In this document: piece after piece, positions 1-64,000 of the stretch
How positions within the stretch are numbered: the first letter of the stretch is position 1
How the letters are laid out: each line of letters opens with the position of its first letter
Assembly (NCBI GenBank): GCA_947503345.1
Contig: CANNCW010000005.1
Coordinates: 114,454 to 178,453, forward strand
Source: an uncultured Kangiella sp.
GTDB taxonomy: Bacteria > Pseudomonadota > Gammaproteobacteria > Enterobacterales > Kangiellaceae
Length of the DNA: 64,000 bases
Direction: 5' to 3'
The notes under the pieces: model-generated
Database searches by the model: none
What the model saw: the letters and a program-made list of their open reading frames with translations, nothing else
What the model was told of the DNA's origin: nothing
Made by a program: the position numbers and the translations under genes

Positions 1-125
1 CCTTCAATCGAGTCGTGATCGGAAATCGCCAATTGCTCAAGACCAGATTCAACCGCCATATCAATTAATTCCAGCGGTGCTAGACTGCCGTCAGAAAAGT
101 AAGTATGGCTGTGTAAATCAATCAT
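1..125 (-). CDS. yciV: PHP-domain phosphoesterase (YciV/TrpH-like), N-terminal part; runs off the window edge
   Basis: Manual translation of the minus strand from ATG at 125: MIDLHSHTYFSDGSLAPLELIDMAVESGLEQLAISDHDSIEG, with PHP motifs DLHSHT-x-SDG and ISDHD. Divergent from yciB, the usual context. Confidence 0.85.
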   Translation of the reverse strand, partial: MIDLHSHTYFSDGSLAPLELIDMAVESGLEQLAISDHDSIE

Positions 126-249
126 GCTAATGGGCAAATTCTCTTTTAAAAATTACTATAGACCCCATTGTGCCCTGCTTTGCAGTTGGCGACAACAAAA
201 GGTAGACTTAGCGACAAATTATTTATTCGTTAATTTCTCTTGGAACAGC

Positions 250-852
250 ATGAAATTCTTAAAAGAAAACTATCCATTAGTAGGATTTTTAGTCGCTTAT
301 CTAGCGACCAAAAACTTAATCCTTGCCGCTGCGGTTTGGAGTGCCGGCTCCTTATTACAGATTGTAACTAGTTTAGTGACAAAAGAGCCTGTAAAGAAAT
401 CACACGTTGCTTACTTTGTAGTGGGATTAGCTTTACTAGCCATGGCCTACTTCTTTAACGATGACAGCTTTATCAAATGGAAAACCACTATAGTTGTTTG
501 GGCGGGTGCCTTGGTCATTATTGGTCGCCAATTAATCAGCAAAAAATACATTTTTATGGACTTAATGCAATCAAACATCGACTTTAAATCAGAGCCTCCA
601 ATTTCAAAATTAAACACCATTAATCTTGTGTGGTTTTTAACGCTAGTGGCGTTTGGTGCTTTGAATTTATATGTGGCTTATAACTTTAGTACCGACTTTT
701 GGTTTTATTTTAAAATGATTGGCTTGTTTGCCACCTTGATGGGACTGATCGTTGCCAGCTTTATTATTCTAGCGCAATACTTGAATTTTGAAGATGATGA
801 AGCCACTTCCAAAGAAGAAGGTATTACAAAAAATGAATCGGAAGGAGAATAA
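250..852 (+). CDS. yciB: Inner-membrane septation protein A (IspZ/YciB)
   Basis: Hydrophobic protein with the FIKWKTTIV motif, upstream of yciI. Start moved from 124 to ATG 250 because the longer ORF overlaps the divergent PHP gene. Confidence 0.8.
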
Positions 853-853
853 T

Positions 854-1153
854 ATGCTTTATCTTATTTACTCAGAAGATATCGAAAACTCTTTGCCAAT
901 GCGACAAACCGCTAGACCCGCTCATGTTGAGCGCTTAAAACAGCTTAAAAATGAAGGGCGTTTAATTATTGCAGGGCCAACTCCAGCAATAGACTCAAAC
1001 AATCCCGGCGAAGCTGGTTTTACTGGTTCTATGATCGTTGCTGAATTTGAATCGCTTGAAGCAGCCAAACAATGGGCTGATGCCGATCCTTATATCGACG
1101 TTGGCGTTTATAAAAAAGTCACAGTAAAACCTTATAACAAAGTATTACCTTAA
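854..1153 (+). CDS. yciI: YciI family protein
   Basis: MLYLIYSED...RPAHVERL...AGP...[23 protein letters not shown] matches the YciI pattern. SD GGAG precedes ATG 854. Confidence 0.92.
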
Positions 1154-1163
1154 GAGATTCCCA

Positions 1164-1427
1164 ATGATTGATAATAGTAAACGTATTGCTGAGATGGAAA
1201 AACGGCTAAATGCAAATTTAGCGCCAAGCCATTTAGAAATAATTGATGATAGCCATAAACATATTGGGCACGCGGGTGCTAAAGGTGGTCTTGGACATTT
1301 TACCCTTATCATTTCAAGTGATGCCCTCAACGACAAACGCATGGTTCAACAGCATCGACTAATTTACCAAGCCCTTGGCGAGATGATGCAAACGGATATT
1401 CATGCACTGAGTATAAAAATTCTTTAA
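1164..1427 (+). CDS. bolA: BolA family protein
   Basis: IIDDSHKHIGHAG...GHF...HRLIYQALG...IHALSI BolA motifs. Confidence 0.9.
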   Translation: MIDNSKRIAEMEKRLNANLAPSHLEIIDDSHKHIGHAGAKGGLGHFTLIISSDALNDKRMVQQHRLIYQALGEMMQTDIHALSIKIL

Positions 1428-1894
1428 TGGCATTAGTTAAGTTAGAAAGTTTTGAGTTTGTTTGGGAAGCGGAGCTAATCCGAAGCTTGCTTGAATCCGA
1501 AGGAATACAGGCTTTTGTTTTTGATGCTGAACATATAAGAGTTAATTGGGCTCTCAGCAATGCTTTAGGTGGCGTGAGGGTGATGGTGAACCAAATTGAT
1601 CTCAGCCAAGCACAAACTATCATGACAAACTGGCGTGACGGACAATACTCAGAATATTTAGAATCTAGCGAGCTTTTAATCTCAGAAGAAATGACCAGTA
1701 TTCCAGACGAACGAACTGATAACACTTGGCAAATAAAGAATTGCCCACAATGTAGTTCTGAAGATTTAACACCAATTTATAATAGCATTTTTACTTTTCT
1801 TTTTTTTCTTTTTATTGGTCCAGCTCCCGGAAAAACTATTGGCATGAAATGTAAATCTTGTAATCATCGACACTTATATAAACAAATAGAATAA
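1427..1894 (+). CDS. DUF2007-like (putative signal-transducing) protein with C-terminal CxxC...CxxC and one TM segment
   Basis: EAELIRSLLESEGI...GGVRVMV N-terminal pattern; CPQC and CKSC flank a hydrophobic stretch. Confidence 0.65.
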   Translation: MALVKLESFEFVWEAELIRSLLESEGIQAFVFDAEHIRVNWALSNALGGVRVMVNQIDLSQAQTIMTNWRDGQYSEYLESSELLISEEMTSIPDERTDNTWQIKNCPQCSSEDLTPIYNSIFTFLFFLFIGPAPGKTIGMKCKSCNHRHLYKQIE

Positions 1895-1918
1895 AAAGGA
1901 GGCAATCGCCCCCTTTTT
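1893..1918. terminator. Bidirectional intrinsic terminator between convergent genes
   Basis: AAAAAGGAGGC-AATC-GCCCCCTTTTT, one mismatch, A/T tails on both sides. Confidence 0.7.
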
Positions 1919-1931
1919 ATTATCACTTATA

Positions 1932-4900
1932 TTAACCCTTTCGACGTCTTCTCAATCCTAACAACGATAATGCTAATAAAGTTAATAACCCAGTGCTACC
2001 ACCGCCACTAGACTCGTTATTTACATTAATGTCATTGACAATGATATTAATAGGAGCAGTAGCTTCCCCTCCAAAGGAGTCTGTCACTGTAACTTCTATA
2101 GTTAAAGTAGTTCTCGTTGCAACTTCGGGTGCGGTAAAAGTTACACTACCTGTATTTGTAGAACTAAACACTACCATAGGACCATTAGTTTGTGTCCAAC
2201 TATACATTAATGAGTCGCCATTAGGATCCGAACTTATATCAGCATTCAATGTTACGGACGTTCCTTCATTAACTGTTCCAGATGACGCTATAACCCTAGC
2301 AATCGGAGGCAAATTCGCTTCTATATTGACGATAACTTGTCCTTTAGATTCATCTGTTCCATCAGACGCTGTCACTTCAAAAATTAGTTGTGTGTCGATA
2401 TCCACATCTGGAGATGTAAAACTTGCAACCGCAGTATTATCATTTTCTAAAGAAACAGAAGGCGAGCCTGATACTTGAACCCAGTTATAATTAAGAGTAT
2501 CACCTTGCGGATCAGTTGAGCCACTGGCATCTAAACTAACCACAACATTTTCTCTGACATTAAGGCTTGATTGTGCAAGATTCACCACAGGCGCTTCACT
2601 ATTACAAGTAACAGCGTTGGTAATTTCACCTGATAAGAATGCATCAGTTACACCAATAAACTTAATATTATCAATCGTCCAACCAACTCCTCCAGTATTT
2701 GCATCAGTACCTTGACGGAAGCGAATACGAGCAGTTTTACCTGCATGAGCCGTACCAAAAGCTAGTGTCTCATTAATATATCCTGAAGCAGCGTTCACAA
2801 AAGCAGCTCTTTCACTAATTGGGCTATCGTTATTTTGTCTGATAGTACCATTATAACCAGTAGAGAAAGCCCCACTAGCGGCAGTCACATCAACCCATGC
2901 GCCACCATCGATGCTAATCTCGACAACTCCGCCATCCCAAGAGCCGTCCTCAAAATTATAGGTATGCTCAAACTCAATTGAAAAAGCATCATTGCCAATT
3001 GTTAATTCTGGACTTACAAAACTAATGTCAGAACGGAAACCGTTATCAATAAACATCAAAGCATTTCCTAAATCTGCACGACCATCTACTGAAGTAATGA
3101 TTTTCGCCGTATCAATTGCAACTTGTGCACCATCACCAATGGTCATAGAACCTGACTCTCTTGTCCAATCCTTTTCAGCAGCGGCAATACTTGCAAAATC
3201 TTCGGTATCACGAGTCGCATCTGGCCCCAAATCAAAATTAACTTTATAAGTTAAAGTTTCTATTTCTGGCTCAACAATCACATCCCCAGAAGTTGCTTCT
3301 GGGAATTGAACATTAAGATCAATATTTTGTGCTGTAGTTGCAGAGTTTAAAGTGACTTCAAACGTCACATCTTTCGTCTCAAAATGATTTAGACTAGCGA
3401 TAGTTTGTAACCCGTTATTGTTAAAACTAACATCTGCTAAAGAATTCATTTGTACTGCAACGTTAGAAAGAGGCTCACTACCTGTATTCTTAACAGAAAC
3501 CGTTAATAACGCTGTTTCGCCTGCATCTAAAATTCCATCATCAGTGCAAAAACCTGTACCGCCGGTGTATGCATTATCAATATTACTATCAGCAAAATTA
3601 TAACGTGACTGTCTAGCAACAAAACTCTCAACAACCCCTGCATGGTCAGTTGAGTCTTTCGATGGTGAAAGAGCTCCTACGCCCATACCACGCTTTGCAA
3701 AAGCATCTAACATCAAACCGTAATCAACGTTATTTGATGCCAAAGCTACGGCTAACAATGCATCGCGAGCTTCTGTAAAAGTTGGTGCTACTGGTGTCAT
3801 TTTCAAAGATGCTACAAGATAATTTTTCATTTTGTCTTGAGCAGTGGAAAAATCATAAGTATTCAATAATGAAGCGTAAATTTCCCATAAAACTGTCGCC
3901 CAATAATTACCTGAGTTATGAACTTGGGAATTATTAGAGCCATCAGCACCAAATTGAACAGGGTGAGCTGTTGGCAATGGATTGCCATTTGAAACATGTT
4001 TAAACGTTAAAGCATTTTGCTCCATATTCGTTGAATAAGGAACTCGTCTGATACCAAAATAAGCATCGTTATCAGCCCAGCCATACATTGGATACAAGGC
4101 ATGATACTGTTCATTCCCAGCAACATTTTTATCATTTTCTCCAACATAAGAAAGTAAGGCCATAAAATCACCCCAACCTTCACCCATACCACGGCCTTGT
4201 TGGTTACTTAAACCAAAAGCATTTCCAACTAAACGATTGGTGATGTAGTGTCCCCATTCATGAGCAACGATGGCATTATCCAAGGTTCCGTCGACGTCAG
4301 TATTGTCTCTAAACAAGGTAGCAGTCACAGTACCCGCGTCCATTGCTGTGCGAATAGTAACGCCATCATTTTGTGAAACCATCATGCTTGGAATGGTAAT
4401 GGTATTATCATCACCGCCCATAGTTATAACCTGTGTTGCATCTCTATTATTTGCCACTATGACAGCAATTGCGCCAGCATCCTGAGAGTTTTTAACTTTG
4501 TCTGTAAAGTTACACTCCCCTCTATCCACCAAAGCAATTTTACCTGAAAGTGAAGCCCCATTAGTAGGAGCTGTACAGGCGTCAAATTCGGGAGCTGTAG
4601 CATCCGTATAAGCAATCAAATCACCCGTTGTCTCTGGGTACTCAAGAGGACCAAAGCCTGCTAAGCCAACAGTCGGATTAACTAGCCCTGTAACCCCTGA
4701 CAATGTTAACTGGAAGTCTTCGCCTTGAGTGGCAGGACCATCATAAAGATACATTTGCATTCTTGGAGGAAAACCATCAGAAGGCGTAGCCATGTTGGCA
4801 TTATTTCTACCCGAAGAATCTTGCCCTTCTGCATTTATGGCATCATTGCCGGCGCCACCACGACTATAGTTATCATTTTGAGCATTCAGTGAAGCTTCAT

Positions 4901-6146
4901 CAAACCCAGAGTCATACATCCAGTCGTGCAACCAGTTATTCATATAAAAAAGATTTACGATTGCTGCATTTCTGGAGTTGTTTGCGCCAGCATTATCGGG
5001 ATTATAAGAATAGTCAAAGGTGTTAGCAGAAGTAGTAGAGGCTCTAAAGTCAGAGTCATTAAAACCTTGTCCACCAGAAATATCCAAATAAGCATCAACA
5101 TTATTACCACTTGTGGTAGTTGCACCCGAAGCTAACCATGGATCATTTCTTGAAAATGGTGCTGACTCTAAGGTGACTAACTGGTGTGATGCAGCTTGGT
5201 AAACTCTAGGATTATTTGCATTCACAGTTACAGGATCGGTACCGACAATTGGATACTCATGACCTTGAGGCCCTTCAAATAAAGGGGCTTTCGAGCTATC
5301 CGGCGTAAACACACGGTAAGTAAAGCTTTCAGATTCAACCAAATTCTTACGTGCTAGGACCTTTCCATCACTAGCATCAATAACATAAGAATAAGCAAAT
5401 TGTTCGCCTTGCTTATCTTTACCAAAAAACTCTAAATAGTAAGCTAAGTGTAACTTACCAAACGAATCAAACCAGACTTGTTTGCTTCGTGCATCTTTAT
5501 CTAGTTGAAATTCACTGTGACTTTGAGTTACTGAATAATTCTGATAATTACCAACTTTTTGCGTAGGCTGAACTACGGCAAATGCACTGCCATCAAATAG
5601 ATCTTTTAAAGCAAACTGGAAAGCTTCATCCGCATCAACATTATTAGTTAAAGCTTTAGTATTATCCAAAAGTTTAGGGTCAGCAAAATGGCCGGATGAT
5701 GCGATCAAGTTATGCTGGCTATCCATTAATACATTGAACTCACGCCCGATAACTTCTTTACCTCCAATATATTGCTGATACTTTGCAATAATAGGGCTAT
5801 CGCCTAGATTATGTACCATTTTTAAAGTGGCACTTTGATAGGAGCCTTTTGATTTAGCTAGGCTTTCTGTGGCAACTTGCGGCATCAATTTTGAAAAATA
5901 ATGATTTGCATAAAACTGATCCTTATTAGCTGTACTTTTTGAATTAGGAATTACAGGTTTATCAAGCTGACCATTTACAAAATTCACTAAATGTTGTCTA
6001 GTGACTGCAGTCTTATGTAACTGTCCCTGGCTGTTTGAAAGGTAATAATAATTTTCTTTAGAATTGGTAGATACATCTGCAATCGCAGACAATCCAATCA
6101 ATCCAGATGAAACCGCCATCGAAATTAATGTTTTCTTATAAGACAT
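1932..6146 (-). CDS. Secreted M36 (fungalysin) metallopeptidase with propeptide, PA domain, two PKD-like domains and a GlyGly-CTERM sorting signal
   Basis: Signal peptide; HEWGH zinc motif followed by GMGEGWGD; PA insert KIALVDRGECNFTDKVKNSQDAGA; two LDASGSTDP/LNADISSDP repeats; C-terminus SSGGGSTGLLTLLALSLLGLRRRRKG. Confidence 0.9.
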   Translation of the reverse strand: MSYKKTLISMAVSSGLIGLSAIADVSTNSKENYYYLSNSQGQLHKTAVTRQHLVNFVNGQLDKPVIPNSKSTANKDQFYANHYFSKLMPQVATESLAKSKGSYQSATLKMVHNLGDSPIIAKYQQYIGGKEVIGREFNVLMDSQHNLIASSGHFADPKLLDNTKALTNNVDADEAFQFALKDLFDGSAFAVVQPTQKVGNYQNYSVTQSHSEFQLDKDARSKQVWFDSFGKLHLAYYLEFFGKDKQGEQFAYSYVIDASDGKVLARKNLVESESFTYRVFTPDSSKAPLFEGPQGHEYPIVGTDPVTVNANNPRVYQAASHQLVTLESAPFSRNDPWLASGATTTSGNNVDAYLDISGGQGFNDSDFRASTTSANTFDYSYNPDNAGANNSRNAAIVNLFYMNNWLHDWMYDSGFDEASLNAQNDNYSRGGAGNDAINAEGQDSSGRNNANMATPSDGFPPRMQMYLYDGPATQGEDFQLTLSGVTGLVNPTVGLAGFGPLEYPETTGDLIAYTDATAPEFDACTAPTNGASLSGKIALVDRGECNFTDKVKNSQDAGAIAVIVANNRDATQVITMGGDDNTITIPSMMVSQNDGVTIRTAMDAGTVTATLFRDNTDVDGTLDNAIVAHEWGHYITNRLVGNAFGLSNQQGRGMGEGWGDFMALLSYVGENDKNVAGNEQYHALYPMYGWADNDAYFGIRRVPYSTNMEQNALTFKHVSNGNPLPTAHPVQFGADGSNNSQVHNSGNYWATVLWEIYASLLNTYDFSTAQDKMKNYLVASLKMTPVAPTFTEARDALLAVALASNNVDYGLMLDAFAKRGMGVGALSPSKDSTDHAGVVESFVARQSRYNFADSNIDNAYTGGTGFCTDDGILDAGETALLTVSVKNTGSEPLSNVAVQMNSLADVSFNNNGLQTIASLNHFETKDVTFEVTLNSATTAQNIDLNVQFPEATSGDVIVEPEIETLTYKVNFDLGPDATRDTEDFASIAAAEKDWTRESGSMTIGDGAQVAIDTAKIITSVDGRADLGNALMFIDNGFRSDISFVSPELTIGNDAFSIEFEHTYNFEDGSWDGGVVEISIDGGAWVDVTAASGAFSTGYNGTIRQNNDSPISERAAFVNAASGYINETLAFGTAHAGKTARIRFRQGTDANTGGVGWTIDNIKFIGVTDAFLSGEITNAVTCNSEAPVVNLAQSSLNVRENVVVSLDASGSTDPQGDTLNYNWVQVSGSPSVSLENDNTAVASFTSPDVDIDTQLIFEVTASDGTDESKGQVIVNIEANLPPIARVIASSGTVNEGTSVTLNADISSDPNGDSLMYSWTQTNGPMVVFSSTNTGSVTFTAPEVATRTTLTIEVTVTDSFGGEATAPINIIVNDINVNNESSGGGSTGLLTLLALSLLGLRRRRKG

Positions 6147-6275
6147 GTTGAACCCCTAAAATCAGAAAGTGTAAATAAAATAGACGCAATTAAACAAATA
6201 ATGTTGCAAGATAGCACAAAAAACAATCGTTACATTGTACTATTCCTCAATATTATGTATCTAATTGTAGCTTTG

Positions 6276-7217
6276 TTATCTCTTAGGAAGATATTTCAAT
6301 GGATCCGTTGGCTTACCTTTGTAACGGATTTCAAAGTGAAGTTTGGGCAAGTCTGTATCAGAGTTTCCGATTTCGGCAATTTTTTGTCCCGCTTTTATGA
6401 TTTCGTTTTCCTTAACTAAGATTTTACGATTATGGGCATAGGCACTAATAAAGCTGTTGTTGTGTTTGATAATCACTAAATTCCCATAACCTCTTAATCC
6501 ACGCCCGGCATAAACGACTCTTCCAGAAGCGGACGCACGAACTGGGTCACCGATATTCCCTGATATATCAATACCTTTGCGTCCAGTAGCGATAAAACCT
6601 TTAGTGACGCTCCCCATATTGGGCCAAATCCAGAATTTAACTGGATTATTACTGTCAACCACCCTGGCGGGGTTACTAATTGGCTTTGCAACGGGTTTCG
6701 ATACAGGTTTCGGTTTATTCGTAACAACAGGTTTTGGTTTAATTATTACTGGCTTTATTTGAGGCTTACTAGTGGAGATTTGGGCTGTAGTTTCCCTTGG
6801 CTTACTGACCGGTTTCGGTCTTGGAGTAATTGCAACAACACTACTAGTTGACTCTTGATAATTTCTGGCAGCCTCTATATCTAATTGTTGTCCAACATTA
6901 ATGAGGTAGTTTGAATTAATACCATTAGCTTTAGCCAAAGTTTGATAATCAAGTCCGAAGCGAAATGCTATGGAATAAAGGGTATCACCGGCTTTAACTT
7001 GGTAAGTTTGAAGTTTTGCGTCAACAGCAGAAAAACCATCATTATCATCCACACTAACTCTTGAACCATTAGTTTTACGCTCTTCAACCACTGCCAATCG
7101 TTTTTTACCGCAAGCAGACAGGGATAATACTGAAATTAGAACAAATATCAGAAATAAAGCCTTAGCAAATGGCTTTTTGAAATAATTCGATTCTGGCTGA
7201 GTAACGCATTTATCCAT
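6276..7217 (-). CDS. nlpD: LysM + M23 murein hydrolase activator lipoprotein NlpD
   Basis: Lipobox LSAC; LysM YQVKAGDTLYSIA; M23-like GIDI...YAGRGLRGYGNLVIIKH...LHFEIR; follows pcm-yqaA. Confidence 0.9.
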   Translation of the reverse strand: MDKCVTQPESNYFKKPFAKALFLIFVLISVLSLSACGKKRLAVVEERKTNGSRVSVDDNDGFSAVDAKLQTYQVKAGDTLYSIAFRFGLDYQTLAKANGINSNYLINVGQQLDIEAARNYQESTSSVVAITPRPKPVSKPRETTAQISTSKPQIKPVIIKPKPVVTNKPKPVSKPVAKPISNPARVVDSNNPVKFWIWPNMGSVTKGFIATGRKGIDISGNIGDPVRASASGRVVYAGRGLRGYGNLVIIKHNNSFISAYAHNRKILVKENEIIKAGQKIAEIGNSDTDLPKLHFEIRYKGKPTDPLKYLPKR

Positions 7218-7236
7218 ATATCAGTCAGACACCAAT

Positions 7237-7824
7237 TTACTTAAAAAGTTGATAGGCGAGATAAGCAACAATGGCTAATACTAAAACAGCCCAGCCGATA
7301 ATTTCCATATATTGGCGAAGTTTATCTTCCATATCTTTACCACCCCACTTAGCCAACCCTGCAATTAAAAAAAACTGAGCGGCACGACCTACAATAGATG
7401 CAATCAAAAATGGCAAGAAAGTCATCTGCATAGCACCAGCAGTTAAGGTTAGGATTTTATAAGGTATTGGCGAGAAGCCAGCAATAAGAACAATCCATAT
7501 GCCATAAGTTTCAAACCAACCTTGGGCTTTTTCGATTTTACCTTGCCAACCAAACTGCTCTATCATTGGTGAAACTAGCGAATCGAAAGCATAAAAGCCG
7601 ATAAAATAAGCTGTGATCCCACCTAAGACTGAAAACAAAGTGGCGATAAAAGCTAAGCGCAAAGCTTGATTAGGTTTTGCCAATGCCATTGGTGCAAACA
7701 TAATTGCGGTTGGAATGGGGAAAAAAATCGACTCAATAAAACTGATAAAGCCTAAGATATAAACGGCATATTTGTGACGAGCCCATTCTAAACACTTGTC
7801 ATAAAGGCTGGTGAAAATCTTCAA
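7237..7824 (-). CDS. yqaA: DedA/YqaA family membrane protein
   Basis: SFIESIFFPIP and FSPIPYK motifs; conserved pcm-yqaA-nlpD position. Confidence 0.88.
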   Translation of the reverse strand: MKIFTSLYDKCLEWARHKYAVYILGFISFIESIFFPIPTAIMFAPMALAKPNQALRLAFIATLFSVLGGITAYFIGFYAFDSLVSPMIEQFGWQGKIEKAQGWFETYGIWIVLIAGFSPIPYKILTLTAGAMQMTFLPFLIASIVGRAAQFFLIAGLAKWGGKDMEDKLRQYMEIIGWAVLVLAIVAYLAYQLFK

Positions 7825-8489
7825 CGAGCAACGCCTCCCACTAGCGGTACAAACTTAACTTTTTCTACAAAGGTTTTACGGAATTTATCACCCTGCCTTT
7901 CCACTAAATACAACTCTTGTTCGGCTTCTTGCGTTCCCACAGGAATAATCATACGACCGCCGTCAGCCATTTGTAACAATAGTTTCTCTGGAATTTGTGA
8001 AGGTGCAGCAGTAACGATAATGGCGTCGAAAGGCGCGTTTTGTTGCCAGCCATTAAAGCCATCGGCAAATAATAATTGAATATTATGCAAGTTCAAATTG
8101 GCTAAAGTTTTGCGTGCTTTTATGTGAAGATTCCGGATACGCTCTACAGAAAATACCGTTTTACAAGTTTTCGCCAAAACCGCGGTCTGATAACCACAAC
8201 CTGTTCCAATTTCCAAAACCTTATTGGTAGGTCCGGTTTCTAATAATATCTCCGTCATTCTCGCTACGGTATAAGGTTGCGAAATGGTTTGTCCATCACC
8301 AATAGGAAGTGCTGTGTTTTCATAAGCGCGATGTGAAAGCCCTTCATCAATAAAAAGATGGCGCGGCGTTTCCTCCATGATAGTCAAAACACTTTGATTC
8401 TGAATACCTTCAGAAGTTAACCATTGCACTAAACGACTACGCGTTCTTTGCGAAGTCATGCCAATTCCCGATAAATGTGATGCATTCAT
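7821..8489 (-). CDS. pcm: Protein-L-isoaspartate O-methyltransferase
   Basis: GIGMTSQRTR, QTISQPY, VLEIGTGCGYQ, PFDAIIVTAA. Confidence 0.97.
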   Translation of the reverse strand: MNASHLSGIGMTSQRTRSRLVQWLTSEGIQNQSVLTIMEETPRHLFIDEGLSHRAYENTALPIGDGQTISQPYTVARMTEILLETGPTNKVLEIGTGCGYQTAVLAKTCKTVFSVERIRNLHIKARKTLANLNLHNIQLLFADGFNGWQQNAPFDAIIVTAAPSQIPEKLLLQMADGGRMIIPVGTQEAEQELYLVERQGDKFRKTFVEKVKFVPLVGGVAR

Positions 8490-8502
8490 AAACTAGATCT
8501 TA

Positions 8503-9252
8503 TTAAAATTGTTGTAAAAATTTTTCTAATTCGTCAAAACTATTATAAGCAGTTAGATCCACAATAATAGGCGTTATCGAAACATAACCATTCTCAACCG
8601 CATGAAAGTCAGTGCCCTCTCCAACATCTTGACCTTCTGGCTGTGGTCCAATCCAGTAAATATCACGCCCTTTAGGATCTTTAGCTGGAATAATAGTATC
8701 AGCCCGATGCCTATTTCCCAAGCGAGTTAGCTTAAAACCTTTGATTTTCTCATAAGGTACATCAGGAACATTAATATTAATCACGCGATTGCTGCTAATT
8801 GGCGTATTTATTAGCTTTTCAATCACCTCAACAGCAACTTTTGCCGCTGTTTCGTAATGGCTACAATTATGACCATTGAGCGACACAGCAACTGCGGTAT
8901 GGCCTAAAGCACGCCCTTCCATTGCAGCGGCGATAGTGCCTGAATAAAGTGCATCATCACCCAAGTTCGCACCTGTATTAATACCCGCAACTACCATATC
9001 AGGTGCTTGCTCCATCAAATGGTGCGTTCCTAAATGAACACAATCGGTTGGAGTTCCAGTTACCGAATAAAAACCTCTTTCGGTTTTATGAGCACGAATA
9101 GGCTGATCTAATGTTAAAGAGTTCGAAGCTCCACTACGGTTACGATCAGGCGCAACTACCGTTACATCGGCGATATTGGATAAATGGTCATACAGCTCAT
9201 TAATTCCTGGAGCGAAAAAACCATCATCATTACTAAGTAATATTTTCATCAT
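8503..9252 (-). CDS. surE: 5'/3'-nucleotidase SurE
   Basis: ILLSNDDG, VAPDRNRSGAS, GTPTDCV, SGTIAAA. Confidence 0.97.
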   Translation of the reverse strand: MMKILLSNDDGFFAPGINELYDHLSNIADVTVVAPDRNRSGASNSLTLDQPIRAHKTERGFYSVTGTPTDCVHLGTHHLMEQAPDMVVAGINTGANLGDDALYSGTIAAAMEGRALGHTAVAVSLNGHNCSHYETAAKVAVEVIEKLINTPISSNRVININVPDVPYEKIKGFKLTRLGNRHRADTIIPAKDPKGRDIYWIGPQPEGQDVGEGTDFHAVENGYVSITPIIVDLTAYNSFDELEKFLQQF

Positions 9253-10288
9253 TCTTTTCTACTTTTAAATCCACTAATTCACGCAACAAGCTAGTAGCAA
9301 AAGCCCCTTTAGGCAGACTAAAGCTTAATTCAAGTTCGTTTTCTGAAGACCAGCTAACTTGAAGCTCATTCGGAAATACTCTAATCACTCTCGCATCTAA
9401 GGACAAACCTTTTGTGGCTAATTTATCAATAGTGTCAGAGTATTCATTTAATATCTTCTGCTCGAAATCGCGAGCTTGACCAGAGTTTTTATCTCTGCCT
9501 CGTCCTACCAAACTTGCGGTAGGGTGAATATCTTTGTCATCATAACGAGCTTGCTCTACAGCAATATCCTCAACCATAAATCCTGACTCAGAACCATCCA
9601 GTTGAACATAATCACCATCTAAAAGCTGATTAAAAAGTCCTTGGTCTATACGTTTAGAAAGCAAATCATTAAAGATCGCCGAGCGAATGGCTGAAAACAT
9701 TAAGCCTTGCAGATTACGATTTTTTAGACGCTTATTAGCTTTCAATAAATCCAAACCACGTGCCAAATTATCCCCATTATGACCAAAACGTTGCTCACCA
9801 AAATAATTTGGAAAGCCCATTTGTTCAATTTGCTTTAATTTGTTTTCAATTATGTCTTTATTGCCCGAAAAGTTTCTAAGCTTGATTGTAAACTGATTTG
9901 ATTTAACTGCCCCAATCCGTAGTTTTTTATCATGTCTTGTTGCAATTAATACCTTAACTTCATCATCATTAAAACCTTGCCAATCAATTTCTTGTAGCAG
10001 TGGCAGCTGAACGCTAAACCACTGACGAGCTATAGCAAAACGATCCTTTTTACCCGCATAACCAATATCTAAGGGCTTAACATCTGCAAAACGGCGCAGT
10101 TTATGACAAACAATATCAGTATTAACGTTTATTTTTTCGATAAATAATAAATGATGGGCACCTTCGCCGGATGGCTCAAAGCGTAAAGTTTCAGTCACTC
10201 GGAAATCTTCGATTTGCGCTCTGAACTGAGCTTGCCCTGCGGGCTCGCCGGTTAGGCGAGACCAGTTGTATAAGGTTATATCGGACAT
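9233..10288 (-). CDS. truD: tRNA pseudouridine(13) synthase TruD
   Basis: YAGKKDRFA (catalytic Asp), PNYFGEQRFG, FSLPKGAFATSLLREL. Confidence 0.95.
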   Translation of the reverse strand: MSDITLYNWSRLTGEPAGQAQFRAQIEDFRVTETLRFEPSGEGAHHLLFIEKINVNTDIVCHKLRRFADVKPLDIGYAGKKDRFAIARQWFSVQLPLLQEIDWQGFNDDEVKVLIATRHDKKLRIGAVKSNQFTIKLRNFSGNKDIIENKLKQIEQMGFPNYFGEQRFGHNGDNLARGLDLLKANKRLKNRNLQGLMFSAIRSAIFNDLLSKRIDQGLFNQLLDGDYVQLDGSESGFMVEDIAVEQARYDDKDIHPTASLVGRGRDKNSGQARDFEQKILNEYSDTIDKLATKGLSLDARVIRVFPNELQVSWSSENELELSFSLPKGAFATSLLRELVDLKVEKNDENIT

Positions 10289-10295
10289 TATTTTA

Positions 10296-10772
10296 TTAAG
10301 CTTTAGTTAACAGACATATAGCGTGAACGGCAATACCTTCCTTGCGCCCAACAAAGCCTAATTTTTCAGTAGTAGTAGCTTTGATATTAATTTGATCAAA
10401 GTCAACATCACAAACAGCAGCAATGATGGCACGCATTCCTTCAATCTTATTCGCCATTTTAGGCGTCTGTGCCACAATAGTAACGTCTAAATTCCCCAAA
10501 ACATAAGCAGAATCTTTCACTAAGACCATCACTTGCTTTAAAAGCTCTTTACTATCGGCACCTTTAAAAGATTCATCGGTATCAGGAAAGTGATGTCCAA
10601 TATCACCTTTAGCAATCGCACCCAAAAAAGCATCGCAAACCGCATGCAAAACCACATCGCCGTCAGAATGAGCCAATAAGCCCTGCTCACCTTTAAACTC
10701 AACGCCGCCTAGGATTAAAGGTTTATCCCCACCAAACTTATGCACATCATAGCCATGACCAATTCGAAACAT
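10296..10772 (-). CDS. ispF: 2-C-methyl-D-erythritol 2,4-cyclodiphosphate synthase
   Basis: [44 protein letters not shown]. Confidence 0.98.
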
Positions 10773-10796
10773 GAAGCCTACTCAGTAATTTATCAA

Positions 10797-12014
10797 TTAA
10801 GATGATCTTACCTCTATACTTCGTTTATGCCAAACTAATTGCTCCGCTTCAGCCAATGTATTCGCAATACAACCTAATTTATCTTTACCTAACTCATTAA
10901 CCTGCTGAATCGTTTGAATTTTCAAAAAACTGGCAACACTCAATCCACTTGAGTATTTAGCAGAGCCCATGGTTGGTAAAGTATGATTTGGCCCGGCACA
11001 ATAATCGCCATAAGCAACAGCACTATTATCACCAATAAAAATTGCACCAAAGTTATTCAAGTCAGCCTCTTGAATTCTTGCGTCTGCTAATAACAGGTGC
11101 TCAGGCGCGAAATTATCTGAAAATTCAATCATGTCTTTTTTATCAGTCGCCAAAACTAAAGTTATTTGCTTAGACTGGTATAACCCCCATAAATAATCAT
11201 CGGAACTGATTTTTTCATAAAGAGCAGCTATAAGATTTATTTGATCAGATACAAAAACACTATAAGCCTGCGGATCATGCTCTGCTTGAGCTGCCATATC
11301 CGCAATTACCCAATCTAAATTCGATTCTTCCCCAGCCAATATGAGTAATTCACTCGGACCCGCTGGAACATCAATTGCCAATCTTGACTGAAAATATTGC
11401 TTGGCGGCATTGACGTACTGGTTACCAGGGCCAACAACCATCTCTACGGGCTTTGAGTCTTGATAGCCTAAAGCTAAAGCGGAGATAGCTTGAGCGCCAC
11501 CAATCCTAATAAAGCTTGTTGCCCCGGCTAAAGAAGCTGCCGCTAAAATAGCTGGATGGTCCGAAGGTGAGCAGGCAATACGCTCTTCGCAGCCAGCTAT
11601 TTTTGCTGGAATAAGGGTCATTAAAGCGGTAGAAATCAAAGGGAACCTTCCACCAGGAATATAGGCTCCGATTCTTTTGATTGGACGATAGCAGTAGCCG
11701 TAACGACCAGTATTATCAGTAAACTCACGATCGGTTAAAGACTCCTTCTGAAATAGGCAAAATTGCTCTATCCTTTTAGCTGCTGACACGATGGCATCTG
11801 ACAAAGCTTCATCTAGCTCGTAATCCACAAAAGATTTTAGTGGAATAAAATCAGGACAAAAACCATCAAATCGCTTACTTAAATTATTAATCGCCGTATC
11901 GCCGTCCTGCTCGACTTCTTTGATCAACTCAATAACAGACTGCAAACGAAAAGTGCTTTGTTCAGCATTCGGTCTTTGCCAGTTTTCAGTGGTGAAATAT
12001 CGATTATCCTGCAT
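10797..12014 (-). CDS. hisD: Histidinol dehydrogenase
   Basis: YIPGG, VGPGNQYV, AGPSE, AQAEHD, PEHL, GDYCAGPNHTLPT. Start set at ATG 12014 (SD AGGTG 6 nt upstream); the ORF track uses GTG 12023. Confidence 0.93.
   Translation of the reverse strand: MQDNRYFTTENWQRPNAEQSTFRLQSVIELIKEVEQDGDTAINNLSKRFDGFCPDFIPLKSFVDYELDEALSDAIVSAAKRIEQFCLFQKESLTDREFTDNTGRYGYCYRPIKRIGAYIPGGRFPLISTALMTLIPAKIAGCEERIACSPSDHPAILAAASLAGATSFIRIGGAQAISALALGYQDSKPVEMVVGPGNQYVNAAKQYFQSRLAIDVPAGPSELLILAGEESNLDWVIADMAAQAEHDPQAYSVFVSDQINLIAALYEKISSDDYLWGLYQSKQITLVLATDKKDMIEFSDNFAPEHLLLADARIQEADLNNFGAIFIGDNSAVAYGDYCAGPNHTLPTMGSAKYSSGLSVASFLKIQTIQQVNELGKDKLGCIANTLAEAEQLVWHKRSIEVRSS
10805..10833 (-). promoter_or_regulatory. Candidate sigma70 promoter inside the last codons of hisD, pointing into ispF
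   Basis: Minus strand TTGGCA (10833-10828), 17-nt spacer, TAAGAT (10810-10805); about 32 nt upstream of the ispF ATG. Confidence 0.5.
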
Positions 12015-13242
12015 TACGCGCACCTAGCTCACTCATAATATTCTTAGCTGAAACGCCTTTCGACTTTGCGTTAACCAAAGCAAAATATAATAAATCTGCC
12101 GCCTCCCAGCGCACATCTTCTTGCGACTCTGCCTCGATAAGCTCTAAACATTCTTCATTAAGCTTTTCAGCTTGCAGTGCTTTATCATTAAATAATTTAT
12201 TGGTGTAAGAATTTACTTCTGGCTGCTCAATCCTTCGTTGCAATACTTGATCTAACGAATAAAGACTAAATTCAGGTTTTTGACTAGCGAAACAACTATA
12301 ACGGTCAAAATGGCAAGCATTTCCCGTTTGTTTAACTTGGAATATTAAGGTGTCGCCATCACAATCGTAATCAATATTCATTAGCAGCTGACCATTACCG
12401 CTAGCAAGTCCTTTCTGCCAAACCTCTTTACGAGACCGACTGTAATAAACGCCCCGCTGGCTATCTATCGCTTGCGCTAATGAAGCTTGATTAGAGTAAG
12501 CCAACATTAAAACGCTACGAGTTTCATAATCCTGCACTATGGTTGGTATTAAATCGAACTTATCGAAATCCAAGCAAGAGAATAATCCGTCTTTCAAATT
12601 AATTTTGTTGGTATAAAGGGACATACCAATTTGACTATTTGCCCCAAGTCGGTTTATGTACTGAATGTCATCATAATCAGTGATACCTCCAGCAACCGTT
12701 ACAGGAACTTTTGAGTTCTTAATCACTTGGCTAATTCTTTGCTTATCAATACCTTTCAATAAACCTTCTTTATTCACTTGGGTGTATAAAAATTCAGAAC
12801 ATTTTTTCTCAAGCAATGGTATTAAATCTATTACCTTTGTCTTAGACTTTTCTTTCCAACCCTTAATTGCCCAATTATCATCAAAGGCGTCTATTGCAAA
12901 AATTAATTGTTGTTTCGGTAGCTTATTAACAAATTCATCTTGGCAATTTGTGCCAATAATAATCTTAGAGGCGCCGCTGGCAAGGTAATCTCTTGCGGTA
13001 TCATAATCTCTTATCCCTCCTCCAACTCGGCAAGCTCGTCGAGCTAATAGTTGCTTAATTAATGGCTTATTATCACCTCGACCTAATGCCGCATTCAAAT
13101 CTATAATCGCTACTTCGCCATAAAGAGCGAACTCTTCTAACAAATCAAAAACATTCTCTTTTTCAACTATCTTTTTGTCAGGGTTACCCTGCTGTAATTG
13201 AACGGCCTTGCCATCCAATAAATCAATTGATGGTATTAACAT
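12004..13242 (-). CDS. hisA-hisIE: Fusion of HisA (ProFAR isomerase), HisI (PR-AMP cyclohydrolase) and HisE (PR-ATP pyrophosphatase)
   Basis: aa 1-~222: IPSIDL, VGGGIR, IFAIDA (HisA). aa ~224-325: LIPTIVQD, YYSRSR..W.KG..SG, DCDGD, ACH...SCF (HisI). C-terminus: SYT..L, EK..EE, EAADLLY (HisE). One continuous frame. Confidence 0.9.
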   Translation of the reverse strand: MLIPSIDLLDGKAVQLQQGNPDKKIVEKENVFDLLEEFALYGEVAIIDLNAALGRGDNKPLIKQLLARRACRVGGGIRDYDTARDYLASGASKIIIGTNCQDEFVNKLPKQQLIFAIDAFDDNWAIKGWKEKSKTKVIDLIPLLEKKCSEFLYTQVNKEGLLKGIDKQRISQVIKNSKVPVTVAGGITDYDDIQYINRLGANSQIGMSLYTNKINLKDGLFSCLDFDKFDLIPTIVQDYETRSVLMLAYSNQASLAQAIDSQRGVYYSRSRKEVWQKGLASGNGQLLMNIDYDCDGDTLIFQVKQTGNACHFDRYSCFASQKPEFSLYSLDQVLQRRIEQPEVNSYTNKLFNDKALQAEKLNEECLELIEAESQEDVRWEAADLLYFALVNAKSKGVSAKNIMSELGARNAG

Positions 13243-13997
13243 TTTCTCACCTCAATACTATTTTGAATTAATTTTTCTTTAACTTTCGATACGGTTGTTT
13301 CTCCACGATGAAACATCCCAGCTGCTAACGCTGCGTCACTTCCAGCTTTAAATGTATCCACAAAATCTTGTGCATTAGAGGCTCCGCCCGAAGCAATAAT
13401 TTGTATAGATGATTTCTGACAAACCTTGGCCATCAAGTCATTGTCAAAACCTTCACCAGTTCCATCTTTATGCATCGCGGTTAGCAAAATTTCACCAGCA
13501 CCACGTTGTTCCACTTCACTAATCCACTTAAATGGATCTTTATGCGTTGGCGTATGACCTCCATTAATAAATACCTGATATTGTTCATTCACTTGGTTAA
13601 CATCTATCGCAACCACTAAACATTGAGAGCCAAAACCTATAGCAATTTGGTCAATAAGATCTGGGGTTTTAACAGCTGCAGTATTTAAAGCGACTTTATC
13701 TGCTCCAGCATCTAAAAATGCCACCACATCTCCATAAGAATTAAGCCCGCCGCCAACGGTAAATGGAATAGATAGATTCTTAGCAACATTGGTAACAGTA
13801 TCTAAGGCATTTTTTCGATTTTCCAAAGTAGCCTTAATATCTAGAAACATTATTTCATCAGCTCCTTGTTCTTGGTAATTTATAGCTAATTCAACGGGGT
13901 CACCCATATCCTTCAAGCCTTTAAAATTAACGCCTTTTACCACTCTGCCGTTAGCGACATCCAAGCAAACAATTACCCGCGATTTTAATTTAGACAT
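13236..13997 (-). CDS. hisF: Imidazole glycerol phosphate synthase, cyclase subunit
   Basis: RVIVCLDV, VVKGVNF, GDPVELA, GADEIMFLDI, DGTGEGFD, IIASGGA. Confidence 0.97.
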   Translation of the reverse strand: MSKLKSRVIVCLDVANGRVVKGVNFKGLKDMGDPVELAINYQEQGADEIMFLDIKATLENRKNALDTVTNVAKNLSIPFTVGGGLNSYGDVVAFLDAGADKVALNTAAVKTPDLIDQIAIGFGSQCLVVAIDVNQVNEQYQVFINGGHTPTHKDPFKWISEVEQRGAGEILLTAMHKDGTGEGFDNDLMAKVCQKSSIQIIASGGASNAQDFVDTFKAGSDAALAAGMFHRGETTVSKVKEKLIQNSIEVRKC

Positions 13998-14584
13998 TGT
14001 TTTAGAATCTCCTCACCTTGTTTACCCGATTTTTCAGGATGAAATTGAAATGCTGTTAGCCCTTTAGATTGGATAGAAGCTGAGAACTCATCTCCATAAG
14101 AAACTAAAGAAGTTGCAAACCTAGACTCTTTAACTGCATAACTATTTACAAAATAAACGTCTCTATCACTTAAGAAAGGTATATCTGAATTCAGAGAACA
14201 CCAACCGACCATAGGTTGTTTTGGGCTATTTAACTTAGTAACCCTACCTTCCAATAAACCTAACCCTTCTACGCCCAAATCCTCTTCAGATGATTGGAAA
14301 AATATTTGCAAGCCAACACAGATCCCTACAATTGTTCTGTCTTGTAGATACCAGTCTATTATTACTTTAGATAATCCATTATCGTTTAAGCGTTGCATGA
14401 CACTACCGAACCTACCTTGACCGGGAATGACCATAGCCTTGAATTGTTTTTCTGATTGCTTATCAATATCAGATGCTTGGCTGATCATCACAGGCTCAAG
14501 CCCAATACGCTTCAAGCAAGAAAAAAGACTAAATAGATTGCCAGCTCCAGTATCAATCACTGCTACTTTTTTGATATCAGTCAT
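13985..14584 (-). CDS. hisH: Imidazole glycerol phosphate synthase, glutaminase subunit
   Basis: IDTGAGN, IPGQG, GICVGLQ (nucleophile Cys), QFHPEKSG. Confidence 0.96.
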   Translation of the reverse strand: MTDIKKVAVIDTGAGNLFSLFSCLKRIGLEPVMISQASDIDKQSEKQFKAMVIPGQGRFGSVMQRLNDNGLSKVIIDWYLQDRTIVGICVGLQIFFQSSEEDLGVEGLGLLEGRVTKLNSPKQPMVGWCSLNSDIPFLSDRDVYFVNSYAVKESRFATSLVSYGDEFSASIQSKGLTAFQFHPEKSGKQGEEILKQCLN

Positions 14585-15159
14585 AAAACACCTTTTGAGC
14601 TATTTTCTAAGGCAGTACTAGCTAATGCTTGCTTTAATGCAAACGCTACCGCCTTAAAACTAGCCTCAATTAAGTGATGATTATTATCAAAATATTCAGT
14701 TTTGATATGCAGACTTATTTGCGCATTAATAGCAAAGCTATAGAAGAAGTGTTTCCACATCTCTGTTGCAATATTTCCTATCTGCTCACGACTAAAGGGC
14801 AAGTCGGTAATGCTATAAGCACGACCACAAACGTCCACCGCAACTAACACTAAAGTTGCATCCATTGGCAATAATCGTTGGCCATAACGCTGAATTTTTG
14901 CAGATGCGCGCCATGCTTTTTGTAATGCCTGACCTAAACATATAGCCACATCTTCAATTAAGTGATGGTCATCAACCTCTAAGTCACCTTGCGCAATTAC
15001 TTTCAAATTCCAGCCAGCATGTAGCGCAAGTTGAGTAAGCATATGGTCAAAAAATGGTAACCCTGTATTTATTTCTAAGTTTTGATTACCCGCTATATTT
15101 AATTTGAGTTTGATCTGAGTTTCTTTTGTTTCTCGTTCTATAGATACAGTTTGGCTCAT
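14581..15159 (-). CDS. hisB: Monofunctional imidazoleglycerol-phosphate dehydratase
   Basis: RETKETQI, FFDHML, DDHHLIED, NNHHLIEASFKA; no N-terminal phosphatase domain. Confidence 0.96.
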   Translation of the reverse strand: MSQTVSIERETKETQIKLKLNIAGNQNLEINTGLPFFDHMLTQLALHAGWNLKVIAQGDLEVDDHHLIEDVAICLGQALQKAWRASAKIQRYGQRLLPMDATLVLVAVDVCGRAYSITDLPFSREQIGNIATEMWKHFFYSFAINAQISLHIKTEYFDNNHHLIEASFKAVAFALKQALASTALENSSKGVL

Positions 15160-16826
15160 AATAAATCCTCTAGCTCATTAACACTTTCAAGAACAATGTC
15201 AGCACCAAATTGGTATAAACTCTTATCGCCAATACCTATAGCTAATGCCCCTGCTGATTTAGCTGCAAGCATATCGTCAGGTGCATCACCTAACATCCAG
15301 AGCGAGGTCTTTTTGTAATATTTTTTCGCCTTATCTATTCCTTCCGGACTTGGCTTAGATTTAATGACATCATCATCACTAATCAATAACGTGTTTAATA
15401 TTCCAAGTAAATTTAATCCAGCCTGCCCTTCAGTTTTACCTCTACCGGTTACAACGGCAGTACAAAGACTTTTGGATTTTTGAATAAAAATATAATCTGA
15501 TAATGATCTTTGGATTATTCGAGCCTCTTGTTCATATAATCCTTTCGCTTTTCCATCTCCTAAATAGAATGATTGAAAGGTATCTTTTACTCTATTGAAT
15601 TCAATTTCCTTGCCTTGTTTACGGATAAGTTCTTGTGCAAGAATCCAATCATTATTAAAACCTCCTTGCCCTCGTGTATTTAAAACATCAGCCACCGGGG
15701 GGCTTACACCAGTAAAATCCTCGACTGTTTTAATGATTGCTAAGTCATAGCTTTCTGAGGTATCAATCAAAACCCCATCCATATCAAAACAAATGAGTTC
15801 GGGCTCTAAAGCAAGCTTAAGTGCTGATAACAATCTTTTAATATAAAACGGAATGGCTATTCTTATAGCTTCAAATGAATTTACCTCTGAGAGACCTACT
15901 AACTCAGTTTTTATCTGTATATTCAGCTGCTTACAAGCAGCAGAGATGAGCTTAAGGCGTTTCGAATCTCCTCGTATTAATAAAAAGTTTGCTTCACTAG
16001 AACTTAATACCAATGGATAATCAGATAAAAAATTAATTATCTGCTGACGATTTAAATTAATTTGCTTGCAATAATTTTTAACTTCTAAGCTTGCAGATTG
16101 GGTAAAGGCTAACAACGCTAACTCGATATTAGGCTGCGAAATATTGAAAGGCATTGCCAACTTTTTGAACTCATTAATTAAAGTTTGTTGTCCTAATAAA
16201 TAACCTACTCGGATAGCGGCAAGACCATAGGCTTTGGATAAGGTTCTAAGGATCACTAAATTATCGAAGTCATTAAGTAATGCTAGATACTCATCTTCTA
16301 GATTAGTAAATTCGATATAAGCACAATCGAGAAAAACGTAAGCATTATTTTCTTTAGCCTTCTCACAAACAGCTCTTACTTTCTCTGCTGATAAAGTTTC
16401 GCCAGTGGGATTATTTGGACTTGTGATAATCACCATTGAGTTTTGCTCTATTGAAGACAAAAGTGATTCTTGATCAATATTTAACTCTGCTAATGGCTCT
16501 ATAATTTCGCAGTCAACTTTCCAGGAGTCCTTTCCAACCCAATACTGACTAAAAACAGGTAATGGCAGAATCAATTTAGAATCATTGATTTTTACCCATT
16601 TAAACATCAACTCTATGGCTTCATCGCCACCATTAGTAATCAGCAATTGATCTTTATCAATCTGAAATTTGTCGCAAATGACTTGCTGTAATTGATCCTT
16701 ATTAGGATACTTCCATAGACTATCAACAGGCATTTTAAACCCTGATAACCATAGAGGTAGACTATCCGAGCGTTCATTAAAATCGAGCTTCAGCGTTTTT
16801 TCATTCTGACAACTTAAAACATCCAT
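15156..16826 (-). CDS. hisC: Histidinol-phosphate aminotransferase fused to a C-terminal HAD-family phosphatase
   Basis: aa 1-~340: ITNGGDEAI, SPNNPTG, DCAYIEF, RTLSKAYGLAAIRVGY (PLP Lys). aa ~342-556: FDMDGVLID (D348/D350), VTGR, SKPSPEG, LGDAPDD (HAD motifs I-IV). Confidence 0.9.
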   Translation of the reverse strand: MDVLSCQNEKTLKLDFNERSDSLPLWLSGFKMPVDSLWKYPNKDQLQQVICDKFQIDKDQLLITNGGDEAIELMFKWVKINDSKLILPLPVFSQYWVGKDSWKVDCEIIEPLAELNIDQESLLSSIEQNSMVIITSPNNPTGETLSAEKVRAVCEKAKENNAYVFLDCAYIEFTNLEDEYLALLNDFDNLVILRTLSKAYGLAAIRVGYLLGQQTLINEFKKLAMPFNISQPNIELALLAFTQSASLEVKNYCKQINLNRQQIINFLSDYPLVLSSSEANFLLIRGDSKRLKLISAACKQLNIQIKTELVGLSEVNSFEAIRIAIPFYIKRLLSALKLALEPELICFDMDGVLIDTSESYDLAIIKTVEDFTGVSPPVADVLNTRGQGGFNNDWILAQELIRKQGKEIEFNRVKDTFQSFYLGDGKAKGLYEQEARIIQRSLSDYIFIQKSKSLCTAVVTGRGKTEGQAGLNLLGILNTLLISDDDVIKSKPSPEGIDKAKKYYKKTSLWMLGDAPDDMLAAKSAGALAIGIGDKSLYQFGADIVLESVNELEDLL

Positions 16827-16835
16827 TGCTGACTC

Positions 16836-17684
16836 CTAAAGTACTTTTCTAATCGGCGTTTCTAAAATATCCGTTGCACCAGCAGAAATTAATCTGGGCA
16901 ATAGATCCTTGGTCATACGCCTCTCAATAGCTGCTTTAATAGCAAACCCATCGCCTCGATAGAGCTCGCTCACCGTTGGCGATCGCATTGCTGGTAGCAA
17001 ATCTACAATTTTTTCGACCTTATCTTTAGGACAATTCATTTCTAATAAGACTCGCTTACGACCATTCATCACCCCCCTCATTAATAGTAAAAGGTCATCG
17101 ATTTGCTTCTTCTTTTGAGGATCTTTGAGTATAGACTTGTTTGCGATAAACTGAGTTGAGCTTTCCATAGCAGTACCAACTATTTTCAATCGATTTACTC
17201 GGATGGTTGAGCCAGTACTGGTATTATCAATGACCATATCAGCATCTTCAGGTGGAAAAACTTCAGTAGCGCCATAAGCTCTAAAGAGTTGATAATTAGC
17301 ACCAATAGAATCCAAGTATTGCTTTGCAATTTGTTTATATTCCGAAGCAACTATAATTTCTCGTTGTCTAACTTCACTCCAATCCCATTCCTCTGGAATG
17401 CAAGCCACGATTTTTACTGGGTTAAAGCCGAGGTTTTCTAGCACCTCAACGTCCGCATTTTGTTCTATAATCCAATCCATACCAGCAAAACCAATATCGT
17501 GCTGACCCAATGCAACCATTTCTGGAATGTTTTGGCTTTTCAATAACTTAACCTCAATATCACAACCAAATAAAGTTGGTCTGTAATTGCGACTATCACC
17601 AACCAAGGTTAAGCCAATATCCGATAATAGCTCCTCGACTTTCTCGTAAAGCTTACCCTTTGGTATTACCATTTTTAACGCCAT
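16836..17684 (-). CDS. hisG: ATP phosphoribosyltransferase, long form
   Basis: IPKG, DIGFAGMDW, YGATEVFP, DMVIDNTSTGSTIRVNRL, C-terminal regulatory domain (LPAMRSPTV); SD GGAG. Confidence 0.95.
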   Translation of the reverse strand: MALKMVIPKGKLYEKVEELLSDIGLTLVGDSRNYRPTLFGCDIEVKLLKSQNIPEMVALGQHDIGFAGMDWIIEQNADVEVLENLGFNPVKIVACIPEEWDWSEVRQREIIVASEYKQIAKQYLDSIGANYQLFRAYGATEVFPPEDADMVIDNTSTGSTIRVNRLKIVGTAMESSTQFIANKSILKDPQKKKQIDDLLLLMRGVMNGRKRVLLEMNCPKDKVEKIVDLLPAMRSPTVSELYRGDGFAIKAAIERRMTKDLLPRLISAGATDILETPIRKVL

Positions 17685-17718
17685 TTTGATTCTCCAAACT
17701 ATTAAATTTTAATTCTGC

Positions 17719-17759
17719 AAATAAAAACCCCGCTGACCTTTCGGAGCAACGGGGTTTTA
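17719..17759 (-). terminator. Attenuator 2 terminator, proximal to hisG
   Basis: Minus strand AAAACCCCGTTG-CTCCGAAAGGT-CAGCGGGGTTTT followed by TATTT: 12-bp stem with one G-U pair, GAAA loop, U-rich tail. Confidence 0.85.
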
Positions 17760-17776
17760 AAAATCGATTTATATAA

Positions 17777-17845
17777 CTACAACAAATCCCACCGTCGCCA
17801 ATGCAAAGTATGATGATGATGTGTTGTTATAAGTTGTATATACAT
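17777..17845 (-). CDS. hisL: His leader peptide 2, MYIQLITTHHHHTLHWRRWDLL (22 aa)
   Basis: Manual translation; four consecutive CAT codons plus a fifth His; stop TAG 17 nt before terminator 2. Not in the ORF track. Confidence 0.8.
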   Translation of the reverse strand: MYIQLITTHHHHTLHWRRWDLL

Positions 17846-17870
17846 ATTAGTTTCTATTTTCTTAAAGCAT

Positions 17871-17899
17871 AAAAAAAGCCCCGCAATTTGCGGGGCTTT
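17871..17899 (-). terminator. Attenuator 1 terminator, distal
   Basis: Minus strand AAAGCCCCGCA-AAT-TGCGGGGCTTT plus TTTT: perfect stem followed by a U run (7 T after the GC stem). Confidence 0.9.
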
Positions 17900-17932
17900 A
17901 AAATTCATTCTATTCGATTATTTTAAGCAATA

Positions 17933-17992
17933 TCACCCCGCCATCAGTTTTTCATGATGGTGATGATGGTTTTGTGCTTGCAAAATAATCAT
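17933..17992 (-). CDS. hisL: His leader peptide 1, MIILQAQNHHHHHEKLMAG (19 aa)
   Basis: Manual translation; five consecutive His codons (CAT CAT CAC CAT CAT); the 3' end GCGGGGT is complementary to the 5' arm of terminator 1. Not in the ORF track. Confidence 0.85.
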   Translation of the reverse strand: MIILQAQNHHHHHEKLMAG

Positions 17993-18035
17993 GCTGTGAT
18001 TTAAACCTATACTGTTTTTAAATGCAACTATTTTT

Positions 18036-18749
18036 TTAATGACTCAATGAAATAGATGCAAGAATTAAATCTTCATGTTCGGTAACTTTTATATTACGCT
18101 TTGAACCAACCACCAGAGCAGGACTATAACCTTGCGCTTCCATAGCTGATGCCTCGTCGGTGATTAAAACATTTTCCTGTAACGATTTCTCAATAGCACT
18201 TTGTAACCGTGCTACAGGGAAGTATTGTGGTGTCTGGGCAAGCCAAATAGTTTCTCTTGGAATAGTTTTATTAATGGTTTGTTGATTGTTAGTAACCTTA
18301 ACCGTATCAAATGAAGGTACCGCTAAAATCACACCGTCAGGCGAGGTTTCTTGAGCTTTGATTAGGTTGTCGATATGCATAGAATACAGGCATGGACGTG
18401 CTGCATCATGCACCATTACCCAATCATTATCACCGCCAGCTTGTTTGATATATCTCAAACCATTGTTAACTGAATTGCCCCTTTCATCGCCACCATCAAC
18501 CACAATGATTTTTCTATGATTTGAAACTTTTAATTTTTTCCAATGACGATCATTTGGATTTATCGCAACTATGACTTTATGTATTTTAGGGTGGGTAATA
18601 AAAGCATCTAAGCTATGCTCTAGAATGGTTTTATTACCTATGGATAAGTATTGTTTGGGTATATCAGAGCCCATTCGCGAGCCAATGCCAGCTGCGGGAA
18701 TGATAGCCCAAATTCTTTGTGGAGTATCTAAACGAGAAGAACTGGTCAT
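18036..18749 (-). CDS. ispD: 2-C-methyl-D-erythritol 4-phosphate cytidylyltransferase
   Basis: IPAAGIGSRMG..IPKQY, VHDAARP, AQTPQ, TDEASAME, NIKVT. Confidence 0.97.
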   Translation of the reverse strand: MTSSSRLDTPQRIWAIIPAAGIGSRMGSDIPKQYLSIGNKTILEHSLDAFITHPKIHKVIVAINPNDRHWKKLKVSNHRKIIVVDGGDERGNSVNNGLRYIKQAGGDNDWVMVHDAARPCLYSMHIDNLIKAQETSPDGVILAVPSFDTVKVTNNQQTINKTIPRETIWLAQTPQYFPVARLQSAIEKSLQENVLITDEASAMEAQGYSPALVVGSKRNIKVTEHEDLILASISLSH

Positions 18750-18755
18750 AGGTGA

Positions 18756-19037
18756 CTAGTTAGATTCCTTTTTAATAATTCTAAAAAAGGTTTCACCTTC
18801 TTTAATTAAGCCTAGTTGGAAACGAGCCATTTCTTCTACTGAGTCTTCGCCTTTGCGTAATCCTTTAATTTCTGCAAGCAACTTTTGGTTTCGTTGTAAT
18901 AATTCCAAGTTTTCTTGTTTTATTTTCGAAACCTTTTCTTCTTGTTGCTGAATTTTTTGAAAAGAAGTCTGGCCGAACCAAATTCGGTATTGAAGTGATA
19001 TTAAAATCACTAAAAGTATTGCGACCATCCATTTCAT
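18756..19037 (-). CDS. ftsB: Cell division protein FtsB
   Basis: N-terminal TM LQYRIWFG, coiled coil, EEMARFQLGLIKEGETFF; eno-ftsB-ispD context. Confidence 0.93.
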   Translation of the reverse strand: MKWMVAILLVILISLQYRIWFGQTSFQKIQQQEEKVSKIKQENLELLQRNQKLLAEIKGLRKGEDSVEEMARFQLGLIKEGETFFRIIKKESN

Positions 19038-19082
19038 AAGCTTACTTTATCAAATTCCAAAAAGTTTACTACATTTCACAAA

Positions 19083-19098
19083 GGGCTCAAAAGAGCCC
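19083..19098 (-). terminator. Short hairpin after eno (possible terminator or processing stem)
   Basis: GGGCTC-TTTT-GAGCCC followed by TTTG on the minus strand. Confidence 0.45.
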
Positions 19099-19106
19099 AT
19101 TGTCAT

Positions 19107-20414
<1,308 letters not shown>

Positions 20415-20457
20415 TTAATTTCTGATAACAGAAACTTAAAACTAAAATTAAACTAGC

Positions 20458-21318
20458 TTACATTAAATCGCCTTGGCCAAACTCTGTAATAGAGTCTTCA
20501 ACAAAACCTGCCTTTTTCACCACCAAATCTAGCTCTTTCATAGTCGCCAACATTTCTTCGATTCGATACATTGGGAAAGAGTTTGGTCCATCGCATTTTG
20601 CAAGGTTAGGATCTGGATGTGACTCCATAAAGACACCAGCTACACCGGCAGCAATCGCAGCACGAGTTAATACAGGAATCACTTCACGCAAACCACCTGA
20701 AGAAGAACCTTGACCACCAGGTAATTGGGCTGAGTGGGTAGCGTCATAAACAATTGGCACTCCAGATTCGCGCATTATCGATAAAGAACGCATATCAGAA
20801 ACTAAATTGTTATATCCAAATGAAACACCACGTTCACAGATCATAACGTTTTCATTACCTGTTTCTTTGGCTTTATCGATCACATTTTTCATGTCCCATG
20901 GCGATAAAAATTGCCCTTTTTTGATATTAACAGGAATCCCAGGCTCACAGACGCGACGTATAAAATTGGTTTGACGGCATAAGAACGCTGGTGTTTGCAT
21001 TACATCAACCACATCGGCGACTTCTTGCATCGGCGTATCTTCATGTACATCCGTTAAAACTCGAACACCTACTTGGTCTTTAACTTTTTGCAAAATCTTC
21101 AAACCATTTTCCATACCAGGACCACGGAAGCTTTTGCTCGATGAACGATTGGCTTTATCGAATGACGACTTATAAATATAAGGAATATCTAAACGATCGG
21201 TAATTTCCTTCATATAACCCGCAGTATCGATTGCCAACTGTTCGCTTTCAATCACACAAGGACCACAGATCAAGAAAAACGGTTGATCTAAGCCTACTTC
21301 CCAATCTAATAATTTCAT
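20458..21318 (-). CDS. kdsA: KDO 8-phosphate synthase
   Basis: [51 protein letters not shown]. Confidence 0.97.
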
Positions 21319-21342
21319 ACCTTATCCTTTTGCTAGCAATGA

Positions 21343-22983
<1,641 letters not shown>

Positions 22984-23143
22984 TCAACCGATTTACGTAA
23001 ATTTTATTTATACAATAAGAAAACCGCCAAAAACACATTAATAGCTCTAAAGGCCTTGTCATTAGCGGGTTTCACGAATTTTGTTATTGCAATCTAGCCG
23101 ATATTCACAGCCAGATGTCATTGAGAAGAAAGGTTCCTCAGGA

Positions 23144-23161
23144 CGGGAAAATATTATAGCA
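23144..23161 (-). promoter_or_regulatory. Extended -10 promoter for pyrG
   Basis: Minus strand TGC-TATAAT (23158-23153) followed by ATTTTCCCG; about 170 nt upstream of the pyrG ATG. Confidence 0.6.
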
Positions 23162-23230
23162 AAAAGGTCCGATGATTGGCGAGGAGTTTTTGCTAAGATT
23201 GGAGTAACAACCCAACCTTAGCAAGATTTA

Positions 23231-23737
23231 CTACTTACAGCGGTCAGGACGAATCGTAGCGCTTACAGGGTTACCCGCACTGCCGTCAGCCTTTTGTGGC
23301 GTATATTGATAGGTTACTTCTTCAAAATTCAAAGTCACCGATTCAGTCAGCAATTCCTGCCCACCTGAGCCACCCGCAGTCACTGACGAAACGAATAAAT
23401 TTTTAAAGTCCAAAACAAGATAAGCCAAACTACCTCTATCACCAACAGACTTTCTTACTGTTAATTTAGCATTTGGATATATAACTCCATTAACATGCCC
23501 CATCAATAGATCTGGAGATGCTAAATCTGCATATTTAACCATTGAAAGGTCTTGCACGCAGGTTGTCCTACCGTTTGTGGACGAGCCCCAAGACCAAGCT
23601 AAAACGTCAATTTCATTTTTATGATTGATGTTTTTGCTTTCACCTTCCACACCGTCAATTTTTAGAAACATATTTTCTGAATACGCAGAGGTATGGAACA
23701 ATAGAATAGCAATCGAAATGATAACTTTTTTATACAT
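23231..23737 (-). CDS. Hcp1-family (T6SS tube-like) protein with an N-terminal signal peptide
   Basis: MFLKIDGVEGES...HKNEIDVLAWSWG...VQDLSMVKYADLASPDL...AKLTVRK...VSSV..GGSGG..LTESVTLNF..V..QY.PQKADG follows the Hcp1 pattern. Preceded by MYKKVIISIAILLFHTSAYS; SD AAGGA before ATG 23737. Confidence 0.88.
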   Translation of the reverse strand: MYKKVIISIAILLFHTSAYSENMFLKIDGVEGESKNINHKNEIDVLAWSWGSSTNGRTTCVQDLSMVKYADLASPDLLMGHVNGVIYPNAKLTVRKSVGDRGSLAYLVLDFKNLFVSSVTAGGSGGQELLTESVTLNFEEVTYQYTPQKADGSAGNPVSATIRPDRCK

Positions 23738-23925
23738 AATTAAATCCTTTTTTTATCAGAGAAGCTCTTAAAATACGCCTATTTAAGAGAAAAAACCATA
23801 GTCACGAATTTTTACAAACACCCTTTTTGAATATCATCATCTTACTTTTTATAAATACTTGTCTAATATAAGTGTTTAATGTACGGTTAGCATCGTTAGA
23901 TTAAAGTCATAAAATAATACTATCA

Positions 23926-24204
23926 ATGAATAAGTCTCCAAAGAAGTATACAGTCGCCGTATGCCTTTCTGCCATTTTTGGTGTATTAGGTGTTCATCAC
24001 TTCTATTTAGAAAGATGGGCCCATGGAAGCATCGACTTAACACTTTCATTAATGGCACTTTATTTCTTTTCTCAACAACAATATATATGGGCTGGACTGT
24101 TTTTTCTGATGGATCTAGTGCATACAGTTTATGTAACCAGTCTATTAATTATAGGTAAGTATAAAGATGGTAATGGGCTATTTGTTAAAGCTCCCAACCA
24201 TTAA
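23926..24204 (+). CDS. TM2-domain small membrane protein
   Basis: K..VAVCLSAIFGVLGVHHFYL...D...II.GKYKDGNG TM2 pattern. Confidence 0.8.
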   Translation: MNKSPKKYTVAVCLSAIFGVLGVHHFYLERWAHGSIDLTLSLMALYFFSQQQYIWAGLFFLMDLVHTVYVTSLLIIGKYKDGNGLFVKAPNH

Positions 24205-24237
24205 AAGCAACTCAACTCTAAATATAAGGGGAAAACA

Positions 24238-24462
24238 ATGGAAAACTCAGTAGAAAAAAGTCCTAAGGAATTTGTACCAACATTAATTTTAGCTATCTTA
24301 TTAGGTGGCTTCGGTGTTCACCGATTCTACGTTGGTAAAATCGGTACCGGTATCTTAATGATCTTAACTTTAGGTGGTTTAGGTATTTGGGCTCTAATCG
24401 ACATTATCATGATTGCTGTGGGCTCTTTCACAGATAAAGAAGGTCGTGTCATTAAAAGCTAA
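24238..24462 (+). CDS. TM2-domain small membrane protein
   Basis: LGGFGVHRFYVGKIGTGILMILTLGGLGIWALIDII..GSFTDKEG. Confidence 0.9.
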   Translation: MENSVEKSPKEFVPTLILAILLGGFGVHRFYVGKIGTGILMILTLGGLGIWALIDIIMIAVGSFTDKEGRVIKS

Positions 24463-24477
24463 ATCCAGAATTAATGG

Positions 24478-24514
24478 TCAAAGAAAAAGGCGCTTGTTGC
24501 GCCTTTTTCTTTGA
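24478..24514 (+). terminator. Intrinsic terminator after the TM2 pair
   Basis: TCAAAGAAAAAGGCGC-TTGTT-GCGCCTTTTTCTTTGA, perfect 16-bp inverted repeat. Confidence 0.85.
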
Positions 24515-24698
24515 TTGATATTTTCCTTCTTTAATGCGCTATTTGAAGTATAAACCTTCATTCAAGTAGCTAGATTGTAAAGAATCACCATCCTAGACAT
24601 TAGGTCACACTCACTGAAACACCTCTTTACTCAATGCTTACAGCAAGTAAGTCTACAAAAATGGACAATATAATTATCCATTCAGAAGAGGTCACAAT

Positions 24699-25496
24699 AT
24701 GAAACTATTGAAGCAGATAACATTTACGCTCCTTGCATTAGTAGCGAGTTATGCAAATGCTAAGCCCGAGTATCAATCAAACGATACAGAAACCATCATC
24801 ATGAAAATGATCGAGGCCCATGGCGGTTATAAAAAGTGGAGTCAAGCGCCATCAATCCGATTTGATAATGTTATGCACAACAATTATCACCAGAAAAATC
24901 AATTTGCTTGGTGGGTAGCGCATGAAGTCATTGATCAAAAAACACGACAAGTCTATCAAGAATGGCCTATGGACAAAGCTAAAATTGGATTTGACGGGAA
25001 AGAGGTATGGCAGCAAAACTGGAGCAAAGGAAACCCTCCTGAGTTTATGGCTCACTTTTTTTACTATTTTGTGAACCTTCCTTGGTTAACACAAGATGAT
25101 AATGTAACCCTATCTAATGTTGAAAAATTCAAATGGCCAGGATTAGATAAAGAATTTTACCAAATAAAAATGAGCTTCAAAGACAAAGCCACTATCGGTA
25201 AGTCATTAAAAGACTATTTTATTTTATATATCGATCCAGATAGCTATTTGTTAACTGGTTACCAATATACCGTTGGCTATGAGCCATTTCTCGAGGTTAT
25301 GGGAATGAAAGGTAAATTTGAAGTATTTGGACCTATGTGGCGTATAATCACCAAATATGAAAATGTTAATGGCTTGATATTTCCCTCAGCTTTTAGAACC
25401 ATGCCAGAGGCCGACGAACGAATCGTGGGTAATCATGTGATTTTAAATATTGAAATCGACAAACCATTTGAGTACGAAAAAGCTAAGGGTAAGTAA
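24699..25496 (+). CDS. Secreted uncharacterised protein (DUF6503-like, possibly LolA-like beta fold)
   Basis: Signal peptide ending ASYANA; AHGG...W; FFYYFVNLPW; YILYIDPDSYLL. Family assignment from memory. Confidence 0.5.
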   Translation: MKLLKQITFTLLALVASYANAKPEYQSNDTETIIMKMIEAHGGYKKWSQAPSIRFDNVMHNNYHQKNQFAWWVAHEVIDQKTRQVYQEWPMDKAKIGFDGKEVWQQNWSKGNPPEFMAHFFYYFVNLPWLTQDDNVTLSNVEKFKWPGLDKEFYQIKMSFKDKATIGKSLKDYFILYIDPDSYLLTGYQYTVGYEPFLEVMGMKGKFEVFGPMWRIITKYENVNGLIFPSAFRTMPEADERIVGNHVILNIEIDKPFEYEKAKGK

Positions 25497-25532
25497 CCTA
25501 AGCTAAATTAGAAATATTAGCTGTAATCTTCC

Positions 25533-25559
25533 AAATGGGCTTAATTTTAAGCCCATTTT
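25533..25559 (+). terminator. Intrinsic terminator
   Basis: AAATGGGCTTAA-TT-TTAAGCCCATTTT. Confidence 0.7.
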
Positions 25560-25577
25560 CTACTATAAATTCATAAG

Positions 25578-25619
25578 TGACATACTCCTGACACATCCAA
25601 GACGTATCCAGACTGGCTA
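25578..25619. repeat. Four helically phased GAC-core direct repeats (putative operator)
   Basis: tgacatactcc / tgacacatcca / agacgtatcc / agactggcta; GAC cores at 25579, 25590, 25601, 25611. Confidence 0.45.
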
Positions 25620-25675
25620 TTTTCCAGTAATCTATACTCAACTTGCTATTAAGCAAAACCTATTAAGGAGTAACA

Positions 25676-26119
25676 GTGTCCATTAGACAAAAAAGGTTAG
25701 ATAAAGGCTGGACTCAAAGCCAATTGGCAGAATTTTGTGGTTTGAGTTTAAGAACCATACAAAGAGTCGAAAAAGGTCAAAAACCTACTTTAGAGACCCA
25801 GAAGGCCCTAGCTGCCGTATTTGAAACAGAAGTCTCTGAAATTGTAGTGAATCATGATATTGATGAATCACTATTAAGTGAAGATGAAGCTAAAGAGTTG
25901 GAATACATTAGAGAAAAGCGCTCCTTCTTTAATCATTTAATTACCTACTTGATTGTTGCACCATTTCTAACTTTAGTGAATTGGAACTTTGGTCTTGCTA
26001 TTGGCTGGGGCGCCTGGCTTGTCTACAAAGCCTTGAAACTATTTGATGCCAAAGAGCTATTTGGTGCGGGTTGGGAAAAAAGAGAGTTGGAGAAAAGAAT
26101 CGGCCGTAAAGTTAAATAA
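25676..26119 (+). CDS. XRE-family HTH regulator with a C-terminal 2TM domain
   Basis: RLDKGWTQSQLAEFCGLSLRTIQRVEKG HTH; F..HLITYL...NWNFGLAIGWG...W 2TM pattern; GTG start with AAGGAG SD. Confidence 0.85.
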   Translation: MSIRQKRLDKGWTQSQLAEFCGLSLRTIQRVEKGQKPTLETQKALAAVFETEVSEIVVNHDIDESLLSEDEAKELEYIREKRSFFNHLITYLIVAPFLTLVNWNFGLAIGWGAWLVYKALKLFDAKELFGAGWEKRELEKRIGRKVK

Positions 26120-26163
26120 CGCCCTTTTACAATTATATTTATAACAATAAACGAGGAACACTC

Positions 26164-27078
26164 ATGTTAGTGCTAAAAATAATAAAATGGATAATCATTT
26201 CGATACTTTTAATTCTTACTCTATTAGTTGGAATATATAGCTATCTATTGCTCAGTTTTGACACTGAAAATTTTCCCGAAAATCATGGGAATGTCAAAAC
26301 TGAGCTATTTCTAGGGAATAATAACAAACAACCTTTAATCGTTGGTTTAGGTGGTTCAGAAGGTGGTAACGCTTGGGCTAGCAACTATTGGAAAGCGCAA
26401 AGAGATCGATTTATAGAGCAAGGTTACGCATTTTTAGCATTGGGTTATTTTGGTATGAAGGGGACTCCGAATAACCTCGATCGCATCTCGTTGAATGGGG
26501 TGCATCAAGCGATTGTCGAAGCGGCAAAAAACCCTAATATTGATGAAAACTGCATCATATTGATTGGTGGCTCTAAGGGAGCTGAGCTCTCTTTAGCTCT
26601 CGCAAGTCGCTATCAAAATATTAAATCTGTGGTAGCCATTGTTCCAGGTTCTTCAGTATTTAGTGCCATTACTATAGCTATGAATACACCTTCATTTAGC
26701 TACAATAACCAACCATTAGAGTTTGTGCCAGTACCTTTAAACACTACCACTGATCTATTGTCGGGCAATCTACGCTCAGCTTTTTTAAAGATGATGGACA
26801 ATGAAGAAGCTATGAATCGCGCAGCCATTGAAGTAGAGAACATCAATGGTTCTGTGCTTTTTATATCAGCGACTCAAGATGAAATGTGGCCCTCAACAGA
26901 AATGTCGGAGATGATGATGGAACGGTTGAAACAGAATGACTTTCAATATAATTATGAGCATATCGCTATTAACGGCGATCACGGTGCCCCACTAAAACAT
27001 TTCGATAAAATAGAAGACTTCCTAAAAGAGAATATCTCGATGAAGGGTTCAAAAGATTGTTTAGCTAAAACTTTATAG
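26164..27078 (+). CDS. BAAT/acyl-CoA thioesterase-like alpha/beta hydrolase with an N-terminal membrane anchor
   Basis: GGSEGG, LALGYFG, GGSKGAE nucleophile elbow, QDEMWPS (Asp), GDHG (His). Confidence 0.8.
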   Translation: MLVLKIIKWIIISILLILTLLVGIYSYLLLSFDTENFPENHGNVKTELFLGNNNKQPLIVGLGGSEGGNAWASNYWKAQRDRFIEQGYAFLALGYFGMKGTPNNLDRISLNGVHQAIVEAAKNPNIDENCIILIGGSKGAELSLALASRYQNIKSVVAIVPGSSVFSAITIAMNTPSFSYNNQPLEFVPVPLNTTTDLLSGNLRSAFLKMMDNEEAMNRAAIEVENINGSVLFISATQDEMWPSTEMSEMMMERLKQNDFQYNYEHIAINGDHGAPLKHFDKIEDFLKENISMKGSKDCLAKTL

Positions 27079-27903
27079 TTAAACCAACAAATGATTCCAT
27101 TCACTATTTCGCTGTAAATAACGGACAGTGTAAGAACAAATGGGCTTAACTTTCAGGCCCATTTTTTCGATTTCTCCAAGCGTCATTTTCATTAGCACAG
27201 AACCATAACCTTTACCCCGTAGCTCTATGGGTACTTCAGAGTAATCTAAAGATAAATAATCACCATGATGACTATATCGTAGCATGGCAAACTTGTTCGG
27301 TTCTAATTCAACCAAAAATTGTTCTTTATCCTCTTGATGAATAACTCTAGGTAATTCTTGAGGAAGATTTTCGACTAACTTGTCAGCATGCTTTTGACGA
27401 AGTTTAGCTAACTTTGGCTCTATAACTATAGTGCAATATCGATTTTCAGAATTTCGATTGTAATAATCTTGGTGATAAATTTCAGCAGGATAGAAACTAG
27501 TTAGAGCAACTAATTCTGTGACTATTGGCTTATCAAATAATGGCACCATTTCTGTTAACACTGTTTCAGCGATATTTTGTTGCTCTAATGAGTGAAACAA
27601 AATTATCGAGCGGTATTGAGTGCCGATATCAGCGCCTTGTCCATCTCTTTGTGTCGGGTTGTGGCTAGTCATAAAGACCTCTAGCAAATCTTTATAAGAT
27701 AGGATACTTGAATTAAAACTCACCTGAATTACTTCTGCATGCCCAGTAGAACCGCTGCAGACAGAGTTATAATTTGGCTCGGGGTCATGCCCACCTGCAT
27801 ATCCAGAAACGACTTTTTCAACGCCATTCAGCTTCTGAATCACCGCTTCAACACACCAAAAGCAACCACCACCAAATGTCGCTAATTCTAAATTTGAACT
27901 CAT
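27079..27903 (-). CDS. msrA: Peptide-methionine (S)-S-oxide reductase MsrA fused to a small GNAT (YjdJ/Acetyltransf_CG-like) domain
   Basis: FGGGCFWCVEA, GHAEV, QGADIGTQYRS, FYPAEIYHQDYY; the last ~90 aa carry EVPIELRGKGYGSVL...KVKPICSY. Start set at 27903 (ATGA overlap with the mazG stop). Confidence 0.88.
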   Translation of the reverse strand: MSSNLELATFGGGCFWCVEAVIQKLNGVEKVVSGYAGGHDPEPNYNSVCSGSTGHAEVIQVSFNSSILSYKDLLEVFMTSHNPTQRDGQGADIGTQYRSIILFHSLEQQNIAETVLTEMVPLFDKPIVTELVALTSFYPAEIYHQDYYNRNSENRYCTIVIEPKLAKLRQKHADKLVENLPQELPRVIHQEDKEQFLVELEPNKFAMLRYSHHGDYLSLDYSEVPIELRGKGYGSVLMKMTLGEIEKMGLKVKPICSYTVRYLQRNSEWNHLLV

Positions 27904-28700
27904 TTTAATTGCCCTTTGGCTTCTTGCCATGCAGCTTCAAGTTGCTCTAAAGACGCATCAGATACTGATAAGTTACGCTCGGCTAATCCTGACTCTAACA
28001 ATCTAAATCGCTTTTCGAACTTTTTATTGGACTTTCGTAAAGCTGTTTCTGCATCAAAATCCAAATGCCTAGAAAGATTAACCATGGCGAATAATAAGTC
28101 ACCAATTTCTTCTTCAATATGTGCTTTATCCTGGCTGGCAATAGCTTCTTTAACTTCTAATAACTCTTCTTCAATCTTATCTATAACGCCTGCAATATCA
28201 GGCCAATCGAAGCCATGACGCCCCACCCGCTTTTGAATTTTTTGCGCTATGGAAAGTGAAGGGAAACCTTGGGGCAAGTTATCTAGTAAACTTTTATTAG
28301 TAGCACCTTTTTCTTGGCGCTCTAACTGCTTTTGTTGCTCCCAATTTCGTTTTAAATGTTCGTCAGAAACATATTCTTGCTCACCAAATACATGTGGATG
28401 ACGTCGCTCTAATTTATCTGCCATCTTTCCTGCGATAGATTCAAAGTCAAAATGCCCCTCTTCTTGCCCCATTTGTGCATAAAAGATCACTTGAAATAAT
28501 AAATCACCTAATTCGCCATGTAACTCTTCAAAGTCACCATTTTCGATAGCATCTGCAACTTCATAAGCTTCCTCTAAAGTATAAGGTACAATCGTTTCAA
28601 AAGTTTGCTTTCGATCCCATGGGCAACCTGTATTTGGATCGCGTAATGCGGACATAATATTTAATAGCCGCTGTGTATTTACTAAATGCTTATCAACCAC
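27900..28700 (-). CDS. mazG: Nucleoside triphosphate pyrophosphohydrolase MazG
   Basis: LRDPNTGCPWDRKQT, EEAYEV, ELGDLLFQV, RRHPHVF, EEIGDLLF. Confidence 0.97.
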   Translation of the reverse strand: MVDKHLVNTQRLLNIMSALRDPNTGCPWDRKQTFETIVPYTLEEAYEVADAIENGDFEELHGELGDLLFQVIFYAQMGQEEGHFDFESIAGKMADKLERRHPHVFGEQEYVSDEHLKRNWEQQKQLERQEKGATNKSLLDNLPQGFPSLSIAQKIQKRVGRHGFDWPDIAGVIDKIEEELLEVKEAIASQDKAHIEEEIGDLLFAMVNLSRHLDFDAETALRKSNKKFEKRFRLLESGLAERNLSVSDASLEQLEAAWQEAKGQLK

Positions 28701-30906
28701 GGCGACGACTTACCTCAAAAATATTAGGAAGCTGTTTTAATAAACTTAAAATACGCTGTAGATCTTCAGAAGCGGCTAATTCAACCTCTAAATTGATAGT
28801 CACTTGTTCTTTATTTTTATGAGTGTTCATGTCCGTAATGGCCGCATCTTCATTTGATAAAACAGTGGTTACATCTTTTAGCAAACCTCTTCTATCAAAT
28901 GCGTGAATGGTTAAATCAACCGCGTAATTATTGGCAGAATCCCCTTCCCAATCCACGTCAATAACTCTTTCCGGCTTTTGCTCTAACGCCTTTTTTGCGT
29001 GAACACATTCTTTGCTATGAATAACAATTCCACGACCTTGCGTGATATAACCAATAATAGATTCACCTGGAACTGGCTTACAACACTTGGCAATATTGGT
29101 TAAGAGATCGCCAACACCTGACACTGAAATATCCGACATGGATTTTCGTTTGGTTTTCTTTTTCAATGCAGGAGTTATATCTTGACGCTGTTGTTCTTCG
29201 GGCTGGAACAATTCTCGTGCACGATTGATTACAAGGTTAATACCCAAATCACCTGTGCCTATTTTTGCTAACAACTCCATTTCAGCAGCTAAATGTAAAC
29301 GTGAAGCTAATTCTGAGAAGTCAGCATCCTTAATACCAACTCTTGCCAGCTCTTTTTCTAATAAAACTCTACCCTCATTGGCATTATCTTCTTTATTAAG
29401 CTTATTGAACCACTGATTGATCTTTCCACGAGTACGACTGGCACTAATATAACCATGATAGGGGACTAGCCAATCACGGCTTGGCGCTTCATCCTTTTTA
29501 GTCATAATCTCAATAACATCGCCGCTTTTTACTTTATAAGTTAAAGGCACAATTCGCCCCTTAACTTTTGCGCCAATACAACGATGCCCCACAGATGTAT
29601 GAACACGATAAGCAAAATCAATAGGAGTACACCCTGCTGGCAAATCCACGACCTTTCCACCAGGGGTAAAGGTAAAAACTCTATCCTCTGAAACTGATGT
29701 TTGGAATTCATCCATTAACTCATCAGGATTGGCATCTGCCAACTCAGATTGCCACTCTAAAAGTTGACGCATCCAAGCAATTTTTTCATCAACGCCTGCT
29801 TTGGCAATATTGGCACCTTCTTTATAAGCCCAATGGGCGGCAATCCCTTTTTCTGCTTCTTCATGCATCTTAAAGGTTCTGATCTGAACTTCTATCACTC
29901 GTCCTTCAGGACCTAGTACTGCCGTATGAATTGAGCTATAACCATTTTCTTTTGGTGTCGCCACATAATCATCAAACTCTTTGGGTATATGTTGCCACTC
30001 TCCATGCACAATCCCTAAAGTTGCATAACAGTCCTGGACTTTTTCGACCAAAATTCGAACCGCTCGAACATCATAAATCTCTTCAAAAGGCAGGTTCTTC
30101 CGTTGCATCTTCTTCCAGATGCTATAAATATGCTTAACGCGACCTGAAACTTCGCCTTGAATGTTTTCAGCTTCAATCTTATCCGTTAATAACTGAATAA
30201 CATTTTTAATATACTTCTCACGTGCTACCCGCTTTTCTTTTAAGTTTTTCGCAATATTCTTATAGGTTTCTGGTTCTAAATATCGAAAAGCAAAATCTTC
30301 CAACTCCCACTTTAACTGACCAATACCCAAACGATTAGCCAATGGAGCAAAGATATCTTTAGTTTCGCGTGCAAAAGTAATTTGCAACTCACGACTAGAA
30401 TTTTTGATATGGCGTAAAGAAATTACACGGTCAGCTAGCTTTAAAAGCACAACTCGTGCATCGTCAACCATCGCCAAGAGCATCTTACGTAAGCTTTCAA
30501 TTTGCTGGCTGTCCTGCTCCGCACCCGTTTGCTGCTGAAGGTTACGAATAGCCTCCATCTGACCAGCGCCATTTACCAAATCAGCAATCGGCTTGCCGAC
30601 TTTATCCTTAATGGTCTCTATCTTAATTGAATCAGCAATCACCGCCGGCAACAAAATTGCCGCAGTCAAAGTATCCGAATCCGCATTAAAATGAGTCAAC
30701 ACCTCAGCAAGTTCCAAACCCGCCGCTAAAGTATTCAACTTTAAATTTGGTGTCTTTGATACATTCTTCTCCGCAAGCCCTACCGCCAAAGCCATTTTTT
30801 TCATGGCCTTACTGGTCAACTCCAACTCATTTAAAGCAAGCCAAGCCTCAAACTCAAACTTATCCTGCTCTATCAACTCAAATATATCGTGATCTTTACG
30901 CTTCAT
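28693..30906 (-). CDS. relA: (p)ppGpp synthetase RelA
   Basis: Degenerate HD motif (AAILLP), EFDDY, GRVKHIYSI, EVQIRT, TGS/ZFD/ACT domains. Confidence 0.96.
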   Translation of the reverse strand: MKRKDHDIFELIEQDKFEFEAWLALNELELTSKAMKKMALAVGLAEKNVSKTPNLKLNTLAAGLELAEVLTHFNADSDTLTAAILLPAVIADSIKIETIKDKVGKPIADLVNGAGQMEAIRNLQQQTGAEQDSQQIESLRKMLLAMVDDARVVLLKLADRVISLRHIKNSSRELQITFARETKDIFAPLANRLGIGQLKWELEDFAFRYLEPETYKNIAKNLKEKRVAREKYIKNVIQLLTDKIEAENIQGEVSGRVKHIYSIWKKMQRKNLPFEEIYDVRAVRILVEKVQDCYATLGIVHGEWQHIPKEFDDYVATPKENGYSSIHTAVLGPEGRVIEVQIRTFKMHEEAEKGIAAHWAYKEGANIAKAGVDEKIAWMRQLLEWQSELADANPDELMDEFQTSVSEDRVFTFTPGGKVVDLPAGCTPIDFAYRVHTSVGHRCIGAKVKGRIVPLTYKVKSGDVIEIMTKKDEAPSRDWLVPYHGYISASRTRGKINQWFNKLNKEDNANEGRVLLEKELARVGIKDADFSELASRLHLAAEMELLAKIGTGDLGINLVINRARELFQPEEQQRQDITPALKKKTKRKSMSDISVSGVGDLLTNIAKCCKPVPGESIIGYITQGRGIVIHSKECVHAKKALEQKPERVIDVDWEGDSANNYAVDLTIHAFDRRGLLKDVTTVLSNEDAAITDMNTHKNKEQVTINLEVELAASEDLQRILSLLKQLPNIFEVSRRRG

Positions 30907-31026
30907 TGCCTAATGACTTTAGTTCTAGAAAATCTATCCGAAAGGATGTTTTAACAAATTATTAGCTAGTTGGATATATAAAAATGTAATAAGATATGCA
31001 AACTTTAAAGTTTCGAACTTAGCCGT

Positions 31027-31449
31027 ATGAATATCACATTATTAAAAAAATATTTCTTGCTAATCACCTTCGTACTTTTATTCTCATGTGCTGATAAAAA
31101 GCCCTATCCTGATACATGGTTAAACAATACTGATATCTCAAACACCTATATGGAATTGCATGAATTAGTAAAAGAAAACTATGGTTTGATTTATAACTTA
31201 GTAATCCAAGAAAAAAAGCACAGCGAAGAAGTTTATTTAAGTCAAGCTTATCAGAAAATATATGAAAATGATTTTCAAAACTTCATTACAGAGTCAAATT
31301 TCACCAGTAAAAAACCTTTTGTTGAATACCTATTATTTATACAAAGACCTTTGAACCAATACTCAAAAAATTTTGACCCTGAACCAAAAAAAACACTAGA
31401 TGAAATAAACTCCAAGATAATGAAATTACTAGAGCTTGTAGATAAATAA
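31027..31449 (+). CDS. Hypothetical lipoprotein
   Basis: Lipobox LFSC after a hydrophobic core; very AT-rich; no motif recognised. Confidence 0.6.
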   Translation: MNITLLKKYFLLITFVLLFSCADKKPYPDTWLNNTDISNTYMELHELVKENYGLIYNLVIQEKKHSEEVYLSQAYQKIYENDFQNFITESNFTSKKPFVEYLLFIQRPLNQYSKNFDPEPKKTLDEINSKIMKLLELVDK

Positions 31450-31510
31450 AATCAATTAAATCTGTGGTAAGAAAAGTATAAAGTCTCGTGAGGAAAGTGA
31501 ATGTTATTGA

Positions 31511-31538
31511 AGCTCATTTGCTATCAACCAAATGAGCT
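31511..31538. terminator. Hairpin between the convergent lipoprotein gene and rlmD
   Basis: AGCTCATTTG-8 nt-CAAATGAGCT. Confidence 0.5.
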
Positions 31539-31572
31539 CGCCAAAAACTAAAATAACAACGTATTAACTGAA

Positions 31573-32907
31573 TCAATCCTTCAAAAACAGGGCGATAGAC
31601 TCTGTGTGGGTAGTCCCTGGAAACATATCCATAACTCCTGCTTTCACTAACTTATAGCCTTTATCCTTTAATTCACCAGCATCTCTAGCCAAGGTTGCAG
31701 GGTTACAAGATACATAAACGATTCGTTCTGGGTTAAAGCGGGTAATGTTTTGAACAACATCGAGTGCACCACTTCGCGGTGGATCGATTAGCACTTTATT
31801 GAAACCTTGTTGAGCCCACTCTTCTGCAGTGAAGTCGTCTTGTAAGTTTGTTGCATAGAACTCCACATTATCTAGACCATTATGTTTGGCATTCATTCCA
31901 CCACGTTCTACCATGGCTTCAGAACCTTCTACGCCAATAACATTTTTTGCCACTGTAGCTAATGGGACCGTAAAATTCCCTAAACCGCAGAACAAATCCA
32001 AGATTCGGTCTTCGTCTTTAGGTTCTAACCAGTCAATGGCTTTTTTGACCATCTGCTGGTTAATACTGGCATTAACCTGAGTAAAGTCCATTGGATGGAA
32101 TAATAACTCCACATCAAAAACATCTATTTTATAAGACATCCAATCACGATCATCCGGCCCATAGATCAGCTTAACAGTATCCGGCCCTTTGGCTTGCGAA
32201 TAGATATATAAGCCATGCTCTTTACCAAAGTCAGTCCATAAGCCTATATCTTTTTCTGTTAGTTCGACTAAATGACGTACCACCAAAGCCACTTGGTCAT
32301 CACCCATGGCGACTTCTAATTGCGCGGTTTTGTTATTAGTATCAAGTTCTGAAATCATGTCACGTAACGGACGAATCAATTGCCCTACTCTTTGATCAAG
32401 AACAGCACAAGATTCTATTTGCGCTAAGAAATTACTTTTCTTTTCACGGAAGCCCACAAGTGCACCACCTTTCTTCGGTACAAATTTCACACCTAAGCGG
32501 GCTTTGCGACGGTATCCTAAAACATCAGCTTGCATTGGCTCTACTAGTTCATAATCTTCAGCAGCACCAAAATGTTTTAATTGCTCAACTAAGACCGCTT
32601 GTTTATGGGCAATTTGCGCTGAATTAGCCATATGTTGCAAACTACAACCGCCACAAATATCCGCGTGGGCACAAGGTGGGATTACCCTGTCTTCAGATGA
32701 CTTATGAATTTCCACCGCTAGACCTTCGTCAAACTTGCCGCGCTTTTCCGTATAAATAAAATCAACTTCTTCGCCCATTAGGGCATTATCGACAAAAGTT
32801 GTTTTACCTTCGATTGAACAAATACCACGCCCTTCATGGGAAAATGCATGAATAGATGCGGTTACTGGATCTTTGGGTAAAGGTTTTCTGCGGCGACGTC
32901 TAGCCAT
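31573..32907 (-). CDS. rlmD: 23S rRNA m5U1939 methyltransferase
   Basis: TRAM domain, CAHADICGGCSLQH Fe-S motif, FTQVN, LDLFCGLGNF, DPPRSG, YVSCNPATLARD. Confidence 0.96.
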   Translation of the reverse strand: MARRRRRKPLPKDPVTASIHAFSHEGRGICSIEGKTTFVDNALMGEEVDFIYTEKRGKFDEGLAVEIHKSSEDRVIPPCAHADICGGCSLQHMANSAQIAHKQAVLVEQLKHFGAAEDYELVEPMQADVLGYRRKARLGVKFVPKKGGALVGFREKKSNFLAQIESCAVLDQRVGQLIRPLRDMISELDTNNKTAQLEVAMGDDQVALVVRHLVELTEKDIGLWTDFGKEHGLYIYSQAKGPDTVKLIYGPDDRDWMSYKIDVFDVELLFHPMDFTQVNASINQQMVKKAIDWLEPKDEDRILDLFCGLGNFTVPLATVAKNVIGVEGSEAMVERGGMNAKHNGLDNVEFYATNLQDDFTAEEWAQQGFNKVLIDPPRSGALDVVQNITRFNPERIVYVSCNPATLARDAGELKDKGYKLVKAGVMDMFPGTTHTESIALFLKD

Positions 32908-32957
32908 AATATTTCTCTAATCAGTGTTTTTTTTACAATAGATATTGCTATGGATAA

Positions 32958-33740
32958 CTATTTCCAAGCTTCAAGAAACTCATTGAAGTGTTCTTTGCCT
33001 TCATGATTTAGGGCCTCCTGACGCAAATAATCCCTTAATTTCTGCGCTTCGAGCTCATAGTCATCCATACTCAAATTGCCGCGCATTATCTCAAAACGCA
33101 AGTAAACAAGATAGGTATTTAAGACATCTGTTTCGCAATAATCACGAATGGCTTTCAAACTGCCTTCATTATAGGTTTCCCAAACTTTGGCACCGCTCAT
33201 ACCCATTTTCCCAGGGTAACCGAGCATAGAAGCTAATTTATCCAAAGGAGCATTGGCTCGACCATTATAAAGTGCCAACAAATCCATTAGGTCCGTATGG
33301 CGCGATTGATAACGATTCAAGTAGTTATTCCATTTAAACTGGCTATCAATTTCACCCTGATCCCAATATTTTTGAGCTACTACATTGTGTTTCATGGCAC
33401 GGTAATGTAGCACTGGCAAATCAAAACCTGAGCCGTTCCATGATACTAAAGTTGGGGTAAAACGCTCTATGCCATCAAAGAAACGTTGAATAATCTCTTT
33501 CTCATCAGCGTTTTCATCACCAAGCGTCCAAACCTTTACCTTATCGCCATAACGAAATACTGCTGAAATGGCTACAATCTTATGTAAATATAGAGGTTGA
33601 AAAGTCGTACCCGATTGTTGGTAACGCATATGCTCCATGGCAGATACCACATCGGCATCTGACAAGCCATCAAATTCATTCAAGCTTCTTCCAGCCTCAA
33701 AATCAGGAATCGTTTCAATATCAAATACAAAAATGTTCAT
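32958..33740 (-). CDS. PolB-like 3'-5' exonuclease family protein
   Basis: VFDIETIPD, SWNGSGFDLPVL, HTDLMD, YCETDVLNTY; usual neighbour of rlmD. Confidence 0.88.
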   Translation of the reverse strand: MNIFVFDIETIPDFEAGRSLNEFDGLSDADVVSAMEHMRYQQSGTTFQPLYLHKIVAISAVFRYGDKVKVWTLGDENADEKEIIQRFFDGIERFTPTLVSWNGSGFDLPVLHYRAMKHNVVAQKYWDQGEIDSQFKWNNYLNRYQSRHTDLMDLLALYNGRANAPLDKLASMLGYPGKMGMSGAKVWETYNEGSLKAIRDYCETDVLNTYLVYLRFEIMRGNLSMDDYELEAQKLRDYLRQEALNHEGKEHFNEFLEAWK

Positions 33741-33886
33741 AAGGTGCGCCTATTTCAATCACTTGCGTCTATTTGCATAGCAAGGTAGATTAGGGTGGTT
33801 ATTAATAATAAATGGAATTCTACACGAGTTTAAGCCTTTTGATTAGTATCAATATTTTTCAATTTGGGGAAAAAACAACCTCTTCT

Positions 33887-34867
33887 ATGACAGTATTTAT
33901 TTCCAAAGTAATGCTTTTGTTACTCATAAATAACTGTCTGACTTTTCAGGTAATCGCTGAACAAGATGTTGCACCTGAAAATACCAAGAAAAAAGTATTG
34001 TGGGTTAGCAATAAAAAAGATAAAGATAAAGATAAAGATCTAACTTTCCGCGGATTTAAATATGCGGCTAAAGGTAAATATGTTCTTCAATATATTTCTA
34101 TTGATTCGAATGTGATTAACCAATTAGATACAAGAGAAAGCTCTTTTGACTTTATAATTGCATCTGGCGATAACGCTTGGGAACTTATAGCAAAATTAAA
34201 TCACAACGTAGCCTTAATTGGCATTGGTTTAAATCAATCAAACATCCAAAAATACTCAACAATTAGGCGAAGTAATCATTACTTAATCGCTAAAGAGCAA
34301 GCCCCGCAACGCATATTTGCCATGATGTCTGTTTTAGATTTAAATCATTCGCAAGCTGCGGCCTTATTTAACAAAAATCAAATACAAGAAAAATTTGAGT
34401 TCTATAAACAGTCCAAAGTTAGAGGCTTACCATTTAAAGCCATTAATATTCAAAAGAATCAAAACATATTAAAAATAATTGCAAGCGTACAAGACTGCTG
34501 CAGAATTCTATATTTAAAAGATAGTGACTTCTTATCAAGTCCTGAAAAAATAAAATCTATTTTAATTGAGAGCTATCGACGCCGAATCATTGTCATCGGT
34601 AATCATCAGGACATGCTCAAACTTGGTGCTATGTATGTTATTTACACCCCAGATCATGAGCTAGGTATTCAAGCCGCTTCTACAATTCAATCTTTAATTG
34701 AAAACAAAGACATAACGCCAGTGCAAAGACCAAAAGAATTTGTAATAGATTCGAACGTTACTCTTAGAAAGCTTATCGGTGGAAGCCTAATTAACCAACC
34801 AATCGGTGATTTACTCAATAAAACCAAGTTACTAGATAGTATCGTAGACAAGGATATAGAACTATGA
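33887..34867 (+). CDS. ABC-type substrate-binding-like periplasmic protein
   Basis: Signal-peptide-like N-terminus from ATG 33887 (ORF open from 33812); QAP.R, ILI.SYRRRIIVIG, LKLGA.Y, G.QAA and F.IDSNV.L..L resemble the ABC_sub_bind pattern; ATGA overlap with the kinase gene. Confidence 0.6.
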   Translation: MTVFISKVMLLLLINNCLTFQVIAEQDVAPENTKKKVLWVSNKKDKDKDKDLTFRGFKYAAKGKYVLQYISIDSNVINQLDTRESSFDFIIASGDNAWELIAKLNHNVALIGIGLNQSNIQKYSTIRRSNHYLIAKEQAPQRIFAMMSVLDLNHSQAAALFNKNQIQEKFEFYKQSKVRGLPFKAINIQKNQNILKIIASVQDCCRILYLKDSDFLSSPEKIKSILIESYRRRIIVIGNHQDMLKLGAMYVIYTPDHELGIQAASTIQSLIENKDITPVQRPKEFVIDSNVTLRKLIGGSLINQPIGDLLNKTKLLDSIVDKDIEL

Positions 34868-37683
34868 AGAAGTGGGATTTAAGCTCAAGAATCATACTTA
34901 TTTCTCTTGCACCTACCCTGTTAGTTGCTTTGCTATTACTGCTGTTTTTTAATACCAGCTTTTCAAGCAATATCGACAATTCCTTGCAAAAAAGAGCCGT
35001 TACTATAGCTTCAAACTTAGCAGTAACAAGTGAGTTTGATATTGTCAGTCAGAACTTTATAAACCTTGCTAATCATGGCGCTAAAGCTCAGGAAAACAAT
35101 AGTGATTTAGAAGCGGTTGTTTTTTTTAATAATAATCATCGAATAATTTCTTCAACTGGCCCTATTGAAATTGTAGATAAAATTCCTACCTTTACTTTCG
35201 GTGAAGTAGACAATCCTTCTATTAGTGCCGTCGAAACCAAGAATACATCCTTTAAACAGTTTTTAGATGGCTATATTTACTTTCATTTGATCAGGCCCAG
35301 TTTTCAAGATTTAAACTCAGACTATTATGCAGCTACTAACTCACAACTACAAAGTGAAGATTTCATTGGTTACGTCGCTATATACGTGTCTATGGAGCAA
35401 TCTAATAGCATAAAGAGAAATATTTTTATTGTAGCTACTATTATCTGCTTGCTAGGAATGATCTTAAGCGTTTTCTTGGCAAGCAGACTGGCGTCAGGTG
35501 TTGTAAAACCAATTCAATCAATGATAACAGCGGCAAAAAAAATCAAAGAGGGCTTTTTAAATACAAGGATTAAAACCTACTCAAAATCAGAGTTGTTATC
35601 GCTTGAGCAAGGCTTCAATTCAATGGCAGAAAAGTTAGAGCATAACCAAGAAGAGCTCAAGGCAGCTGTCAACCAAGCAACATCTGACTTACAAGATACT
35701 TTAGAAACGTTAGAAGTAAACAACCTTGAACTTGACCTGGCACGCAAACAGGCTCTAGAAGCAAGCCGCGTTAAGACAGAATTTCTTGCTAATATGGGCC
35801 ATGAAATTAGAACTCCGATGAACGGCGTTATTGGTTTTACAGAGTTGCTTTTAAAAACCGAACTCAACAATAAACAAAAGGACTTTTTACTTGATATTAA
35901 ACGTTCAGCTTCAAATCTTTTGTCTATCATCGATGACATCTTAGACTACTCAAAAATTGAAGCTGGCAAAATGTCTTTGGAACGGTATCCTTTTGATTTA
36001 AGAGAATGTGTTGATGATGTGTTTAGCATGCTTGGCCAAAATGCAAATAAAAAAGGGGTTGAATTAGTCTCGCTTGTTTATTCAGACATTCCGGATTCTC
36101 TACTCGGAGATCCCATTAGAATTAAGCAAATCATTACCAATTTAATTAGTAACTCTATCAAGTTTACAAATGCTGGCAGTATTGAATTACATGCTGAAAT
36201 TGAATCAGAACTTGACAGCGAGCTTACCTTAAAAATTAAAGTAAAAGATACAGGGATAGGCTTAAGCATAGACCAGCAAAACTCTTTGTTTAAAGCATTT
36301 AACCAAGCCGATGCCAGTACTAAAAGAATTTTTGGCGGAACTGGCTTAGGGCTTGTTATATCCAAATCTTTAGTAGAAAAAATGGGCGGGGAAATATTTG
36401 TTGATAGTAATGAAGGCGAAGGAGCGACATTTTGGTTTACCTTAAAGTGTCTTCGTTCAGAATCCTCTAAAGAAACAAAGTTCAACTCGCAAATATTAGC
36501 TCATAATTCTGCATTAGTATTTGACCCCCACCCATCAACTAGACTTTCAATGGTGCAAATGTTAGAAAACTTGGGAATGCCTGTAAAAAGCTTTGATACT
36601 GTGGAAGACTTAACCACTGAACTTGAATTACATTATGAAAATAAGAAAAATTTAGATATCGTTATAGTTGGTGGTCAAACATTCAAACGGCGCCAAACTC
36701 AATTAGAATATATTTGCTCTATGGCATCGAACATAGACTGCCCTGTCATTACTTTCAGTACTTCTCCTGATGCAACTGCTCTTGATAAACTACAGGAATT
36801 AGGAGTTAACCGAACTCTCAGGAAACCAGTCACTCATAGAAATATGTATAATGTTTTACTGGAAACTCTGCGCGACAAAAATATTGACATCGATGGGAAT
36901 AATGACTTCGATATTACTCAACTATCAGACTTATATGTTCTTGCTGTTGATGATAATGCGGCGAATCTTAGGTTGGTATCTATTTTATTGAGCGATCTAG
37001 GGCTTAATGTGGATGTTGCTGAAAATGGCATAGAGGCTATTTCGCTAAGTAAAGATAAAGTTTATGATCTTATCTTAATGGATATACAAATGCCTGAAAT
37101 TGATGGTTTAGAAGCGACACGCACCATCAAGGCAAATAACACAAATTCCAGAACACCGATCGTTGCTTTAACAGCACACGCTATGGCAAATGAGAAAGAG
37201 CAATTACTAGAGGCTGGCATGGCGGATTATATGACGAAGCCAGTTTCAGAAAGTGATCTTGTAAGGATGCTATTTAAATGGACCCAAAATTCTGTTGTCA
37301 ATACAGAGATTCTTGAAGAAAATAATAAAGGTTCTGAAGAAACTTTAGATTGGGATTTAAGTATAAAATTAGCGAACGGTAATACCAGCCTTGCGATAGA
37401 TATGTTAAAAATGCTGGTCGATTCTAATTATGAAACTAGTAAAAATATCCATGCCGCTTATCAAGCTCAAGAGTTTGAAAACTTATTACACCAAGTTCAT
37501 AAATTGCACGGGGCGAGTTGTTACCTTGGAACCCCGCGCTTAAAGCGCCTTAGCTCAAATTACGAAACCAAATTAAAAAAGCAACAGTTTAATTCTATAG
37601 AACAAATTCATAATGATTTGTTAACGGAATTAGAAAAGATTAATAATGAAGCAAAACCTTATATTGCTGAAGTGGTCTCTTAA
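34864..37683 (+). CDS. barA: Hybrid sensor histidine kinase of the BarA/GacS type
   Basis: Two TMs, HAMP, H-box HEIRTPMNG, N/G1/F/G2 boxes, degenerate receiver, active receiver LMDIQMP, Hpt HKLHG; divergent from the exonuclease-rlmD-relA block like barA/gacS. Confidence 0.85.
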   Translation: MKKWDLSSRIILISLAPTLLVALLLLLFFNTSFSSNIDNSLQKRAVTIASNLAVTSEFDIVSQNFINLANHGAKAQENNSDLEAVVFFNNNHRIISSTGPIEIVDKIPTFTFGEVDNPSISAVETKNTSFKQFLDGYIYFHLIRPSFQDLNSDYYAATNSQLQSEDFIGYVAIYVSMEQSNSIKRNIFIVATIICLLGMILSVFLASRLASGVVKPIQSMITAAKKIKEGFLNTRIKTYSKSELLSLEQGFNSMAEKLEHNQEELKAAVNQATSDLQDTLETLEVNNLELDLARKQALEASRVKTEFLANMGHEIRTPMNGVIGFTELLLKTELNNKQKDFLLDIKRSASNLLSIIDDILDYSKIEAGKMSLERYPFDLRECVDDVFSMLGQNANKKGVELVSLVYSDIPDSLLGDPIRIKQIITNLISNSIKFTNAGSIELHAEIESELDSELTLKIKVKDTGIGLSIDQQNSLFKAFNQADASTKRIFGGTGLGLVISKSLVEKMGGEIFVDSNEGEGATFWFTLKCLRSESSKETKFNSQILAHNSALVFDPHPSTRLSMVQMLENLGMPVKSFDTVEDLTTELELHYENKKNLDIVIVGGQTFKRRQTQLEYICSMASNIDCPVITFSTSPDATALDKLQELGVNRTLRKPVTHRNMYNVLLETLRDKNIDIDGNNDFDITQLSDLYVLAVDDNAANLRLVSILLSDLGLNVDVAENGIEAISLSKDKVYDLILMDIQMPEIDGLEATRTIKANNTNSRTPIVALTAHAMANEKEQLLEAGMADYMTKPVSESDLVRMLFKWTQNSVVNTEILEENNKGSEETLDWDLSIKLANGNTSLAIDMLKMLVDSNYETSKNIHAAYQAQEFENLLHQVHKLHGASCYLGTPRLKRLSSNYETKLKKQQFNSIEQIHNDLLTELEKINNEAKPYIAEVVS

Positions 37684-37696
37684 AGTTATTCGTTCG

Positions 37697-39046
37697 TTAC
37701 AATTGCTTTATTTTAATCGTCGTATCTATAACAGTAGCTAACTTGTCTAAGCCCTGTTGGGAAATCTTCCCTATTAACAAGTTATCATCAGTAACCCCTA
37801 TGATTTCTGTTTTGATAATTTGTCGCTCAATGGAATAAGCAGCTTCTAAATCTAACTGAACTTTATGATAATTAGGAGTATAACCAAAATAACGCTTGTT
37901 TCCATTTTCTAGAGTTAGTGTTGAGCTTTCCCATAAAATATCTGCACTATCACCAACTTGACTTGTTAACTCACGGTGTTTGAGTTTGGCAGCTAACTCA
38001 TGTAACTGACGGCTTCTTTGTTTTTTAGTTTCCTTTTCAATTTTATTTGATAAGCGAGAAGCTTTAGTTCCCTCACGATCAGAATAGCTAAAAATATGCA
38101 TATGACCAAAAGGTTGTGTTTCTACAAAGTCTAGCGTTTGTTGAAACTCTTCTTCTGTTTCTCCTGGAAAACCCACAATAACATCGGTAGTCACATTAAA
38201 GTTAGCTACATATTTTCTAGCTTCATTTACCAATTCTGCAAAAGTTTCTGTTTTGCAACGACGAGACATCCTCTTTAACACTGAGTTCGCGCCACTTTGA
38301 ATGGGTAAATGCATGTGTGGCATTAAACGAGGGTTTTTAAACAATTCAAAAAATCCATCCCCTAAGTCCCAAGGTTCTACCGATGCAAAACGAATTCTAG
38401 GAATGTTTGTTTTCTCTAAAATAGTTTCAACCAACTCATATAGACTTGAATCAATATCAGATCCATAACCGCCAACATGTACACCTGCCAAAACAATTTC
38501 TGGAATACCTTGCTCGTGAAGTTGGTTAATTTCTAAAATTAAATCATCTATTGAACGGCTTCGTTCTTCACCACGTGCAACCGTAACAATGCAATAGGTA
38601 CAACGATAGCGACAGCCATCTTGAATCTTAATAAACGCTCGCTCACGATTACGGGTAAATAAAGAGCTCTCACCTGGCTCAGTTGCAAACTCTGGCATTA
38701 CAGGAGCATCTAAGATCTCTTGCACCTTATCAACCAAAACCTCTTTATCGCTATTATCTACCACCAGATCCACACCCATTATTTTTTCTAACTCTTGTGG
38801 CTCTAGGGAAGCATAACACCCTGTCACCACCAAACGTGCGCTTGGATTATTACGATGATATTTACGGATAGTTTGACGAGATTTTCGCGCGGCTTCGGAA
38901 GTGACCGCACAAGTATTAAGCACCACCAAATCAGCCTGCTCTACTTGGTTTTCAAGTGCATAACCTTTAGCCTGAAAGGATTGGGCCCAGTTTTGCAACT
39001 CGGCTTCATTTAAACGGCAACCTAAAGAGCTTAGATGAACTTTCAT
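37697..39046 (-). CDS. mtaB: tRNA t6A37 methylthiotransferase MtaB
   Basis: LGCRLNEAE, NTCAVT, TGCYA, radical SAM CRYRCTYC in RERAFIKIQDGC, ARG..RSR. Confidence 0.88.
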   Translation of the reverse strand: MKVHLSSLGCRLNEAELQNWAQSFQAKGYALENQVEQADLVVLNTCAVTSEAARKSRQTIRKYHRNNPSARLVVTGCYASLEPQELEKIMGVDLVVDNSDKEVLVDKVQEILDAPVMPEFATEPGESSLFTRNRERAFIKIQDGCRYRCTYCIVTVARGEERSRSIDDLILEINQLHEQGIPEIVLAGVHVGGYGSDIDSSLYELVETILEKTNIPRIRFASVEPWDLGDGFFELFKNPRLMPHMHLPIQSGANSVLKRMSRRCKTETFAELVNEARKYVANFNVTTDVIVGFPGETEEEFQQTLDFVETQPFGHMHIFSYSDREGTKASRLSNKIEKETKKQRSRQLHELAAKLKHRELTSQVGDSADILWESSTLTLENGNKRYFGYTPNYHKVQLDLEAAYSIERQIIKTEIIGVTDDNLLIGKISQQGLDKLATVIDTTIKIKQL

Positions 39047-39137
39047 TAGTTGTGAGTAAATCTGTGGAAGTATAAATTGGCGGGGATTATAGCCTTAAAA
39101 TGACTAGTTTTCACTCAAAAACCATTCAGTCAGCCAT

Positions 39138-39161
39138 AAAAAAAGCGCCTTTCGGCGCTTT
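39138..39161 (-). terminator. mscS terminator
   Basis: AAAGCGCC-GAAA-GGCGCTTT followed by TTTT. Confidence 0.85.
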
Positions 39162-39175
39162 ATCTAAAATCAAAA

Positions 39176-40012
39176 TTAATTTACTTTATGTAAATGCACA
39201 TCCGTTTGCGGATACGGAATTGAGATATTATTGGCGTCTAAAGCTTTCTTGATGGCTTCTAAATTGTCAAAATAGATACCCCAATAATCTGCAACATCAC
39301 CCCATACACGCAATGTAAAGTTAACCGAGCTATCGGCTAATTCTGCAACAGCAATGAATGGCTCAGGGTCTTTATGAATACGCTCATCCTTAGCCACTAC
39401 GCCTAGAATTACAGACTTAGCTTGATCAATATCGTCGTCATAACCAATACCAATAGTAAAGTCTACTCGACGCTTTCCTTCCGCAGTAATGTTAATCAGC
39501 GAATTAGTAGAAATAGGCGAGTTTGGAATGATAATAGTCTGATTATCAGGCGTTTTAAGTACAGTGTTAAAAATTTGAATTTCTTCCACTTTACCCACGT
39601 GGCCTTGAGTTTCAATCACGTCACCTACTTTGTATGGACGGAAAATCAACAACATGACGCCGCCTGCAAAGTTTTGCAAAGTTCCAGATAATGCCATGCC
39701 AATAGCTAGACCTGCACCACCTAAAATAGCTACAAAAGATGTCATTTGAACGCCAAGCATTGTTACCACAGTAACAATTAACAGAACTTTCAAGATAATA
39801 CCGGTTAAGCTAAGCAAGAATCGCTCAAGGGTTTCGTCATAGTCTTTTTTATCAAATAAGCGTTTTAATGCGCCAGTAATCATACGAATAATGATTAAGC
39901 CAATAATAAATACTACAATCGCCATCGCCAACTTAGGAGCGTATTGCTGACCAAGCTCTAAAGCTTTATCCGCTAAACCACTAAGTTCTTTTGTATCAAC
40001 AGGTAAACTCAT
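39176..40012 (-). CDS. mscS: Small-conductance mechanosensitive channel
   Basis: GAGLAIGMALSGTLQNFAGG, RPYKVGD, IIPNS, RRVDF..GY, IPYPQ; ATG 40012 with GGAG SD. Confidence 0.93.
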   Translation of the reverse strand: MSLPVDTKELSGLADKALELGQQYAPKLAMAIVVFIIGLIIIRMITGALKRLFDKKDYDETLERFLLSLTGIILKVLLIVTVVTMLGVQMTSFVAILGGAGLAIGMALSGTLQNFAGGVMLLIFRPYKVGDVIETQGHVGKVEEIQIFNTVLKTPDNQTIIIPNSPISTNSLINITAEGKRRVDFTIGIGYDDDIDQAKSVILGVVAKDERIHKDPEPFIAVAELADSSVNFTLRVWGDVADYWGIYFDNLEAIKKALDANNISIPYPQTDVHLHKVN

Positions 40013-40168
40013 TTTAATCTCCAATAAAAAATAACCTTGAAATTGTAAGTTTTTGAAATATAAGACGCAATTAATTCAATCTCACTTTTTACACTATTTT
40101 AAAATACTGCTCATAAAACACTCATATTACATGCTATTATGACAACAAACCCCATTATGGTATTTATA

Positions 40169-40567
40169 ATGCGCTATATTCTTTTATTGTCCGTTTTACT
40201 AATTTCAGCTTGTAGCTCGATTGCTCCTAATCAAATTGATTCAAAACTAGCATCTTGGCAAGGCAGTAATATCTCTACTTTAATTCAAGTATGGGGCTTA
40301 CCCACTAATGAACGCGAAATCAATGGCGTAAAATATGCCGAATGGAATTCTAAAGAAATAAAGAGTCGCCCTGCCCTTAATATTGGCCTTGGCGGTTTCG
40401 GTGGTCGAATATTTGGTAGCATTGGCACCACCATTTTTGGTGGCCAGAAAGAAACTAATTGTCTAGTCCAAGTTGCTTATAACGAAACTGGTTCTGTAGT
40501 TAGCTCAAATTGGAAAGGGGATACAGATACTTGTTTTGCTGCCATCCCTGAAAAATCAGAACAATAA
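40169..40567 (+). CDS. Hypothetical lipoprotein
   Basis: Lipobox ISAC; Gly-rich GLGGFGG segment; two Cys; start set at ATG 40169. Confidence 0.65.
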   Translation: MRYILLLSVLLISACSSIAPNQIDSKLASWQGSNISTLIQVWGLPTNEREINGVKYAEWNSKEIKSRPALNIGLGGFGGRIFGSIGTTIFGGQKETNCLVQVAYNETGSVVSSNWKGDTDTCFAAIPEKSEQ

Positions 40568-40574
40568 ATTCACT

Positions 40575-42296
40575 TTAAACTTGCAATCTTTCAATATACT
40601 GAATTAAAAGCTGTAACTCTTCTTGCTCAAAGTAATCATTAATATCTAACTGGTAAACGATTTTCACTCTTTGAGCTTTGTTTTGCCAATCCATTGGTTC
40701 AACCCGAAATGCTATTGCTGAAACGGTTTGTCCATTATCCGGGTGTCTCAATGTCAACTTCAAATGATTACCACCGACAATCCTTTGGTTAAGGACATCA
40801 AACTCACCACTAAAAGATGGCTCAGGAAAAGCTTGTCCAAAAGGACCAATGCTATCAATTGCATGGACTGAGCTAATTTGGAAATCATTAGCCGCTAGCT
40901 CACCATCGGTTTCAATGACATTTTCTATAGATTGACCATTAAGTATAATTTTTACTGCTTCATCAAAGACCTGGCAAAATTTTGAATAGTGTTTCTTCTC
41001 TAAGCTAAGCCCCGCAGCCATTGCATGGCCACCATATTTGTGGATCAACTGTGGGTACTTTGCATCAACGATAGCCAATGCATCTCGTATATGGACCTGT
41101 TGAACAGATCGCGCAGAACCTTTTAGCATTTCATTAGTATCATTGGCGAAAACAATACAGGGCTTGTTAATTTTATCTTTTACTCGAGAAGCTAGTAGCC
41201 CAACAACACCCTGATGCCAATGCTCTTGATATAAACACAAAGATTGTTCATCACTCAGCACCAAGTCTTGTTGCTCTAATAAGCTCATCGCATCTTGTTG
41301 CATATCTTGCTCAACTTCTTGCCGATCACTATTCAAGCTATGTAGTATCTGGGCGAAGTCATAAGCAGATTTTTTGTCATCAGCCAACAAACACTCAATG
41401 CCAATACTCATATCGTCAAGTCGACCTGCCGCATTTAGTCTTGGACCAATAGCAAAGCCTAAATCAGAACTTTTTACTTTATTGACTTTGCGTTTAGCCA
41501 AAGTTAATAACTCTAATATACCTGGACGAGCTTTACCCGCTTTAATCAAGCGCAATCCCTGTTTCACTAAAATTCGATTGTTGTAATCCAATGGAACTAA
41601 ATCAGCTACTGTTCCAAGCGCCACTAAGTCTAAATAATGGGCTAAGTTTGGCTCATCTATCCCTTTATCACTAAACCAGTTCTGTTCGCGTAAAAAAGAA
41701 CGTAGAGCCAATAGCACATAAAATAAAACACCAACTCCCGCTAAGTTCTTACTCGGAAAGTTATCATCTGGCTGATTTGGGTTTACAATGGCATCCGCCA
41801 TAGGTAGTTCATCACCTGCTAAATGGTGATCGGTTACTAATACTTTTATCCCTAACTCTTTTGCTCGCTTCACGCCAGCAATACTGGAAATACCATTATC
41901 AACCGTAATAATTAAATCTGGCAATTGTTCCTTAGCTAACTCGACCAACTCGGGTGATAAACCGTACCCATAATCGAAGCGGTTCGGTACTAAATATTGA
42001 ATATTTTTTGCGCCAAACTTCTCCATAACCAATTTACAAAGCGCAGCACTTGTTGCTCCATCGGCATCAAAATCACCAACAATCAATATTTTTTGTTGCT
42101 GATTAAGTGCTTCGAAAAGTAATTTAACCGCTTTGTTGATATCTGTTAATTGATGGAAAGGCAGTAAACTTGCTAAGTCATAATTGATATTAGCTTCTGG
42201 ATTAAGGCCACGGTTCGCAAGAATCCGTTGGGTTAACTTAAGCGTTTTATTAGCATGTTCATTAGACGCTTTGCGAATACAAATTTCTTTTTTCAT
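40575..42296 (-). CDS. recJ: Single-stranded DNA exonuclease RecJ
   Basis: VGDFDADG, PNRF..GYG, TVDNG, TDHH, GTVADLV, GPRLNAAGR, GGHAMAAG; start set at ATG 42296, just after the upstream stop. Confidence 0.97.
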   Translation of the reverse strand: MKKEICIRKASNEHANKTLKLTQRILANRGLNPEANINYDLASLLPFHQLTDINKAVKLLFEALNQQQKILIVGDFDADGATSAALCKLVMEKFGAKNIQYLVPNRFDYGYGLSPELVELAKEQLPDLIITVDNGISSIAGVKRAKELGIKVLVTDHHLAGDELPMADAIVNPNQPDDNFPSKNLAGVGVLFYVLLALRSFLREQNWFSDKGIDEPNLAHYLDLVALGTVADLVPLDYNNRILVKQGLRLIKAGKARPGILELLTLAKRKVNKVKSSDLGFAIGPRLNAAGRLDDMSIGIECLLADDKKSAYDFAQILHSLNSDRQEVEQDMQQDAMSLLEQQDLVLSDEQSLCLYQEHWHQGVVGLLASRVKDKINKPCIVFANDTNEMLKGSARSVQQVHIRDALAIVDAKYPQLIHKYGGHAMAAGLSLEKKHYSKFCQVFDEAVKIILNGQSIENVIETDGELAANDFQISSVHAIDSIGPFGQAFPEPSFSGEFDVLNQRIVGGNHLKLTLRHPDNGQTVSAIAFRVEPMDWQNKAQRVKIVYQLDINDYFEQEELQLLIQYIERLQV

Positions 42297-42300
42297 AAAG

Positions 42301-43524
42301 TTAGGAACTAAAGATTGCTTTTGTTTCAAATACACTCGTTGGAAACGAGTTACCATTAGATTGGAGTAATCGTTTTACAGCAAAATCAAATAGTAGCCCA
42401 TTATATTCGCGAATAATATTCAAGTCTTGCATCCATTTATCATCTAATAATTTATTTCTAATTAAGCGCTTCAAAGAAATCAAAGGCATCACTGCAGGCA
42501 AAGGATAATCACTTCCATTAACCAATCTTGAATGCCAGTGGGAGCTTTCTAAAAGTTGTTTGATCTTACGCGGAGCTCGGTTAATTTGTAAAATTGCAGA
42601 GGTTTCGCCATACAAGTTTTCCTTATATTCATCCATCATCCGACTAAACAAATCAAAACTATCGGTCATTGGTAAATTAGGCTTGTCTAAATCTTGATTC
42701 TCGCCAAGACTCGCACAATGAGCGACTATAACTTTAACGCCATTATCTAAAGCTCTACGCAATCGCAAAGGGTTACCCAGCTCCTGTGTATCCGAGCCTT
42801 GTACAGCTTTTTCTGTTCCAGCATGGCATATAAGTGGTAATTTAAGTTGCGCTAACCTTTGGTAAAACTTATCGCATTTTGCAGAAGCTGGGTCCATATT
42901 CTGCGCTGGTGGCAACCATTTAACTGCAACAGCACCCTGCGCTTTAGCCTTATCAAGTGCATCCAAAGCATCAAGTCGATAAGGATGAATTGACGCAACC
43001 CATTCAAATTGTTGTGAGAACTTTTTTGCTAATAATGCAGGGTATTCATTGGGTACAAAAAAAGTGCTCAACTCTTTTATGGGTTGACCATTAGAGTCAT
43101 GATGGTAATCAAATGCTAACAGCATTGTTTTAAAGCCTTCAGGCATATCTTTGAGTAGCACATTAAGCCGGTCAACAAAGCCATTATCCGCTTGGCTTAT
43201 ATCGCTTATACAAGAAGCATTAAGGTAAAATTGGAACTGCGCATATTGCAAAGGGTGAGCCAATGATTGCATATCAGGATTTATCCAAATCCCAGAATCA
43301 GCATCCCCCATACCTACTGTGTGCACATGACAGTCCCATACATTACTAGGTGTAATATCTTGCCAAATTTTTTGCCACAGTTCGGTATCTTTTATCATAC
43401 TAGGTAGCTTTGCCGAGCAAGGATTTTTTAGATAGCCATCCCAATATTTTGAAGCTTGCCAATAGCCTACAGCCCCCAGTGCAGAAGTCACTGCCAATCC
43501 TTTTAATAGTCTTCTTCTTTTCAT
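42301..43524 (-). CDS. Amidohydrolase-superfamily metalloenzyme with a twin-arginine-like signal
   Basis: MKRRRLLKGLAV...; DCHVH, WVASIHPY, VKWLP, CHAG, VAHCA, NGSDYP. Confidence 0.8.
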   Translation of the reverse strand: MKRRRLLKGLAVTSALGAVGYWQASKYWDGYLKNPCSAKLPSMIKDTELWQKIWQDITPSNVWDCHVHTVGMGDADSGIWINPDMQSLAHPLQYAQFQFYLNASCISDISQADNGFVDRLNVLLKDMPEGFKTMLLAFDYHHDSNGQPIKELSTFFVPNEYPALLAKKFSQQFEWVASIHPYRLDALDALDKAKAQGAVAVKWLPPAQNMDPASAKCDKFYQRLAQLKLPLICHAGTEKAVQGSDTQELGNPLRLRRALDNGVKVIVAHCASLGENQDLDKPNLPMTDSFDLFSRMMDEYKENLYGETSAILQINRAPRKIKQLLESSHWHSRLVNGSDYPLPAVMPLISLKRLIRNKLLDDKWMQDLNIIREYNGLLFDFAVKRLLQSNGNSFPTSVFETKAIFSS

Positions 43525-43581
43525 TTCGTTATAAATTGATATGATTATTAATAAGTTCTCACATGCGATAATAAAATACCA

Positions 43582-43950
43582 GTGGAAATCTCACTAGATC
43601 AATCAATCAGTAAAATCAAAGTACAATCGTATCAGGCTGGAAGTATCACTATAAATGGAGTGTCTTTTACTAACTCCATAGCCATAACTAATGAACTAAT
43701 TCACCCGCCAATAAACTTAGAAAACGTTAACGAGTTAGAATTAAAGCTTTTAAAATCACTAGAGTTCACAAGCTTTGAAGTGATATTGATTGGTACTGGT
43801 GAAAAATTACAATTTCCAAGCTGGGATTTAATAGAAGAAGCACAATGCTTGGGAAGTCCTTTGGAGATCATGTCAACTGGAGCTGCTTGCAGAACCTTCA
43901 CCGTGTTAGCCGATGAAGGTCGCAAGGTTTTAGCCATTTTATTTCCCTAA
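43582..43950 (+). CDS. Mth938-like domain protein
   Basis: EVILIGTG..L.FP, EIMSTGAACRTF.VL..EGR.V. Confidence 0.9.
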   Translation: MEISLDQSISKIKVQSYQAGSITINGVSFTNSIAITNELIHPPINLENVNELELKLLKSLEFTSFEVILIGTGEKLQFPSWDLIEEAQCLGSPLEIMSTGAACRTFTVLADEGRKVLAILFP

Positions 43951-43971
43951 TAAAATAAGCTTCAAGGATTA

Positions 43972-44733
43972 TTACTCAGATTTCATGCTATCTAAATTTT
44001 GAATCAGCACCTCTGCTGGCTGATAGCCACCAATTAGATTACCATCTTCAAGAATAATACTTGGAGTACCACCTAAACCAAATTTACGCACTAGTTTCAT
44101 ATGTTCAGCTAATGGATTATTACAAGTTGCTTTACTGAACTTTTGGTTCAATTTTGCATCAGTCATCGCGGTCTGGCGATCGGCAGAACACCAAATACCT
44201 TCAAGTTTTTTTGCAGAAGAAGAAGCTAAACCTGCACGCGGGAACGCTAGATAGCGAATAGTAATACCACGATCTAAATAATCTTGGCGTTCACGATGCA
44301 ATTTACGGCAGTAACCACAGTCAATATCAGTAAAAACTGTAATTACGTGTTTTTCATCAGGTGCTTTATAAACCACCATATCTTTTTCTTTCAAAGAAGC
44401 TACATCAGCTTTTCTCATTGGAGCTTTAAGGCTATTCCATTTCGCTTTTTGCGTATTATTCAAATTGACACGGTTTTCAAGATCTATCGCAGTTCCTTGA
44501 ATAAAAAAGCGCCCATCTTTGGATAAATATACTAACTCTCCATCCGCTTCGATTGCATAAAAACCGGGGATATCGCTATCGTTCATCAAGTTGATGTTAA
44601 GACTTGGAAAGCGCTCTTTCATTAACGTTTTTAAATCCTCTTGATTTAGCTCAGCCTCCTTTGCTTCTATTGTAAAAGTAGTCACAAAAAAGCTAAGTAA
44701 CGAAATTAATAAGAGATTAGTAAGTTTTTTCAT
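43972..44733 (-). CDS. dsbC: Disulfide isomerase DsbC
   Basis: Signal peptide, FTDIDCGYC, YLAFPRAG, GTP cis-Pro loop; downstream of xerD. Confidence 0.93.
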   Translation of the reverse strand: MKKLTNLLLISLLSFFVTTFTIEAKEAELNQEDLKTLMKERFPSLNINLMNDSDIPGFYAIEADGELVYLSKDGRFFIQGTAIDLENRVNLNNTQKAKWNSLKAPMRKADVASLKEKDMVVYKAPDEKHVITVFTDIDCGYCRKLHRERQDYLDRGITIRYLAFPRAGLASSSAKKLEGIWCSADRQTAMTDAKLNQKFSKATCNNPLAEHMKLVRKFGLGGTPSIILEDGNLIGGYQPAEVLIQNLDSMKSE

Positions 44734-44898
44734 AATGTATAACCAAATTAAACTAAAGTTCCATAATATTAAGCAGATATAGAAATGTGCCTATCCATAA
44801 TATGATGACATTCTACGACTTTTATAGTGAAAAAAGCATCAATTTACATAGATTTACATGCAATGACAATAGGTTTAATAACTGAGAATAAAGCCCTC

Positions 44899-45795
44899 TT
44901 AGCCTCTAGGATGGTGTTCTGAGTGAATTTGTTTTAAACGTTCTTTGGCTACATGAGTATAAATCTGGGTAGTCGATAAATCACTGTGCCCCAATAGCAT
45001 CTGTAGAGTTCTAAGATCAGCACCATGATTAAGCAAATGAGTGGCAAAGGCATGCCGTAAAGTATGCGGTGAAATCGGCTTATTTAAACCAGCCTGTTTA
45101 CTGTATAGCTTTATCCGATGCCAGAAAGTTTGTCGAGTCATCTGCTTTCCTCGGCCACTTAAAAATACAACATCTGTAATTTTACCTTTGGCCAGATCTG
45201 CTCGTCCATATTGTATATAGGATTGCATAGCTTCTAATGCGATTTCACCTATTGGTACAAGACGCTCTTTATTACCTTTACCCATAACCCGAATTACACC
45301 TTGCTGAAATCCAATTTGATTAAGCTCAATCGAAACGAGCTCAGAAATTCTCAATCCGCTGGAATATAGCAATTCAAGCATTGCTTTGTCTCTAAGACCC
45401 AAAGCAGTCTCTAAATCTGGTTGGAGAAGAAGCTTTTCAACATCATCTTCACTCAATGACTTTGGTATTGGTGCTTGTATTTTTGGGCTATCAATATGCA
45501 AAGTTGGGTCTTCATCAATGATATGGTTCTGTAATAAATAACGATAGAACTTACGTGCAGAAGATAAAAACCTAGCGGTCGAACGACTGTTGAATGCTTT
45601 CTGATAACGGTGAGCTAAATAATTTTGAATAACCATTCTGTCAGCTTTAATCAACTGAATCTTTTGAGGTCCAAGCCATTGCGAAAACTTTTTTAAATCA
45701 CTGCGATAACTAGATAAAGTCGCGTCAGAAAGCCCTTGCTCCATCCAGATTTGATCGCAAAATTGCTCTATGAATTGCTTATCACTTTCAGTCAA
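44899..45795 (-). CDS. xerD: Site-specific tyrosine recombinase XerD
   Basis: RDKAMLELLYSSGLRISEL, GKGNKERLVP, SPHTLRHAFATHLL.HGADLR, LGH...TTQIYTH; xerD-dsbC context. Confidence 0.96.
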   Translation of the reverse strand: MTESDKQFIEQFCDQIWMEQGLSDATLSSYRSDLKKFSQWLGPQKIQLIKADRMVIQNYLAHRYQKAFNSRSTARFLSSARKFYRYLLQNHIIDEDPTLHIDSPKIQAPIPKSLSEDDVEKLLLQPDLETALGLRDKAMLELLYSSGLRISELVSIELNQIGFQQGVIRVMGKGNKERLVPIGEIALEAMQSYIQYGRADLAKGKITDVVFLSGRGKQMTRQTFWHRIKLYSKQAGLNKPISPHTLRHAFATHLLNHGADLRTLQMLLGHSDLSTTQIYTHVAKERLKQIHSEHHPRG

Positions 45796-45876
45796 AATCC
45801 TTTCTCTTTAATGATTTATATTCATAACAACAATACAAGGGAGCTACCAACTCCCTTGTTATTGAAATTAACTTCA

Positions 45877-46911
45877 CTATTTAATCGGAAAATAGACGTG
45901 AGTTATCAATTCGCTTTCAGGAGTCACACTAGGGTCTGAGACATATTGCTCCCACGGATTACCATTCATTTCCAGTTGATTATTAACAATATAAGATTGG
46001 GCTTTTTCATAGGAGTTTGCCATGTCCATATAAGCACCTGTATGAACCACTTTTACAGCTCTGCCTGAGTAAGAAAGTTTAAACTGAATAGCGTTATCCG
46101 TTTTTACTTCAACTGGGATATCGACTGGCAGGGCTGCTTCAAAAGCCCAAAAACCTTCCTCAGGACTACCACCAGTGGTTATTGCCAACGGAGCTCCAGC
46201 AAAATTGATTTCTTTTTCAGCCATAAAAGCGATCATAGCACCATAAGATTCAGCCAATGCTTTTGAAATTAAATCTCCATCAAAATCAGCTTTATTAGCC
46301 ATATAAATCAAGTGTTGGCTATCTACATCCACAATTTGAGGATGCCCCGCAGTAGTTGGCTTTTCTTTATGAACCACCGCGGGTTCTGGTAGTGCTTCGA
46401 CTTTATTCTTTAAGTTTGACAGTCCTTTTTCATACATGTCGCCTAGAAATGAATCCAACATCAACCCCATATATTTGTCTAATGGACCATTAAGCGCTGT
46501 ATTAAAGCTCCAAGTCATCTTAGTACCATCTTCCACTGGTTCAAGCTTATAGCTAACCGCTGAGGGTGGCTGGCCATCAAAAATTAATTTCAGTTTAATC
46601 TCACTATTAGGGTTTGACTCAATAATTTCTTGAGACCCCTTGCCAGTGTTTTCTCCGTCCCAAGTAAATTTAGAGGTGACTCCGACATCTGCGCCACTAA
46701 ACTCGTATTTACCATCTGGATCCATCTCAAACCACGGAGACCAATCATTGAAGTTTTTCATACTATTTAAGTAATTAAACACTTTATCTGTTTTAGCGTT
46801 GATCACCGTAGAGCGTTCAACCGTTGCCTCTTTAGGCAGGAAGAAACTTCCTATAAACAGCAGCAAAATAATCACTGCCAATATCATCATAATTTTTCTT
46901 AACATCGCCAT
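45877..46911 (-). CDS. SRPBCC (polyketide cyclase-like) + GyrI-like effector-binding domain protein
   Basis: N-terminal TM; VERSTVINA...WSPW..DP...WDG..G.G; C-terminal HTGAY...Y...PWEQY.SDP..T.I.FP; start set at 46911. Confidence 0.82.
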   Translation of the reverse strand: MAMLRKIMMILAVIILLLFIGSFFLPKEATVERSTVINAKTDKVFNYLNSMKNFNDWSPWFEMDPDGKYEFSGADVGVTSKFTWDGENTGKGSQEIIESNPNSEIKLKLIFDGQPPSAVSYKLEPVEDGTKMTWSFNTALNGPLDKYMGLMLDSFLGDMYEKGLSNLKNKVEALPEPAVVHKEKPTTAGHPQIVDVDSQHLIYMANKADFDGDLISKALAESYGAMIAFMAEKEINFAGAPLAITTGGSPEEGFWAFEAALPVDIPVEVKTDNAIQFKLSYSGRAVKVVHTGAYMDMANSYEKAQSYIVNNQLEMNGNPWEQYVSDPSVTPESELITHVYFPIK

Positions 46912-46997
46912 AGATAAGTCCCCAATAGAATCATTTGCAAGGTTATAAACTACCATGAATCATCATTTTTGTTAATTCAATACCTAAATCTCAGGCA

Positions 46998-47025
46998 TAA
47001 AAAAAGCAGCTCAAGAGCTGCTTTT
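46998..47025 (-). terminator. Terminator of the rpsP-rimM-trmD-rplS operon
   Basis: AAAAGCAGCTC-TT-GAGCTGCTTTT followed by TTT. Confidence 0.88.
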
Positions 47026-47048
47026 ATCAATTGGATAGTAAATAACAA

Positions 47049-47411
47049 TTACTTGTTTTTACCTTTAAGATCCAACTTCTCTTTAATACGTGCAGATTTA
47101 CCTGAACGCTCACGCAAGTAGTAGATCTTCGCTTGACGAACATCACCACGGCGCTTAACAGTAATACTGTCAACCAATGGGCTGTATGTTTGGAATGTAC
47201 GCTCAACACCTACACCCGAAGAAATTTTACGTACTGTGAATGCAGAGTTAAGACCACGGTTACGCTTAGCAATTACAACGCCTTCATATGCCTGTAAACG
47301 CTCACGGTCACCTTCTTTTACTTTAACCTGTACTACAACAGTGTCACCAGCACCGAAAGTCGGTACTTCTTTAGTCATTTGTTCAGCTTCTAACTGATCG
47401 ATAATGTTCAT
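47049..47411 (-). CDS. rplS: 50S ribosomal protein L19
   Basis: FGAGDTV.V.V...[28 protein letters not shown]; ATG 47411 with GAGGAG SD. Confidence 0.98.
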
Positions 47412-47480
47412 GGCTGTGCTCCTCACTTGAGCTCTACTTTTCAATAGAATAAAAACTAATAATGTTTGATAAATATGAAA

Positions 47481-48239
47481 CTAAGCTTCGTACTCATCGA
47501 TAAATTCTTGCAACAAAGTTTGCTGTTCATCGTTTAACTCAACGCCTTCCAACAAGTCTTTGCGTCTTACCCAAGTTCTTCCCAGAGATTGCTTCAGCCT
47601 CCAGCGACGAATTTTCTCGTGGTCACCAGTTAGCAATATGTTTGGAACCTGTTTGCCCTCAAAAAATTCAGGGCGCGTATAGTGCGGATGGTCTAATAAA
47701 GCTATCTCATCACCACTAAACGAATCCTCAACCGCCGACTGCTCATGCCCGAGAACCTCAGGCAATACGCGAACAACCGCGTCGATTACGGCCATAGCCG
47801 CAACTTCCCCTCCACTAAGAACAAAATCTCCAAGTGAGATTTCTTGGTCGATTTCCAACTCAATCACTCGCTCGTCAATCCCTTCATAGCGCCCTGCTAC
47901 TAATAGCAGATTAGGCTTTTCAGCCAATTCTTGAACCAATTTTTGGTCTAGCTTCTTACCTTGCGGTGAAAGATAGACTTTATGTACTGGTTCTCCATCT
48001 ATTGCCAACTTAGAATCGGCAAATCGAATCGCTTGGGTTAATGGCTCGGTCATCATCAACATACCTGGCCCGCCCCCATAAGGTCGATCATCTACCGTGC
48101 GATGTTTATCACTGGTAAAGTCTCTTGGGTTAGTCACCTCAAAGCCAACTTTACCTTTTTGAATGGCTCTGCCTACTACGCCTTGTTCAGTCACCACATC
48201 AAACATCTGTGGAAACAAGCTAATCACATGAATATTCAC
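47481..48239 (-). CDS. trmD: tRNA m1G37 methyltransferase
   Basis: [39 protein letters not shown]. Confidence 0.98.
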
Positions 48240-48250
48240 TGATTAACCAT

Positions 48251-48772
48251 TTAAATGTAGTCGGCTTGCCAATCAACCGTGATTAATTTCGCGGTTAAAT
48301 CCACCTTAATAACACTGTAATCCAGAACAAATGGGATCAATAACTCTTCCCCGTTAGTCTCAACAACCAACACATCATTTGCCCCAGTTTCCATCAGTTT
48401 CTTAACGTTGCCAAAGTTTTCACCTTGCAAGTTAACCACCGATAGCCCCACCAGATCGCGCCAATAATAATCGTCGCCCTCTAATTGAGGAAGCTGTGAT
48501 TGATCTATTGCTAGTTCATTACCATGGTAACTTTCAGCTAAATTACGATCATCACAACCTTTAATGTGGGCCACTACGGTTTTACCCTGCTCACGCCCAT
48601 TAGTGATTTCCAGTGGCAGCCATTGGCCTTTCACTTTCATATACCAAGGGTTATAGGAAAGAATATTTTCCTTTGGATCAGTGTAAGAATAAATCTTAAT
48701 CCAACCCTTAATGCCATAAGCGCCGTTAACTTTGCCAACCACTAATGGTTTGAAATCTTCCGACAATGACAT
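48251..48772 (-). CDS. rimM: Ribosome maturation factor RimM
   Basis: VGK..GAYGIKGW, YYWRDLVG, ETGANDVLVV, LIPFV. Confidence 0.97.
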   Translation of the reverse strand: MSLSEDFKPLVVGKVNGAYGIKGWIKIYSYTDPKENILSYNPWYMKVKGQWLPLEITNGREQGKTVVAHIKGCDDRNLAESYHGNELAIDQSQLPQLEGDDYYWRDLVGLSVVNLQGENFGNVKKLMETGANDVLVVETNGEELLIPFVLDYSVIKVDLTAKLITVDWQADYI

Positions 48773-48802
48773 CTTCGACCTCTTAACTAATTAAGAAGCT
48801 AA

Positions 48803-49048
48803 TTATGCAGCTGCGTTATCTTTCAACAACTTAGCAACACGAGCGCTTGGTTGTGCGCCTTGACCAACCCAATGCTCAACACGATCAGCATTAACGCGTA
48901 AACGCTCTTCTTGACCGCGAGCTACAGGGTTAAAGAAACCCACACGCTCAATAAAACGGCCATCACGCTTCATACGTTGATCAGCAACTACTAAGTGGTA
49001 AAAAGGGCGTTTTTTAGAACCGCCACGAGCTAAACGAATGACTACCAT
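48803..49048 (-). CDS. rpsP: 30S ribosomal protein S16
   Basis: [28 protein letters not shown]. Confidence 0.99.
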
Positions 49049-49131
49049 CGTTTAAATCCTCTGTTTTAAGTACAAAAAGGCCTCGAAAACGCCATATTAC
49101 GAGGTTTTCAAAGGCTTACAAATTTTTAAGA

Positions 49132-49166
49132 GCGCGAATTTTACATGAAAACCCATGCTTTGGGAA
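49132..49166 (-). promoter_or_regulatory. Candidate rpsP operon promoter with a GC-rich discriminator
   Basis: TTCCCA (49166-49161), 17 nt, TAAAAT (49143-49138), then TCGCGC. Confidence 0.5.
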
Positions 49167-49300
49167 ATGGTTTATAACAAATTCTTCGCTTACGGGGTTA
49201 AAAATATATAACCTTTAATTCTTGCTACGGAACACATTTTACGTCGCTGAATTTTGCTAGTTTATGAGCCTTATATATTATTTATTTCAAGGACTTAGAA

Positions 49301-50917
49301 ATGAGCATTAAACAAATTTTCTTTCTGGCTTTACTCACACTCCTTCAATCATGCGTTTTACCTACTAAAATACCTGGGAATGACGAAAGTTCTTTTGTTT
49401 GTAATAAAATTAAACCTTTAATTATAAATGTCAGAACAGATACTAAAAAAAAGAGCTCTTGTCTAAATCATGAAAAGGCTTCTGCTTGTATAGCAAATAG
49501 AATCCAAGACTATTATTCTAAAAACAATTCAAGTTGCTTAAAAGCAGTCGATATTTATATGCCAGGCACCAGTGCTGAAGATGGTAATTACAACCAATTC
49601 AACTCAATGTTTAACCGTCGTAATAATCGAGCCCATATCAGTATCAAATATGAAAATTCAACTCTTCACGATCGAAGTTTCTACGATAAAAGTGTCATAA
49701 ACGGAACTAAAGCATTAAAAGCTGTATTGAACGCTATCAAAGAGAAAATGCCAAAAACGCAAAAAGTTAGAGTTTTCGGTCATAGTAAAGGTGCTCATAT
49801 TGTTTCTCATGTATCGACTCGATACCAAAACGATGATTTATTTAAATTCTGGGCTTTTGCGCAACCAGGGCGAACCAAGGTTCCCATTACAAAAAACAAA
49901 GGCAGTTTTACAGGACCATTGGGCCAATACGGCTACATTCAGAAGCATAATAATAACTTGGTCTCGATAAGTTGGTTGAATGACGAAGTAAAGCTCTACA
50001 CTGGCGATAAATATAATGGAGCTATGGTTCCACAAGCTTGGGAATATCCTGGCTACATCAATGACAAAAGCACACGGAAAGGTAATGTATTGGACAATCG
50101 AATTGATCACCATGATACCTATGGCGGTGATAGCGAAAAAGTTGGTAAAAATCGCTTAAATAAGGATGCACCATATTTAGCAACCGGTGATGACTCAGCC
50201 TATGGCAAGAGCGTAAAAAAGAGGTATAAGCCTTATTTTTGGCGCGATCGCAAATGCCGTGACTTGGCATGGCAAGCAATGGAGGCCAGCGAGTTTACTC
50301 ACTATATTGGCACATCAGGCCCAAGAGGTTCAAACTGTCAGCCAAGAGCAGCACAAGCAGTGACTGTAAAAATTCGTTATTTGATGCAGCGAAATAATTT
50401 AAAGAACGAAATCGATTTTAGGCTGGTATTTGATAGCTACAACGAAGATGGGCATGGACAAAAGATTGCTCAAGTCAATATTCCTCGCGCCAAAAAATCT
50501 CAAAAGGAATGGCAAGAACTTACAGTAGATTTGCAACTACCCGACACGTTCAATTTGCGTATTCAGCCCATAGCACCAAAAGGTAACAATGGCTCCAATA
50601 ACACTATTCATATCGCTTGGATAAAAGTTTCAAATATAAAAGATGAAACCTTTAAAAAGCGCAAAAGCCAATTTATTGTTGGTCCCAACAACGGAGCTTT
50701 TGAAGGTCAAGACCATCAGAAAAATTTAGCAGGAGCGAATAAGTCTGGTTGGAAAAAGCATGCGAGCGACAACTCAAATTGGAAACTCTATAAATCTAGA
50801 GAAAGTGCAAAGTTACCGGGTTCAAAAAAGAAGAAAACCCATGAAACTTTAAAATTCGTTGGCGATGGAGATGATGGACAAGAAGGTTTTTATAAACCTG
50901 TCTCCCTACTAGATTAA
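49301..50917 (+). CDS. Lipoprotein with an alpha/beta-hydrolase-like GHSKG motif and an unknown C-terminal domain
   Basis: Lipobox LQSC; IYMPGT; RVFGHSKGAH nucleophile elbow; several Cys; Lys-rich. Confidence 0.6.
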   Translation: MSIKQIFFLALLTLLQSCVLPTKIPGNDESSFVCNKIKPLIINVRTDTKKKSSCLNHEKASACIANRIQDYYSKNNSSCLKAVDIYMPGTSAEDGNYNQFNSMFNRRNNRAHISIKYENSTLHDRSFYDKSVINGTKALKAVLNAIKEKMPKTQKVRVFGHSKGAHIVSHVSTRYQNDDLFKFWAFAQPGRTKVPITKNKGSFTGPLGQYGYIQKHNNNLVSISWLNDEVKLYTGDKYNGAMVPQAWEYPGYINDKSTRKGNVLDNRIDHHDTYGGDSEKVGKNRLNKDAPYLATGDDSAYGKSVKKRYKPYFWRDRKCRDLAWQAMEASEFTHYIGTSGPRGSNCQPRAAQAVTVKIRYLMQRNNLKNEIDFRLVFDSYNEDGHGQKIAQVNIPRAKKSQKEWQELTVDLQLPDTFNLRIQPIAPKGNNGSNNTIHIAWIKVSNIKDETFKKRKSQFIVGPNNGAFEGQDHQKNLAGANKSGWKKHASDNSNWKLYKSRESAKLPGSKKKKTHETLKFVGDGDDGQEGFYKPVSLLD

Positions 50918-51062
50918 GGTTACCTCCATCGAACAAATAACAACATATGATAGTCCAAGTAAAACAAAAGTTGCTTCTAACAAAAGTATGACAAGCTTAT
51001 TTGTAACTATTAACGGCTTGGACTCCTCATTATATTAAATAACTAATTTTGGACATGTCGAC

Positions 51063-51749
51063 ATGCTAAAAAAAATCTTTTTCCCTATGCTTTTGTTATC
51101 TTTTTGCATGGATATCTACTCAGATGATAATGTTCTTGTAAAACGAATACCAACAAAGGAAGATGCAGCTTATGCAATGTCTCTATACAAGTCTAAAAAA
51201 TATAAGCAGGCAAAAAAAATATACACATCTCTTGCAAAAATTGGAGATAATCATGCTCAGTATATGTTATCAATTTTATCTTTTCACGGATTAGGGGAAG
51301 CTAAAAATCCTATAAAAGCTTATGGATGGGCAAAATTATCGCAAAATAGTCAAATAAGTGCTTTACAGAAAAACTTCAAGAAAATTAAACACTCTTTATC
51401 TCAGGAAGAAATTAAATATGGAGAGAAACTTTATAAAGAGCTTGAATCAAAATTTAGTGATTTGGTGATAGCTAATAGATATAGTCAGTTATTTGAAGAC
51501 AAAACACTTGAGTGTACTGGTTCACGCATAAAAGGAAACTGCGGGAATATTCAAATCAACTGTGGCGGCGTTAGAAGCCATGAAGGTATCATAATCCCTT
51601 TAACGAAGAAAAATGAAGTTAAATGTATTAAACAAAAATTTGATATGAATATAGTTAAAATAGAGCACAGTAAAGATAGTCAAAAAATAGTAGCTGACTA
51701 TATTGAAAAAAAATACACTCCTCTTGTAACTGTTGAAAAAGAACAATGA
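51063..51749 (+). CDS. Secreted Sel1-like repeat protein, paralogue A
   Basis: Signal peptide; LAKIGDNHAQYMLS...HGLG..KN..KAYGW; CTGSRIKGNCG. Confidence 0.75.
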   Translation: MLKKIFFPMLLLSFCMDIYSDDNVLVKRIPTKEDAAYAMSLYKSKKYKQAKKIYTSLAKIGDNHAQYMLSILSFHGLGEAKNPIKAYGWAKLSQNSQISALQKNFKKIKHSLSQEEIKYGEKLYKELESKFSDLVIANRYSQLFEDKTLECTGSRIKGNCGNIQINCGGVRSHEGIIIPLTKKNEVKCIKQKFDMNIVKIEHSKDSQKIVADYIEKKYTPLVTVEKEQ

Positions 51750-51827
51750 TTTTGCACTGCAAATCACTTCTTTTACTATATACCTAACAAATAAATTAGG
51801 TGAAATTATTTTTTTAAGGGCATAACC

Positions 51828-52508
51828 ATGAACAAAAACATATTTTTTATAATACTATTTTTACTCTCAACCCAAGCATTACTCGCAGGAAAAGAAGAAC
51901 CTTACATTCCATCTAAAAAGGATCCTGCAACAGCGATGAAGCATTACCAAAACAGTCAATTTGACAAAGCTTTGGACTTATATAAGAAACTAGCCAAGTC
52001 AGGTGATAAGCATGCGCAGTATATGCTTTCAATAATTTATTACCATGGCTATGGAGTAGACAAAGATATTATAGAATCCTTTGCATGGTCAAAACTATCT
52101 ACAGAGACTCAAGTTAATGCTTTTGAAAACAATTACAAGTTCATAAGTCAAAATATTGCGGACAACTTGAAAACTACTGCCCTGTCTAGATACGAAGAAA
52201 TATACCGCAATTACAACGACTTAGCTGTAGCAAGAAGATACCGATTAATATTCAATAAAGAGTTGCCTATGTGCACAGGCTCTAGAATACGTGGTAACTG
52301 CGGAAATGTTAAAGCTTCTTGCAACGGGATTGGGAATCTTTCTTTAAATGCTCAAAGTGAAGAAAGATGTAAAGAATATGCAAAGAAGTTAGACCCTTTC
52401 TACATTGCTAGAATTAAAGAAAGTTCAGAGCAAGTTCGAGAATATATCCTAGAAAAGTCCAACCCTACGGTAACTATCAGTGAAACGGAAAAAGAAGCAA
52501 ATCCATAA
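51828..52508 (+). CDS. Secreted Sel1-like repeat protein, paralogue B
   Basis: Signal peptide; LAKSGDKHAQYMLS...HGYGVDKD..ESFAW; CTGSRIRGNCG. Confidence 0.75.
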   Translation: MNKNIFFIILFLLSTQALLAGKEEPYIPSKKDPATAMKHYQNSQFDKALDLYKKLAKSGDKHAQYMLSIIYYHGYGVDKDIIESFAWSKLSTETQVNAFENNYKFISQNIADNLKTTALSRYEEIYRNYNDLAVARRYRLIFNKELPMCTGSRIRGNCGNVKASCNGIGNLSLNAQSEERCKEYAKKLDPFYIARIKESSEQVREYILEKSNPTVTISETEKEANP

Positions 52509-52590
52509 TTAACATTGAAGTAATTAATTAATAACAGTAATATTCTCCCCGATAATTACATTCTAAGAATTTTAAAATTAGGGGAGAATA

Positions 52591-53508
52591 ATGAGAAACT
52601 ATATTTTTATATTCGTTTTGATGTCTACTTTTCTGACTGGTTGCAAAACACTCGCGCCAATACCTGAAAATTTAACTTTAAACAAGAACTATATCAGCAC
52701 AAAAACAACATACCCAGTTATTGTTAACGGAGTCAGTTCTTTCGATGGTATGCCATCACCTTATTATGACTCAGGGTTGGCATCATCAATGTCTGCTCAA
52801 TATTCCGTATCTCACGGTCTTTACGGTGGTCTCGTTGCCGGCTTAGCGGCGGGATTAATTGCTGGAGCTGAGCAAGAGAATTATTTTAAAAAGATGGATT
52901 ACTTTCTAAGGCCTGTTATAAATTCTTATGAAAATAGAGATTTAACTAAAGAAGTGGCTGATACTATCCTACCCGTACTTAATAATCAGTCATGGGTAAG
53001 CACCCAATTAGCAAGTCCAGAGCAAAAAGTTGATGGTTTTTTAGAGCAACCTCATATAGTTATTACATCAAGAAGATATTTTACTGATGAATTTAGAGGC
53101 TTGTTTCTGTTAGCTACAGTGGAAATCTTTAATCCAAATTCTCAAATGGATCCATCTACTAAAGACTTCCGGTTGAAACCTATTTTCAAAAAAACTGTAA
53201 AATATCAAACACCGTTACTTGAAGAACCCATTAAAACTCAAGAGTCTATAGATTCGGAAGTAGTAAAAATTAAAAAGGAATTCGAAAACTTAACTGCGAA
53301 ACAAAAAAGAAATAACTACTATCGAACTTTAAAAAATGAGAAGCTTAGTAAAGCTCGTCGCTCTAAATTTACTCAAGATGAAAGAAGCGATTTTTTAAGA
53401 GAGCAATGGCTTGCCAATGATAAACAGCTATTGGACGATGCTATCTTAAAAGTTCGTCAGGATATAGAAACAGCAGTAAAACAAGGTTTATCGGAGACTA
53501 ACTTGTAA
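52591..53508 (+). CDS. Hypothetical lipoprotein with a glycine-zipper-like segment
   Basis: Lipobox LTGC; GLYGGLVAGLAAGLIAGA. Confidence 0.6.
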   Translation: MRNYIFIFVLMSTFLTGCKTLAPIPENLTLNKNYISTKTTYPVIVNGVSSFDGMPSPYYDSGLASSMSAQYSVSHGLYGGLVAGLAAGLIAGAEQENYFKKMDYFLRPVINSYENRDLTKEVADTILPVLNNQSWVSTQLASPEQKVDGFLEQPHIVITSRRYFTDEFRGLFLLATVEIFNPNSQMDPSTKDFRLKPIFKKTVKYQTPLLEEPIKTQESIDSEVVKIKKEFENLTAKQKRNNYYRTLKNEKLSKARRSKFTQDERSDFLREQWLANDKQLLDDAILKVRQDIETAVKQGLSETNL

Positions 53509-53523
53509 AAACTCGATATTTAA

Positions 53524-53548
53524 GTGTAGAGAATCAAAGTCTCTACAC
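53524..53548. terminator. Hairpin downstream of the lipoprotein gene
   Basis: GTGTAGAGA-7 nt-TCTCTACAC; no clear U tract. Confidence 0.35.
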
Positions 53549-53655
53549 CTTACATACCACTCACTAGTTGTTACAAATTTTTCGCATAGATAATAACCTT
53601 TATATGCTAATTTAGTTGTTGTAAATAAAGCAATTAACTACGAAAAGGATAACTT

Positions 53656-53991
53656 ATGAATTACGTTTATATCGGTATGGCAGGCCATGTAACCTGTATT
53701 GATAAATCCACTGGCAATGAAGTTTGGCGCACCAAAATCAAAAAAGGCAGTTCATTAACCAACCTTATTCGAGAAGGCAATCAAATCATCGCCTACTCCG
53801 GTGGCCATTTATTCGCCCTAAACGCACTCACTGGCGACATCCAATGGGAAAATGAACTTAAAGGTCTAGGTTACAGCTACTGCATTATCGCAGGCTCAGA
53901 TCAAACCTCAGGCGCATCTGCAAGCGCCGCCTCAGCTCAACAGGCAGCGGCTGCGGGTGGTGTTGTAGCAGCTACATCAGCCTCAACTTAA
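53656..53991 (+). CDS. Small PQQ-like beta-propeller repeat protein (two blades) with an Ala/Ser-rich tail
   Basis: GHVTCIDKSTGNEVW and GHLFALNALTGDIQW; SD AAGGA. Confidence 0.8.
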   Translation: MNYVYIGMAGHVTCIDKSTGNEVWRTKIKKGSSLTNLIREGNQIIAYSGGHLFALNALTGDIQWENELKGLGYSYCIIAGSDQTSGASASAASAQQAAAAGGVVAATSAST

Positions 53992-54037
53992 TTTCGCTTT
54001 ATAATCTAAAAGAGCAAATACTTGAAGGAAGATCATA

Positions 54038-54808
54038 ATGAAAAGATGTTGGGCTAGTACTCTTGGCAGGTGTGACACCATGTCAGGAGAGCACGTGATT
54101 AGCAGTGCCATTTTTAAAGCTGGTTGCTCCTGCCCAATTATCGTTGAAGGTGTACAAAGAATTCGTAATGGCGCTCCAACATATGGTGCGGAGAAATCAA
54201 ATATATTATGCCGTCATCACAATTCTCTTCTAAGCCCCCTTGATAGGGTTGCTGGAAAAGTAGCTTCTTTCCAAGCAGAATCTAACGAAGAAAACTTTGA
54301 AGACACTTTATATATTGAAGGTGAACTACTTGAACGTTGGCTGTTAAAAACTGTCGTGAATGCCGCCGCTGCAGGTTGGACGGGGTCAGCAAAGTGGCTT
54401 CCATCTGCTGAAATAGTGAATGCCATTTTTGGCAAACAAAAAGTCCCTAATGGTTATGGTCTATACAGTGTAGATGGTATCGATCCTAAACACCGTTCGT
54501 CTGGCGGTGCAAGCTTCATACCTATTCACTTGCCCACTTCCGAAGGAGCCATACTAGTGGGAGCCTACGTCAATGTCCACGGTATGCCTCTTTTTGCATC
54601 TTTTCACGACGACTTAGCACATAGGTTAGAAAGCGGTAGCATTCCGGAACTGTTAACACACTTTTCTGAAAGTGGGCTCAAACACTTATACCGCCCAGGA
54701 GCTATTGTAATAAACAGGCAAAAAGGGAAATCTGTAATTATAGGACTAAGCTGGGATGGTCTACTCAAATTCGCTGACGGTACTACAACAACTTTTCCCA
54801 GAGACTAA
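54038..54808 (+). CDS. HNH-endonuclease-like protein
   Basis: C-x7-C...SGEHVIS...ILCRHHNSLLSPLD resembles the HNH EH...CxxC/H-N core; C-terminal region unrecognised. Confidence 0.55.
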   Translation: MKRCWASTLGRCDTMSGEHVISSAIFKAGCSCPIIVEGVQRIRNGAPTYGAEKSNILCRHHNSLLSPLDRVAGKVASFQAESNEENFEDTLYIEGELLERWLLKTVVNAAAAGWTGSAKWLPSAEIVNAIFGKQKVPNGYGLYSVDGIDPKHRSSGGASFIPIHLPTSEGAILVGAYVNVHGMPLFASFHDDLAHRLESGSIPELLTHFSESGLKHLYRPGAIVINRQKGKSVIIGLSWDGLLKFADGTTTTFPRD

Positions 54809-54858
54809 AAGTAAACGAGCCTTTGAGTTAAGAGTATTTAACGAAGTTATTAGGGAGT

Positions 54859-56262
54859 TTATTTGCGCCCAAATGGTGGCATTCCGCCCGGTCCGCCCAT
54901 TCCACCCATACCTGGTGGTAACTTACCCTGCATACCGCGCATCATTTTCATCATGCCGCCTTTGCCTTTCATCTTTTTCATCATCTTTTGCATTTGAGTG
55001 AATTGCTTTAATAGACGATTAACATCTTGAATTTGTGTGCCTGAACCACCAGCGATACGTTTTTTACGAGAGCCTTTGATTAACTCTGGACGTGCGCGTT
55101 CTTTTGGGGTCATGGAATTGATAATAGCCATCATTTGACCAGTGGATTTATCGCCCATGGCTTTTTGCTTAACAGCATCTGGGATTTGCCCCATGCCTGG
55201 TAGCTTATCCATTAGAGATGCCATTCCACCCATGTTTTGCATCTGTACCAATTGTTCACGGAAGTCTTCAAGGTCAAAGCCTTTGCCTTTCATGATTTTC
55301 TTGGCAACTTTCTCAGCTTTTTTCTTATCGACGGTGCGCTCAACTTCTTCAATTAAACTTAGAACATCACCCATGCCTAAGATTCGAGAAGCAACACGCT
55401 CTGGGTGGAAAGGCTCTAATTGGTCAAGTTTTTCGCCCATACCAATAAACTTAATTGGTTTGCCAGTGATTTGTCGGATCGAAAGCGCCGCACCACCACG
55501 AGCATCACCATCCGCTTTAGTCAGAATTACACCCGTTAATGGCAAAGCATCATTAAAAGCTTTTGCGGTATTAGCAGCATCTTGACCTGTCATGGAATCA
55601 ACCACGAATAAAGTCTCGGTTGGATCAATCGCCGCATGTAATGCTTTAATCTCATCCATCATTTCTTCATCAACCGCTAGACGACCAGCGGTATCGATAA
55701 TGACCACATCCATAAAACTCTTACGAGCTTCTTCAATCGCGTTTTTAGCAATATCTACTGGCTTTTGCTCAACATTACTTGGGAAGAAAGTAGCGCCTAC
55801 TTCACCAGCAACAGTTTCAAGCTGTTTAATTGCCGCAGGACGATAAACGTCTGCCGAAGCGACCATCACTGACTTCTTCTCACGATTAATTAATAAATGC
55901 GAAAGTTTACCCGCAGAAGTGGTTTTACCCGCACCTTGCAAACCTGCCATTAAAATTACGACAGGAGGTTTAGCGGCTAAGTTGAGAGAGTCATTCTCCT
56001 CACCCATGGCTTTAACCATTTCATCATTAACGATTTTGATGAACTCTTGGCCAGGATCGAGCGCTTTACCAACAACCGTACCAACCGCCCTTTCTTTAAC
56101 CGCGCCAACAAATTCGCGCACAACTGGCAAGGCAACATCCGCTTCCAAAAGCGCCATACGGACTTCACGAAGCGTCTCTTTGATATTGTCTTCAGTAATT
56201 TTAGCTTTGCCTTGAATGGCCTTTAGCGCGCCAGAAAGACGATCACTTAAACTTTCAAACAT
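54859..56262 (-). CDS. ffh: Signal recognition particle protein Ffh
   Basis: LLEADV, GLQGAGKTT, DTAGR, TKADGDARGG, M-domain SMTPKER. Confidence 0.99.
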   Translation of the reverse strand: MFESLSDRLSGALKAIQGKAKITEDNIKETLREVRMALLEADVALPVVREFVGAVKERAVGTVVGKALDPGQEFIKIVNDEMVKAMGEENDSLNLAAKPPVVILMAGLQGAGKTTSAGKLSHLLINREKKSVMVASADVYRPAAIKQLETVAGEVGATFFPSNVEQKPVDIAKNAIEEARKSFMDVVIIDTAGRLAVDEEMMDEIKALHAAIDPTETLFVVDSMTGQDAANTAKAFNDALPLTGVILTKADGDARGGAALSIRQITGKPIKFIGMGEKLDQLEPFHPERVASRILGMGDVLSLIEEVERTVDKKKAEKVAKKIMKGKGFDLEDFREQLVQMQNMGGMASLMDKLPGMGQIPDAVKQKAMGDKSTGQMMAIINSMTPKERARPELIKGSRKKRIAGGSGTQIQDVNRLLKQFTQMQKMMKKMKGKGGMMKMMRGMQGKLPPGMGGMGGPGGMPPFGRK

Positions 56263-56441
56263 TCGATTTCCTCAAACCTAGGAGCCGCAAGCTTGTTTGG
56301 GCTATTTTTACTAGGGGTATATTTATAATTCAATTGAGCGCATTATAGCGGATCATTAGTAATTTTGTGATACTATTTACGCTAATCGGATTTCTAATAA
56401 TCCCACGGACAAAACCACTAAGAATACAACAAGTTAACGCA

Positions 56442-57239
56442 ATGTCACCAAGCATAAACATTATCAGCGCGCTGGCCTATTTAGCTCTTATGGGCTTTTT
56501 TGCCAATCGGTTAAAACACCCAGAGCAAAATTTACCTTCTTGGAGTAAGTTTTTACCATTTATTCCAATGGGCCTTCATCTCTATTCTCTCTATTTAGCA
56601 ATAGAAACAGGCGCTGGACAAAATTTATCCTTATTCAACTTGTTATCTTTAATTGCTTTTATTTCAGTATTAATTATAGCTTTATATCGCTTTCGGTATC
56701 AGGCTCCCCATTTAATGTTATACATAGCTCTATTTGCAGCATTAAGCCTATTCGCTAGTTTAATTCCGCATCAAGAGAAAATTCTCAGTTTGTCGGGCGA
56801 TACCATTGGCATTACTCATATTTGGCTAGCCATTATCAGTTTCAGTTTATTACTTATGGCATCGGTACAAGCCATGCTAGTTTTAGTCCTCAATAAAAAA
56901 CTCAGAAGCCAACCAGCAAAGATACACCCACTAATGCCCCCATTATTACAAATGGAACGGTTTAATTTTGATTTGGTATTAATTGGTGTTATTTGTTTAA
57001 CCTTTGCATTGGGGTTAGGATTTTTCTTACCCGCTGAGGTCATAAAAGCACAAGCTTTACATAAAATCATTCTGACGCTAATTGCCTGGTTCAGCTTCTG
57101 TACATTTATCTTCATGTATAAAAGCTCAAAAATTAGTGGCATTCAATTTGCACGCTACACCCTAATGGCTTTTACATTATTAGCACTGGGTTTTGTCGGT
57201 AGCAAACTAGTCATAGAAATCATTTTACAAAGAGGCTAA
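56442..57239 (+). CDS. ypjD: Cytochrome c assembly family inner-membrane protein YpjD
   Basis: Multi-TM; HIWLAI.S.S, MPPL..MER..F, HKIIL; divergent from ffh; start set at ATG 56442. Confidence 0.85.
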   Translation: MSPSINIISALAYLALMGFFANRLKHPEQNLPSWSKFLPFIPMGLHLYSLYLAIETGAGQNLSLFNLLSLIAFISVLIIALYRFRYQAPHLMLYIALFAALSLFASLIPHQEKILSLSGDTIGITHIWLAIISFSLLLMASVQAMLVLVLNKKLRSQPAKIHPLMPPLLQMERFNFDLVLIGVICLTFALGLGFFLPAEVIKAQALHKIILTLIAWFSFCTFIFMYKSSKISGIQFARYTLMAFTLLALGFVGSKLVIEIILQRG

Positions 57240-57242
57240 TCC

Positions 57243-58511
57243 TTGGAAACATTGTCCACTGGCACCCTGTTTATCTTCTTAGGAATATTGCTACTGCTTT
57301 CTGCATTTTTCTCAAGCTCAGAGACGGGCATGATGTCGCTTAATCGTTACCGACTTCGTCACCAAGCAAAACAGGGTAATAACAAAGCCAAACGTGTATC
57401 GGAAATGCTTAAACGCCCTGATAAATTATTGGGATTGATATTGCTCGGCAATAATATTGTTAATATTTTAGCTTCTGCTATTGCCACTGTGATAGCTATT
57501 CGCTTTTGGGGTGAAGGCGGAATTTTTGCCGCGACCTTAATGCTGACATTTGTGGTGTTGATTTTTGCCGAAGTCACTCCAAAAACACTTGCTGCACTTT
57601 TTCCTGAAAAGATAGCTTTCTTCGCAGCACCCACTTTAAATTTCCTAGCCAGCATATTCTATCCTGCGGTAAAACTAATCAACTTTTTATCTAACGGGAT
57701 CTTGCGTATGTTCGGCGTTAAACCCGAAGATAACTCCGGAGACCAACTAAGCCAAGATGAGTTGCGCAGTGTGGTTAACGAAGCTGGCGCACTGATACCG
57801 AGCCGTCACCAACATATGTTGCTAAGCATATTAGATCTGGAAAAAGTCTCTGTTGATGACATTATGGTGCCAAGGAATGAAATTGCAGGAATTGATTTAG
57901 ATGATGATATCGAATTTATTTTTGAGCAAATTCGCAATTCCATTCATACTCGCTTATTAGTCTTTAGGGAAGATGTGGATCAAGTACAAGGATTTTTGCA
58001 CGCCCGAAATTTTGGTCGTGTATTAGAAACTGAAGACCCAAAGCCTGAAGATTTATTGGAGCATTTAGATCCTATCTATTATGTACCCCAAGGAACTCCA
58101 CTACACACTCAGTTAATGAAATTTCAACGTAAACGTGATCGAGTTGGCTTAGTAGTCGATGAATATGGGGATATTGAAGGTCTAGTAACTCTAGATGATA
58201 TTCTTGAAGAAATCGTTGGTGATTTTACGACTGAGATATCTGCGATAAATAAAGAAGTTCAGCCACAACAAGACGGCTCTTTATTAGTGGATGCAACCAT
58301 TACTATTCGAGATCTAAATCGCTCCACTAAGTGGCAATTACCAACTGAAGGCCCAAAGACCTTAAATGGTTTAATTACCGAACATTTAGAAGCAATTCCT
58401 CAATCGGGAACCTGTGTTCGATTACACGGCTACCCGATGGAAGTTTTACAAGTGAAGGATAATTTAATTAAAAGTGTCCGCATCATTCCTAACTTATACC
58501 AAGTGCAATAA
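57243..58511 (+). CDS. CNNM/HlyC-CorC family transporter (YfjD-like)
   Basis: SAFFSSSETGMMSLNRYRL, LGNNIVNI, EVTPK, CBS pair, VVDEYGDIEGLVTLDDILEEIVG. Confidence 0.92.
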   Translation: METLSTGTLFIFLGILLLLSAFFSSSETGMMSLNRYRLRHQAKQGNNKAKRVSEMLKRPDKLLGLILLGNNIVNILASAIATVIAIRFWGEGGIFAATLMLTFVVLIFAEVTPKTLAALFPEKIAFFAAPTLNFLASIFYPAVKLINFLSNGILRMFGVKPEDNSGDQLSQDELRSVVNEAGALIPSRHQHMLLSILDLEKVSVDDIMVPRNEIAGIDLDDDIEFIFEQIRNSIHTRLLVFREDVDQVQGFLHARNFGRVLETEDPKPEDLLEHLDPIYYVPQGTPLHTQLMKFQRKRDRVGLVVDEYGDIEGLVTLDDILEEIVGDFTTEISAINKEVQPQQDGSLLVDATITIRDLNRSTKWQLPTEGPKTLNGLITEHLEAIPQSGTCVRLHGYPMEVLQVKDNLIKSVRIIPNLYQVQ

Positions 58512-58513
58512 TT

Positions 58514-61000
58514 ATGAACTCAAACAACAATAATTTTTTCTTTAATCTATATAAAAAGCTAATTATCGATAAGCCTTTAATCTCGATTATTGCAGTAATT
58601 ATAATCACCATTATTGCCGCAACTCAACTACCTAAGTTTCGATTAGACGCCTCTGGAGATTCATTAGTTTTAGAAAATGACACTTCCCTTGCATATTACC
58701 GAGAAGCAACAAAAAAATACGGTTCGGATGATTTTTTAGTAATAACATGGCAACCAGAAAAAGGCTTAATGGATGATAATGCTTTAAATAAGCTACAAGA
58801 ATTAGTAGAACGCTTAGAAAAAGTACAAACCGTTGCTAACGTAAATAGTATCCTTAATGTACCTTTGTTGGATGGACTCACTTTAGATGTCGACGCACTT
58901 AGTAATATACCGACTTTAAGTTCTAAAGGCATCGACAAAGAAAAAGCACTCAAAGAATTTGTCACTAGCCCAATATATAAAGATTTGTTGGTAGGTGAAG
59001 ATGGCGATACTAGCGCGGTTCAAATCAATTTTATACGCGATGAACGCTACTTTTCACTACAAGAAGGCCGCGACTCATTACGCAAAGAAAAAAGGAGCCG
59101 AGAGCTAACTTCTGAAGAACAATTCAAACTTACTCAACTTGAGCAAGAGTTTGATAATTACAGTCGCGTTACTTCACAGCGCACCAATGCAATCATTACC
59201 GAAGTCAGAGCCATCATGCAAGATTACCGTGATGTAGCAAAGCTTCATCTTGGCGGAGTCTCAATGATTACCAATGATATGCTCGATTTTATTCAGCATG
59301 ACATTACTGTATTTGGTATTGGGATTATTTTATTTATTATGTTGGCGCTGTTTGTTTTTTTTGGCAAACTCCGTTGGGTAGTTTTGCCATTGTTTTCCTG
59401 TTTAACTACCGTTATTATTTTAGCAGGGTTGCTCAGCTTTCTTGATTGGCGAATCACCGTTATATCGTCAAATTTCCCATCCATACTCTTAATCGTGATA
59501 CTGGCTTTATCTGTGCACTTAGTAGTTTTCTATAGGGACTATATTGCACAAAACCCTGAGTCTGAGCAAAAACAGCGCGTTATTACCACTGTAACTCACA
59601 TGTTTTGGCCCTGCTTTTATACTGCTTTAACAACCATCGTTGCATTTATATCGTTACTTATAAGCGGTATCCGTCCGGTAATAGATTTTGGCTGGATTAT
59701 GACTATGGGAATTGTTTTAGGTTTTACTTTAACCTTTATTATCTTCCCAAGTTTTATACAGCTAATGAAAGCTGACACACATTCCTCTGGAACCAGTATT
59801 ACTTATAAGATTACTCATTGGATTTATAACTTCAGTGTGAAATTCAAGCCATTAGTGTTTAGTTTAACTGTTGCGCTGATTGCCGTAAGCGCCTACGGTA
59901 TTTCACAGCTTAAAGTTGAAAATAGCTTTATTGATTACTTCAAGCCTGAAACCGAAATTCATCAGGGTATGAAAGTTATTGATCAAAAGCTTGGTGGCAC
60001 AACTCCTCTGGATATTATTATTGATGGCGATTTATCTGCTAACGATAGCTTTGATGATGAGTTTTCTGACGATTTTGAAGAAGATGACTTTGGCGATGAT
60101 TTTGCATCCGAATACGACCCAGGTTACTGGTTTACCGCAAATAAACTTGAGCAGTTAGAGTCTATCCATGACTATATCGATAGCTTAGAAGTTACAGGTA
60201 AAGTTCAATCTTTAGCTACTACAGCTAAAGTCTTGAAGCAAATGAATGAAGGAAACATTCCCGATCAAGTGACCTTAAGCTTAGCTCATCAAAAGTTTCC
60301 AGATGAGGTTAAGTCCGTTTTGCTAAGTCCTTACTTATCAAAAGATGGTAATCAAACTCGTATAAATATTCGAGTCGAAGAAACCAATAAAAACCTCAAA
60401 AGAGCAGAGCTCATTAATAATATTAGAGAGCATATCGTCAACGAAGCAAATATAAAGCCAGAGAACGTTAAAATTACTGGGATGCTAGTTCTTTATAATA
60501 ATATGCTAGAAAGCCTTTTCGACTCTCAGATTTTAACCATCGGCGCAGTATATATAGCTATTCTCATTATGTTCTTAATTTTATTTCGCTCTTTATCAGT
60601 TGCCATTATTGCAACTATTCCGAATGCGCTTTCGGCTGCCATGGTACTTGGCATTATGGGTTTAACCGGTATTCCTATGGACATGATGACAATTACCATT
60701 GCCGCTATCGTCATTGGTATTGCAGTTGATAACTCAATCCATTATGTGCACCGTTTTAAAGCCGAGTTTGTTACTGATGCGAATTATCTAGCTACCATGA
60801 AAAGATGTCATTCAAGCATCGGTAAAGCCATCTACTACACAGGTGTTACGGTTATCGCAGGCTTTGCTATTCTAGCCCTTTCCGACTTTATTCCATCGAT
60901 CTATTTTGGACTATTAACAGGACTGGCTATGGCTGTGGCACTGTTCCTAAATTTAACTTTATTGCCATTAATGTTGGTAACTGTAAAACCGTTTAAATAA
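58514..61000 (+). CDS. MMPL/RND-superfamily exporter
   Basis: Two-fold repeat of TM plus periplasmic loop; LGGTTPL, GIAVDNSIH, YF.P.TEI. Confidence 0.88.
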   Translation: MNSNNNNFFFNLYKKLIIDKPLISIIAVIIITIIAATQLPKFRLDASGDSLVLENDTSLAYYREATKKYGSDDFLVITWQPEKGLMDDNALNKLQELVERLEKVQTVANVNSILNVPLLDGLTLDVDALSNIPTLSSKGIDKEKALKEFVTSPIYKDLLVGEDGDTSAVQINFIRDERYFSLQEGRDSLRKEKRSRELTSEEQFKLTQLEQEFDNYSRVTSQRTNAIITEVRAIMQDYRDVAKLHLGGVSMITNDMLDFIQHDITVFGIGIILFIMLALFVFFGKLRWVVLPLFSCLTTVIILAGLLSFLDWRITVISSNFPSILLIVILALSVHLVVFYRDYIAQNPESEQKQRVITTVTHMFWPCFYTALTTIVAFISLLISGIRPVIDFGWIMTMGIVLGFTLTFIIFPSFIQLMKADTHSSGTSITYKITHWIYNFSVKFKPLVFSLTVALIAVSAYGISQLKVENSFIDYFKPETEIHQGMKVIDQKLGGTTPLDIIIDGDLSANDSFDDEFSDDFEEDDFGDDFASEYDPGYWFTANKLEQLESIHDYIDSLEVTGKVQSLATTAKVLKQMNEGNIPDQVTLSLAHQKFPDEVKSVLLSPYLSKDGNQTRINIRVEETNKNLKRAELINNIREHIVNEANIKPENVKITGMLVLYNNMLESLFDSQILTIGAVYIAILIMFLILFRSLSVAIIATIPNALSAAMVLGIMGLTGIPMDMMTITIAAIVIGIAVDNSIHYVHRFKAEFVTDANYLATMKRCHSSIGKAIYYTGVTVIAGFAILALSDFIPSIYFGLLTGLAMAVALFLNLTLLPLMLVTVKPFK

Positions 61001-61003
61001 CAT

Positions 61004-61456
61004 CTATTGTTTATTAGCTCTAATATGCACGGTTAACACATCACAAGGTGCGCCGTGCAATACACCATTAGCAGTTGAGCCTAATAAAAGCTCCAACCCA
61101 TGTTTGCCATGAGTTCCTAGCACAATTAGATCTGCACTGATTTCTTCAGCATAATTTTTGATCTGTCTGGCGGGCTTTCCAATGGCCAATTTAGGCATTT
61201 CAACATTTAATTCAAACTTTTCACTAATTTTAATTAGCTCCGCTTTGCGAAAATTTAAAACTTCTCGTTCTATCTCGGCAGTATTGACTAAAACACCTGT
61301 ATAGGGGGCTCCGAATAAACCCAATTCCATCGGATCAATGGCGTGAATTACATAAAACTTGGTATTTTCAGTAGAAAACGTTAAAGCTTTCTTGATAATC
61401 GCATCAATTTCATCACTAAAATCTAGAGCGATAAGAATATTTTTATAGTCAGCCAT
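61004..61456 (-). CDS. Universal stress protein
   Basis: YKNILIALD, ADLIVLGTHG..G...LLGSTA..VL..APCDVL; start set at 61456. Confidence 0.92.
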   Translation of the reverse strand: MADYKNILIALDFSDEIDAIIKKALTFSTENTKFYVIHAIDPMELGLFGAPYTGVLVNTAEIEREVLNFRKAELIKISEKFELNVEMPKLAIGKPARQIKNYAEEISADLIVLGTHGKHGLELLLGSTANGVLHGAPCDVLTVHIRANKQ

Positions 61457-61535
61457 AAAACCCTCCAAAAGTTTAAACCACAGCTTTAGTTTAAACTTTG
61501 TTGAGCACAGCAAATTGATTTAAATCAAATTTTAA

Positions 61536-62717
61536 CTATAAACTTATCGATACTAAATTAGCCGTTTCTCTGGCTGTTTGGCGCGCATCATCAATAGAGC
61601 CACCATGAGCCAAGGCTACGCCCATACGTCTTTTCCCACTAACTTCTGGTTTCCCAAATAGTCGAATATGTGTATTTGGTTTTGCTAGTGCGTTTTCCAA
61701 GTTTGAAAAACTAACTTGCTTTGATTCACCTTCCACTAAAATTACGGCTGATGCACAAGGGCCAGCTTGATTAATCACTGGAATGGGCAAATCCAAAATA
61801 GCTCTAGCATGGAGCGCAAATTCAGAAAGATCCTGAGATATCAATGTTACTAATCCTGTATCATGAGGTCTCGGAGAAACTTCACTGAAAATGGCCTCAT
61901 CGCCTTTAATAAATATTTCCACACCGAATAAACCATGTCCACCCAAATCATCCGTGATGGCTTTTGCCATTGCTTGGGATTGCCTTAAAGCTTCCGCGGA
62001 CATCGCTTGTGGTTGCCAAGACTCACGATAATCTCCATCTTTTTGAATATGGCCAATAGGTGCACAATAATGAGTGCCAGAAATCGAGCGAACAGTTAAC
62101 AAAGTGATCTCATAATCAAAATCTACGAACCCTTCAACAATAATCCTTCCTTCACCTGTACGACCACCCTCTTGCGAATAGTTCCAAGCATGCTCAATAT
62201 CAGATTCACTTTTAACGGTTGATTGGCCTTTGCCAGAACTACTCATCACAGGCTTAATCACACAAGGTAAACCAATTTCTTCTAGCGCTGCACGATATTC
62301 TTCATAGGTATCGGCAAATTTATAAGGTGATGTTTTAATTCCCAAATCTTCTGCCGCCAACCGGCGAATACCTTCACGATCCATGGTTAATCGGGTTGCG
62401 CGTGCAGTTGGAACTATATTGAAACCTTCTTGTTCAAGCTCTAACAACTTTTCAGTAGCAATGGCTTCAATTTCGGGGACAATTAGATCAGGCTTTTCTT
62501 TGTAAACCAGTTCTTGTAAAGCATTACCATCTAGCATATTCAAAGCATAGCTTCTATGCGCAACCTGCATAGCAGGAGCGTCAGGATAGCGGTCCACAGC
62601 AATCACTTCCACACCAAAACGTTGTAGTTCAATCACAACTTCTTTACCTAACTCACCAGAGCCAAGCATCATTACTTTTTTTGCAGTTGAAGATAAAGGC
62701 GTGCCAATTGTTGCCAT
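61536..62717 (-). CDS. purT: Formate-dependent phosphoribosylglycinamide formyltransferase
   Basis: [43 protein letters not shown]. Confidence 0.97.
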
Positions 62718-62824
62718 GGTTGTTTTCCTAATATTGATAAACTTTAATAAGTAAAGTGTATCAACTTATACCCTTTTAAAAAACTCCATTTCTTTAACTT
62801 GCTTACTTCCTGAAATATAAGCCT

Positions 62825-62850
62825 AAAAAAAGGGCTTCCAAAGAAGCCCT
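62825..62850 (-). terminator. Terminator after the LysM/BON gene
   Basis: AGGGCTTC-TTTG-GAAGCCCT followed by TTTTTT. Confidence 0.85.
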
Positions 62851-62879
62851 ACTAACTACCTTAAATACCTTAAAAGATA

Positions 62880-63314
62880 TTAATCTAGTGGTATACGGAT
62901 TTTCTGACCAGGATAAATTAAATCAGGATTTTTAATAACTTCCTTATTAGCTTCAAAAATCTCTTTATAGCGAGCACCGTTACCTAAGAACTTTTGCGAG
63001 ATTGCCCATAGAGTGTCGCCTTTTTGAATTTCATAAAATTCTACTTCTTTTTCTTGTTCTGGAGCTTCAACGCCTGAAGTATCTACTTGAGTTACCCCTT
63101 CAGCATTACCTGCCATTAATACCGCTTTTTCAACAGCATCAGCAGAACTGGCTTTACCCGTCATAACGACCTTTCCATCGTCGTTCATTTCAATATTTAG
63201 ATCATCAACACCTGGATTATCTTCTTCAATATGCTTCTTAATTTCAGTAGCACCATCGTCATCTTTACCAAATAACGTCTTACCCATGTTATATGCAAAA
63301 TCAAATAAACCCAT
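62880..63314 (-). CDS. BON + LysM protein (YgaU/Kbp-like)
   Basis: MGLFDF...G, EKAVLMAGN.EGV, YEIQKGDTLWAIS...Y..IFEAN...IYPGQKIRIP; start set at 63314. Confidence 0.9.
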   Translation of the reverse strand: MGLFDFAYNMGKTLFGKDDDGATEIKKHIEEDNPGVDDLNIEMNDDGKVVMTGKASSADAVEKAVLMAGNAEGVTQVDTSGVEAPEQEKEVEFYEIQKGDTLWAISQKFLGNGARYKEIFEANKEVIKNPDLIYPGQKIRIPLD

Positions 63315-63405
63315 GTTTATATCCTCTAGTTCGAAAAAATATGTAATAACTATATAGTGACTTCTAGCAATATGCCAAGGCACAATTCTCAAATATAACA
63401 ATATC

Positions 63406-63882
63406 TTACAATTGTGACAGACTTCGAATTTGCGGTTCTTCTAAGCGATAGCCAAGCCACTCGGTTTGTTCATTAGCTTTTAGACGTTGATAAAAATCAA
63501 TAGCTAATTGATTCCAGTCCAGTACCGACCAATCAATCCGACCGCAATCATTGGCTATGGCAACTTTTGCAAGCGCTTTGAACAACTCAAAACCAACTTT
63601 CTGAGAACGGTATTCCGGCTTAACATAGAAGTCTTCAAGGTAAATGCCGTGCTTGCCTAAAAACGTGGAATAATTAAAGAAATACAACATAAAACCTGCA
63701 GTTTCGCCATCCACCTCTGCTATTAAAGCAAAAGCTCTTGGCGAGTCACCAAACAAGGTTTGCTCAATTCTCGATGCAGTTACTTCAACTTCATCCGCTA
63801 GCTTTTCGTATTCTGCTAAACCTTTGATCAATTCGACAATAGTTTGCGCATCACTTTTTACGGCGCTTCGAATAAGAACCAT
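63406..63882 (-). CDS. GNAT N-acetyltransferase (SSAT-like)
   Basis: LAEYEK, YSTFLG..GIYLEDFYV.PEYR..KVG, W.VLDWN..AIDFY. Confidence 0.9.
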   Translation of the reverse strand: MVLIRSAVKSDAQTIVELIKGLAEYEKLADEVEVTASRIEQTLFGDSPRAFALIAEVDGETAGFMLYFFNYSTFLGKHGIYLEDFYVKPEYRSQKVGFELFKALAKVAIANDCGRIDWSVLDWNQLAIDFYQRLKANEQTEWLGYRLEEPQIRSLSQL

Positions 63883-63885
63883 AAA

Positions 63886-64000
63886 TTAGCTCACCATTTT
63901 TTTAAATTGTGAGCGAAACCAGTCAAATTGATTGAAGGTTGTTTGATCAAGGCTAGTTAATTTACTCCCCACAAAAATAGCTACAGTTGCCAACAAAAAC
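63886..64000 (-). CDS. 3' end of a probable membrane protein; runs off the window edge
   Basis: Open frame ...FLLATVAIFVGSKLTSLDQTTFNQFDWFRSQFKKMVS* ending 3 nt before the GNAT start. Confidence 0.5.
   Translation of the reverse strand, partial: FLLATVAIFVGSKLTSLDQTTFNQFDWFRSQFKKMVS

Follow-up and report, generated by a model that had tools for sequence, protein, structure and literature searches.

A HisC–HAD fusion in a Kangiella histidine operon predicted to carry out two consecutive steps of histidine synthesis

Automated reconstructions of amino-acid pathways lack histidinol-phosphate phosphatase more often than any other step: it goes missing in 20% of 208 prototrophic genomes (GapMind 2026), and in KEGG about a third of histidine-making organisms have no annotated enzyme for it. 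A closely related described system is nmHisN (Nmar_1556) of Nitrosopumilus maritimus, which has been assayed as a histidinol-phosphate phosphatase, with a kcat/KM of 1.1e4 per M per s on histidinol phosphate and no activity on nine other phosphoesters; alanine-scan data are available for its fingerprint residues (Kinateder 2024; PMC10804674). An assay of the related toHisN of Thermococcus onnurineus dates from 2008 (Lee et al., as cited in PMC10804674). Both toHisN and 14% of the nmHisN cluster are reported to carry a Y-D-R-D fingerprint; the 2024 study left unsettled the function of the Arg-25 type, which corresponds to TIGR01548 proper and includes euryarchaeal proteins (PMC10804674).

Two further HAD enzymes catalyse the same step. 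The HisB-N domain of enterobacterial HisNB is a HAD-superfamily histidinol-phosphate phosphatase fused to a dehydratase, which is not its neighbour in the pathway; it belongs to another HAD subfamily, with short loops and no helical cap (PMC10804674). The second, paHisN (PA0335) of Pseudomonas aeruginosa, occurs in gammaproteobacteria that have a dehydratase-only HisB, as is the case here, but is set apart by its description, with a phosphoserine-phosphatase-like cap and the fingerprint D16-D18-Y47; its describers judged it to be evolutionarily independent.

The DNA analysed here is a 64-kb stretch from an uncultured Kangiella sp., referred to as the window. It contains a tight his operon in the order hisG, hisC:HAD, hisB (dehydratase only), hisH, hisF, hisA:hisIE and hisD, with overlapping stop and start codons; the start of hisB and the stop of the fusion gene overlap by 4 bp. 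The features are listed in Table 1. In the fusion gene, a HisC domain and a HAD domain, both complete, are joined in frame, as an earlier note made from the sequence had claimed; the open reading frame and matches to PF00155, TIGR01141, PF00702 and PF13419 bear this out. The same note had described HisB as monofunctional and the operon as free of a second phosphatase, and both statements hold: HisB passes the cut-off of its dehydratase model with no HAD part, and no HAD, IMPase or PHP phosphatase was seen among the other operon genes.

Table 1. Features of the his operon and its leader region in the window.
Feature	Position	Strand	Details and evidence
His leader peptide 1, MIILQAQNHHHHHEKLMAG	17933..17992	-	translation
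Intrinsic terminator, attenuator 1	17875..17899	-	terminator scan; fold energy -19.2 kcal/mol, z-score -4.8
His leader peptide 2, MYIQLITTHHHHTLHWRRWDLL	17777..17845	-	translation
Terminator-like hairpin and U run, attenuator 2	17724..17758	-	fold energy -20.9 kcal/mol, z-score -5.4
hisG, long form, first gene of the operon	16836..17684	-	282 aa; TIGR00070 142 bits, TIGR03455 94.5 bits
hisC:HAD fusion gene	15156..16826	-	556 aa and stop codon, ATG start; ORF listing, translation, domain matches
HisC domain, histidinol-phosphate aminotransferase, step 7	15816..16826	-	aa 1-337; PF00155 and TIGR01141 matches
HAD phosphatase domain, proposed histidinol-phosphate phosphatase, step 8	15159..15815	-	aa 338-556; TIGR01548 top match, hhalign
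HAD motif I, DMDG	15774..15785	-	D348 predicted nucleophile, D350 predicted acid/base
Cap segment with fingerprint Y360, D361, (I364, V381), R385, D393	15648..15749	-	alignment to nmHisN
hisB, imidazoleglycerol-phosphate dehydratase only	14581..15159	-	192 aa; NF002111 234.9 bits against cut-off 231; no HAD part
hisH	13985..14584	-	199 aa; named from translation and operon position; orthologues in the same position in related loci
hisF	13236..13997	-	253 aa; named from translation and operon position
hisA:hisI:hisE fusion	12004..13242	-	412 aa; TIGR00007 aa 2-218, 164.9 bits; NF002747 aa 222-410, 184.1 bits
hisD, histidinol dehydrogenase, uses the phosphatase's product	10797..12023	-	408 aa; TIGR00069 360 bits

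The N-terminal half matches PF00155 over residues 45–320 (128.9 bits against a cut-off of 19.7), and the top NCBIfam match of the whole protein is TIGR01141, hisC (196.2 bits, E 7e-58, profile positions 19–311 of 349). The motifs SPNNPTG and DCAY can be read in its translation, and the PLP lysine is K198, within SKAYG; a class I/II aminotransferase fold and a PLP lysine thus coincide with the hisC slot of a his operon. We note that the TIGR01141 score lies under the equivalog cut-off of 276.55 bits, and that the second match is TIGR01140, CobD, at 145.8 bits. The N-terminal half could on these grounds belong elsewhere among the class I/II PLP enzymes, for instance as a CobD-like threonine-phosphate decarboxylase, with the phosphatase acting on its phosphorylated product. 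We consider this very improbable, because hisC is nevertheless the top match, because the fusion gene is the only hisC-like gene in an operon that otherwise covers every his step, because the same arrangement recurs in most of the 80 related loci described below, and because cobalamin genes are absent nearby. The assignment as HisC is retained in what follows.

The C-terminal half scores above the cut-offs of PF00702 (50.2 bits) and PF13419 (45.3 bits). The earlier note had read a full set of HAD motifs here, and its positions are correct: DMDG at 348–351, TGR at 460–462, K491 and GDAPDD at 513–518, with the cap motif GGFNNDW at 388–394. The catalytic residues of motifs I–IV (D348, D350, T460, K491, D514 and D518) are complete. 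The AlphaFold2 model of the domain (mean pLDDT 94.5) shows a Rossmann-like core and, inserted between motifs I and II, a single helical cap whose helices occupy domain residues 20–111, between the strands at 7–10 and 118–122. The cap is all-helical and shorter than that of toHisN (seven helices) or nmHisN (nine helices). When compared with the PDB, the model gives a HAD-IA fold with a helical cap and TM-scores of 0.6–0.77 to many enzymes with other substrates; the fold search is uninformative on substrate, because so many of these enzymes score alike.

The closest solved sequence to the HAD domain is 6IAH, the Thermococcus phosphatase Tt82, with an E-value of 5e-30 (the next is 9e-18) and 24% identity, the highest among the structural matches. 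We take Tt82, which comes from T. thioreducens, to be the orthologue of toHisN; it is reportedly of diverse substrate specificity. Tt82 and toHisN have the same Y-D-R-D fingerprint as the window domain and a smaller cap than that of nmHisN, and differ from it in being stand-alone proteins of about 240 residues from hyperthermophilic archaea.

Among HAD models, TIGR01548 is the best match, scoring 96.1 bits when the whole protein is searched and 99.2 bits with the isolated domain, about two-fold ahead of the next-best model at 45.8 bits. The window domain also shares with this family the GGFNNDW cap motif, which is nearly invariant. The resemblance to TIGR01548 that the earlier note pointed out is therefore real, but it does not extend to membership, since both scores lie under the curated cut-off of 140.2 bits. 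On its sequence scores, the domain is a divergent sister group of TIGR01548, not a member by that cut-off. In true members of the family, of which the haloarchaeal P0018 (221 bits) is one, fingerprint position 25 is R and position 56 is K; the window has D361 and R385 there. The P0018 gene is not adjacent to his genes, and its context is for this reason uninformative either way. TIGR01656, the model for the HisB-N type, gives the window domain only 29.2 bits against a cut-off of 84.15, and only in the motif III–IV region. The HisB-N domain resembles the present case in being fused to a his enzyme, but in the window the partner is HisC, which catalyses the preceding step, and we regard HisB-N as of independent origin.

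A link to the assayed enzymes is provided by profile comparison. Aligned with hhalign, the gammaproteobacterial fused domains match the nmHisN-family proteins with a probability of 100% (E 4.5e-42, 217 aligned columns). When the domain alone was searched against 5.8 billion proteins, the matches beyond close relatives were only TIGR01548-like proteins and Nitrosopumilus proteins of 324 residues, and the phmmer E-values to the nmHisN-type proteins were 1e-7 to 1e-9. The 324-residue proteins are orthologues of nmHisN: with an offset of 17 residues, I20, Y24, D25, I28, I52, K56 and E64 all match the published positions. In the alignment, Y360, D361, R385 and D393 of the window correspond to Y24, D25, K56 and E64 of nmHisN, and the accessory hydrophobic positions 28 and 52 are filled by I364 and V381. 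The likeness to nmHisN thus comprises the HAD family, the single helical cap between motifs I and II, the occupied Y/D/basic/acidic fingerprint positions, and the location of the gene, which in nmHisN lies between hisC and hisB. Against this, nmHisN is an archaeal stand-alone monomer of about 307–324 residues with about 29% identity to the window domain (the range over the assayed enzymes is about 24–31%), and carries K56 and E64 at the positions of R385 and D393 in the window. The window cap also lacks the two nmHisN insertions, of roughly 80 residues, and substrate contacts may for this reason differ from those of nmHisN.

Taken with the operon context (His-rich leader attenuators ahead of the operon, and a dehydratase-only hisB immediately after the fusion gene) and with the link to hisC conserved across phyla, the nmHisN homology and the Y-D-R-D fingerprint provide strong computational support for the proposal in the earlier note that the HAD domain is the step-8 enzyme. 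Because an enzyme making histidinol phosphate is joined to a relative of two assayed archaeal phosphatases, step 8 is very probably supplied by the fusion. We are accordingly confident, at the level of a prediction, that the gene encodes a bifunctional enzyme for steps 7 and 8.

In the mechanism that we propose, the N-terminal PLP-dependent HisC would convert glutamate and imidazole-acetol phosphate to L-histidinol phosphate, and the C-terminal Mg2+-dependent HAD domain would hydrolyse this to L-histidinol, which HisD would then oxidise. D348 would attack the phosphate to give an aspartyl-phosphate intermediate, with D350 as general acid/base; T460 and K491 would hold the phosphate, and D514 and D518 the metal. 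The helical cap would shut over the substrate, with Y360, D361 and D393 contacting its imidazole/amino part and R385 stabilising the transition state. The domain layout, the homology, the conserved residues and the operon setting are observed; the chemistry is carried over from HAD catalysis in general and from the alanine-scan data on nmHisN. The fusion could bring a kinetic benefit by fixing a 1:1 stoichiometry, or by proximity, pulling the reversible transamination forward, and histidinol phosphate may be handed directly between the two active sites of the fused enzyme.

We then consider the occurrence of the fusion in other genomes. A scan of 185,579 species genomes (one per species) confirmed 544 relatives, from which 80 loci were kept; nearly all of these are fusions. 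A phosphatase domain could be read in 78 of the 80, and in 76 of these 78 it is fused to HisC. The remaining two are Acidobacteria (L052 and L053), in which the hisC and HAD genes are split but adjacent. The carriers of the fusion include Kangiellaceae, Marinicellaceae (Marinicella), Planctomycetota, Cloacimonadota, Gastranaerophilales, KSB1 and DPANN archaea, among others, and in the DPANN archaea the fusion is extended to hisG:C:N. The downstream hisB is dehydratase-only in every locus where one was found (76/76). In Nitrosopumilus the three genes are separate and adjacent, in the order hisC, HAD, hisB. A bacterial metagenome-assembled genome (L082) has a stand-alone HAD gene directly 5' of hisB, and the partial gene upstream of it contains an S-x-ANF-x-L motif typical of HisC C-termini, with a non-significant hisC match (E 0.24).

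The split form in Acidobacteria, where a stop codon and a short gap separate the two genes, suggests how a sequencing or assembly frameshift could merge neighbouring genes into an apparent fusion. The likelihood of such an artefact is negligible, given that 76 independent genomes, some of them from isolates of Kangiella, Marinicella, Pleionea and Aliikangiella, share the in-frame junction. From isolates of these four genera, NCBI accessions exist for nine full-length proteins (544–573 residues), mostly RefSeq WP_. The window protein itself is present in NCBI-derived collections as an exact match without a name, on an NCBI contig of 201,189 bases, and its non-identical partner in a 90%-identity cluster, also of 556 residues, is on another NCBI contig (112,840 bases). 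The only names given to these proteins in public records are "aminotransferase class I/II-fold PLP-dependent enzyme", "histidinol-phosphate transaminase" and "hypothetical protein", so that the phosphatase half goes unnamed in hundreds of genomes with the fusion.

Conservation was compared in 79 sequences (the window, 76 fused and 2 split). All 79 retain the catalytic residues D, D, K, D and D, with T or S in motif II. Any fused domain might in principle be a catalytically silent module for ligand binding or scaffolding, a general possibility with nothing specific in its favour here; the retention of the motif I–IV residues in 79/79 is unexpected for a pseudo-enzyme and makes this extremely unlikely. 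The fingerprint is YDRD in 42 of the sequences, YRKD in 22 and YDKD in 3. HisC-fused domains more distant than that of the window pass the TIGR01548 cut-off, with 154–166 bits; examples are L045 of Planctomycetota (166 bits) and L057 of Woesearchaeota (154 bits), both of the Arg-25 (YRKD) type.

The most probable of the alternatives is that the HAD domain is a general phosphatase or acts on another substrate, for example phosphoglycolate, sugar phosphates or pyrophosphate, and that the true step-8 enzyme is elsewhere in the genome. The next-best HMM matches are PpaX and phosphoglycolate phosphatase, at 39–46 bits, and HAD-IA enzymes acting on different substrates are numerous among the structural neighbours. 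Promiscuity is frequent among HAD enzymes, and PA3255 and PA1143 of P. aeruginosa are reported to act on histidinol phosphate as a side activity (PMC12220765). The phosphatase search covered 64 kb of the genome, and an IMPase-, PHP- or PA0335-type enzyme could sit elsewhere. We nevertheless regard another substrate as unlikely. TIGR01548 outscores all other HAD models about two-fold, the fingerprint of the assayed homologues is retained, and the link to hisC and hisB is kept in unrelated phyla in both fused and unfused form, which would be difficult to account for if the activity were unrelated. Within the 64-kb window there is no alternative candidate: no HAD, IMPase or PHP phosphatase was seen in translations read by eye of ORFs of at least 120–140 residues, and the fusion protein itself has no Pfam match to a PHP or inositol-monophosphatase domain. 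A motif scan of the window ORFs for HAD, IMPase and PHP patterns also found none, and carries little weight, as the pattern used for HAD motif I was so strict that it passed over even the known domain. One ORF (42301..43524, 407 residues with a twin-arginine signal) was considered as a PHP phosphatase and rejected, the Pfam scan identifying it as an Amidohydro_2 protein.

With the fusion read as a step-7 and step-8 enzyme, what is new is the fused arrangement; the enzyme family was already known, and there is no new family or chemistry. The literature searched yielded no paper describing a HisC–phosphatase fusion, and it is not among the fusions listed in reviews of his gene fusions, whose catalogue it therefore extends. 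The earlier note had called the clade one of uncertain function, to which the fusion would give a function. The first part does not stand for the wider family, and the fusion is not the clade's first function, because toHisN (2008) and nmHisN (2024) had already been assayed. What does stand is that the fusion adds independent genomic evidence, of the Rosetta-stone kind, for the Arg-25 branch (TIGR01548 proper), because HisC-fused domains above the TIGR01548 cut-off exist. For carrier genomes, it offers a sequence-only rule for filling the step-8 gap. In a broader reading, to which we give an even chance, the fusion marks out a compact, horizontally moving his operon that has spread over many bacterial and archaeal phyla, and it certifies the whole of TIGR01548 as histidinol-phosphate phosphatases. 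If this is true, the certification would reach the euryarchaeal proteins on which the 2024 study left doubt, and would close a sizeable share of the commonest remaining gap in the annotation of amino-acid pathways.

Sequencing runs matching the window sequence were DNA metagenomes (marine biofilm) only, with no RNA runs among them. Upstream of the operon are two tandem His-rich leader attenuators (Table 1), and an Rfam His_leader match at 17869–17969, overlapping leader peptide 1, scores 31.8 bits, under the gathering score of 49. Outside the his operon, the window also encodes the nucleotidase SurE (8503..9252), as part of a conserved ispF-truD-surE-pcm cluster.

The HAD domain of the hisC:HAD gene is very probably the histidinol-phosphate phosphatase of the his operon. 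Residues 1-337 of the protein form a class I/II aminotransferase (PF00155, 128.9 bits), for which TIGR01141 hisC is the top NCBIfam match at 196 bits, short of the strict equivalog cut-off of 276.55; the PLP lysine is K198, within SKAYG. The HAD half, residues 338-556, follows almost without a linker (...LKLALEPELICFDMDG...) and matches PF00702 and PF13419, both over threshold. The two Pfam models named in an earlier note on this DNA, PF00155 and PF00702, match the HisC and HAD halves respectively. All motifs that it quoted are in place in the translation, and residues 338-556 make up a complete HAD phosphatase. The AlphaFold2 model of this domain is confident (pLDDT 94.5), with motifs I and II separated by a single helical cap.

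Coordinates of the his operon features in the window and of the HAD motifs in hisC:HAD
Feature	Position	Strand	Details
hisC:HAD ORF	15156..16826	-	556 aa, ORF translation
HAD motif I	D348-M-D350-G	-	read in translation
HAD motif II	T460-G-R	-	read in translation
HAD motif III	K491	-	read in translation
HAD motif IV	G-D514-A-P-D-D518	-	read in translation
hisG	16836..17684	-	operon gene preceding hisC:HAD
hisB	14581..15159	-	192 aa, dehydratase only; NF002111 234.9 bits vs cut-off 231
hisA:hisI:hisE triple fusion	12004..13242	-	412 aa; HisA aa 2-218, HisIE aa 222-410
hisD	10797..12023	-	last operon gene
Tandem His leaders with own terminator hairpins	17724-17992	-	between ispD and hisG; translation, hairpin search

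hisC:HAD is the second gene of a tightly packed operon, with overlaps of a few bases at most junctions and the order hisG, hisC:HAD, hisB, hisH, hisF, hisA:hisI:hisE, hisD. HisB is monofunctional, as the earlier note had said, and its further claim that the operon holds no other phosphatase agrees with our reading of the translations of ORFs of at least 120-140 aa, in which no other HAD, IMPase-like or PHP-like candidate was seen in the 64-kb window. In the proposed mechanism, the HisC half would make histidinol phosphate and the HAD domain would strip the phosphate from it via the standard aspartyl-phosphate cycle, with D348 as the nucleophile, D350 as acid/base, T460 and K491 binding phosphate, D514 and D518 binding Mg2+, and the cap residues Y360, D361, R385 and D393 recognising the substrate. 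These putative roles follow the mechanism common to HAD enzymes and the alanine scan of nmHisN described below. We infer only tentatively that the fusion brings a kinetic benefit.

The HAD domain alone was searched against 5.8 billion proteins, giving seven close relatives (41-55% identity), all metagenome fragments; six still carry the HisC C-terminus, four of these being named histidinol-phosphate aminotransferase by their source. The next matches were only haloarchaeal TIGR01548-like proteins and 324-aa Nitrosopumilus-type archaeal proteins. In Nitrosopumilus maritimus the HAD protein Nmar_1556 (nmHisN), encoded between hisC and hisB, hydrolysed histidinol phosphate (kcat/KM 1.1e4 per M per s) but none of nine other phosphoesters; alanine scanning gave the fingerprint Y24, D25, K56 and E64, with accessory residues I28 and I52, and the earlier assayed toHisN from Thermococcus onnurineus has R56 and D64 (Kinateder et al., 2024, PMC10804674). 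The 324-aa proteins carry the nmHisN fingerprint and accessory residues exactly, at an offset of 17, and are therefore nmHisN orthologues; one lies in a cluster hisG-hisD-hisC-HAD-hisB-hisH-hisA-hisF-hisI.

The aligned window residues are Y360, D361, I364, V381, R385 and D393, giving the same Y-D-R-D fingerprint as toHisN. When the gammaproteobacterial fused domains and the nmHisN group were compared profile to profile, the match spanned the whole domain (probability 100%, E 4.5e-42), the only large differences being two cap insertions in nmHisN without counterpart in the window. Identity to the assayed enzymes is low, and the window cap is shorter. The closest solved structure by sequence profile is 6IAH, phosphatase Tt82 from Thermococcus thioreducens (E 5e-30 versus 9e-18 for the next), which is also Y-D-R-D. 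A fold search gave similar scores for many HAD-IA enzymes, so the fold leaves the substrate undecided.

The earlier note had likened the GGFNNDW cap motif to TIGR01548. This is the best HAD model for the window's domain, at 99.2 bits against 45.8 for the runner-up; membership is rejected by NCBI's own rule, the curated cut-off being 140.2 bits. Scores were 221 bits for the haloarchaeal protein P0018, 166 for the fused domain of Planctomycetota locus L045, 154 for that of Woesearchaeota locus L057, 99 for the window domain alone and 80 for the nmHisN orthologue P0071. The window domain is thus a divergent sister of TIGR01548, in a wider family to which nmHisN and toHisN also belong.

A scan of one genome per species (185,579 species) confirmed 544 relatives, of which the best 80 loci were kept. 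The phosphatase domain was readable in 78 of these 80 and fused to HisC in 76 of the 78. The closer relatives (L001-L044 and L047; 37-63% identity to the window) come from Kangiella, Pleionea, Aliikangiella, Marinicella and related metagenome-assembled genomes, Kangiella being nearest (best 63%) with the synteny ftsB-ispD-[his]-ispF-truD-surE of the window, which assigns the window to a member of the Kangiellaceae. A distant group (27-31%) spans Planctomycetota, Anaerolineales, a myxobacterial genome, KSB1, Halobacteroidaceae, Cloacimonadota, Gastranaerophilales, Woesearchaeota and other DPANN archaea, and Heimdallarchaeota. Most sufficiently long loci among the best 80 keep the operon order including the hisA:IE fusion, and the downstream hisB is dehydratase only wherever found (76/76). 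The catalytic residues are invariant in all 79 sequences of the comparison (the window, 76 fused and 2 split). Nearly all gammaproteobacterial members have Y-D-R-D. In the distant group Y-R-K-D prevails; this pattern is that of TIGR01548 proper, a type rated as a likely but less certain histidinol-phosphate phosphatase (PMC10804674).

In two Acidobacteria (Paludibaculum, Bryobacterales; L052, 7923-9656, and L053), hisC (about 350 aa) and a Y-R-K-D HAD gene (226 aa) are two genes with only a few bases between them, in the order hisIE-hisG-hisD-hisC-HAD-hisB; this pair is the unfused counterpart of hisC:HAD. Four DPANN loci from Woesearchaeota and Iainarchaeum (L057, 7335-9650; L066; L068; L076, 3041-5365) encode a HisG:HisC:HAD triple fusion of 765-775 aa with a short HisG in front (PF01634, PF00155 and PF13419); a 2007 review gives hisIE as the only his fusion known in Archaea. 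In L035 and L037 a single ORF of 455-465 aa lies 3' of hisB. That of L035 matches HisH as well as HisF and may be a bacterial HisH:HisF fusion of the kind seen in yeast HIS7; that of L037 has a match named HisF only, and a separate hisH was not seen in the locus listing.

The earlier note had proposed that the fusion gives its clade a function. That function is not the clade's first, since the enzyme family was already assayed and its function known (toHisN, 2008; nmHisN, 2024; PMC10804674). Reviews of his gene fusions list hisA/F, hisIE, hisHF, hisNB and hisIED, and name hisD, N, B, H, F, I and E as the genes involved. A HisC-phosphatase fusion is missing from these reviews, and our literature search found no description of one; we therefore file it as a new fused form of an already known type of enzyme. 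The hisA:hisI:hisE fusion, which recurs with a length of about 405-430 aa in most of the related loci, is also absent from the reviews' lists. Public records of nine orthologues carry only an aminotransferase-type name, "histidinol-phosphate transaminase", or "hypothetical protein", and histidinol-phosphate phosphatase is still the gap met most often when pathways are annotated.

The 350-bp gap 5' of hisG encodes two tandem leader peptides rich in His codons, MIILQAQNHHHHHEKLMAG and MYIQLITTHHHHTLHWRRWDLL. A strong hairpin with a U run comes after each of them, which places expression of the phosphatase domain under predicted histidine-specific attenuation. The Rfam His_leader match is weak (31.8 bits versus a gathering score of 49). 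One peptide contains HHHHH and the other HHHH-x-x-H, and the attenuator appears to be duplicated. Tandem pairs also lie 5' of hisG in Kangiella (L001, L004-L007, L009) and Marinicella (L021, L040), and single His leaders reach Planctomycetota (L063, L072) and Acidobacteria (L052).

The operon is flanked by ispD/ftsB on one side and ispF-truD-surE-pcm on the other. In the gammaproteobacterial ftsB-ispD-ispF-truD-surE-pcm cluster ispD and ispF are usually neighbours; here the entire his operon is inserted between them (10296-18749), which fits its acquisition as a unit. The site is the same in most Kangiella loci (L001-L007, L009), and in other Kangiellaceae and Marinicella the operon is not there.

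Elsewhere in the window, 1932-6146 (-) encodes a very large, putatively secreted protein (1404 aa). It has a signal peptide and the HExxH motif of zinc proteases; domain repeats lie toward its C-terminus, which ends in a sorting-like tail. At 23231-23737 (-), a 168-aa ORF resembles, by translation alone, an Hcp-type secretion tube protein. Between 50000 and 54000 the G+C content falls to 0.35-0.36 and AT skew is strongly positive; this stretch, which may be an acquired island, holds two small lipoprotein-like ORFs that are paralogues of each other (51063..51749 and 51828..52508), along with further + strand ORFs without recognised identity.

Follow-up and report, generated by a model that had tools for sequence, protein, structure and literature searches.

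The his operon of the Kangiella window (the window being the whole stretch of 64,000 nucleotides that was analysed) is likely to be controlled by two ribosome-mediated, histidine-responsive transcription attenuators arranged in series on one leader transcript, a reading to which we assign a probability of about 0.72. It is built on the anatomy of the two units, on their conservation and covariation among relatives and on their switching in silico, each of which was observed and is described below. An earlier note on this DNA had described two complete leader-peptide attenuators ahead of hisG, and all their elements were retrieved on the minus strand at the places it gave.

Genomic setting and anatomy of the two units

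Genes on the minus strand follow one another in the order ftsB, ispD (18749-18036), a gap of 351 nt, hisG (17684-16836) and the rest of the his operon. According to the Pfam scan, hisG and the genes downstream form a complete his operon composed, 3' of hisG, of a hisC::HAD-phosphatase fusion, hisB (IGPD), hisH, a His_biosynth paralogue, a His_biosynth::hisI::hisE fusion and hisD. The next gene, 24 nt past hisD, is ispF, and the his operon is therefore located between ispD and ispF. The HisG protein shares 89% identity with its counterpart in Kangiella sp. HZ709, and the sequencing runs found to contain this locus in a search of runs are DNA or metagenome runs. The end of ispD and leader 1 are separated by 43 nt, an interval in which no terminator was found from the sequence and a terminator scan. 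The features of the leader and its surroundings are listed here in the direction of transcription.

18036..18749, minus strand: ispD, with its stop at 18036
18022..18027, minus strand: -35 hexamer of the his promoter, TTGCAT (TTGACA in most relatives at the aligned position)
17999..18004, minus strand: -10-like hexamer TTAAAT, a match to the consensus only, 17 nt past the -35 hexamer and 6 nt before the leader-1 ATG
17933..17992, minus strand: leader peptide 1 ORF, MIILQAQNHHHHHEKLMAG followed by TGA, without Shine-Dalgarno and with a predicted leaderless start
17954..17968, minus strand: leader-1 His codons 9-13 (CAT CAT CAC CAT CAT), region 1 of unit 1
17934..17968, minus strand: protector (1:2) hairpin of unit 1 in the predicted fold, with the His codons paired to GAUGGCGGGGUGAU
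17935..17942, minus strand: region 2 of unit 1 (GGCGGGGU), 5' strand of the antiterminator, overlapping the TGA stop and the final codons of leader 1
17871..17899, minus strand: terminator 1, AAAGCCCCGCAAATTGCGGGGCTTT, stem-loop and T-tract, from sequence and fold
17846..17870, minus strand: spacer of 25 nt between terminator 1 and leader 2, A-rich with weak Shine-Dalgarno-like purines
17777..17845, minus strand: leader peptide 2 ORF, MYIQLITTHHHHTLHWRRWDLL followed by TAG
17810..17821, minus strand: leader-2 His codons 9-12 (four CAT), region 1 of unit 2
17788..17799, minus strand: region 2 of unit 2 (GGCGACGGUGGG), 5' strand of the antiterminator, inside leader-2 codons 16-19
17723..17758, minus strand: terminator 2, AAAACCCCGTTGCTCCGAAAGGTCAGCGGGGTTTTT, from sequence and fold
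17692..17695, minus strand: Shine-Dalgarno GGAG of hisG, read in the sequence and conserved in the alignment
10797..17684, minus strand: regulated his operon, from the Pfam scan and the ORF list

The limits previously proposed for leader 1, terminator 1 and leader 2, as well as both peptides, agreed with the sequence, ORF and fold checks; terminator 2 was rightly positioned, but its extent (17759-17719) had been drawn slightly too generously. The earlier count of five His codons per leader, with the run starting at codon 9 in both, is right, and in leader 1 the five are consecutive. In leader 2 the run comprises four codons, and the fifth His (codon 15) is isolated and unconserved, the relatives having TLRERRW at that place. 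An ORF of 43 amino acids (17908-17777), running through terminator 1 in frame with leader 2, was rejected as a gene; a similar extension exists in only 3 other loci.

Terminator 1 consists of a perfect 11-bp stem including 7 G-C pairs, followed by T7, with a folding energy of -18.8 kcal/mol; that of terminator 2 reaches -20.5 kcal/mol. Against dinucleotide shuffles, the folding z-scores are -5.0 for unit 1 and -3.5 for unit 2. In the predicted fold of unit 1 the antiterminator pairs GGCGGGGU with GCCCCGC (-13.2 kcal/mol), and the antiterminator duplex in the window has an energy of -15.7 kcal/mol (z -4.3 against shuffles). In unit 2 the pairing of GGCGACGG.GGG with CCCCGUUGCU has an energy of -16.1 kcal/mol (z -3.8 against shuffles). 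The protector of unit 1, of -12.5 to -14.7 kcal/mol, is significant in the duplex test against shuffles (p = 0.003), and that of unit 2, of -11.0 kcal/mol in the predicted fold, is not significant alone (p = 0.13 against shuffles). The antiterminator and protector pairings that the earlier note had proposed for each unit are all present in the predicted folds, with statistical significance for the protector of unit 1 but not for that of unit 2.

Taken together, the leader carries two ORFs with His-codon runs (five in leader 1; four plus one in leader 2) upstream of his genes on the same strand. Each unit possesses an intrinsic terminator between its leader ORF and the structural gene, and an antiterminator that pairs with the left arm of this terminator and lies near the end of the leader ORF. 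The two complete units are 147 nt apart, and their arrangement appears to be a genuine tandem of sensor-plus-terminator units with no gene or promoter in between, the absence of a promoter being argued from non-conservation. From their codon content, both units would be specific for the same signal.

No Rfam family matched at its gathering threshold over the whole window. The His_leader model (RF00514) aligned over its full length to both units with 31.8 bits (17969-17869) and 22.5 bits (17822-17719), below its gathering threshold of 49. The Kangiella leader would work like a His leader, but with these scores it is not a member of this curated enterobacterial family.

Conservation, covariation and origin of the doubled leader

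A set of 46 loci coding for relatives of this HisG was retrieved, and 700 nt of upstream sequence from each were scanned for His-rich short ORFs and terminators. The tandem was present in all 16 Kangiella genomes examined (K. shandongensis, the window and 14 other loci), and the Marinicella clade contributed about 18 further loci with it. Only one unit was present in Pleionea, Aliikangiella, several unclassified gammaproteobacterial MAGs and one Kangiellaceae MAG, and these single-unit relatives retain unit 1, the upstream one. In a neighbour-joining tree of HisG, the single-unit locus L019 is sister to the tandem locus L022, and the single-unit loci L027 and L046 are nested within the tandem Marinicella, which indicates that unit 2 was lost at least twice. 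Because of these losses, unit 2 is dispensable in at least some backgrounds.

A His run is found in 33/33 copies of unit 1, written in 12 different synonymous CAT/CAC strings, and in all 32 copies of unit 2, in 17 such strings. This maintenance through synonymous changes points to selection on the meaning of the codons and not on the DNA sequence. In all loci and both leaders, the run starts at codons 8-10.

Leader 2 is clearly alike in the two genera (..HHHHHTLRERRW.. in Kangiella vs ..HHHHHRTLRRRF in Marinicella), and so is the terminator associated with it (CCCCGTTGC... vs CCCCGTCGC...). The doubled state should therefore be older than the split of these his operons, or have moved with the operon. 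From these comparisons the doubling appears old and clade-wide, spanning two families, which contradicts the alternative raised in the earlier note that the insert had arrived with one attenuator and gained a second, as far as a recent gain tied to this insertion is concerned. The tandem is also kept in Marinicella and in K. shandongensis, where the gene upstream differs.

The distribution of the architecture was further searched among 185,579 species-representative genomes with a pattern made of 4 His codons, 50-80 nt, GGGGYTTTTT, 35-65 nt and again 4 His codons. It occurred 10 times and each occurrence was this his leader, in Kangiella or in the Marinicella clade; this pattern is specific, but biased to that terminator motif and spacing. 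A broader pattern, two His-codon runs 115-145 nt apart, matched at least 120 loci and, after filtering, the matches listed were His-rich coding sequences with no tandem attenuator among them.

Covariation in relatives, suggested by the earlier note as a check, was found in both units as a three-way co-change in unit 1 and as compensatory changes in the two terminators. In an alignment of 32 unit-1 copies, 93.7% of the cells of terminator 1 are paired, with 4 pairs changed on both sides, and 91% of those of antiterminator 1. The sequences of regions 2, 3 and 4 are GGCGG.., ..CCGCC and GCGG.. in Kangiella vs AACGG.., ..CCGTT and AACGG.. in Marinicella, i.e. the G-to-A change in region 2 is matched by C-to-T in region 3 and G-to-A in region 4. 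This co-change of three regions is suggestive of region 3 pairing alternately with regions 2 and 4, and it is no statistical proof since it represents essentially one (or few) between-genus event(s). Terminator 2 has 89.6% of its cells paired, with compensatory CG to AU changes, and both terminators were predicted independently by RNAalifold. For the unit 2 antiterminator, the MAFFT alignment shifts region 2 of Marinicella by 3 nt relative to the pairing register of Kangiella, and per-sequence duplex statistics were therefore used in place of a column-based count.

Across loci, the antiterminator duplex has a median z of -2.7 in unit 1 and -2.3 in unit 2 against shuffles, and the unit 2 duplex reaches p <= 0.05 in 69% of copies. 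The unit 1 antiterminator is weak in several Kangiella species (GGCGGUG; -6.5 to -9.6 kcal/mol, not significant), and the protector reaches p <= 0.05 in only 15% of the unit-1 and 41% of the unit-2 copies.

The global alignment of units 1 and 2 gives about 62% identity (z about 7), and a 23-nt direct repeat (78%) lies just upstream of each terminator. These similarities fit an ancient duplication and rule out a recent duplication or an assembly repeat. This exclusion had been reached in the earlier note from the differences between the units, and it stands; the units are nevertheless not unrelated. Like-with-like comparisons of units between genera score only marginally above cross comparisons, and the ancient duplication is a plausible, unproven, origin of the pair.

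The loss of unit 2 in L019 and in L027/L046 could also be taken as a sign that a single unit is the working His sensor, the other being a decaying duplicate or a constitutive terminator that insulates the operon from ispD read-through. The weak protector of unit 2 and the proximity of ispD, ending without a terminator 43 nt before leader 1, would agree with it, as would the possible fate of read-through transcripts, on which the internal, Shine-Dalgarno-less leader 1 would be untranslated and transcription would stop at terminator 1. A plain insulator, however, needs neither the His runs that both leaders keep through many synonymous changes nor the antiterminator complementary to its own terminator that each unit keeps in two families, and the persistence of the tandem behind different upstream genes also argues against this explanation, which we consider unlikely.

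Predicted switching and the serial arrangement

The sequence upstream of leader 1 has the same layout in Kangiella, in Marinicella and in the single-unit relatives: TTGACA, 17-18 nt, a -10-like hexamer, 6-8 nt and the leader-1 ATG. TTGACA is conserved at this place in the alignments of both genera, and the -10-like hexamer, which reads TACATT, TTTAAT, TAACAT, TACCAT or CACTAT in relatives, is kept in position. No Shine-Dalgarno-like motif precedes the leader-1 ATG in about 40 loci. Because of this lack of Shine-Dalgarno and of an ATG located 6-8 nt past a conserved -10 hexamer, leader 1 is probably translated from a leaderless mRNA, with a transcript that begins at or beside the AUG. Leaderless initiation is inefficient in E. 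coli. Leader 2 is preceded by weak purine tracts only (GAGA or A-rich), and since leader 1 has no Shine-Dalgarno and leader 2 nothing more than such a tract, the translation of both leaders is assumed here.

The spacer between the units bears on whether they act on the same transcript. A second promoter, in the spacer (17870-17846) or within unit 1, would make them independent: its transcripts would see attenuator 2 only and unit 1 would mainly end or limit transcription coming from upstream. The spacer is AT-rich, which makes weak promoters hard to exclude, and a 9/12 promoter-like match exists inside unit 1 (17936-17907). This match is however at chance level (2 found, 3.3 expected), and a transcript originating from it would begin at terminator 1 itself. 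Unlike the conserved promoter before leader 1, the spacer shows no conservation of length (~25 to 110 nt) or of sequence in either Kangiella or Marinicella, which therefore leaves no conserved internal promoter; none was found in the spacer alignments of the two genera, and there was no promoter-like match at 17846..17870 either. The internal promoter at 17870-17846, named in the earlier note as what would make the units independent, was consequently not retrieved as a conserved element, and we judge independent units very unlikely.

Folding of each unit, another check put forward in the earlier note, revealed a switching that depends on ribosome position, on the stall or at the stop, in both units of the window. 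When full-length units were folded at equilibrium with a ribosome mask, the terminator dominated (P about 1) whatever was masked; as the terminators always win at equilibrium, the switch must be kinetic, like that of classical attenuators. The transcript was thus modelled as folded up to the terminator loop, with the ribosome-covered bases masked. In this model, for both window units, the left arm of the terminator is locked in the antiterminator whenever one of the His codons of the run occupies the A site, and it is free once the ribosome stands at the stop codon or has moved 3 or more codons beyond the final His of the run. Over all loci, a ribosome stalled in the His run sequesters the modelled terminator arm in 33/33 copies of unit 1 and 31 of the 32 copies of unit 2; once the ribosome is at the stop codon, these numbers fall to 1/33 and 5/32, respectively. 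With no ribosome, the two window units are predicted to behave differently: the protector hairpin forms in unit 1 and the terminator arm is free, and the shortened transcript of unit 2 prefers the antiterminator.

The mechanism suggested for the serial attenuators would proceed as follows. Transcription would start at the conserved sigma-70 promoter, with 6 nt separating its -10 hexamer from the leader-1 ATG. Under a shortage of His-tRNA, the ribosome would stall on His codons 9-13 of leader 1; region 2 (GGCGGGGU) would then be available for pairing with the left arm of the first terminator, and the RNA polymerase would read through. With plentiful His-tRNA, the ribosome would reach the TGA inside region 2 of unit 1 and mask this region, and terminator 1 would form. 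Polymerases past terminator 1 would then meet unit 2, operating with the same logic through its four consecutive His codons, its region 2 GGCGACGG and terminator 2, and hisG would be reached only by transcripts that passed both checkpoints. If both leaders are translated and both terminators used, read-through would approximate the product of two probabilities, and, compared with one attenuator, this multiplicativity would reduce the basal level and make the response to histidine starvation steeper. In addition, terminator 1 could possibly insulate the operon by stopping ispD read-through transcripts, because ispD has no terminator of its own and leader 1, internal and without Shine-Dalgarno on such transcripts, would be untranslated.

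The two units could also respond to different signals, unit 2 for example reading Arg/Trp codons (RRW, RRR) as well, since leader 2 keeps 2-4 Arg codons past its His run in both genera. These Arg/Trp codons are nevertheless the antiterminator strand itself (GCGACGG), so that RNA pairing explains their conservation, and a ribosome stalled on them would mask region 2 and promote termination, not induction. Considering also that the same His run occupies the same position in both leaders, sensing of different signals is highly improbable.

A possible, and on balance doubtful, elaboration of the serial reading is a division of work between the units, which together would form a two-step, proofreading-like, ultrasensitive switch. 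Unit 1 may respond to histidine only where the transcript comes from the his promoter, through its leaderless AUG, and terminate upstream read-through by default; unit 2, with an internal leader and a modelled tendency to default to read-through when untranslated, may re-check His-tRNA a moment later. If true, it would represent the first natural case of a same-signal tandem leader-peptide attenuator whose units each follow a distinct logic.

Comparison with known regulatory systems

Leader-peptide attenuation is a textbook mechanism, and in the textbook case there is one attenuator per operon. The survey of Vitreschak and co-workers is reportedly the main comparative survey of proteobacterial attenuators. 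Full-text literature searches, with the survey of Vitreschak et al. 2004 (FEMS Microbiol Lett) outside their scope, returned no description of two leader-peptide attenuators for the same amino acid in series, and an earlier record may exist. The author of the earlier note knew of no described tandem His attenuator of this type and had called for a literature check, which in these full-text searches agreed with that impression; no paper came up in a search for Kangiella together with histidine biosynthesis. That control can be sharpened by stacking regulators is a principle known from other RNA switches, and the same-signal leader-peptide tandem is a new variation on it.

The Kangiella leader shares with the enterobacterial hisL (RF00514) a short ORF with a His run, alternative 1:2, 2:3 and 3:4 pairings (predicted in Kangiella), an intrinsic terminator before hisG and, as proposed here, the selection of the antiterminator by ribosome stalling on His codons. 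It differs from hisL by two complete units instead of one, by 4-6 His codons in each instead of 7, and by a first leader devoid of Shine-Dalgarno and apparently leaderless.

Tandem riboswitches and T-boxes are organized in a similar way, with one leader bearing, in series, two complete sensor-plus-terminator units that respond to one signal. Tandem His T-boxes, for example, precede a histidine transporter operon in Enterococcus (PMC9413887). Such tandem units are believed to cooperate or to sharpen the response. The sensor of those systems is an RNA that binds the ligand or the tRNA directly, whereas in Kangiella it would be the ribosome translating the leader peptide. Synthetic tandem attenuators of pT181 are more sensitive to their input and have a shifted response threshold (bioRxiv 10.1101/003335); these engineered devices, which respond to an antisense RNA instead of a ribosome, support the view that attenuators in series change the gain. 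The sensitivity of these engineered tandems and the cooperativity of T-boxes make the gain expected from the Kangiella series reasonable.

Among leaders with two short ORFs, that of Salmonella mgtCBR senses ATP through mgtM and proline through mgtP, with additive action; its authors call it singular, regard a single attenuator as the norm for biosynthetic operons and contrast it with metE, which has two intrinsic terminators (PMC3641672). As in mgtCBR, two short ORFs in the Kangiella leader would each control alternative RNA structures and transcription elongation. The signals differ in mgtCBR; in Kangiella both ORFs are His-rich and each unit has an intrinsic terminator of its own. The erm leaders likewise place two leader peptides, ermBL and ermBL2, before one gene, with ribosome stalling as sensor; in the part of that source considered here, this control is translational, macrolide-responsive and, unlike in Kangiella, involves no pair of intrinsic terminators (PMC8274638).

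The conserved same-signal pair suggests that ribosome-sensing switches can be stacked in nature like riboswitches and T-boxes, with a change of gain and leakiness. Relatives with one or two units (L019 vs L022, and L027/L046 vs Marinicella) constitute a natural test system, in which natural parts would make it possible to measure how stacking affects basal level, dynamic range and steepness.

A leaderless first leader in a gammaproteobacterium raises the question of how transcription-translation coupling is set up without a ribosome-binding site. The trpL attenuator transcript of Sinorhizobium meliloti begins at the AUG of the leader peptide (PMC7298713), and the poly-Cys short ORF attenuators of mycobacteria are also leaderless (bioRxiv 10.1101/834739), so that a leaderless Kangiella leader 1 is not new in kind. 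Both belong to other phyla or classes and consist of one unit, for Trp or Cys; Kangiella adds to such a start a second, internal leader.

Origin and loss of the second attenuator

The number of predicted histidine attenuators differs among close relatives: locus L019 carries a single unit whereas L022 carries two, and L027 and L046 are single-unit loci as against the tandem Marinicella loci. This distribution implies that unit 2, the hisG-proximal attenuator, was lost at least twice. The gap between terminator 1 and hisG is only about 50 nt in L027 and L046. As to its origin, the two units of the window share about 62% global identity and the following repeat, which spans the approach to the left arm of each terminator.

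17750-17772 and 17891-17913: direct repeat of 23 nt, the two copies 78% identical and 141 nt apart

Together, the repeat and the global identity hint that unit 2 derives from an ancient duplication of unit 1.

Features of the two leader peptides

17990-18027, minus strand: leader 1 start and promoter region, at the same position in L001-L046, the 46 loci encoding HisG relatives
17779-17800: Arg/Trp codons of leader 2, compared across leader 2 of L001-L045
17777-17908, minus strand: 43-aa ORF beginning MNFKAPQIAGLFLCFKKIETNMYIQ, in frame with leader 2 and spanning terminator 1

In about 40 loci, TTGACA is followed after 17-18 nt by a -10-like hexamer and, 6-8 nt further, by the ATG of leader 1; the hexamer is conserved among them, single-attenuator relatives included, and no Shine-Dalgarno sequence precedes leader peptide 1 in these loci. 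Leader peptide 1 is probably leaderless, an unusual situation for a gammaproteobacterial attenuator.

Directly after its His run, leader 2 contains two to four Arg codons, often with a Trp codon, in variants such as RRW, RERRW, RRRF and RRRC, and this is kept in both genera. Because the antiterminator strand GCGACGG occupies this very stretch of codons, the codons are probably a by-product of the RNA pairing. The 43-aa ORF is probably due to chance, since comparable extended ORFs were found in just three other loci (L028, L032 and L040). The start codon of leader 2 is GTG in K. shandongensis (L167).

Organization of the his operon and its flanks

10296-18749: whole his operon with ispD and ispF flanks
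10772-10296: ispF, starting 24 nt past hisD
15156-16826, minus strand: class I/II aminotransferase (HisC-like)::HAD phosphatase fusion, 556 aa
12004-13242, minus strand: His_biosynth::PRA-CH::PRA-PH fusion (HisA/F-HisI-HisE), 412 aa

The genes ispD and ispF are adjacent as a rule; in the window the entire his operon lies between them. Since the 24-nt gap between hisD and ispF contains no terminator and the sole promoter-like site upstream of ispF (TTGGCA, 17 nt, TAAGAT; 10833-10805) is at chance level, this essential isoprenoid gene may be partly co-transcribed with the His-attenuated operon. The operon of the window includes two gene fusions, of which HisC::HAD comes next after hisG in almost all related loci.

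The gene that precedes the his leader varies within Kangiella: a 123-aa lipoprotein-like gene separates the leader from ispD in strain HZ709 (L001, 2241-2612), and an unrelated gene lies upstream in K. shandongensis (L167, about 3200-3400).

What the first reader, a model, noticed from the sequence alone, without database searches (positions are those of the whole stretch)
23231..23737. Orphan Hcp with a Sec signal peptide and a likely disulfide: a T6SS tube protein rerouted for export
Seen: a clear Hcp1-type sequence preceded by a 20-aa signal (MYKK, hydrophobic core, S-A-Y-S cleavage site) with a good SD. The internal Met of ENMFLK has no SD. The Gly-rich loop of canonical Hcp1 (after WSWG) is shortened. 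There are exactly two Cys, C60 in TCVQD and C167 near the C-terminus. No vgrG, tss or PAAR gene occurs in the 64 kb. Known: Hcp folds in the cytoplasm, forms hexameric rings and leaves through the T6SS without a signal peptide. Inference: this is a domesticated Hcp acting in the periplasm or outside the cell, e.g. as a ring chaperone or carrier, a self-assembling nanotube, or a decoy that binds incoming Hcp-dependent effectors. The Cys pair fits an oxidising compartment.
Basis: partly seen in the sequence, partly recalled or inferred. Interest (0 to 1): 0.78.

Follow-up and report, generated by a model that had tools for sequence, protein, structure and literature searches.

The report
Sec-exported, disulfide-bonded orphan Hcp protein
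This gene encodes a copy of the type VI secretion "tube" protein Hcp that carries a classical export signal and a conserved cysteine pair, sits far from any secretion-system genes, and belongs to a large, apparently undescribed clade of Hcp proteins that seem to work in the cell envelope or outside the cell.

Summary
Window 23231-23737 (minus strand) is a 168-aa ORF with three parts:
- a 20-residue Sec/SPase-I-type signal peptide;
- an Hcp1-fold domain (PF05638 E=1.7e-23; PDB 1Y12 E=4e-38; AF2 pLDDT 88) whose Gly-rich L2,3 loop is 10 residues shorter than in Hcp1;
- exactly two cysteines, C60 and C167.

No T6SS gene lies in the 64 kb.

The protein is not a one-off. Of 210 single-domain Hcp1-type relatives, 116 carry an N-terminal signal ending in A-x-A directly before the canonical Hcp N-terminus (AVDMF). 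Of those, 73 have the same loop-plus-C-terminal Cys pair, and others have different Cys pairs. Mature Cys counts are even in 106 of 116 signal-bearing proteins, against 45 of 94 cytoplasmic ones. The signal-bearing proteins cluster on a tree.

None of 11 signal-Hcp loci has a T6SS gene within 10 kb, whereas 68 of 75 canonical Hcp1 loci have TssC. Kangiella-like orthologues are syntenic (upstream of pyrG) and under purifying selection.

I conclude it is a Sec-exported, disulfide-stabilised, T6SS-independent Hcp, probably a ring. What it does there (effector decoy, carrier or polymer) is untested. Nine literature searches found no description of such proteins. Databases name them "T6SS tube protein".

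The parts
23231..23737 (-). Complete ORF (168 aa plus TAG stop at 23231-23233) encoding the signal-peptide Hcp pre-protein
   Evidence: PF05638 at 83.8 bits; 1Y12 E=4e-38; AF2 pLDDT 88.3 and Foldseek top hit 1Y12, TM 0.75-0.82
23678..23737 (-). Signal peptide, residues 1-20 (MYKKVIISIAILLFHTSAYS); predicted SPase I cleavage after S20 (A-Y-S|E)
   Evidence: Sequence. In 116 relatives the n-region has a median net charge of +2, the uncharged run has a median length of 18, and small residues occupy -3 in 90% and -1 in 94%, directly before AVDMF. SignalP was not available.
23234..23677 (-). Mature Hcp1-fold domain, residues 21-168
   Evidence: 37 positions are at least 80% conserved with the same residue in both the signal-bearing and the canonical groups
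23561..23584 (-). Shortened L2,3 hairpin loop (SSTNGRTT, residues 52-59), 10 residues shorter than the Gly-rich loop of Hcp1
   Evidence: Alignment gap. Median loop length is 16 in the signal+Cys group and 20 in the canonical group. The region is well ordered in the AF2 model (residues 51-60 average pLDDT 90), whereas the canonical loop scores 56-75.
23558..23560 (-). Cys60 codon (TGC), first residues of strand beta3 in TCVQD
   Evidence: co-occurs with the C-terminal Cys in 73 of 116 signal-bearing relatives and never occurs without it in that group
23237..23239 (-). Cys167 codon (TGT), penultimate residue
   Evidence: invariant in the 34-sequence alignment A2
23745..23749 (-). Shine-Dalgarno AAGGA, 7 nt upstream of the ATG
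   Evidence: Sequence. One G of this motif is deleted in the variant allele found in L091 and run X5.
23836..23865 (-). Sigma-70-like promoter candidate (TAGACA-18-GATGAT) about 100 nt upstream of the start; weak evidence only
   Evidence: 9 of 12 matches; 6 sites found in the region against 3.5 expected
23153..23182 (-). Promoter-like site (TCGCCA-18-TGnTATAAT) between hcp and pyrG. It suggests that pyrG has its own promoter and that hcp is a separate unit.
   Evidence: 10 of 12 matches, extended -10; no intrinsic terminator detected

Best explanation
The gene encodes a pre-protein that the Sec pathway carries across the inner membrane. Signal peptidase I cuts it after S20, releasing a 148-residue Hcp1-fold domain whose new N-terminus matches the natural N-terminus of cytoplasmic Hcp1 to within one residue.

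In the oxidising periplasm, C60 and C167 form a disulfide. C60 sits at the base of the shortened L2,3 hairpin and C167 is the penultimate residue. The bond most likely acts as an intramolecular staple that pins the C-terminal tail to the ring face normally used for head-to-tail stacking.

The protein keeps nearly all residues conserved in Hcp1, so it probably still forms a hexameric ring. It works without a T6SS sheath, baseplate or spike, either in the periplasm or, if passed on by a T2SS, outside the cell.

It belongs to a large, vertically inherited clade of exported Hcp1 paralogues. These are always encoded as stand-alone genes.

Status of each step:
- Shown here by sequence comparison: the Hcp fold, the signal-peptide architecture and its conservation, Cys-pair co-occurrence and even Cys parity, absence of T6SS neighbours, synteny, and purifying selection.
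- Inferred: actual export and cleavage, the disulfide and its geometry, and ring formation.
- Speculative, about 0.2: the ring acts as a lumen-binding receptor, for example a decoy that recaptures Hcp-borne T6SS effectors arriving in the periplasm.
For: Fold and family:
- PF05638 E=1.7e-23.
- 1Y12 E=4e-38, about 49% identity.
- AF2 pLDDT 88.3, pTM 0.81.

Signal peptide:
- 116 of 210 Hcp1-type relatives have an N-extension with net charge +2, an uncharged run of about 18 residues, and A-x-A immediately before AVDMF.
- The SD sits before the upstream ATG and none sits before Met23.

Disulfide:
- Among signal-bearing proteins the loop Cys and tail Cys are both present in 73, both absent in 33, and tail-only in 10.
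- Only 2 proteins without a signal have the pair, and both look 5'-truncated.
- Mature Cys counts are even in 106 and odd in 10 with a signal, against 45 and 49 without (nominal p=1.7e-12).
- Two further, different Cys-pair designs occur only in signal-bearing members.
- A DsbC gene lies in the window.

Clade:
- The signal state needs 17 changes on an NJ tree, against 69 in shuffles.
- One 55-tip clade is 96% signal-bearing, and 54 of its tips have the pair.

Independence from T6SS:
- 0 of 11 signal-Hcp loci have TssB, C, E, F, G, A or ClpV within 10 kb.
- In 75 canonical loci the counts are TssC 68, TssB 63, TssF 58, TssA 58, TssE 51, TssG 48 and ClpV 46.
- There is no T6SS gene in the 64 kb window.

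Selection:
- The gene is syntenic upstream of pyrG-kdsA-eno in three Kangiella-like MAGs.
- Between species pN is about 0.19-0.21 and pS about 0.79. Against the 97%-identical allele there are 10 synonymous and 3 non-synonymous changes.

Ring retention:
- 37 positions, including AWSWG and GGSGG..TE, are conserved in both groups.
Against: - No experimental or transcript evidence was found; there were no RNA runs.
- SignalP could not be run.
- The Cys-Cys distance could not be measured because model coordinates are not returned. An inter-subunit or inter-ring disulfide is therefore not excluded.
- The Kangiella subclade departs from the near-invariant GGSGGEDRLTEN motif (the query has GGSGGQELLTES), so its assembly properties may differ.
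- TIGR03344 is far below its cut-off (14.6 against 58.9 bits).
- A close relative carries a frameshifted allele with a damaged SD, so the gene is dispensable in at least one population.
- A T6SS elsewhere in the genome was not excluded; K. profundi FT102 has one on a genomic island (PMC6000758).
- The statistics are not corrected for shared ancestry.
Confidence: 0.65

Rival explanations
1. It is exported and polymerises. The C60 and C167 residues of neighbouring rings or subunits cross-link, giving covalently locked Hcp tubes or fibres in the periplasm or on the cell surface. This would be a natural version of the engineered disulfide Hcp nanotubes.
For: - The Hcp C-terminus lies at the hexamer-hexamer interface. 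Engineered Cys pairs there (G96C/S158C) give tubes (PMC3925092).
- The Cys pair is strictly conserved in the clade.
- The sequence comes from biofilm metagenomes.
Against: - The L2,3 loop is shortened rather than extended.
- Other signal-bearing members use Cys pairs between adjacent strands (beta7/beta8) or between beta5 and the tail. These look like intramolecular staples.
- 33 signal-bearing relatives have no Cys at all.
- There is no partner gene for a cap or an anchor.
Confidence: 0.12
2. It is exported to the periplasm and then released by a type II secretion system. It acts as a soluble extracellular factor (adhesion, matrix, or action on eukaryotic grazers) and not as a periplasmic protein.
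For: - The Kangiella-like host encodes large secreted proteases such as the 1404-aa M36/PKD protein in the window. The genus is noted for extracellular proteolysis (PMC6000758).
- Non-synonymous divergence is faster than in the neighbouring pyrG (dN 0.21 against 0.033), which could fit a more exposed protein.
Against: There is no T2SS linkage or any secretion evidence. This reading differs from the best explanation only in final location.
Confidence: 0.13
3. It is an ordinary cytoplasmic T6SS tube protein whose start codon is mis-assigned. Translation would begin at Met23 and the protein would serve a T6SS encoded elsewhere in the genome.
For: - Met23 aligns with M5 of Hcp1.
- One Kangiella species has a T6SS island.
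- Gene callers sometimes chose the internal start, as in P0004.
Against: - The SD lies before the upstream ATG only.
- The upstream 20-30 codons stay open and keep signal-peptide features with an A-x-A motif in 116 relatives at less than 50% identity.
- Even Cys parity is confined to this group.
- 0 of 11 loci lie near T6SS genes, against about 90% of canonical loci.
- The Gly loop and the C-terminal WNIxxN motif, both conserved in canonical Hcp1, are lost.
Confidence: 0.03
4. The N-terminal segment is an uncleaved signal-anchor. The Hcp domain would then be tethered to the periplasmic face of the inner membrane.
For: The query's own cleavage site (A-Y-S|E) is weaker than the family consensus A-x-A|A.
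Against: - The family-wide A-x-A motif, with a helix-breaking P or S about 6 residues upstream, is typical of cleaved signals.
- The h-region is short (about 10-12 residues in the query).
Confidence: 0.05
5. It is a decaying remnant of a lost T6SS with no present function.
For: - A frameshifted allele with a damaged SD exists in a 97%-identical population.
- The gene is an orphan.
Against: - It is held at the same locus in at least three Kangiella-like species, with pN far below pS.
- The Cys pair and signal are conserved across a large clade.
- The intact allele is the dominant one, at 133x in run X1.
Confidence: 0.02

Closest known systems
Hcp1 of Pseudomonas aeruginosa H1-T6SS (PA0085, PDB 1Y12), the TssD tube protein and effector chaperone
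   Same: - About 49-50% identity over the whole domain.
- Same fold (Foldseek TM 0.75-0.82).
- Shared motifs EIDVLAWSWG and GGSGG..LTE.
   Different: - The window protein has a cleavable Sec signal.
- Its L2,3 loop is 10 residues shorter.
- It lacks the C-terminal WNIxxN tail.
- It has a conserved Cys pair.
- It is never next to tss genes.
- It scores below the TIGR03344 cut-off.
Engineered disulfide Hcp nanotubes (P. aeruginosa Hcp1 G90C/R157C, recalled from memory; EAEC Hcp1 G96C/S158C, PMC3925092)
   Same: A cysteine sits at the C-terminal tail, which lies at the ring-ring interface.
   Different: - Here the pair is natural.
- Its partner is at the base of L2,3, not in L4,5.
- It is probably intramolecular.
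- The engineered pairs need artificial oxidation in the cytoplasm or in vitro.
Periplasmic T6SS immunity proteins and orphan immunity genes (e.g. Tsi1/Tsi3-type; established knowledge)
   Same: They are small Sec-exported proteins encoded in potential prey cells, and some are orphans without a cognate T6SS.
   Different: - Immunity proteins are defined by adjacency to, and specific binding of, a cognate effector.
- None has an Hcp fold.
- No effector gene lies next to the signal-Hcp genes.
Hcp-ET (Hcp with C-terminal extension toxins; established knowledge)
   Same: Both are specialised, diverged Hcp paralogues encoded outside main clusters.
   Different: Hcp-ETs carry a C-terminal toxin domain, have no signal peptide and are fired by a T6SS. 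The window protein ends 10 residues after the Hcp domain.
Single-chain six-domain Hcp proteins found here (P0121-P0144 and others)
   Same: The Hcp fold appears in a non-T6SS architecture. Many carry an N-terminal LExRxLL(A/S) motif which, from memory, is typical of secreted Planctomycetota proteins.
   Different: - They are 1000-2100 aa with six tandem domains.
- They have almost no cysteines.
- They belong to a different lineage and are not in this window.
Phage and tailocin tail-tube proteins (lambda gpV, T4 gp19; established structural homology to Hcp)
   Same: They share the tail-tube fold. A PHROG of unknown function matches (phrog_27303, E=9e-14).
   Different: Tail-tube proteins are cytoplasmic, assemble on a tape measure or baseplate, and have no signal peptide.

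Membership tests
Hcp/TssD (Pfam PF05638, T6SS tube protein) | Sequence match to the Hcp domain above the curated threshold | tested here: met
   83.8 bits against a cut-off of 23.5, residues 24-145 covering profile positions 1-129 of 129
Hcp/TssD (T6SS tube protein) | Hcp beta-barrel fold | tested here: met
   AF2 pLDDT 88.3; Foldseek top hits are 1Y12, 4TV4, 8YUN and 3EAA, probability 1.0, TM 0.74-0.89
Hcp/TssD (T6SS tube protein) | No signal peptide; folds and assembles in the cytoplasm inside the TssBC sheath | tested here: not met
   A 20-residue Sec-type signal is conserved in 116 relatives with A-x-A cleavage motifs. This is rule-based analysis, not SignalP.
Hcp/TssD (T6SS tube protein) | Encoded in or near a T6SS cluster, or in a vgrG/effector auxiliary module | tested here: not met
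   No T6SS family in the 64 kb window. 0 of 11 signal-Hcp loci have tss genes within 10 kb, against 68 of 75 canonical loci with TssC. [quoted passage not shown]
Hcp/TssD (T6SS tube protein) | Hexameric ring that stacks head-to-tail into a tube and is expelled by sheath contraction | not testable with these tools
   Only monomer prediction was available. Conservation of 37 core positions suggests ring retention. The elements at the stacking face (L2,3 loop and C-terminus) are remodelled.
NCBIfam TIGR03344 (VI_effect_Hcp1 / TssD subfamily) | Score above the curated cut-off of 58.9 bits | tested here: not met
   14.6 bits, E=0.022
Sec/SPase I secretory pre-proteins | Positive n-region, hydrophobic h-region of 7-15 residues, c-region with small uncharged residues at -3 and -1, no lipobox, no twin-arginine motif | tested here: met
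   MYKK / VIISIAILLF / HTSAYS|EN. There is no Cys in the signal and no RR.
Disulfide-bonded periplasmic/extracellular proteins | Paired, co-varying cysteines; even Cys number in the mature chain | tested here: met
   2 Cys in the query. Co-occurrence is 73 both, 33 neither and 10 tail-only. Parity is 106 even to 10 odd with a signal, against 45 to 49 without. The bond itself has not been observed.
T6SS immunity proteins | Encoded adjacent to a cognate effector and neutralises it | tested here: not met
   No effector-like neighbour in any of the loci examined. Neutralisation is not testable here.
Hcp-ET (Hcp with C-terminal toxin) | C-terminal extension domain after the Hcp domain | tested here: not met
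   The protein ends at residue 168, about 10 residues after the last Hcp strand
Known anti-phage defence proteins (PADLOC) | Match to a PADLOC model | tested here: not met
   0 families for the query, P0043 and P0018

The most novel reading that the evidence does not exclude
Signal-peptide Hcps are a widespread, stand-alone envelope defence. A disulfide-stabilised Hcp ring in the prey's periplasm would mimic the attacker's tube and sequester Hcp-borne T6SS effectors as they arrive, or cap incoming T6SS, tailocin or phage tubes. That would be a generic 'decoy immunity' that needs no cognate immunity gene. The independent single-chain six-domain Hcp proteins would then be a second solution to making such rings outside the cytoplasm.
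Probability: 0.15. Interest if true: 0.9.

Novelty: new variant of a known kind. Interest (0 to 1): 0.72.

Why it matters
Hcp is the textbook example of a protein that leaves the cell without a signal peptide, and its presence is routinely taken as a marker of a T6SS. This work points to four consequences.

1. A well-known machine part appears to have been domesticated for a new compartment. A large, conserved clade carries a Sec signal and disulfides and has no T6SS neighbours.
2. Current annotation ("type VI secretion system tube protein Hcp") is misleading for these genes. It can create false T6SS calls in genomes such as Kangiella.
3. The clade offers a testable candidate for a new kind of envelope protein: a decoy, a carrier or a polymer.
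4. It provides naturally disulfide-stabilised Hcp rings, which may interest protein-nanotube engineers.

Tried and rejected
- **Genome survey cut short.** It returned mostly canonical Hcp1 loci, with only 5 signal-type loci among 80. I reused the canonical loci as a control set. I could not measure how common signal-Hcps are per genome or whether they co-occur with a T6SS.
- **Window protein not on record.** An exact look-up of the window protein found nothing. The organism is inferred only as Kangiella-like, from synteny with an 'uncultured Kangiella sp.' MAG.
- **No transcripts.** No RNA runs hold the gene.
- **Tail-stapling test uninformative.** I compared AF2 confidence of the C-terminal tail in the signal-Hcp and in a canonical Hcp1. 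Both scored 87. Model coordinates are not returned, so the C60-C167 distance could not be measured.
- **Other libraries.** PADLOC gave no hit. PHROGs gave only a family of unknown function.
- **Terminator.** No intrinsic terminator was found downstream.
- **Literature.** Nine searches on Hcp with signal peptide, orphan Hcp, Hcp-like, T6SS-independent, PF05638, Sec-dependent, tandem Hcp and Kangiella found no paper describing signal-peptide or tandem Hcps. The library omits most subscription journals, so this is not proof.
- **Mis-called start.** Considered and rejected; see the rival explanations.
- **Link to TM2 genes.** I considered a functional link to the divergent TM2-domain genes upstream. 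I rejected it because those neighbours are absent in the orthologous loci L001 and L092.
Full report
**1. What is in the sequence**

The finding's coordinates hold a minus-strand ORF, 23231..23737, of 168 aa starting with ATG. Pfam assigns residues 24-145 to T6SS_HCP across the full profile (83.8 bits, cut-off 23.5). The closest solved structure is P. aeruginosa Hcp1 (1Y12), E=4e-38. That alignment begins at query residue 18-21, which matches Hcp1 residue 3, and shows one 10-residue gap in the query where Hcp1 has its Gly-rich loop.

An AlphaFold2 model built on 34 relatives is confident (pLDDT 88.3, pTM 0.81). Foldseek against the PDB returns only Hcp proteins at the top (1Y12, TM 0.75-0.82).

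The first 20 residues (MYKK-VIISIAILLF-HTSAYS) have the n-, h- and c-regions of a Sec/SPase I signal, with A at -3 and S at -1. An AAGGA Shine-Dalgarno lies 7 nt before this ATG, and nothing SD-like precedes the internal Met23. The protein has exactly two cysteines, C60 (TCVQD) and C167 (penultimate residue).

**2. The window contains no T6SS gene**

I scanned essentially all ORFs of 110 aa or more with Pfam and inspected the remaining intergenic small ORFs. The neighbourhood is housekeeping:
- Downstream on the same strand: pyrG, kdsA, eno, ftsB, ispD, a his operon, ispF, truD, surE and pcm.
- Upstream, divergent: two TM2-domain genes, an HTH/2TM protein, a hydrolase, msrA, mazG and relA.

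A DsbC homologue lies at 43972-44733. No TssA-M, VgrG, PAAR or ClpV family appears anywhere.

**3. The signal peptide and the Cys pair are family features**

A protein search returned 929 relatives. The 25 closest are almost all 165-190 aa instead of the canonical 160-162. Each begins with a positively charged, then hydrophobic, segment ending in A-x-A immediately before 'AVDMFLKI', which is the N-terminus of cytoplasmic Hcp1 (MAVDMFLKI). A profile search of 1.84 billion cluster representatives found 14,909 Hcp relatives, and most of the best single-domain hits have the same architecture.

Pooling 210 single-domain sequences gave the following:
- 116 carry the N-extension. Its median n-region charge is +2 and its median uncharged run is 18 residues. 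Small residues occupy -3 in 90% and -1 in 94%, with P or S about six residues upstream.
- Among those 116, loop Cys and C-terminal Cys are both present in 73, both absent in 33, and tail-only in 10. The loop Cys never occurs alone.
- The 10 'tail only' cases turn out to have different pairs. One design joins beta7 ('vCvxYT') to beta8 ('CWD'). Another joins beta5 ('R[FL]C[FM]') to a C-terminal Cys.
- Only two sequences without a signal have the pair, and both look 5'-truncated (P0004, P0165).
- The number of Cys in the mature chain is even in 106 of 116 signal-bearing proteins but in 45 of 94 signal-less ones (nominal Fisher p=1.7e-12).

Several independent Cys-pair designs, all confined to signal-bearing members, are what one expects for proteins that fold in an oxidising compartment. 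These counts are not corrected for shared ancestry.

On a neighbour-joining tree the signal state needs 17 changes, against 69 in shuffles. One 55-tip clade is 96% signal-bearing and 54 of its tips have the pair. The window protein sits in a 24-tip short-loop subclade with Kangiella-like, Kangiellaceae and Shewanella proteins.

**4. Signal-Hcps are orphans; canonical Hcp1s are not**

The genome scan was dominated by canonical Hcp1 loci, which I used as a control. I clustered all ORFs within 10 kb and named the clusters with Pfam.

| Neighbour | Canonical loci (of 75) | Signal-Hcp loci (of 11) |
|---|---|---|
| TssC | 68 | 0 |
| TssB | 63 | 0 |
| TssF | 58 | 0 |
| TssA | 58 | 0 |
| TssE | 51 | 0 |
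| TagJ | 51 | 0 |
| TssG | 48 | 0 |
| ClpV | 46 | 0 |

The 11 signal-Hcp loci were the window, Kangiella-like L001 and L092, Shewanella L002 and L093, L005, L007, L009, Paraglaciecola L014, Pontiella L056 and L094.

Contexts of the signal-Hcps differ between lineages: pyrG in Kangiella-like genomes, cinA in Shewanella, a type IV pilus minor-pilin cluster in a Burkholderiales MAG, and a caspase/TPR operon for a Cys-less subfamily. No conserved partner gene emerges.

**5. Vertical inheritance and selection**

Three Kangiella-like MAGs carry the orthologue at the same site upstream of pyrG-kdsA-eno. Two Shewanella species share another site. Between Kangiella-like species pN is about 0.19-0.21 while pS is saturated at about 0.79. 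dN is about six times that of the neighbouring pyrG (0.21 against 0.033). This is purifying selection on a gene whose protein sequence diverges faster than the neighbouring pyrG.

A 97%-identical MAG (L091) has a +2 insertion in an A-run, which shifts the frame, and has lost one G of the SD. The same allele is in metagenome run X5. Runs X1 (133x), X3 and X4 have the intact gene. Apart from the indels the two alleles differ by 10 synonymous and 3 non-synonymous changes, so any inactivation is recent. The indels could also be assembly artefacts in homopolymers.

**6. What changed relative to cytoplasmic Hcp1**

Thirty-seven positions are at least 80% conserved with the same residue in both groups. 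They include F, GES, H, IDVL-WSWG (containing the equivalent of pore-facing S31; its role is recalled from memory), D, K, R, GGS-G and TE. Fold and probably ring assembly are therefore retained.

Constraints lost in the signal+Cys group are the Gly-rich L2,3 loop, the residue equivalent to H78, the one equivalent to N128, and the C-terminal WNIxxN motif. The literature places the Hcp C-terminus at the hexamer-hexamer (head-to-tail) interface opposite loop L4,5, and describes L2,3 as a variable overhang loop (PMC3925092). In EvpC the C-terminal residues and an unmodified N-terminus are needed for T6SS secretion (PMC2944823).

The remodelled parts are thus the ones that matter for stacking and firing. 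In the AF2 models the shortened hairpin is ordered (pLDDT 90), whereas the canonical Gly loop is not (56-75).

**7. Mechanism I consider most likely**

The steps are Sec export, cleavage after S20, DsbA-type oxidation of C60-C167, and ring assembly in the periplasm or beyond.

I favour an intramolecular staple for two reasons. The alternative designs (beta7/beta8, beta5/tail) are most simply intramolecular. Both tail-anchoring designs would also tether the tail to the same face if beta3 and beta5 are neighbours; that is an inference, since I could not measure distances.

Function is open. The closest cytoplasmic relatives are H1-type Hcp1s, known as lumen chaperones of small effectors (established knowledge). 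A periplasmic ring that binds such cargo, acting as a decoy, is attractive but untested; I give it about 0.15-0.2. A covalently locked polymer and a T2SS-released factor are the main alternatives.

**8. Comparison with known systems and novelty**

By fold and Pfam the protein is an Hcp. It fails the features that define a T6SS tube protein in practice: absence of a signal peptide, tss linkage, and the TIGR03344 threshold (14.6 against 58.9 bits). It is neither an Hcp-ET nor an immunity protein, and it has no PADLOC match.

Nine literature searches found no description of signal-peptide Hcps. Source databases name them 'type VI secretion system tube protein Hcp'. A Kangiella comparative paper reports a T6SS only on a genomic island of K. 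profundi FT102 (PMC6000758). This agrees with most of the genus lacking one, but I could not examine the rest of this genome.

I class the finding as a new variant of a known kind, with interest 0.72.

**9. Side discovery**

The profile search ranked 1000-2100-aa proteins highest. Of the 59 representatives over 260 aa, 29 have exactly six contiguous Hcp domains, and those with fewer may be fragments. Many have an N-terminal LExRxLL(A/S) motif and almost no cysteines. These would be single-chain pseudo-hexameric Hcp rings. No paper on them was found. They suggest independently that Hcp rings are used outside the T6SS.

Noticed in passing
not in the window; proteins P0121-P0144, P0154, P0157, P0188, P0205, P0211, P0219, P0245, P0251: Proteins of 1000-2100 aa hold exactly six tandem Hcp domains: 29 of the 59 representatives over 260 aa. 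This looks like a single-chain pseudo-hexameric ring. Many begin with an LExRxLL(A/S) motif which, from memory, is typical of secreted Planctomycetota proteins, and they have almost no Cys. No literature was found.
   Followed up: partly
window 23399 and 23746; locus L091 5001-5509; run X5: A 97%-identical population carries a +2 nt insertion in an A-run, which frameshifts hcp after residue 112, and has lost one G of the Shine-Dalgarno. The intact allele dominates in runs X1 (133x), X3 and X4. L091 also has about 550 bp extra, with a 127-aa ORF, between hcp and pyrG. This is either recent inactivation or a homopolymer assembly error.
   Followed up: partly
relatives P0179, P0190, P0191, P0228, P0249, P0253; P0177, P0198, P0267: Other signal-bearing Hcps use different cysteine pairs: beta7 'vCvxYT' with beta8 'CWD', or beta5 'R[FL]C[FM]' with a C-terminal Cys. 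These are independent disulfide designs on the same fold.
   Followed up: partly
loci L094 and L095 (P0043, 241 aa): A Cys-less signal-Hcp subfamily with a roughly 70-aa C-terminal extension sits in an apparent operon. The order is TPR protein, caspase-like peptidase C14, Hcp, then a TPR/methyltransferase. The arrangement is found on many freshwater metagenome contigs.
   Followed up: no
window 10797-17684 (minus strand): A compact his operon is inserted between ispF and ispD relative to the Kangiella-like MAG L001. It includes fused genes: a 412-aa HisF-like + PRA-CH + PRA-PH protein and a 556-aa aminotransferase + HAD phosphatase.
   Followed up: no
window 1932-6146 (minus strand): A 1404-aa secreted-type protease has M36 fungalysin, PA and PKD domains. 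This fits the extracellular proteolysis noted for Kangiella (PMC6000758).
   Followed up: no
window 43972-44733 (minus strand): A DsbC-type periplasmic disulfide isomerase is encoded here, next to xerD-like recombinase and recJ genes. The host therefore encodes part of the periplasmic disulfide machinery.
   Followed up: no
window 23231-23737, residues 67-150: There are weak sequence matches to alphavirus capsid protease (Pfam Peptidase_S3 at 16.1 bits, below the 21.2 cut-off; about 30 PDB capsid chains at E~2e-4). This is probably a chance resemblance and not homology.
   Followed up: no
window 23926-24204 and 24238-24462 (plus strand): Two small TM2-domain membrane proteins are divergently transcribed from hcp. 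They are conserved in L091 but absent from the orthologous loci L001 and L092, so they are probably unrelated to hcp.
   Followed up: partly
locus L009/L012 (Burkholderiales MAG): Here the signal-Hcp lies directly downstream of a type IV pilus minor-pilin/PilY1 cluster and of a 1481-aa and a 173-aa protein without Pfam hits. It is a single case and may be coincidence.
   Followed up: no
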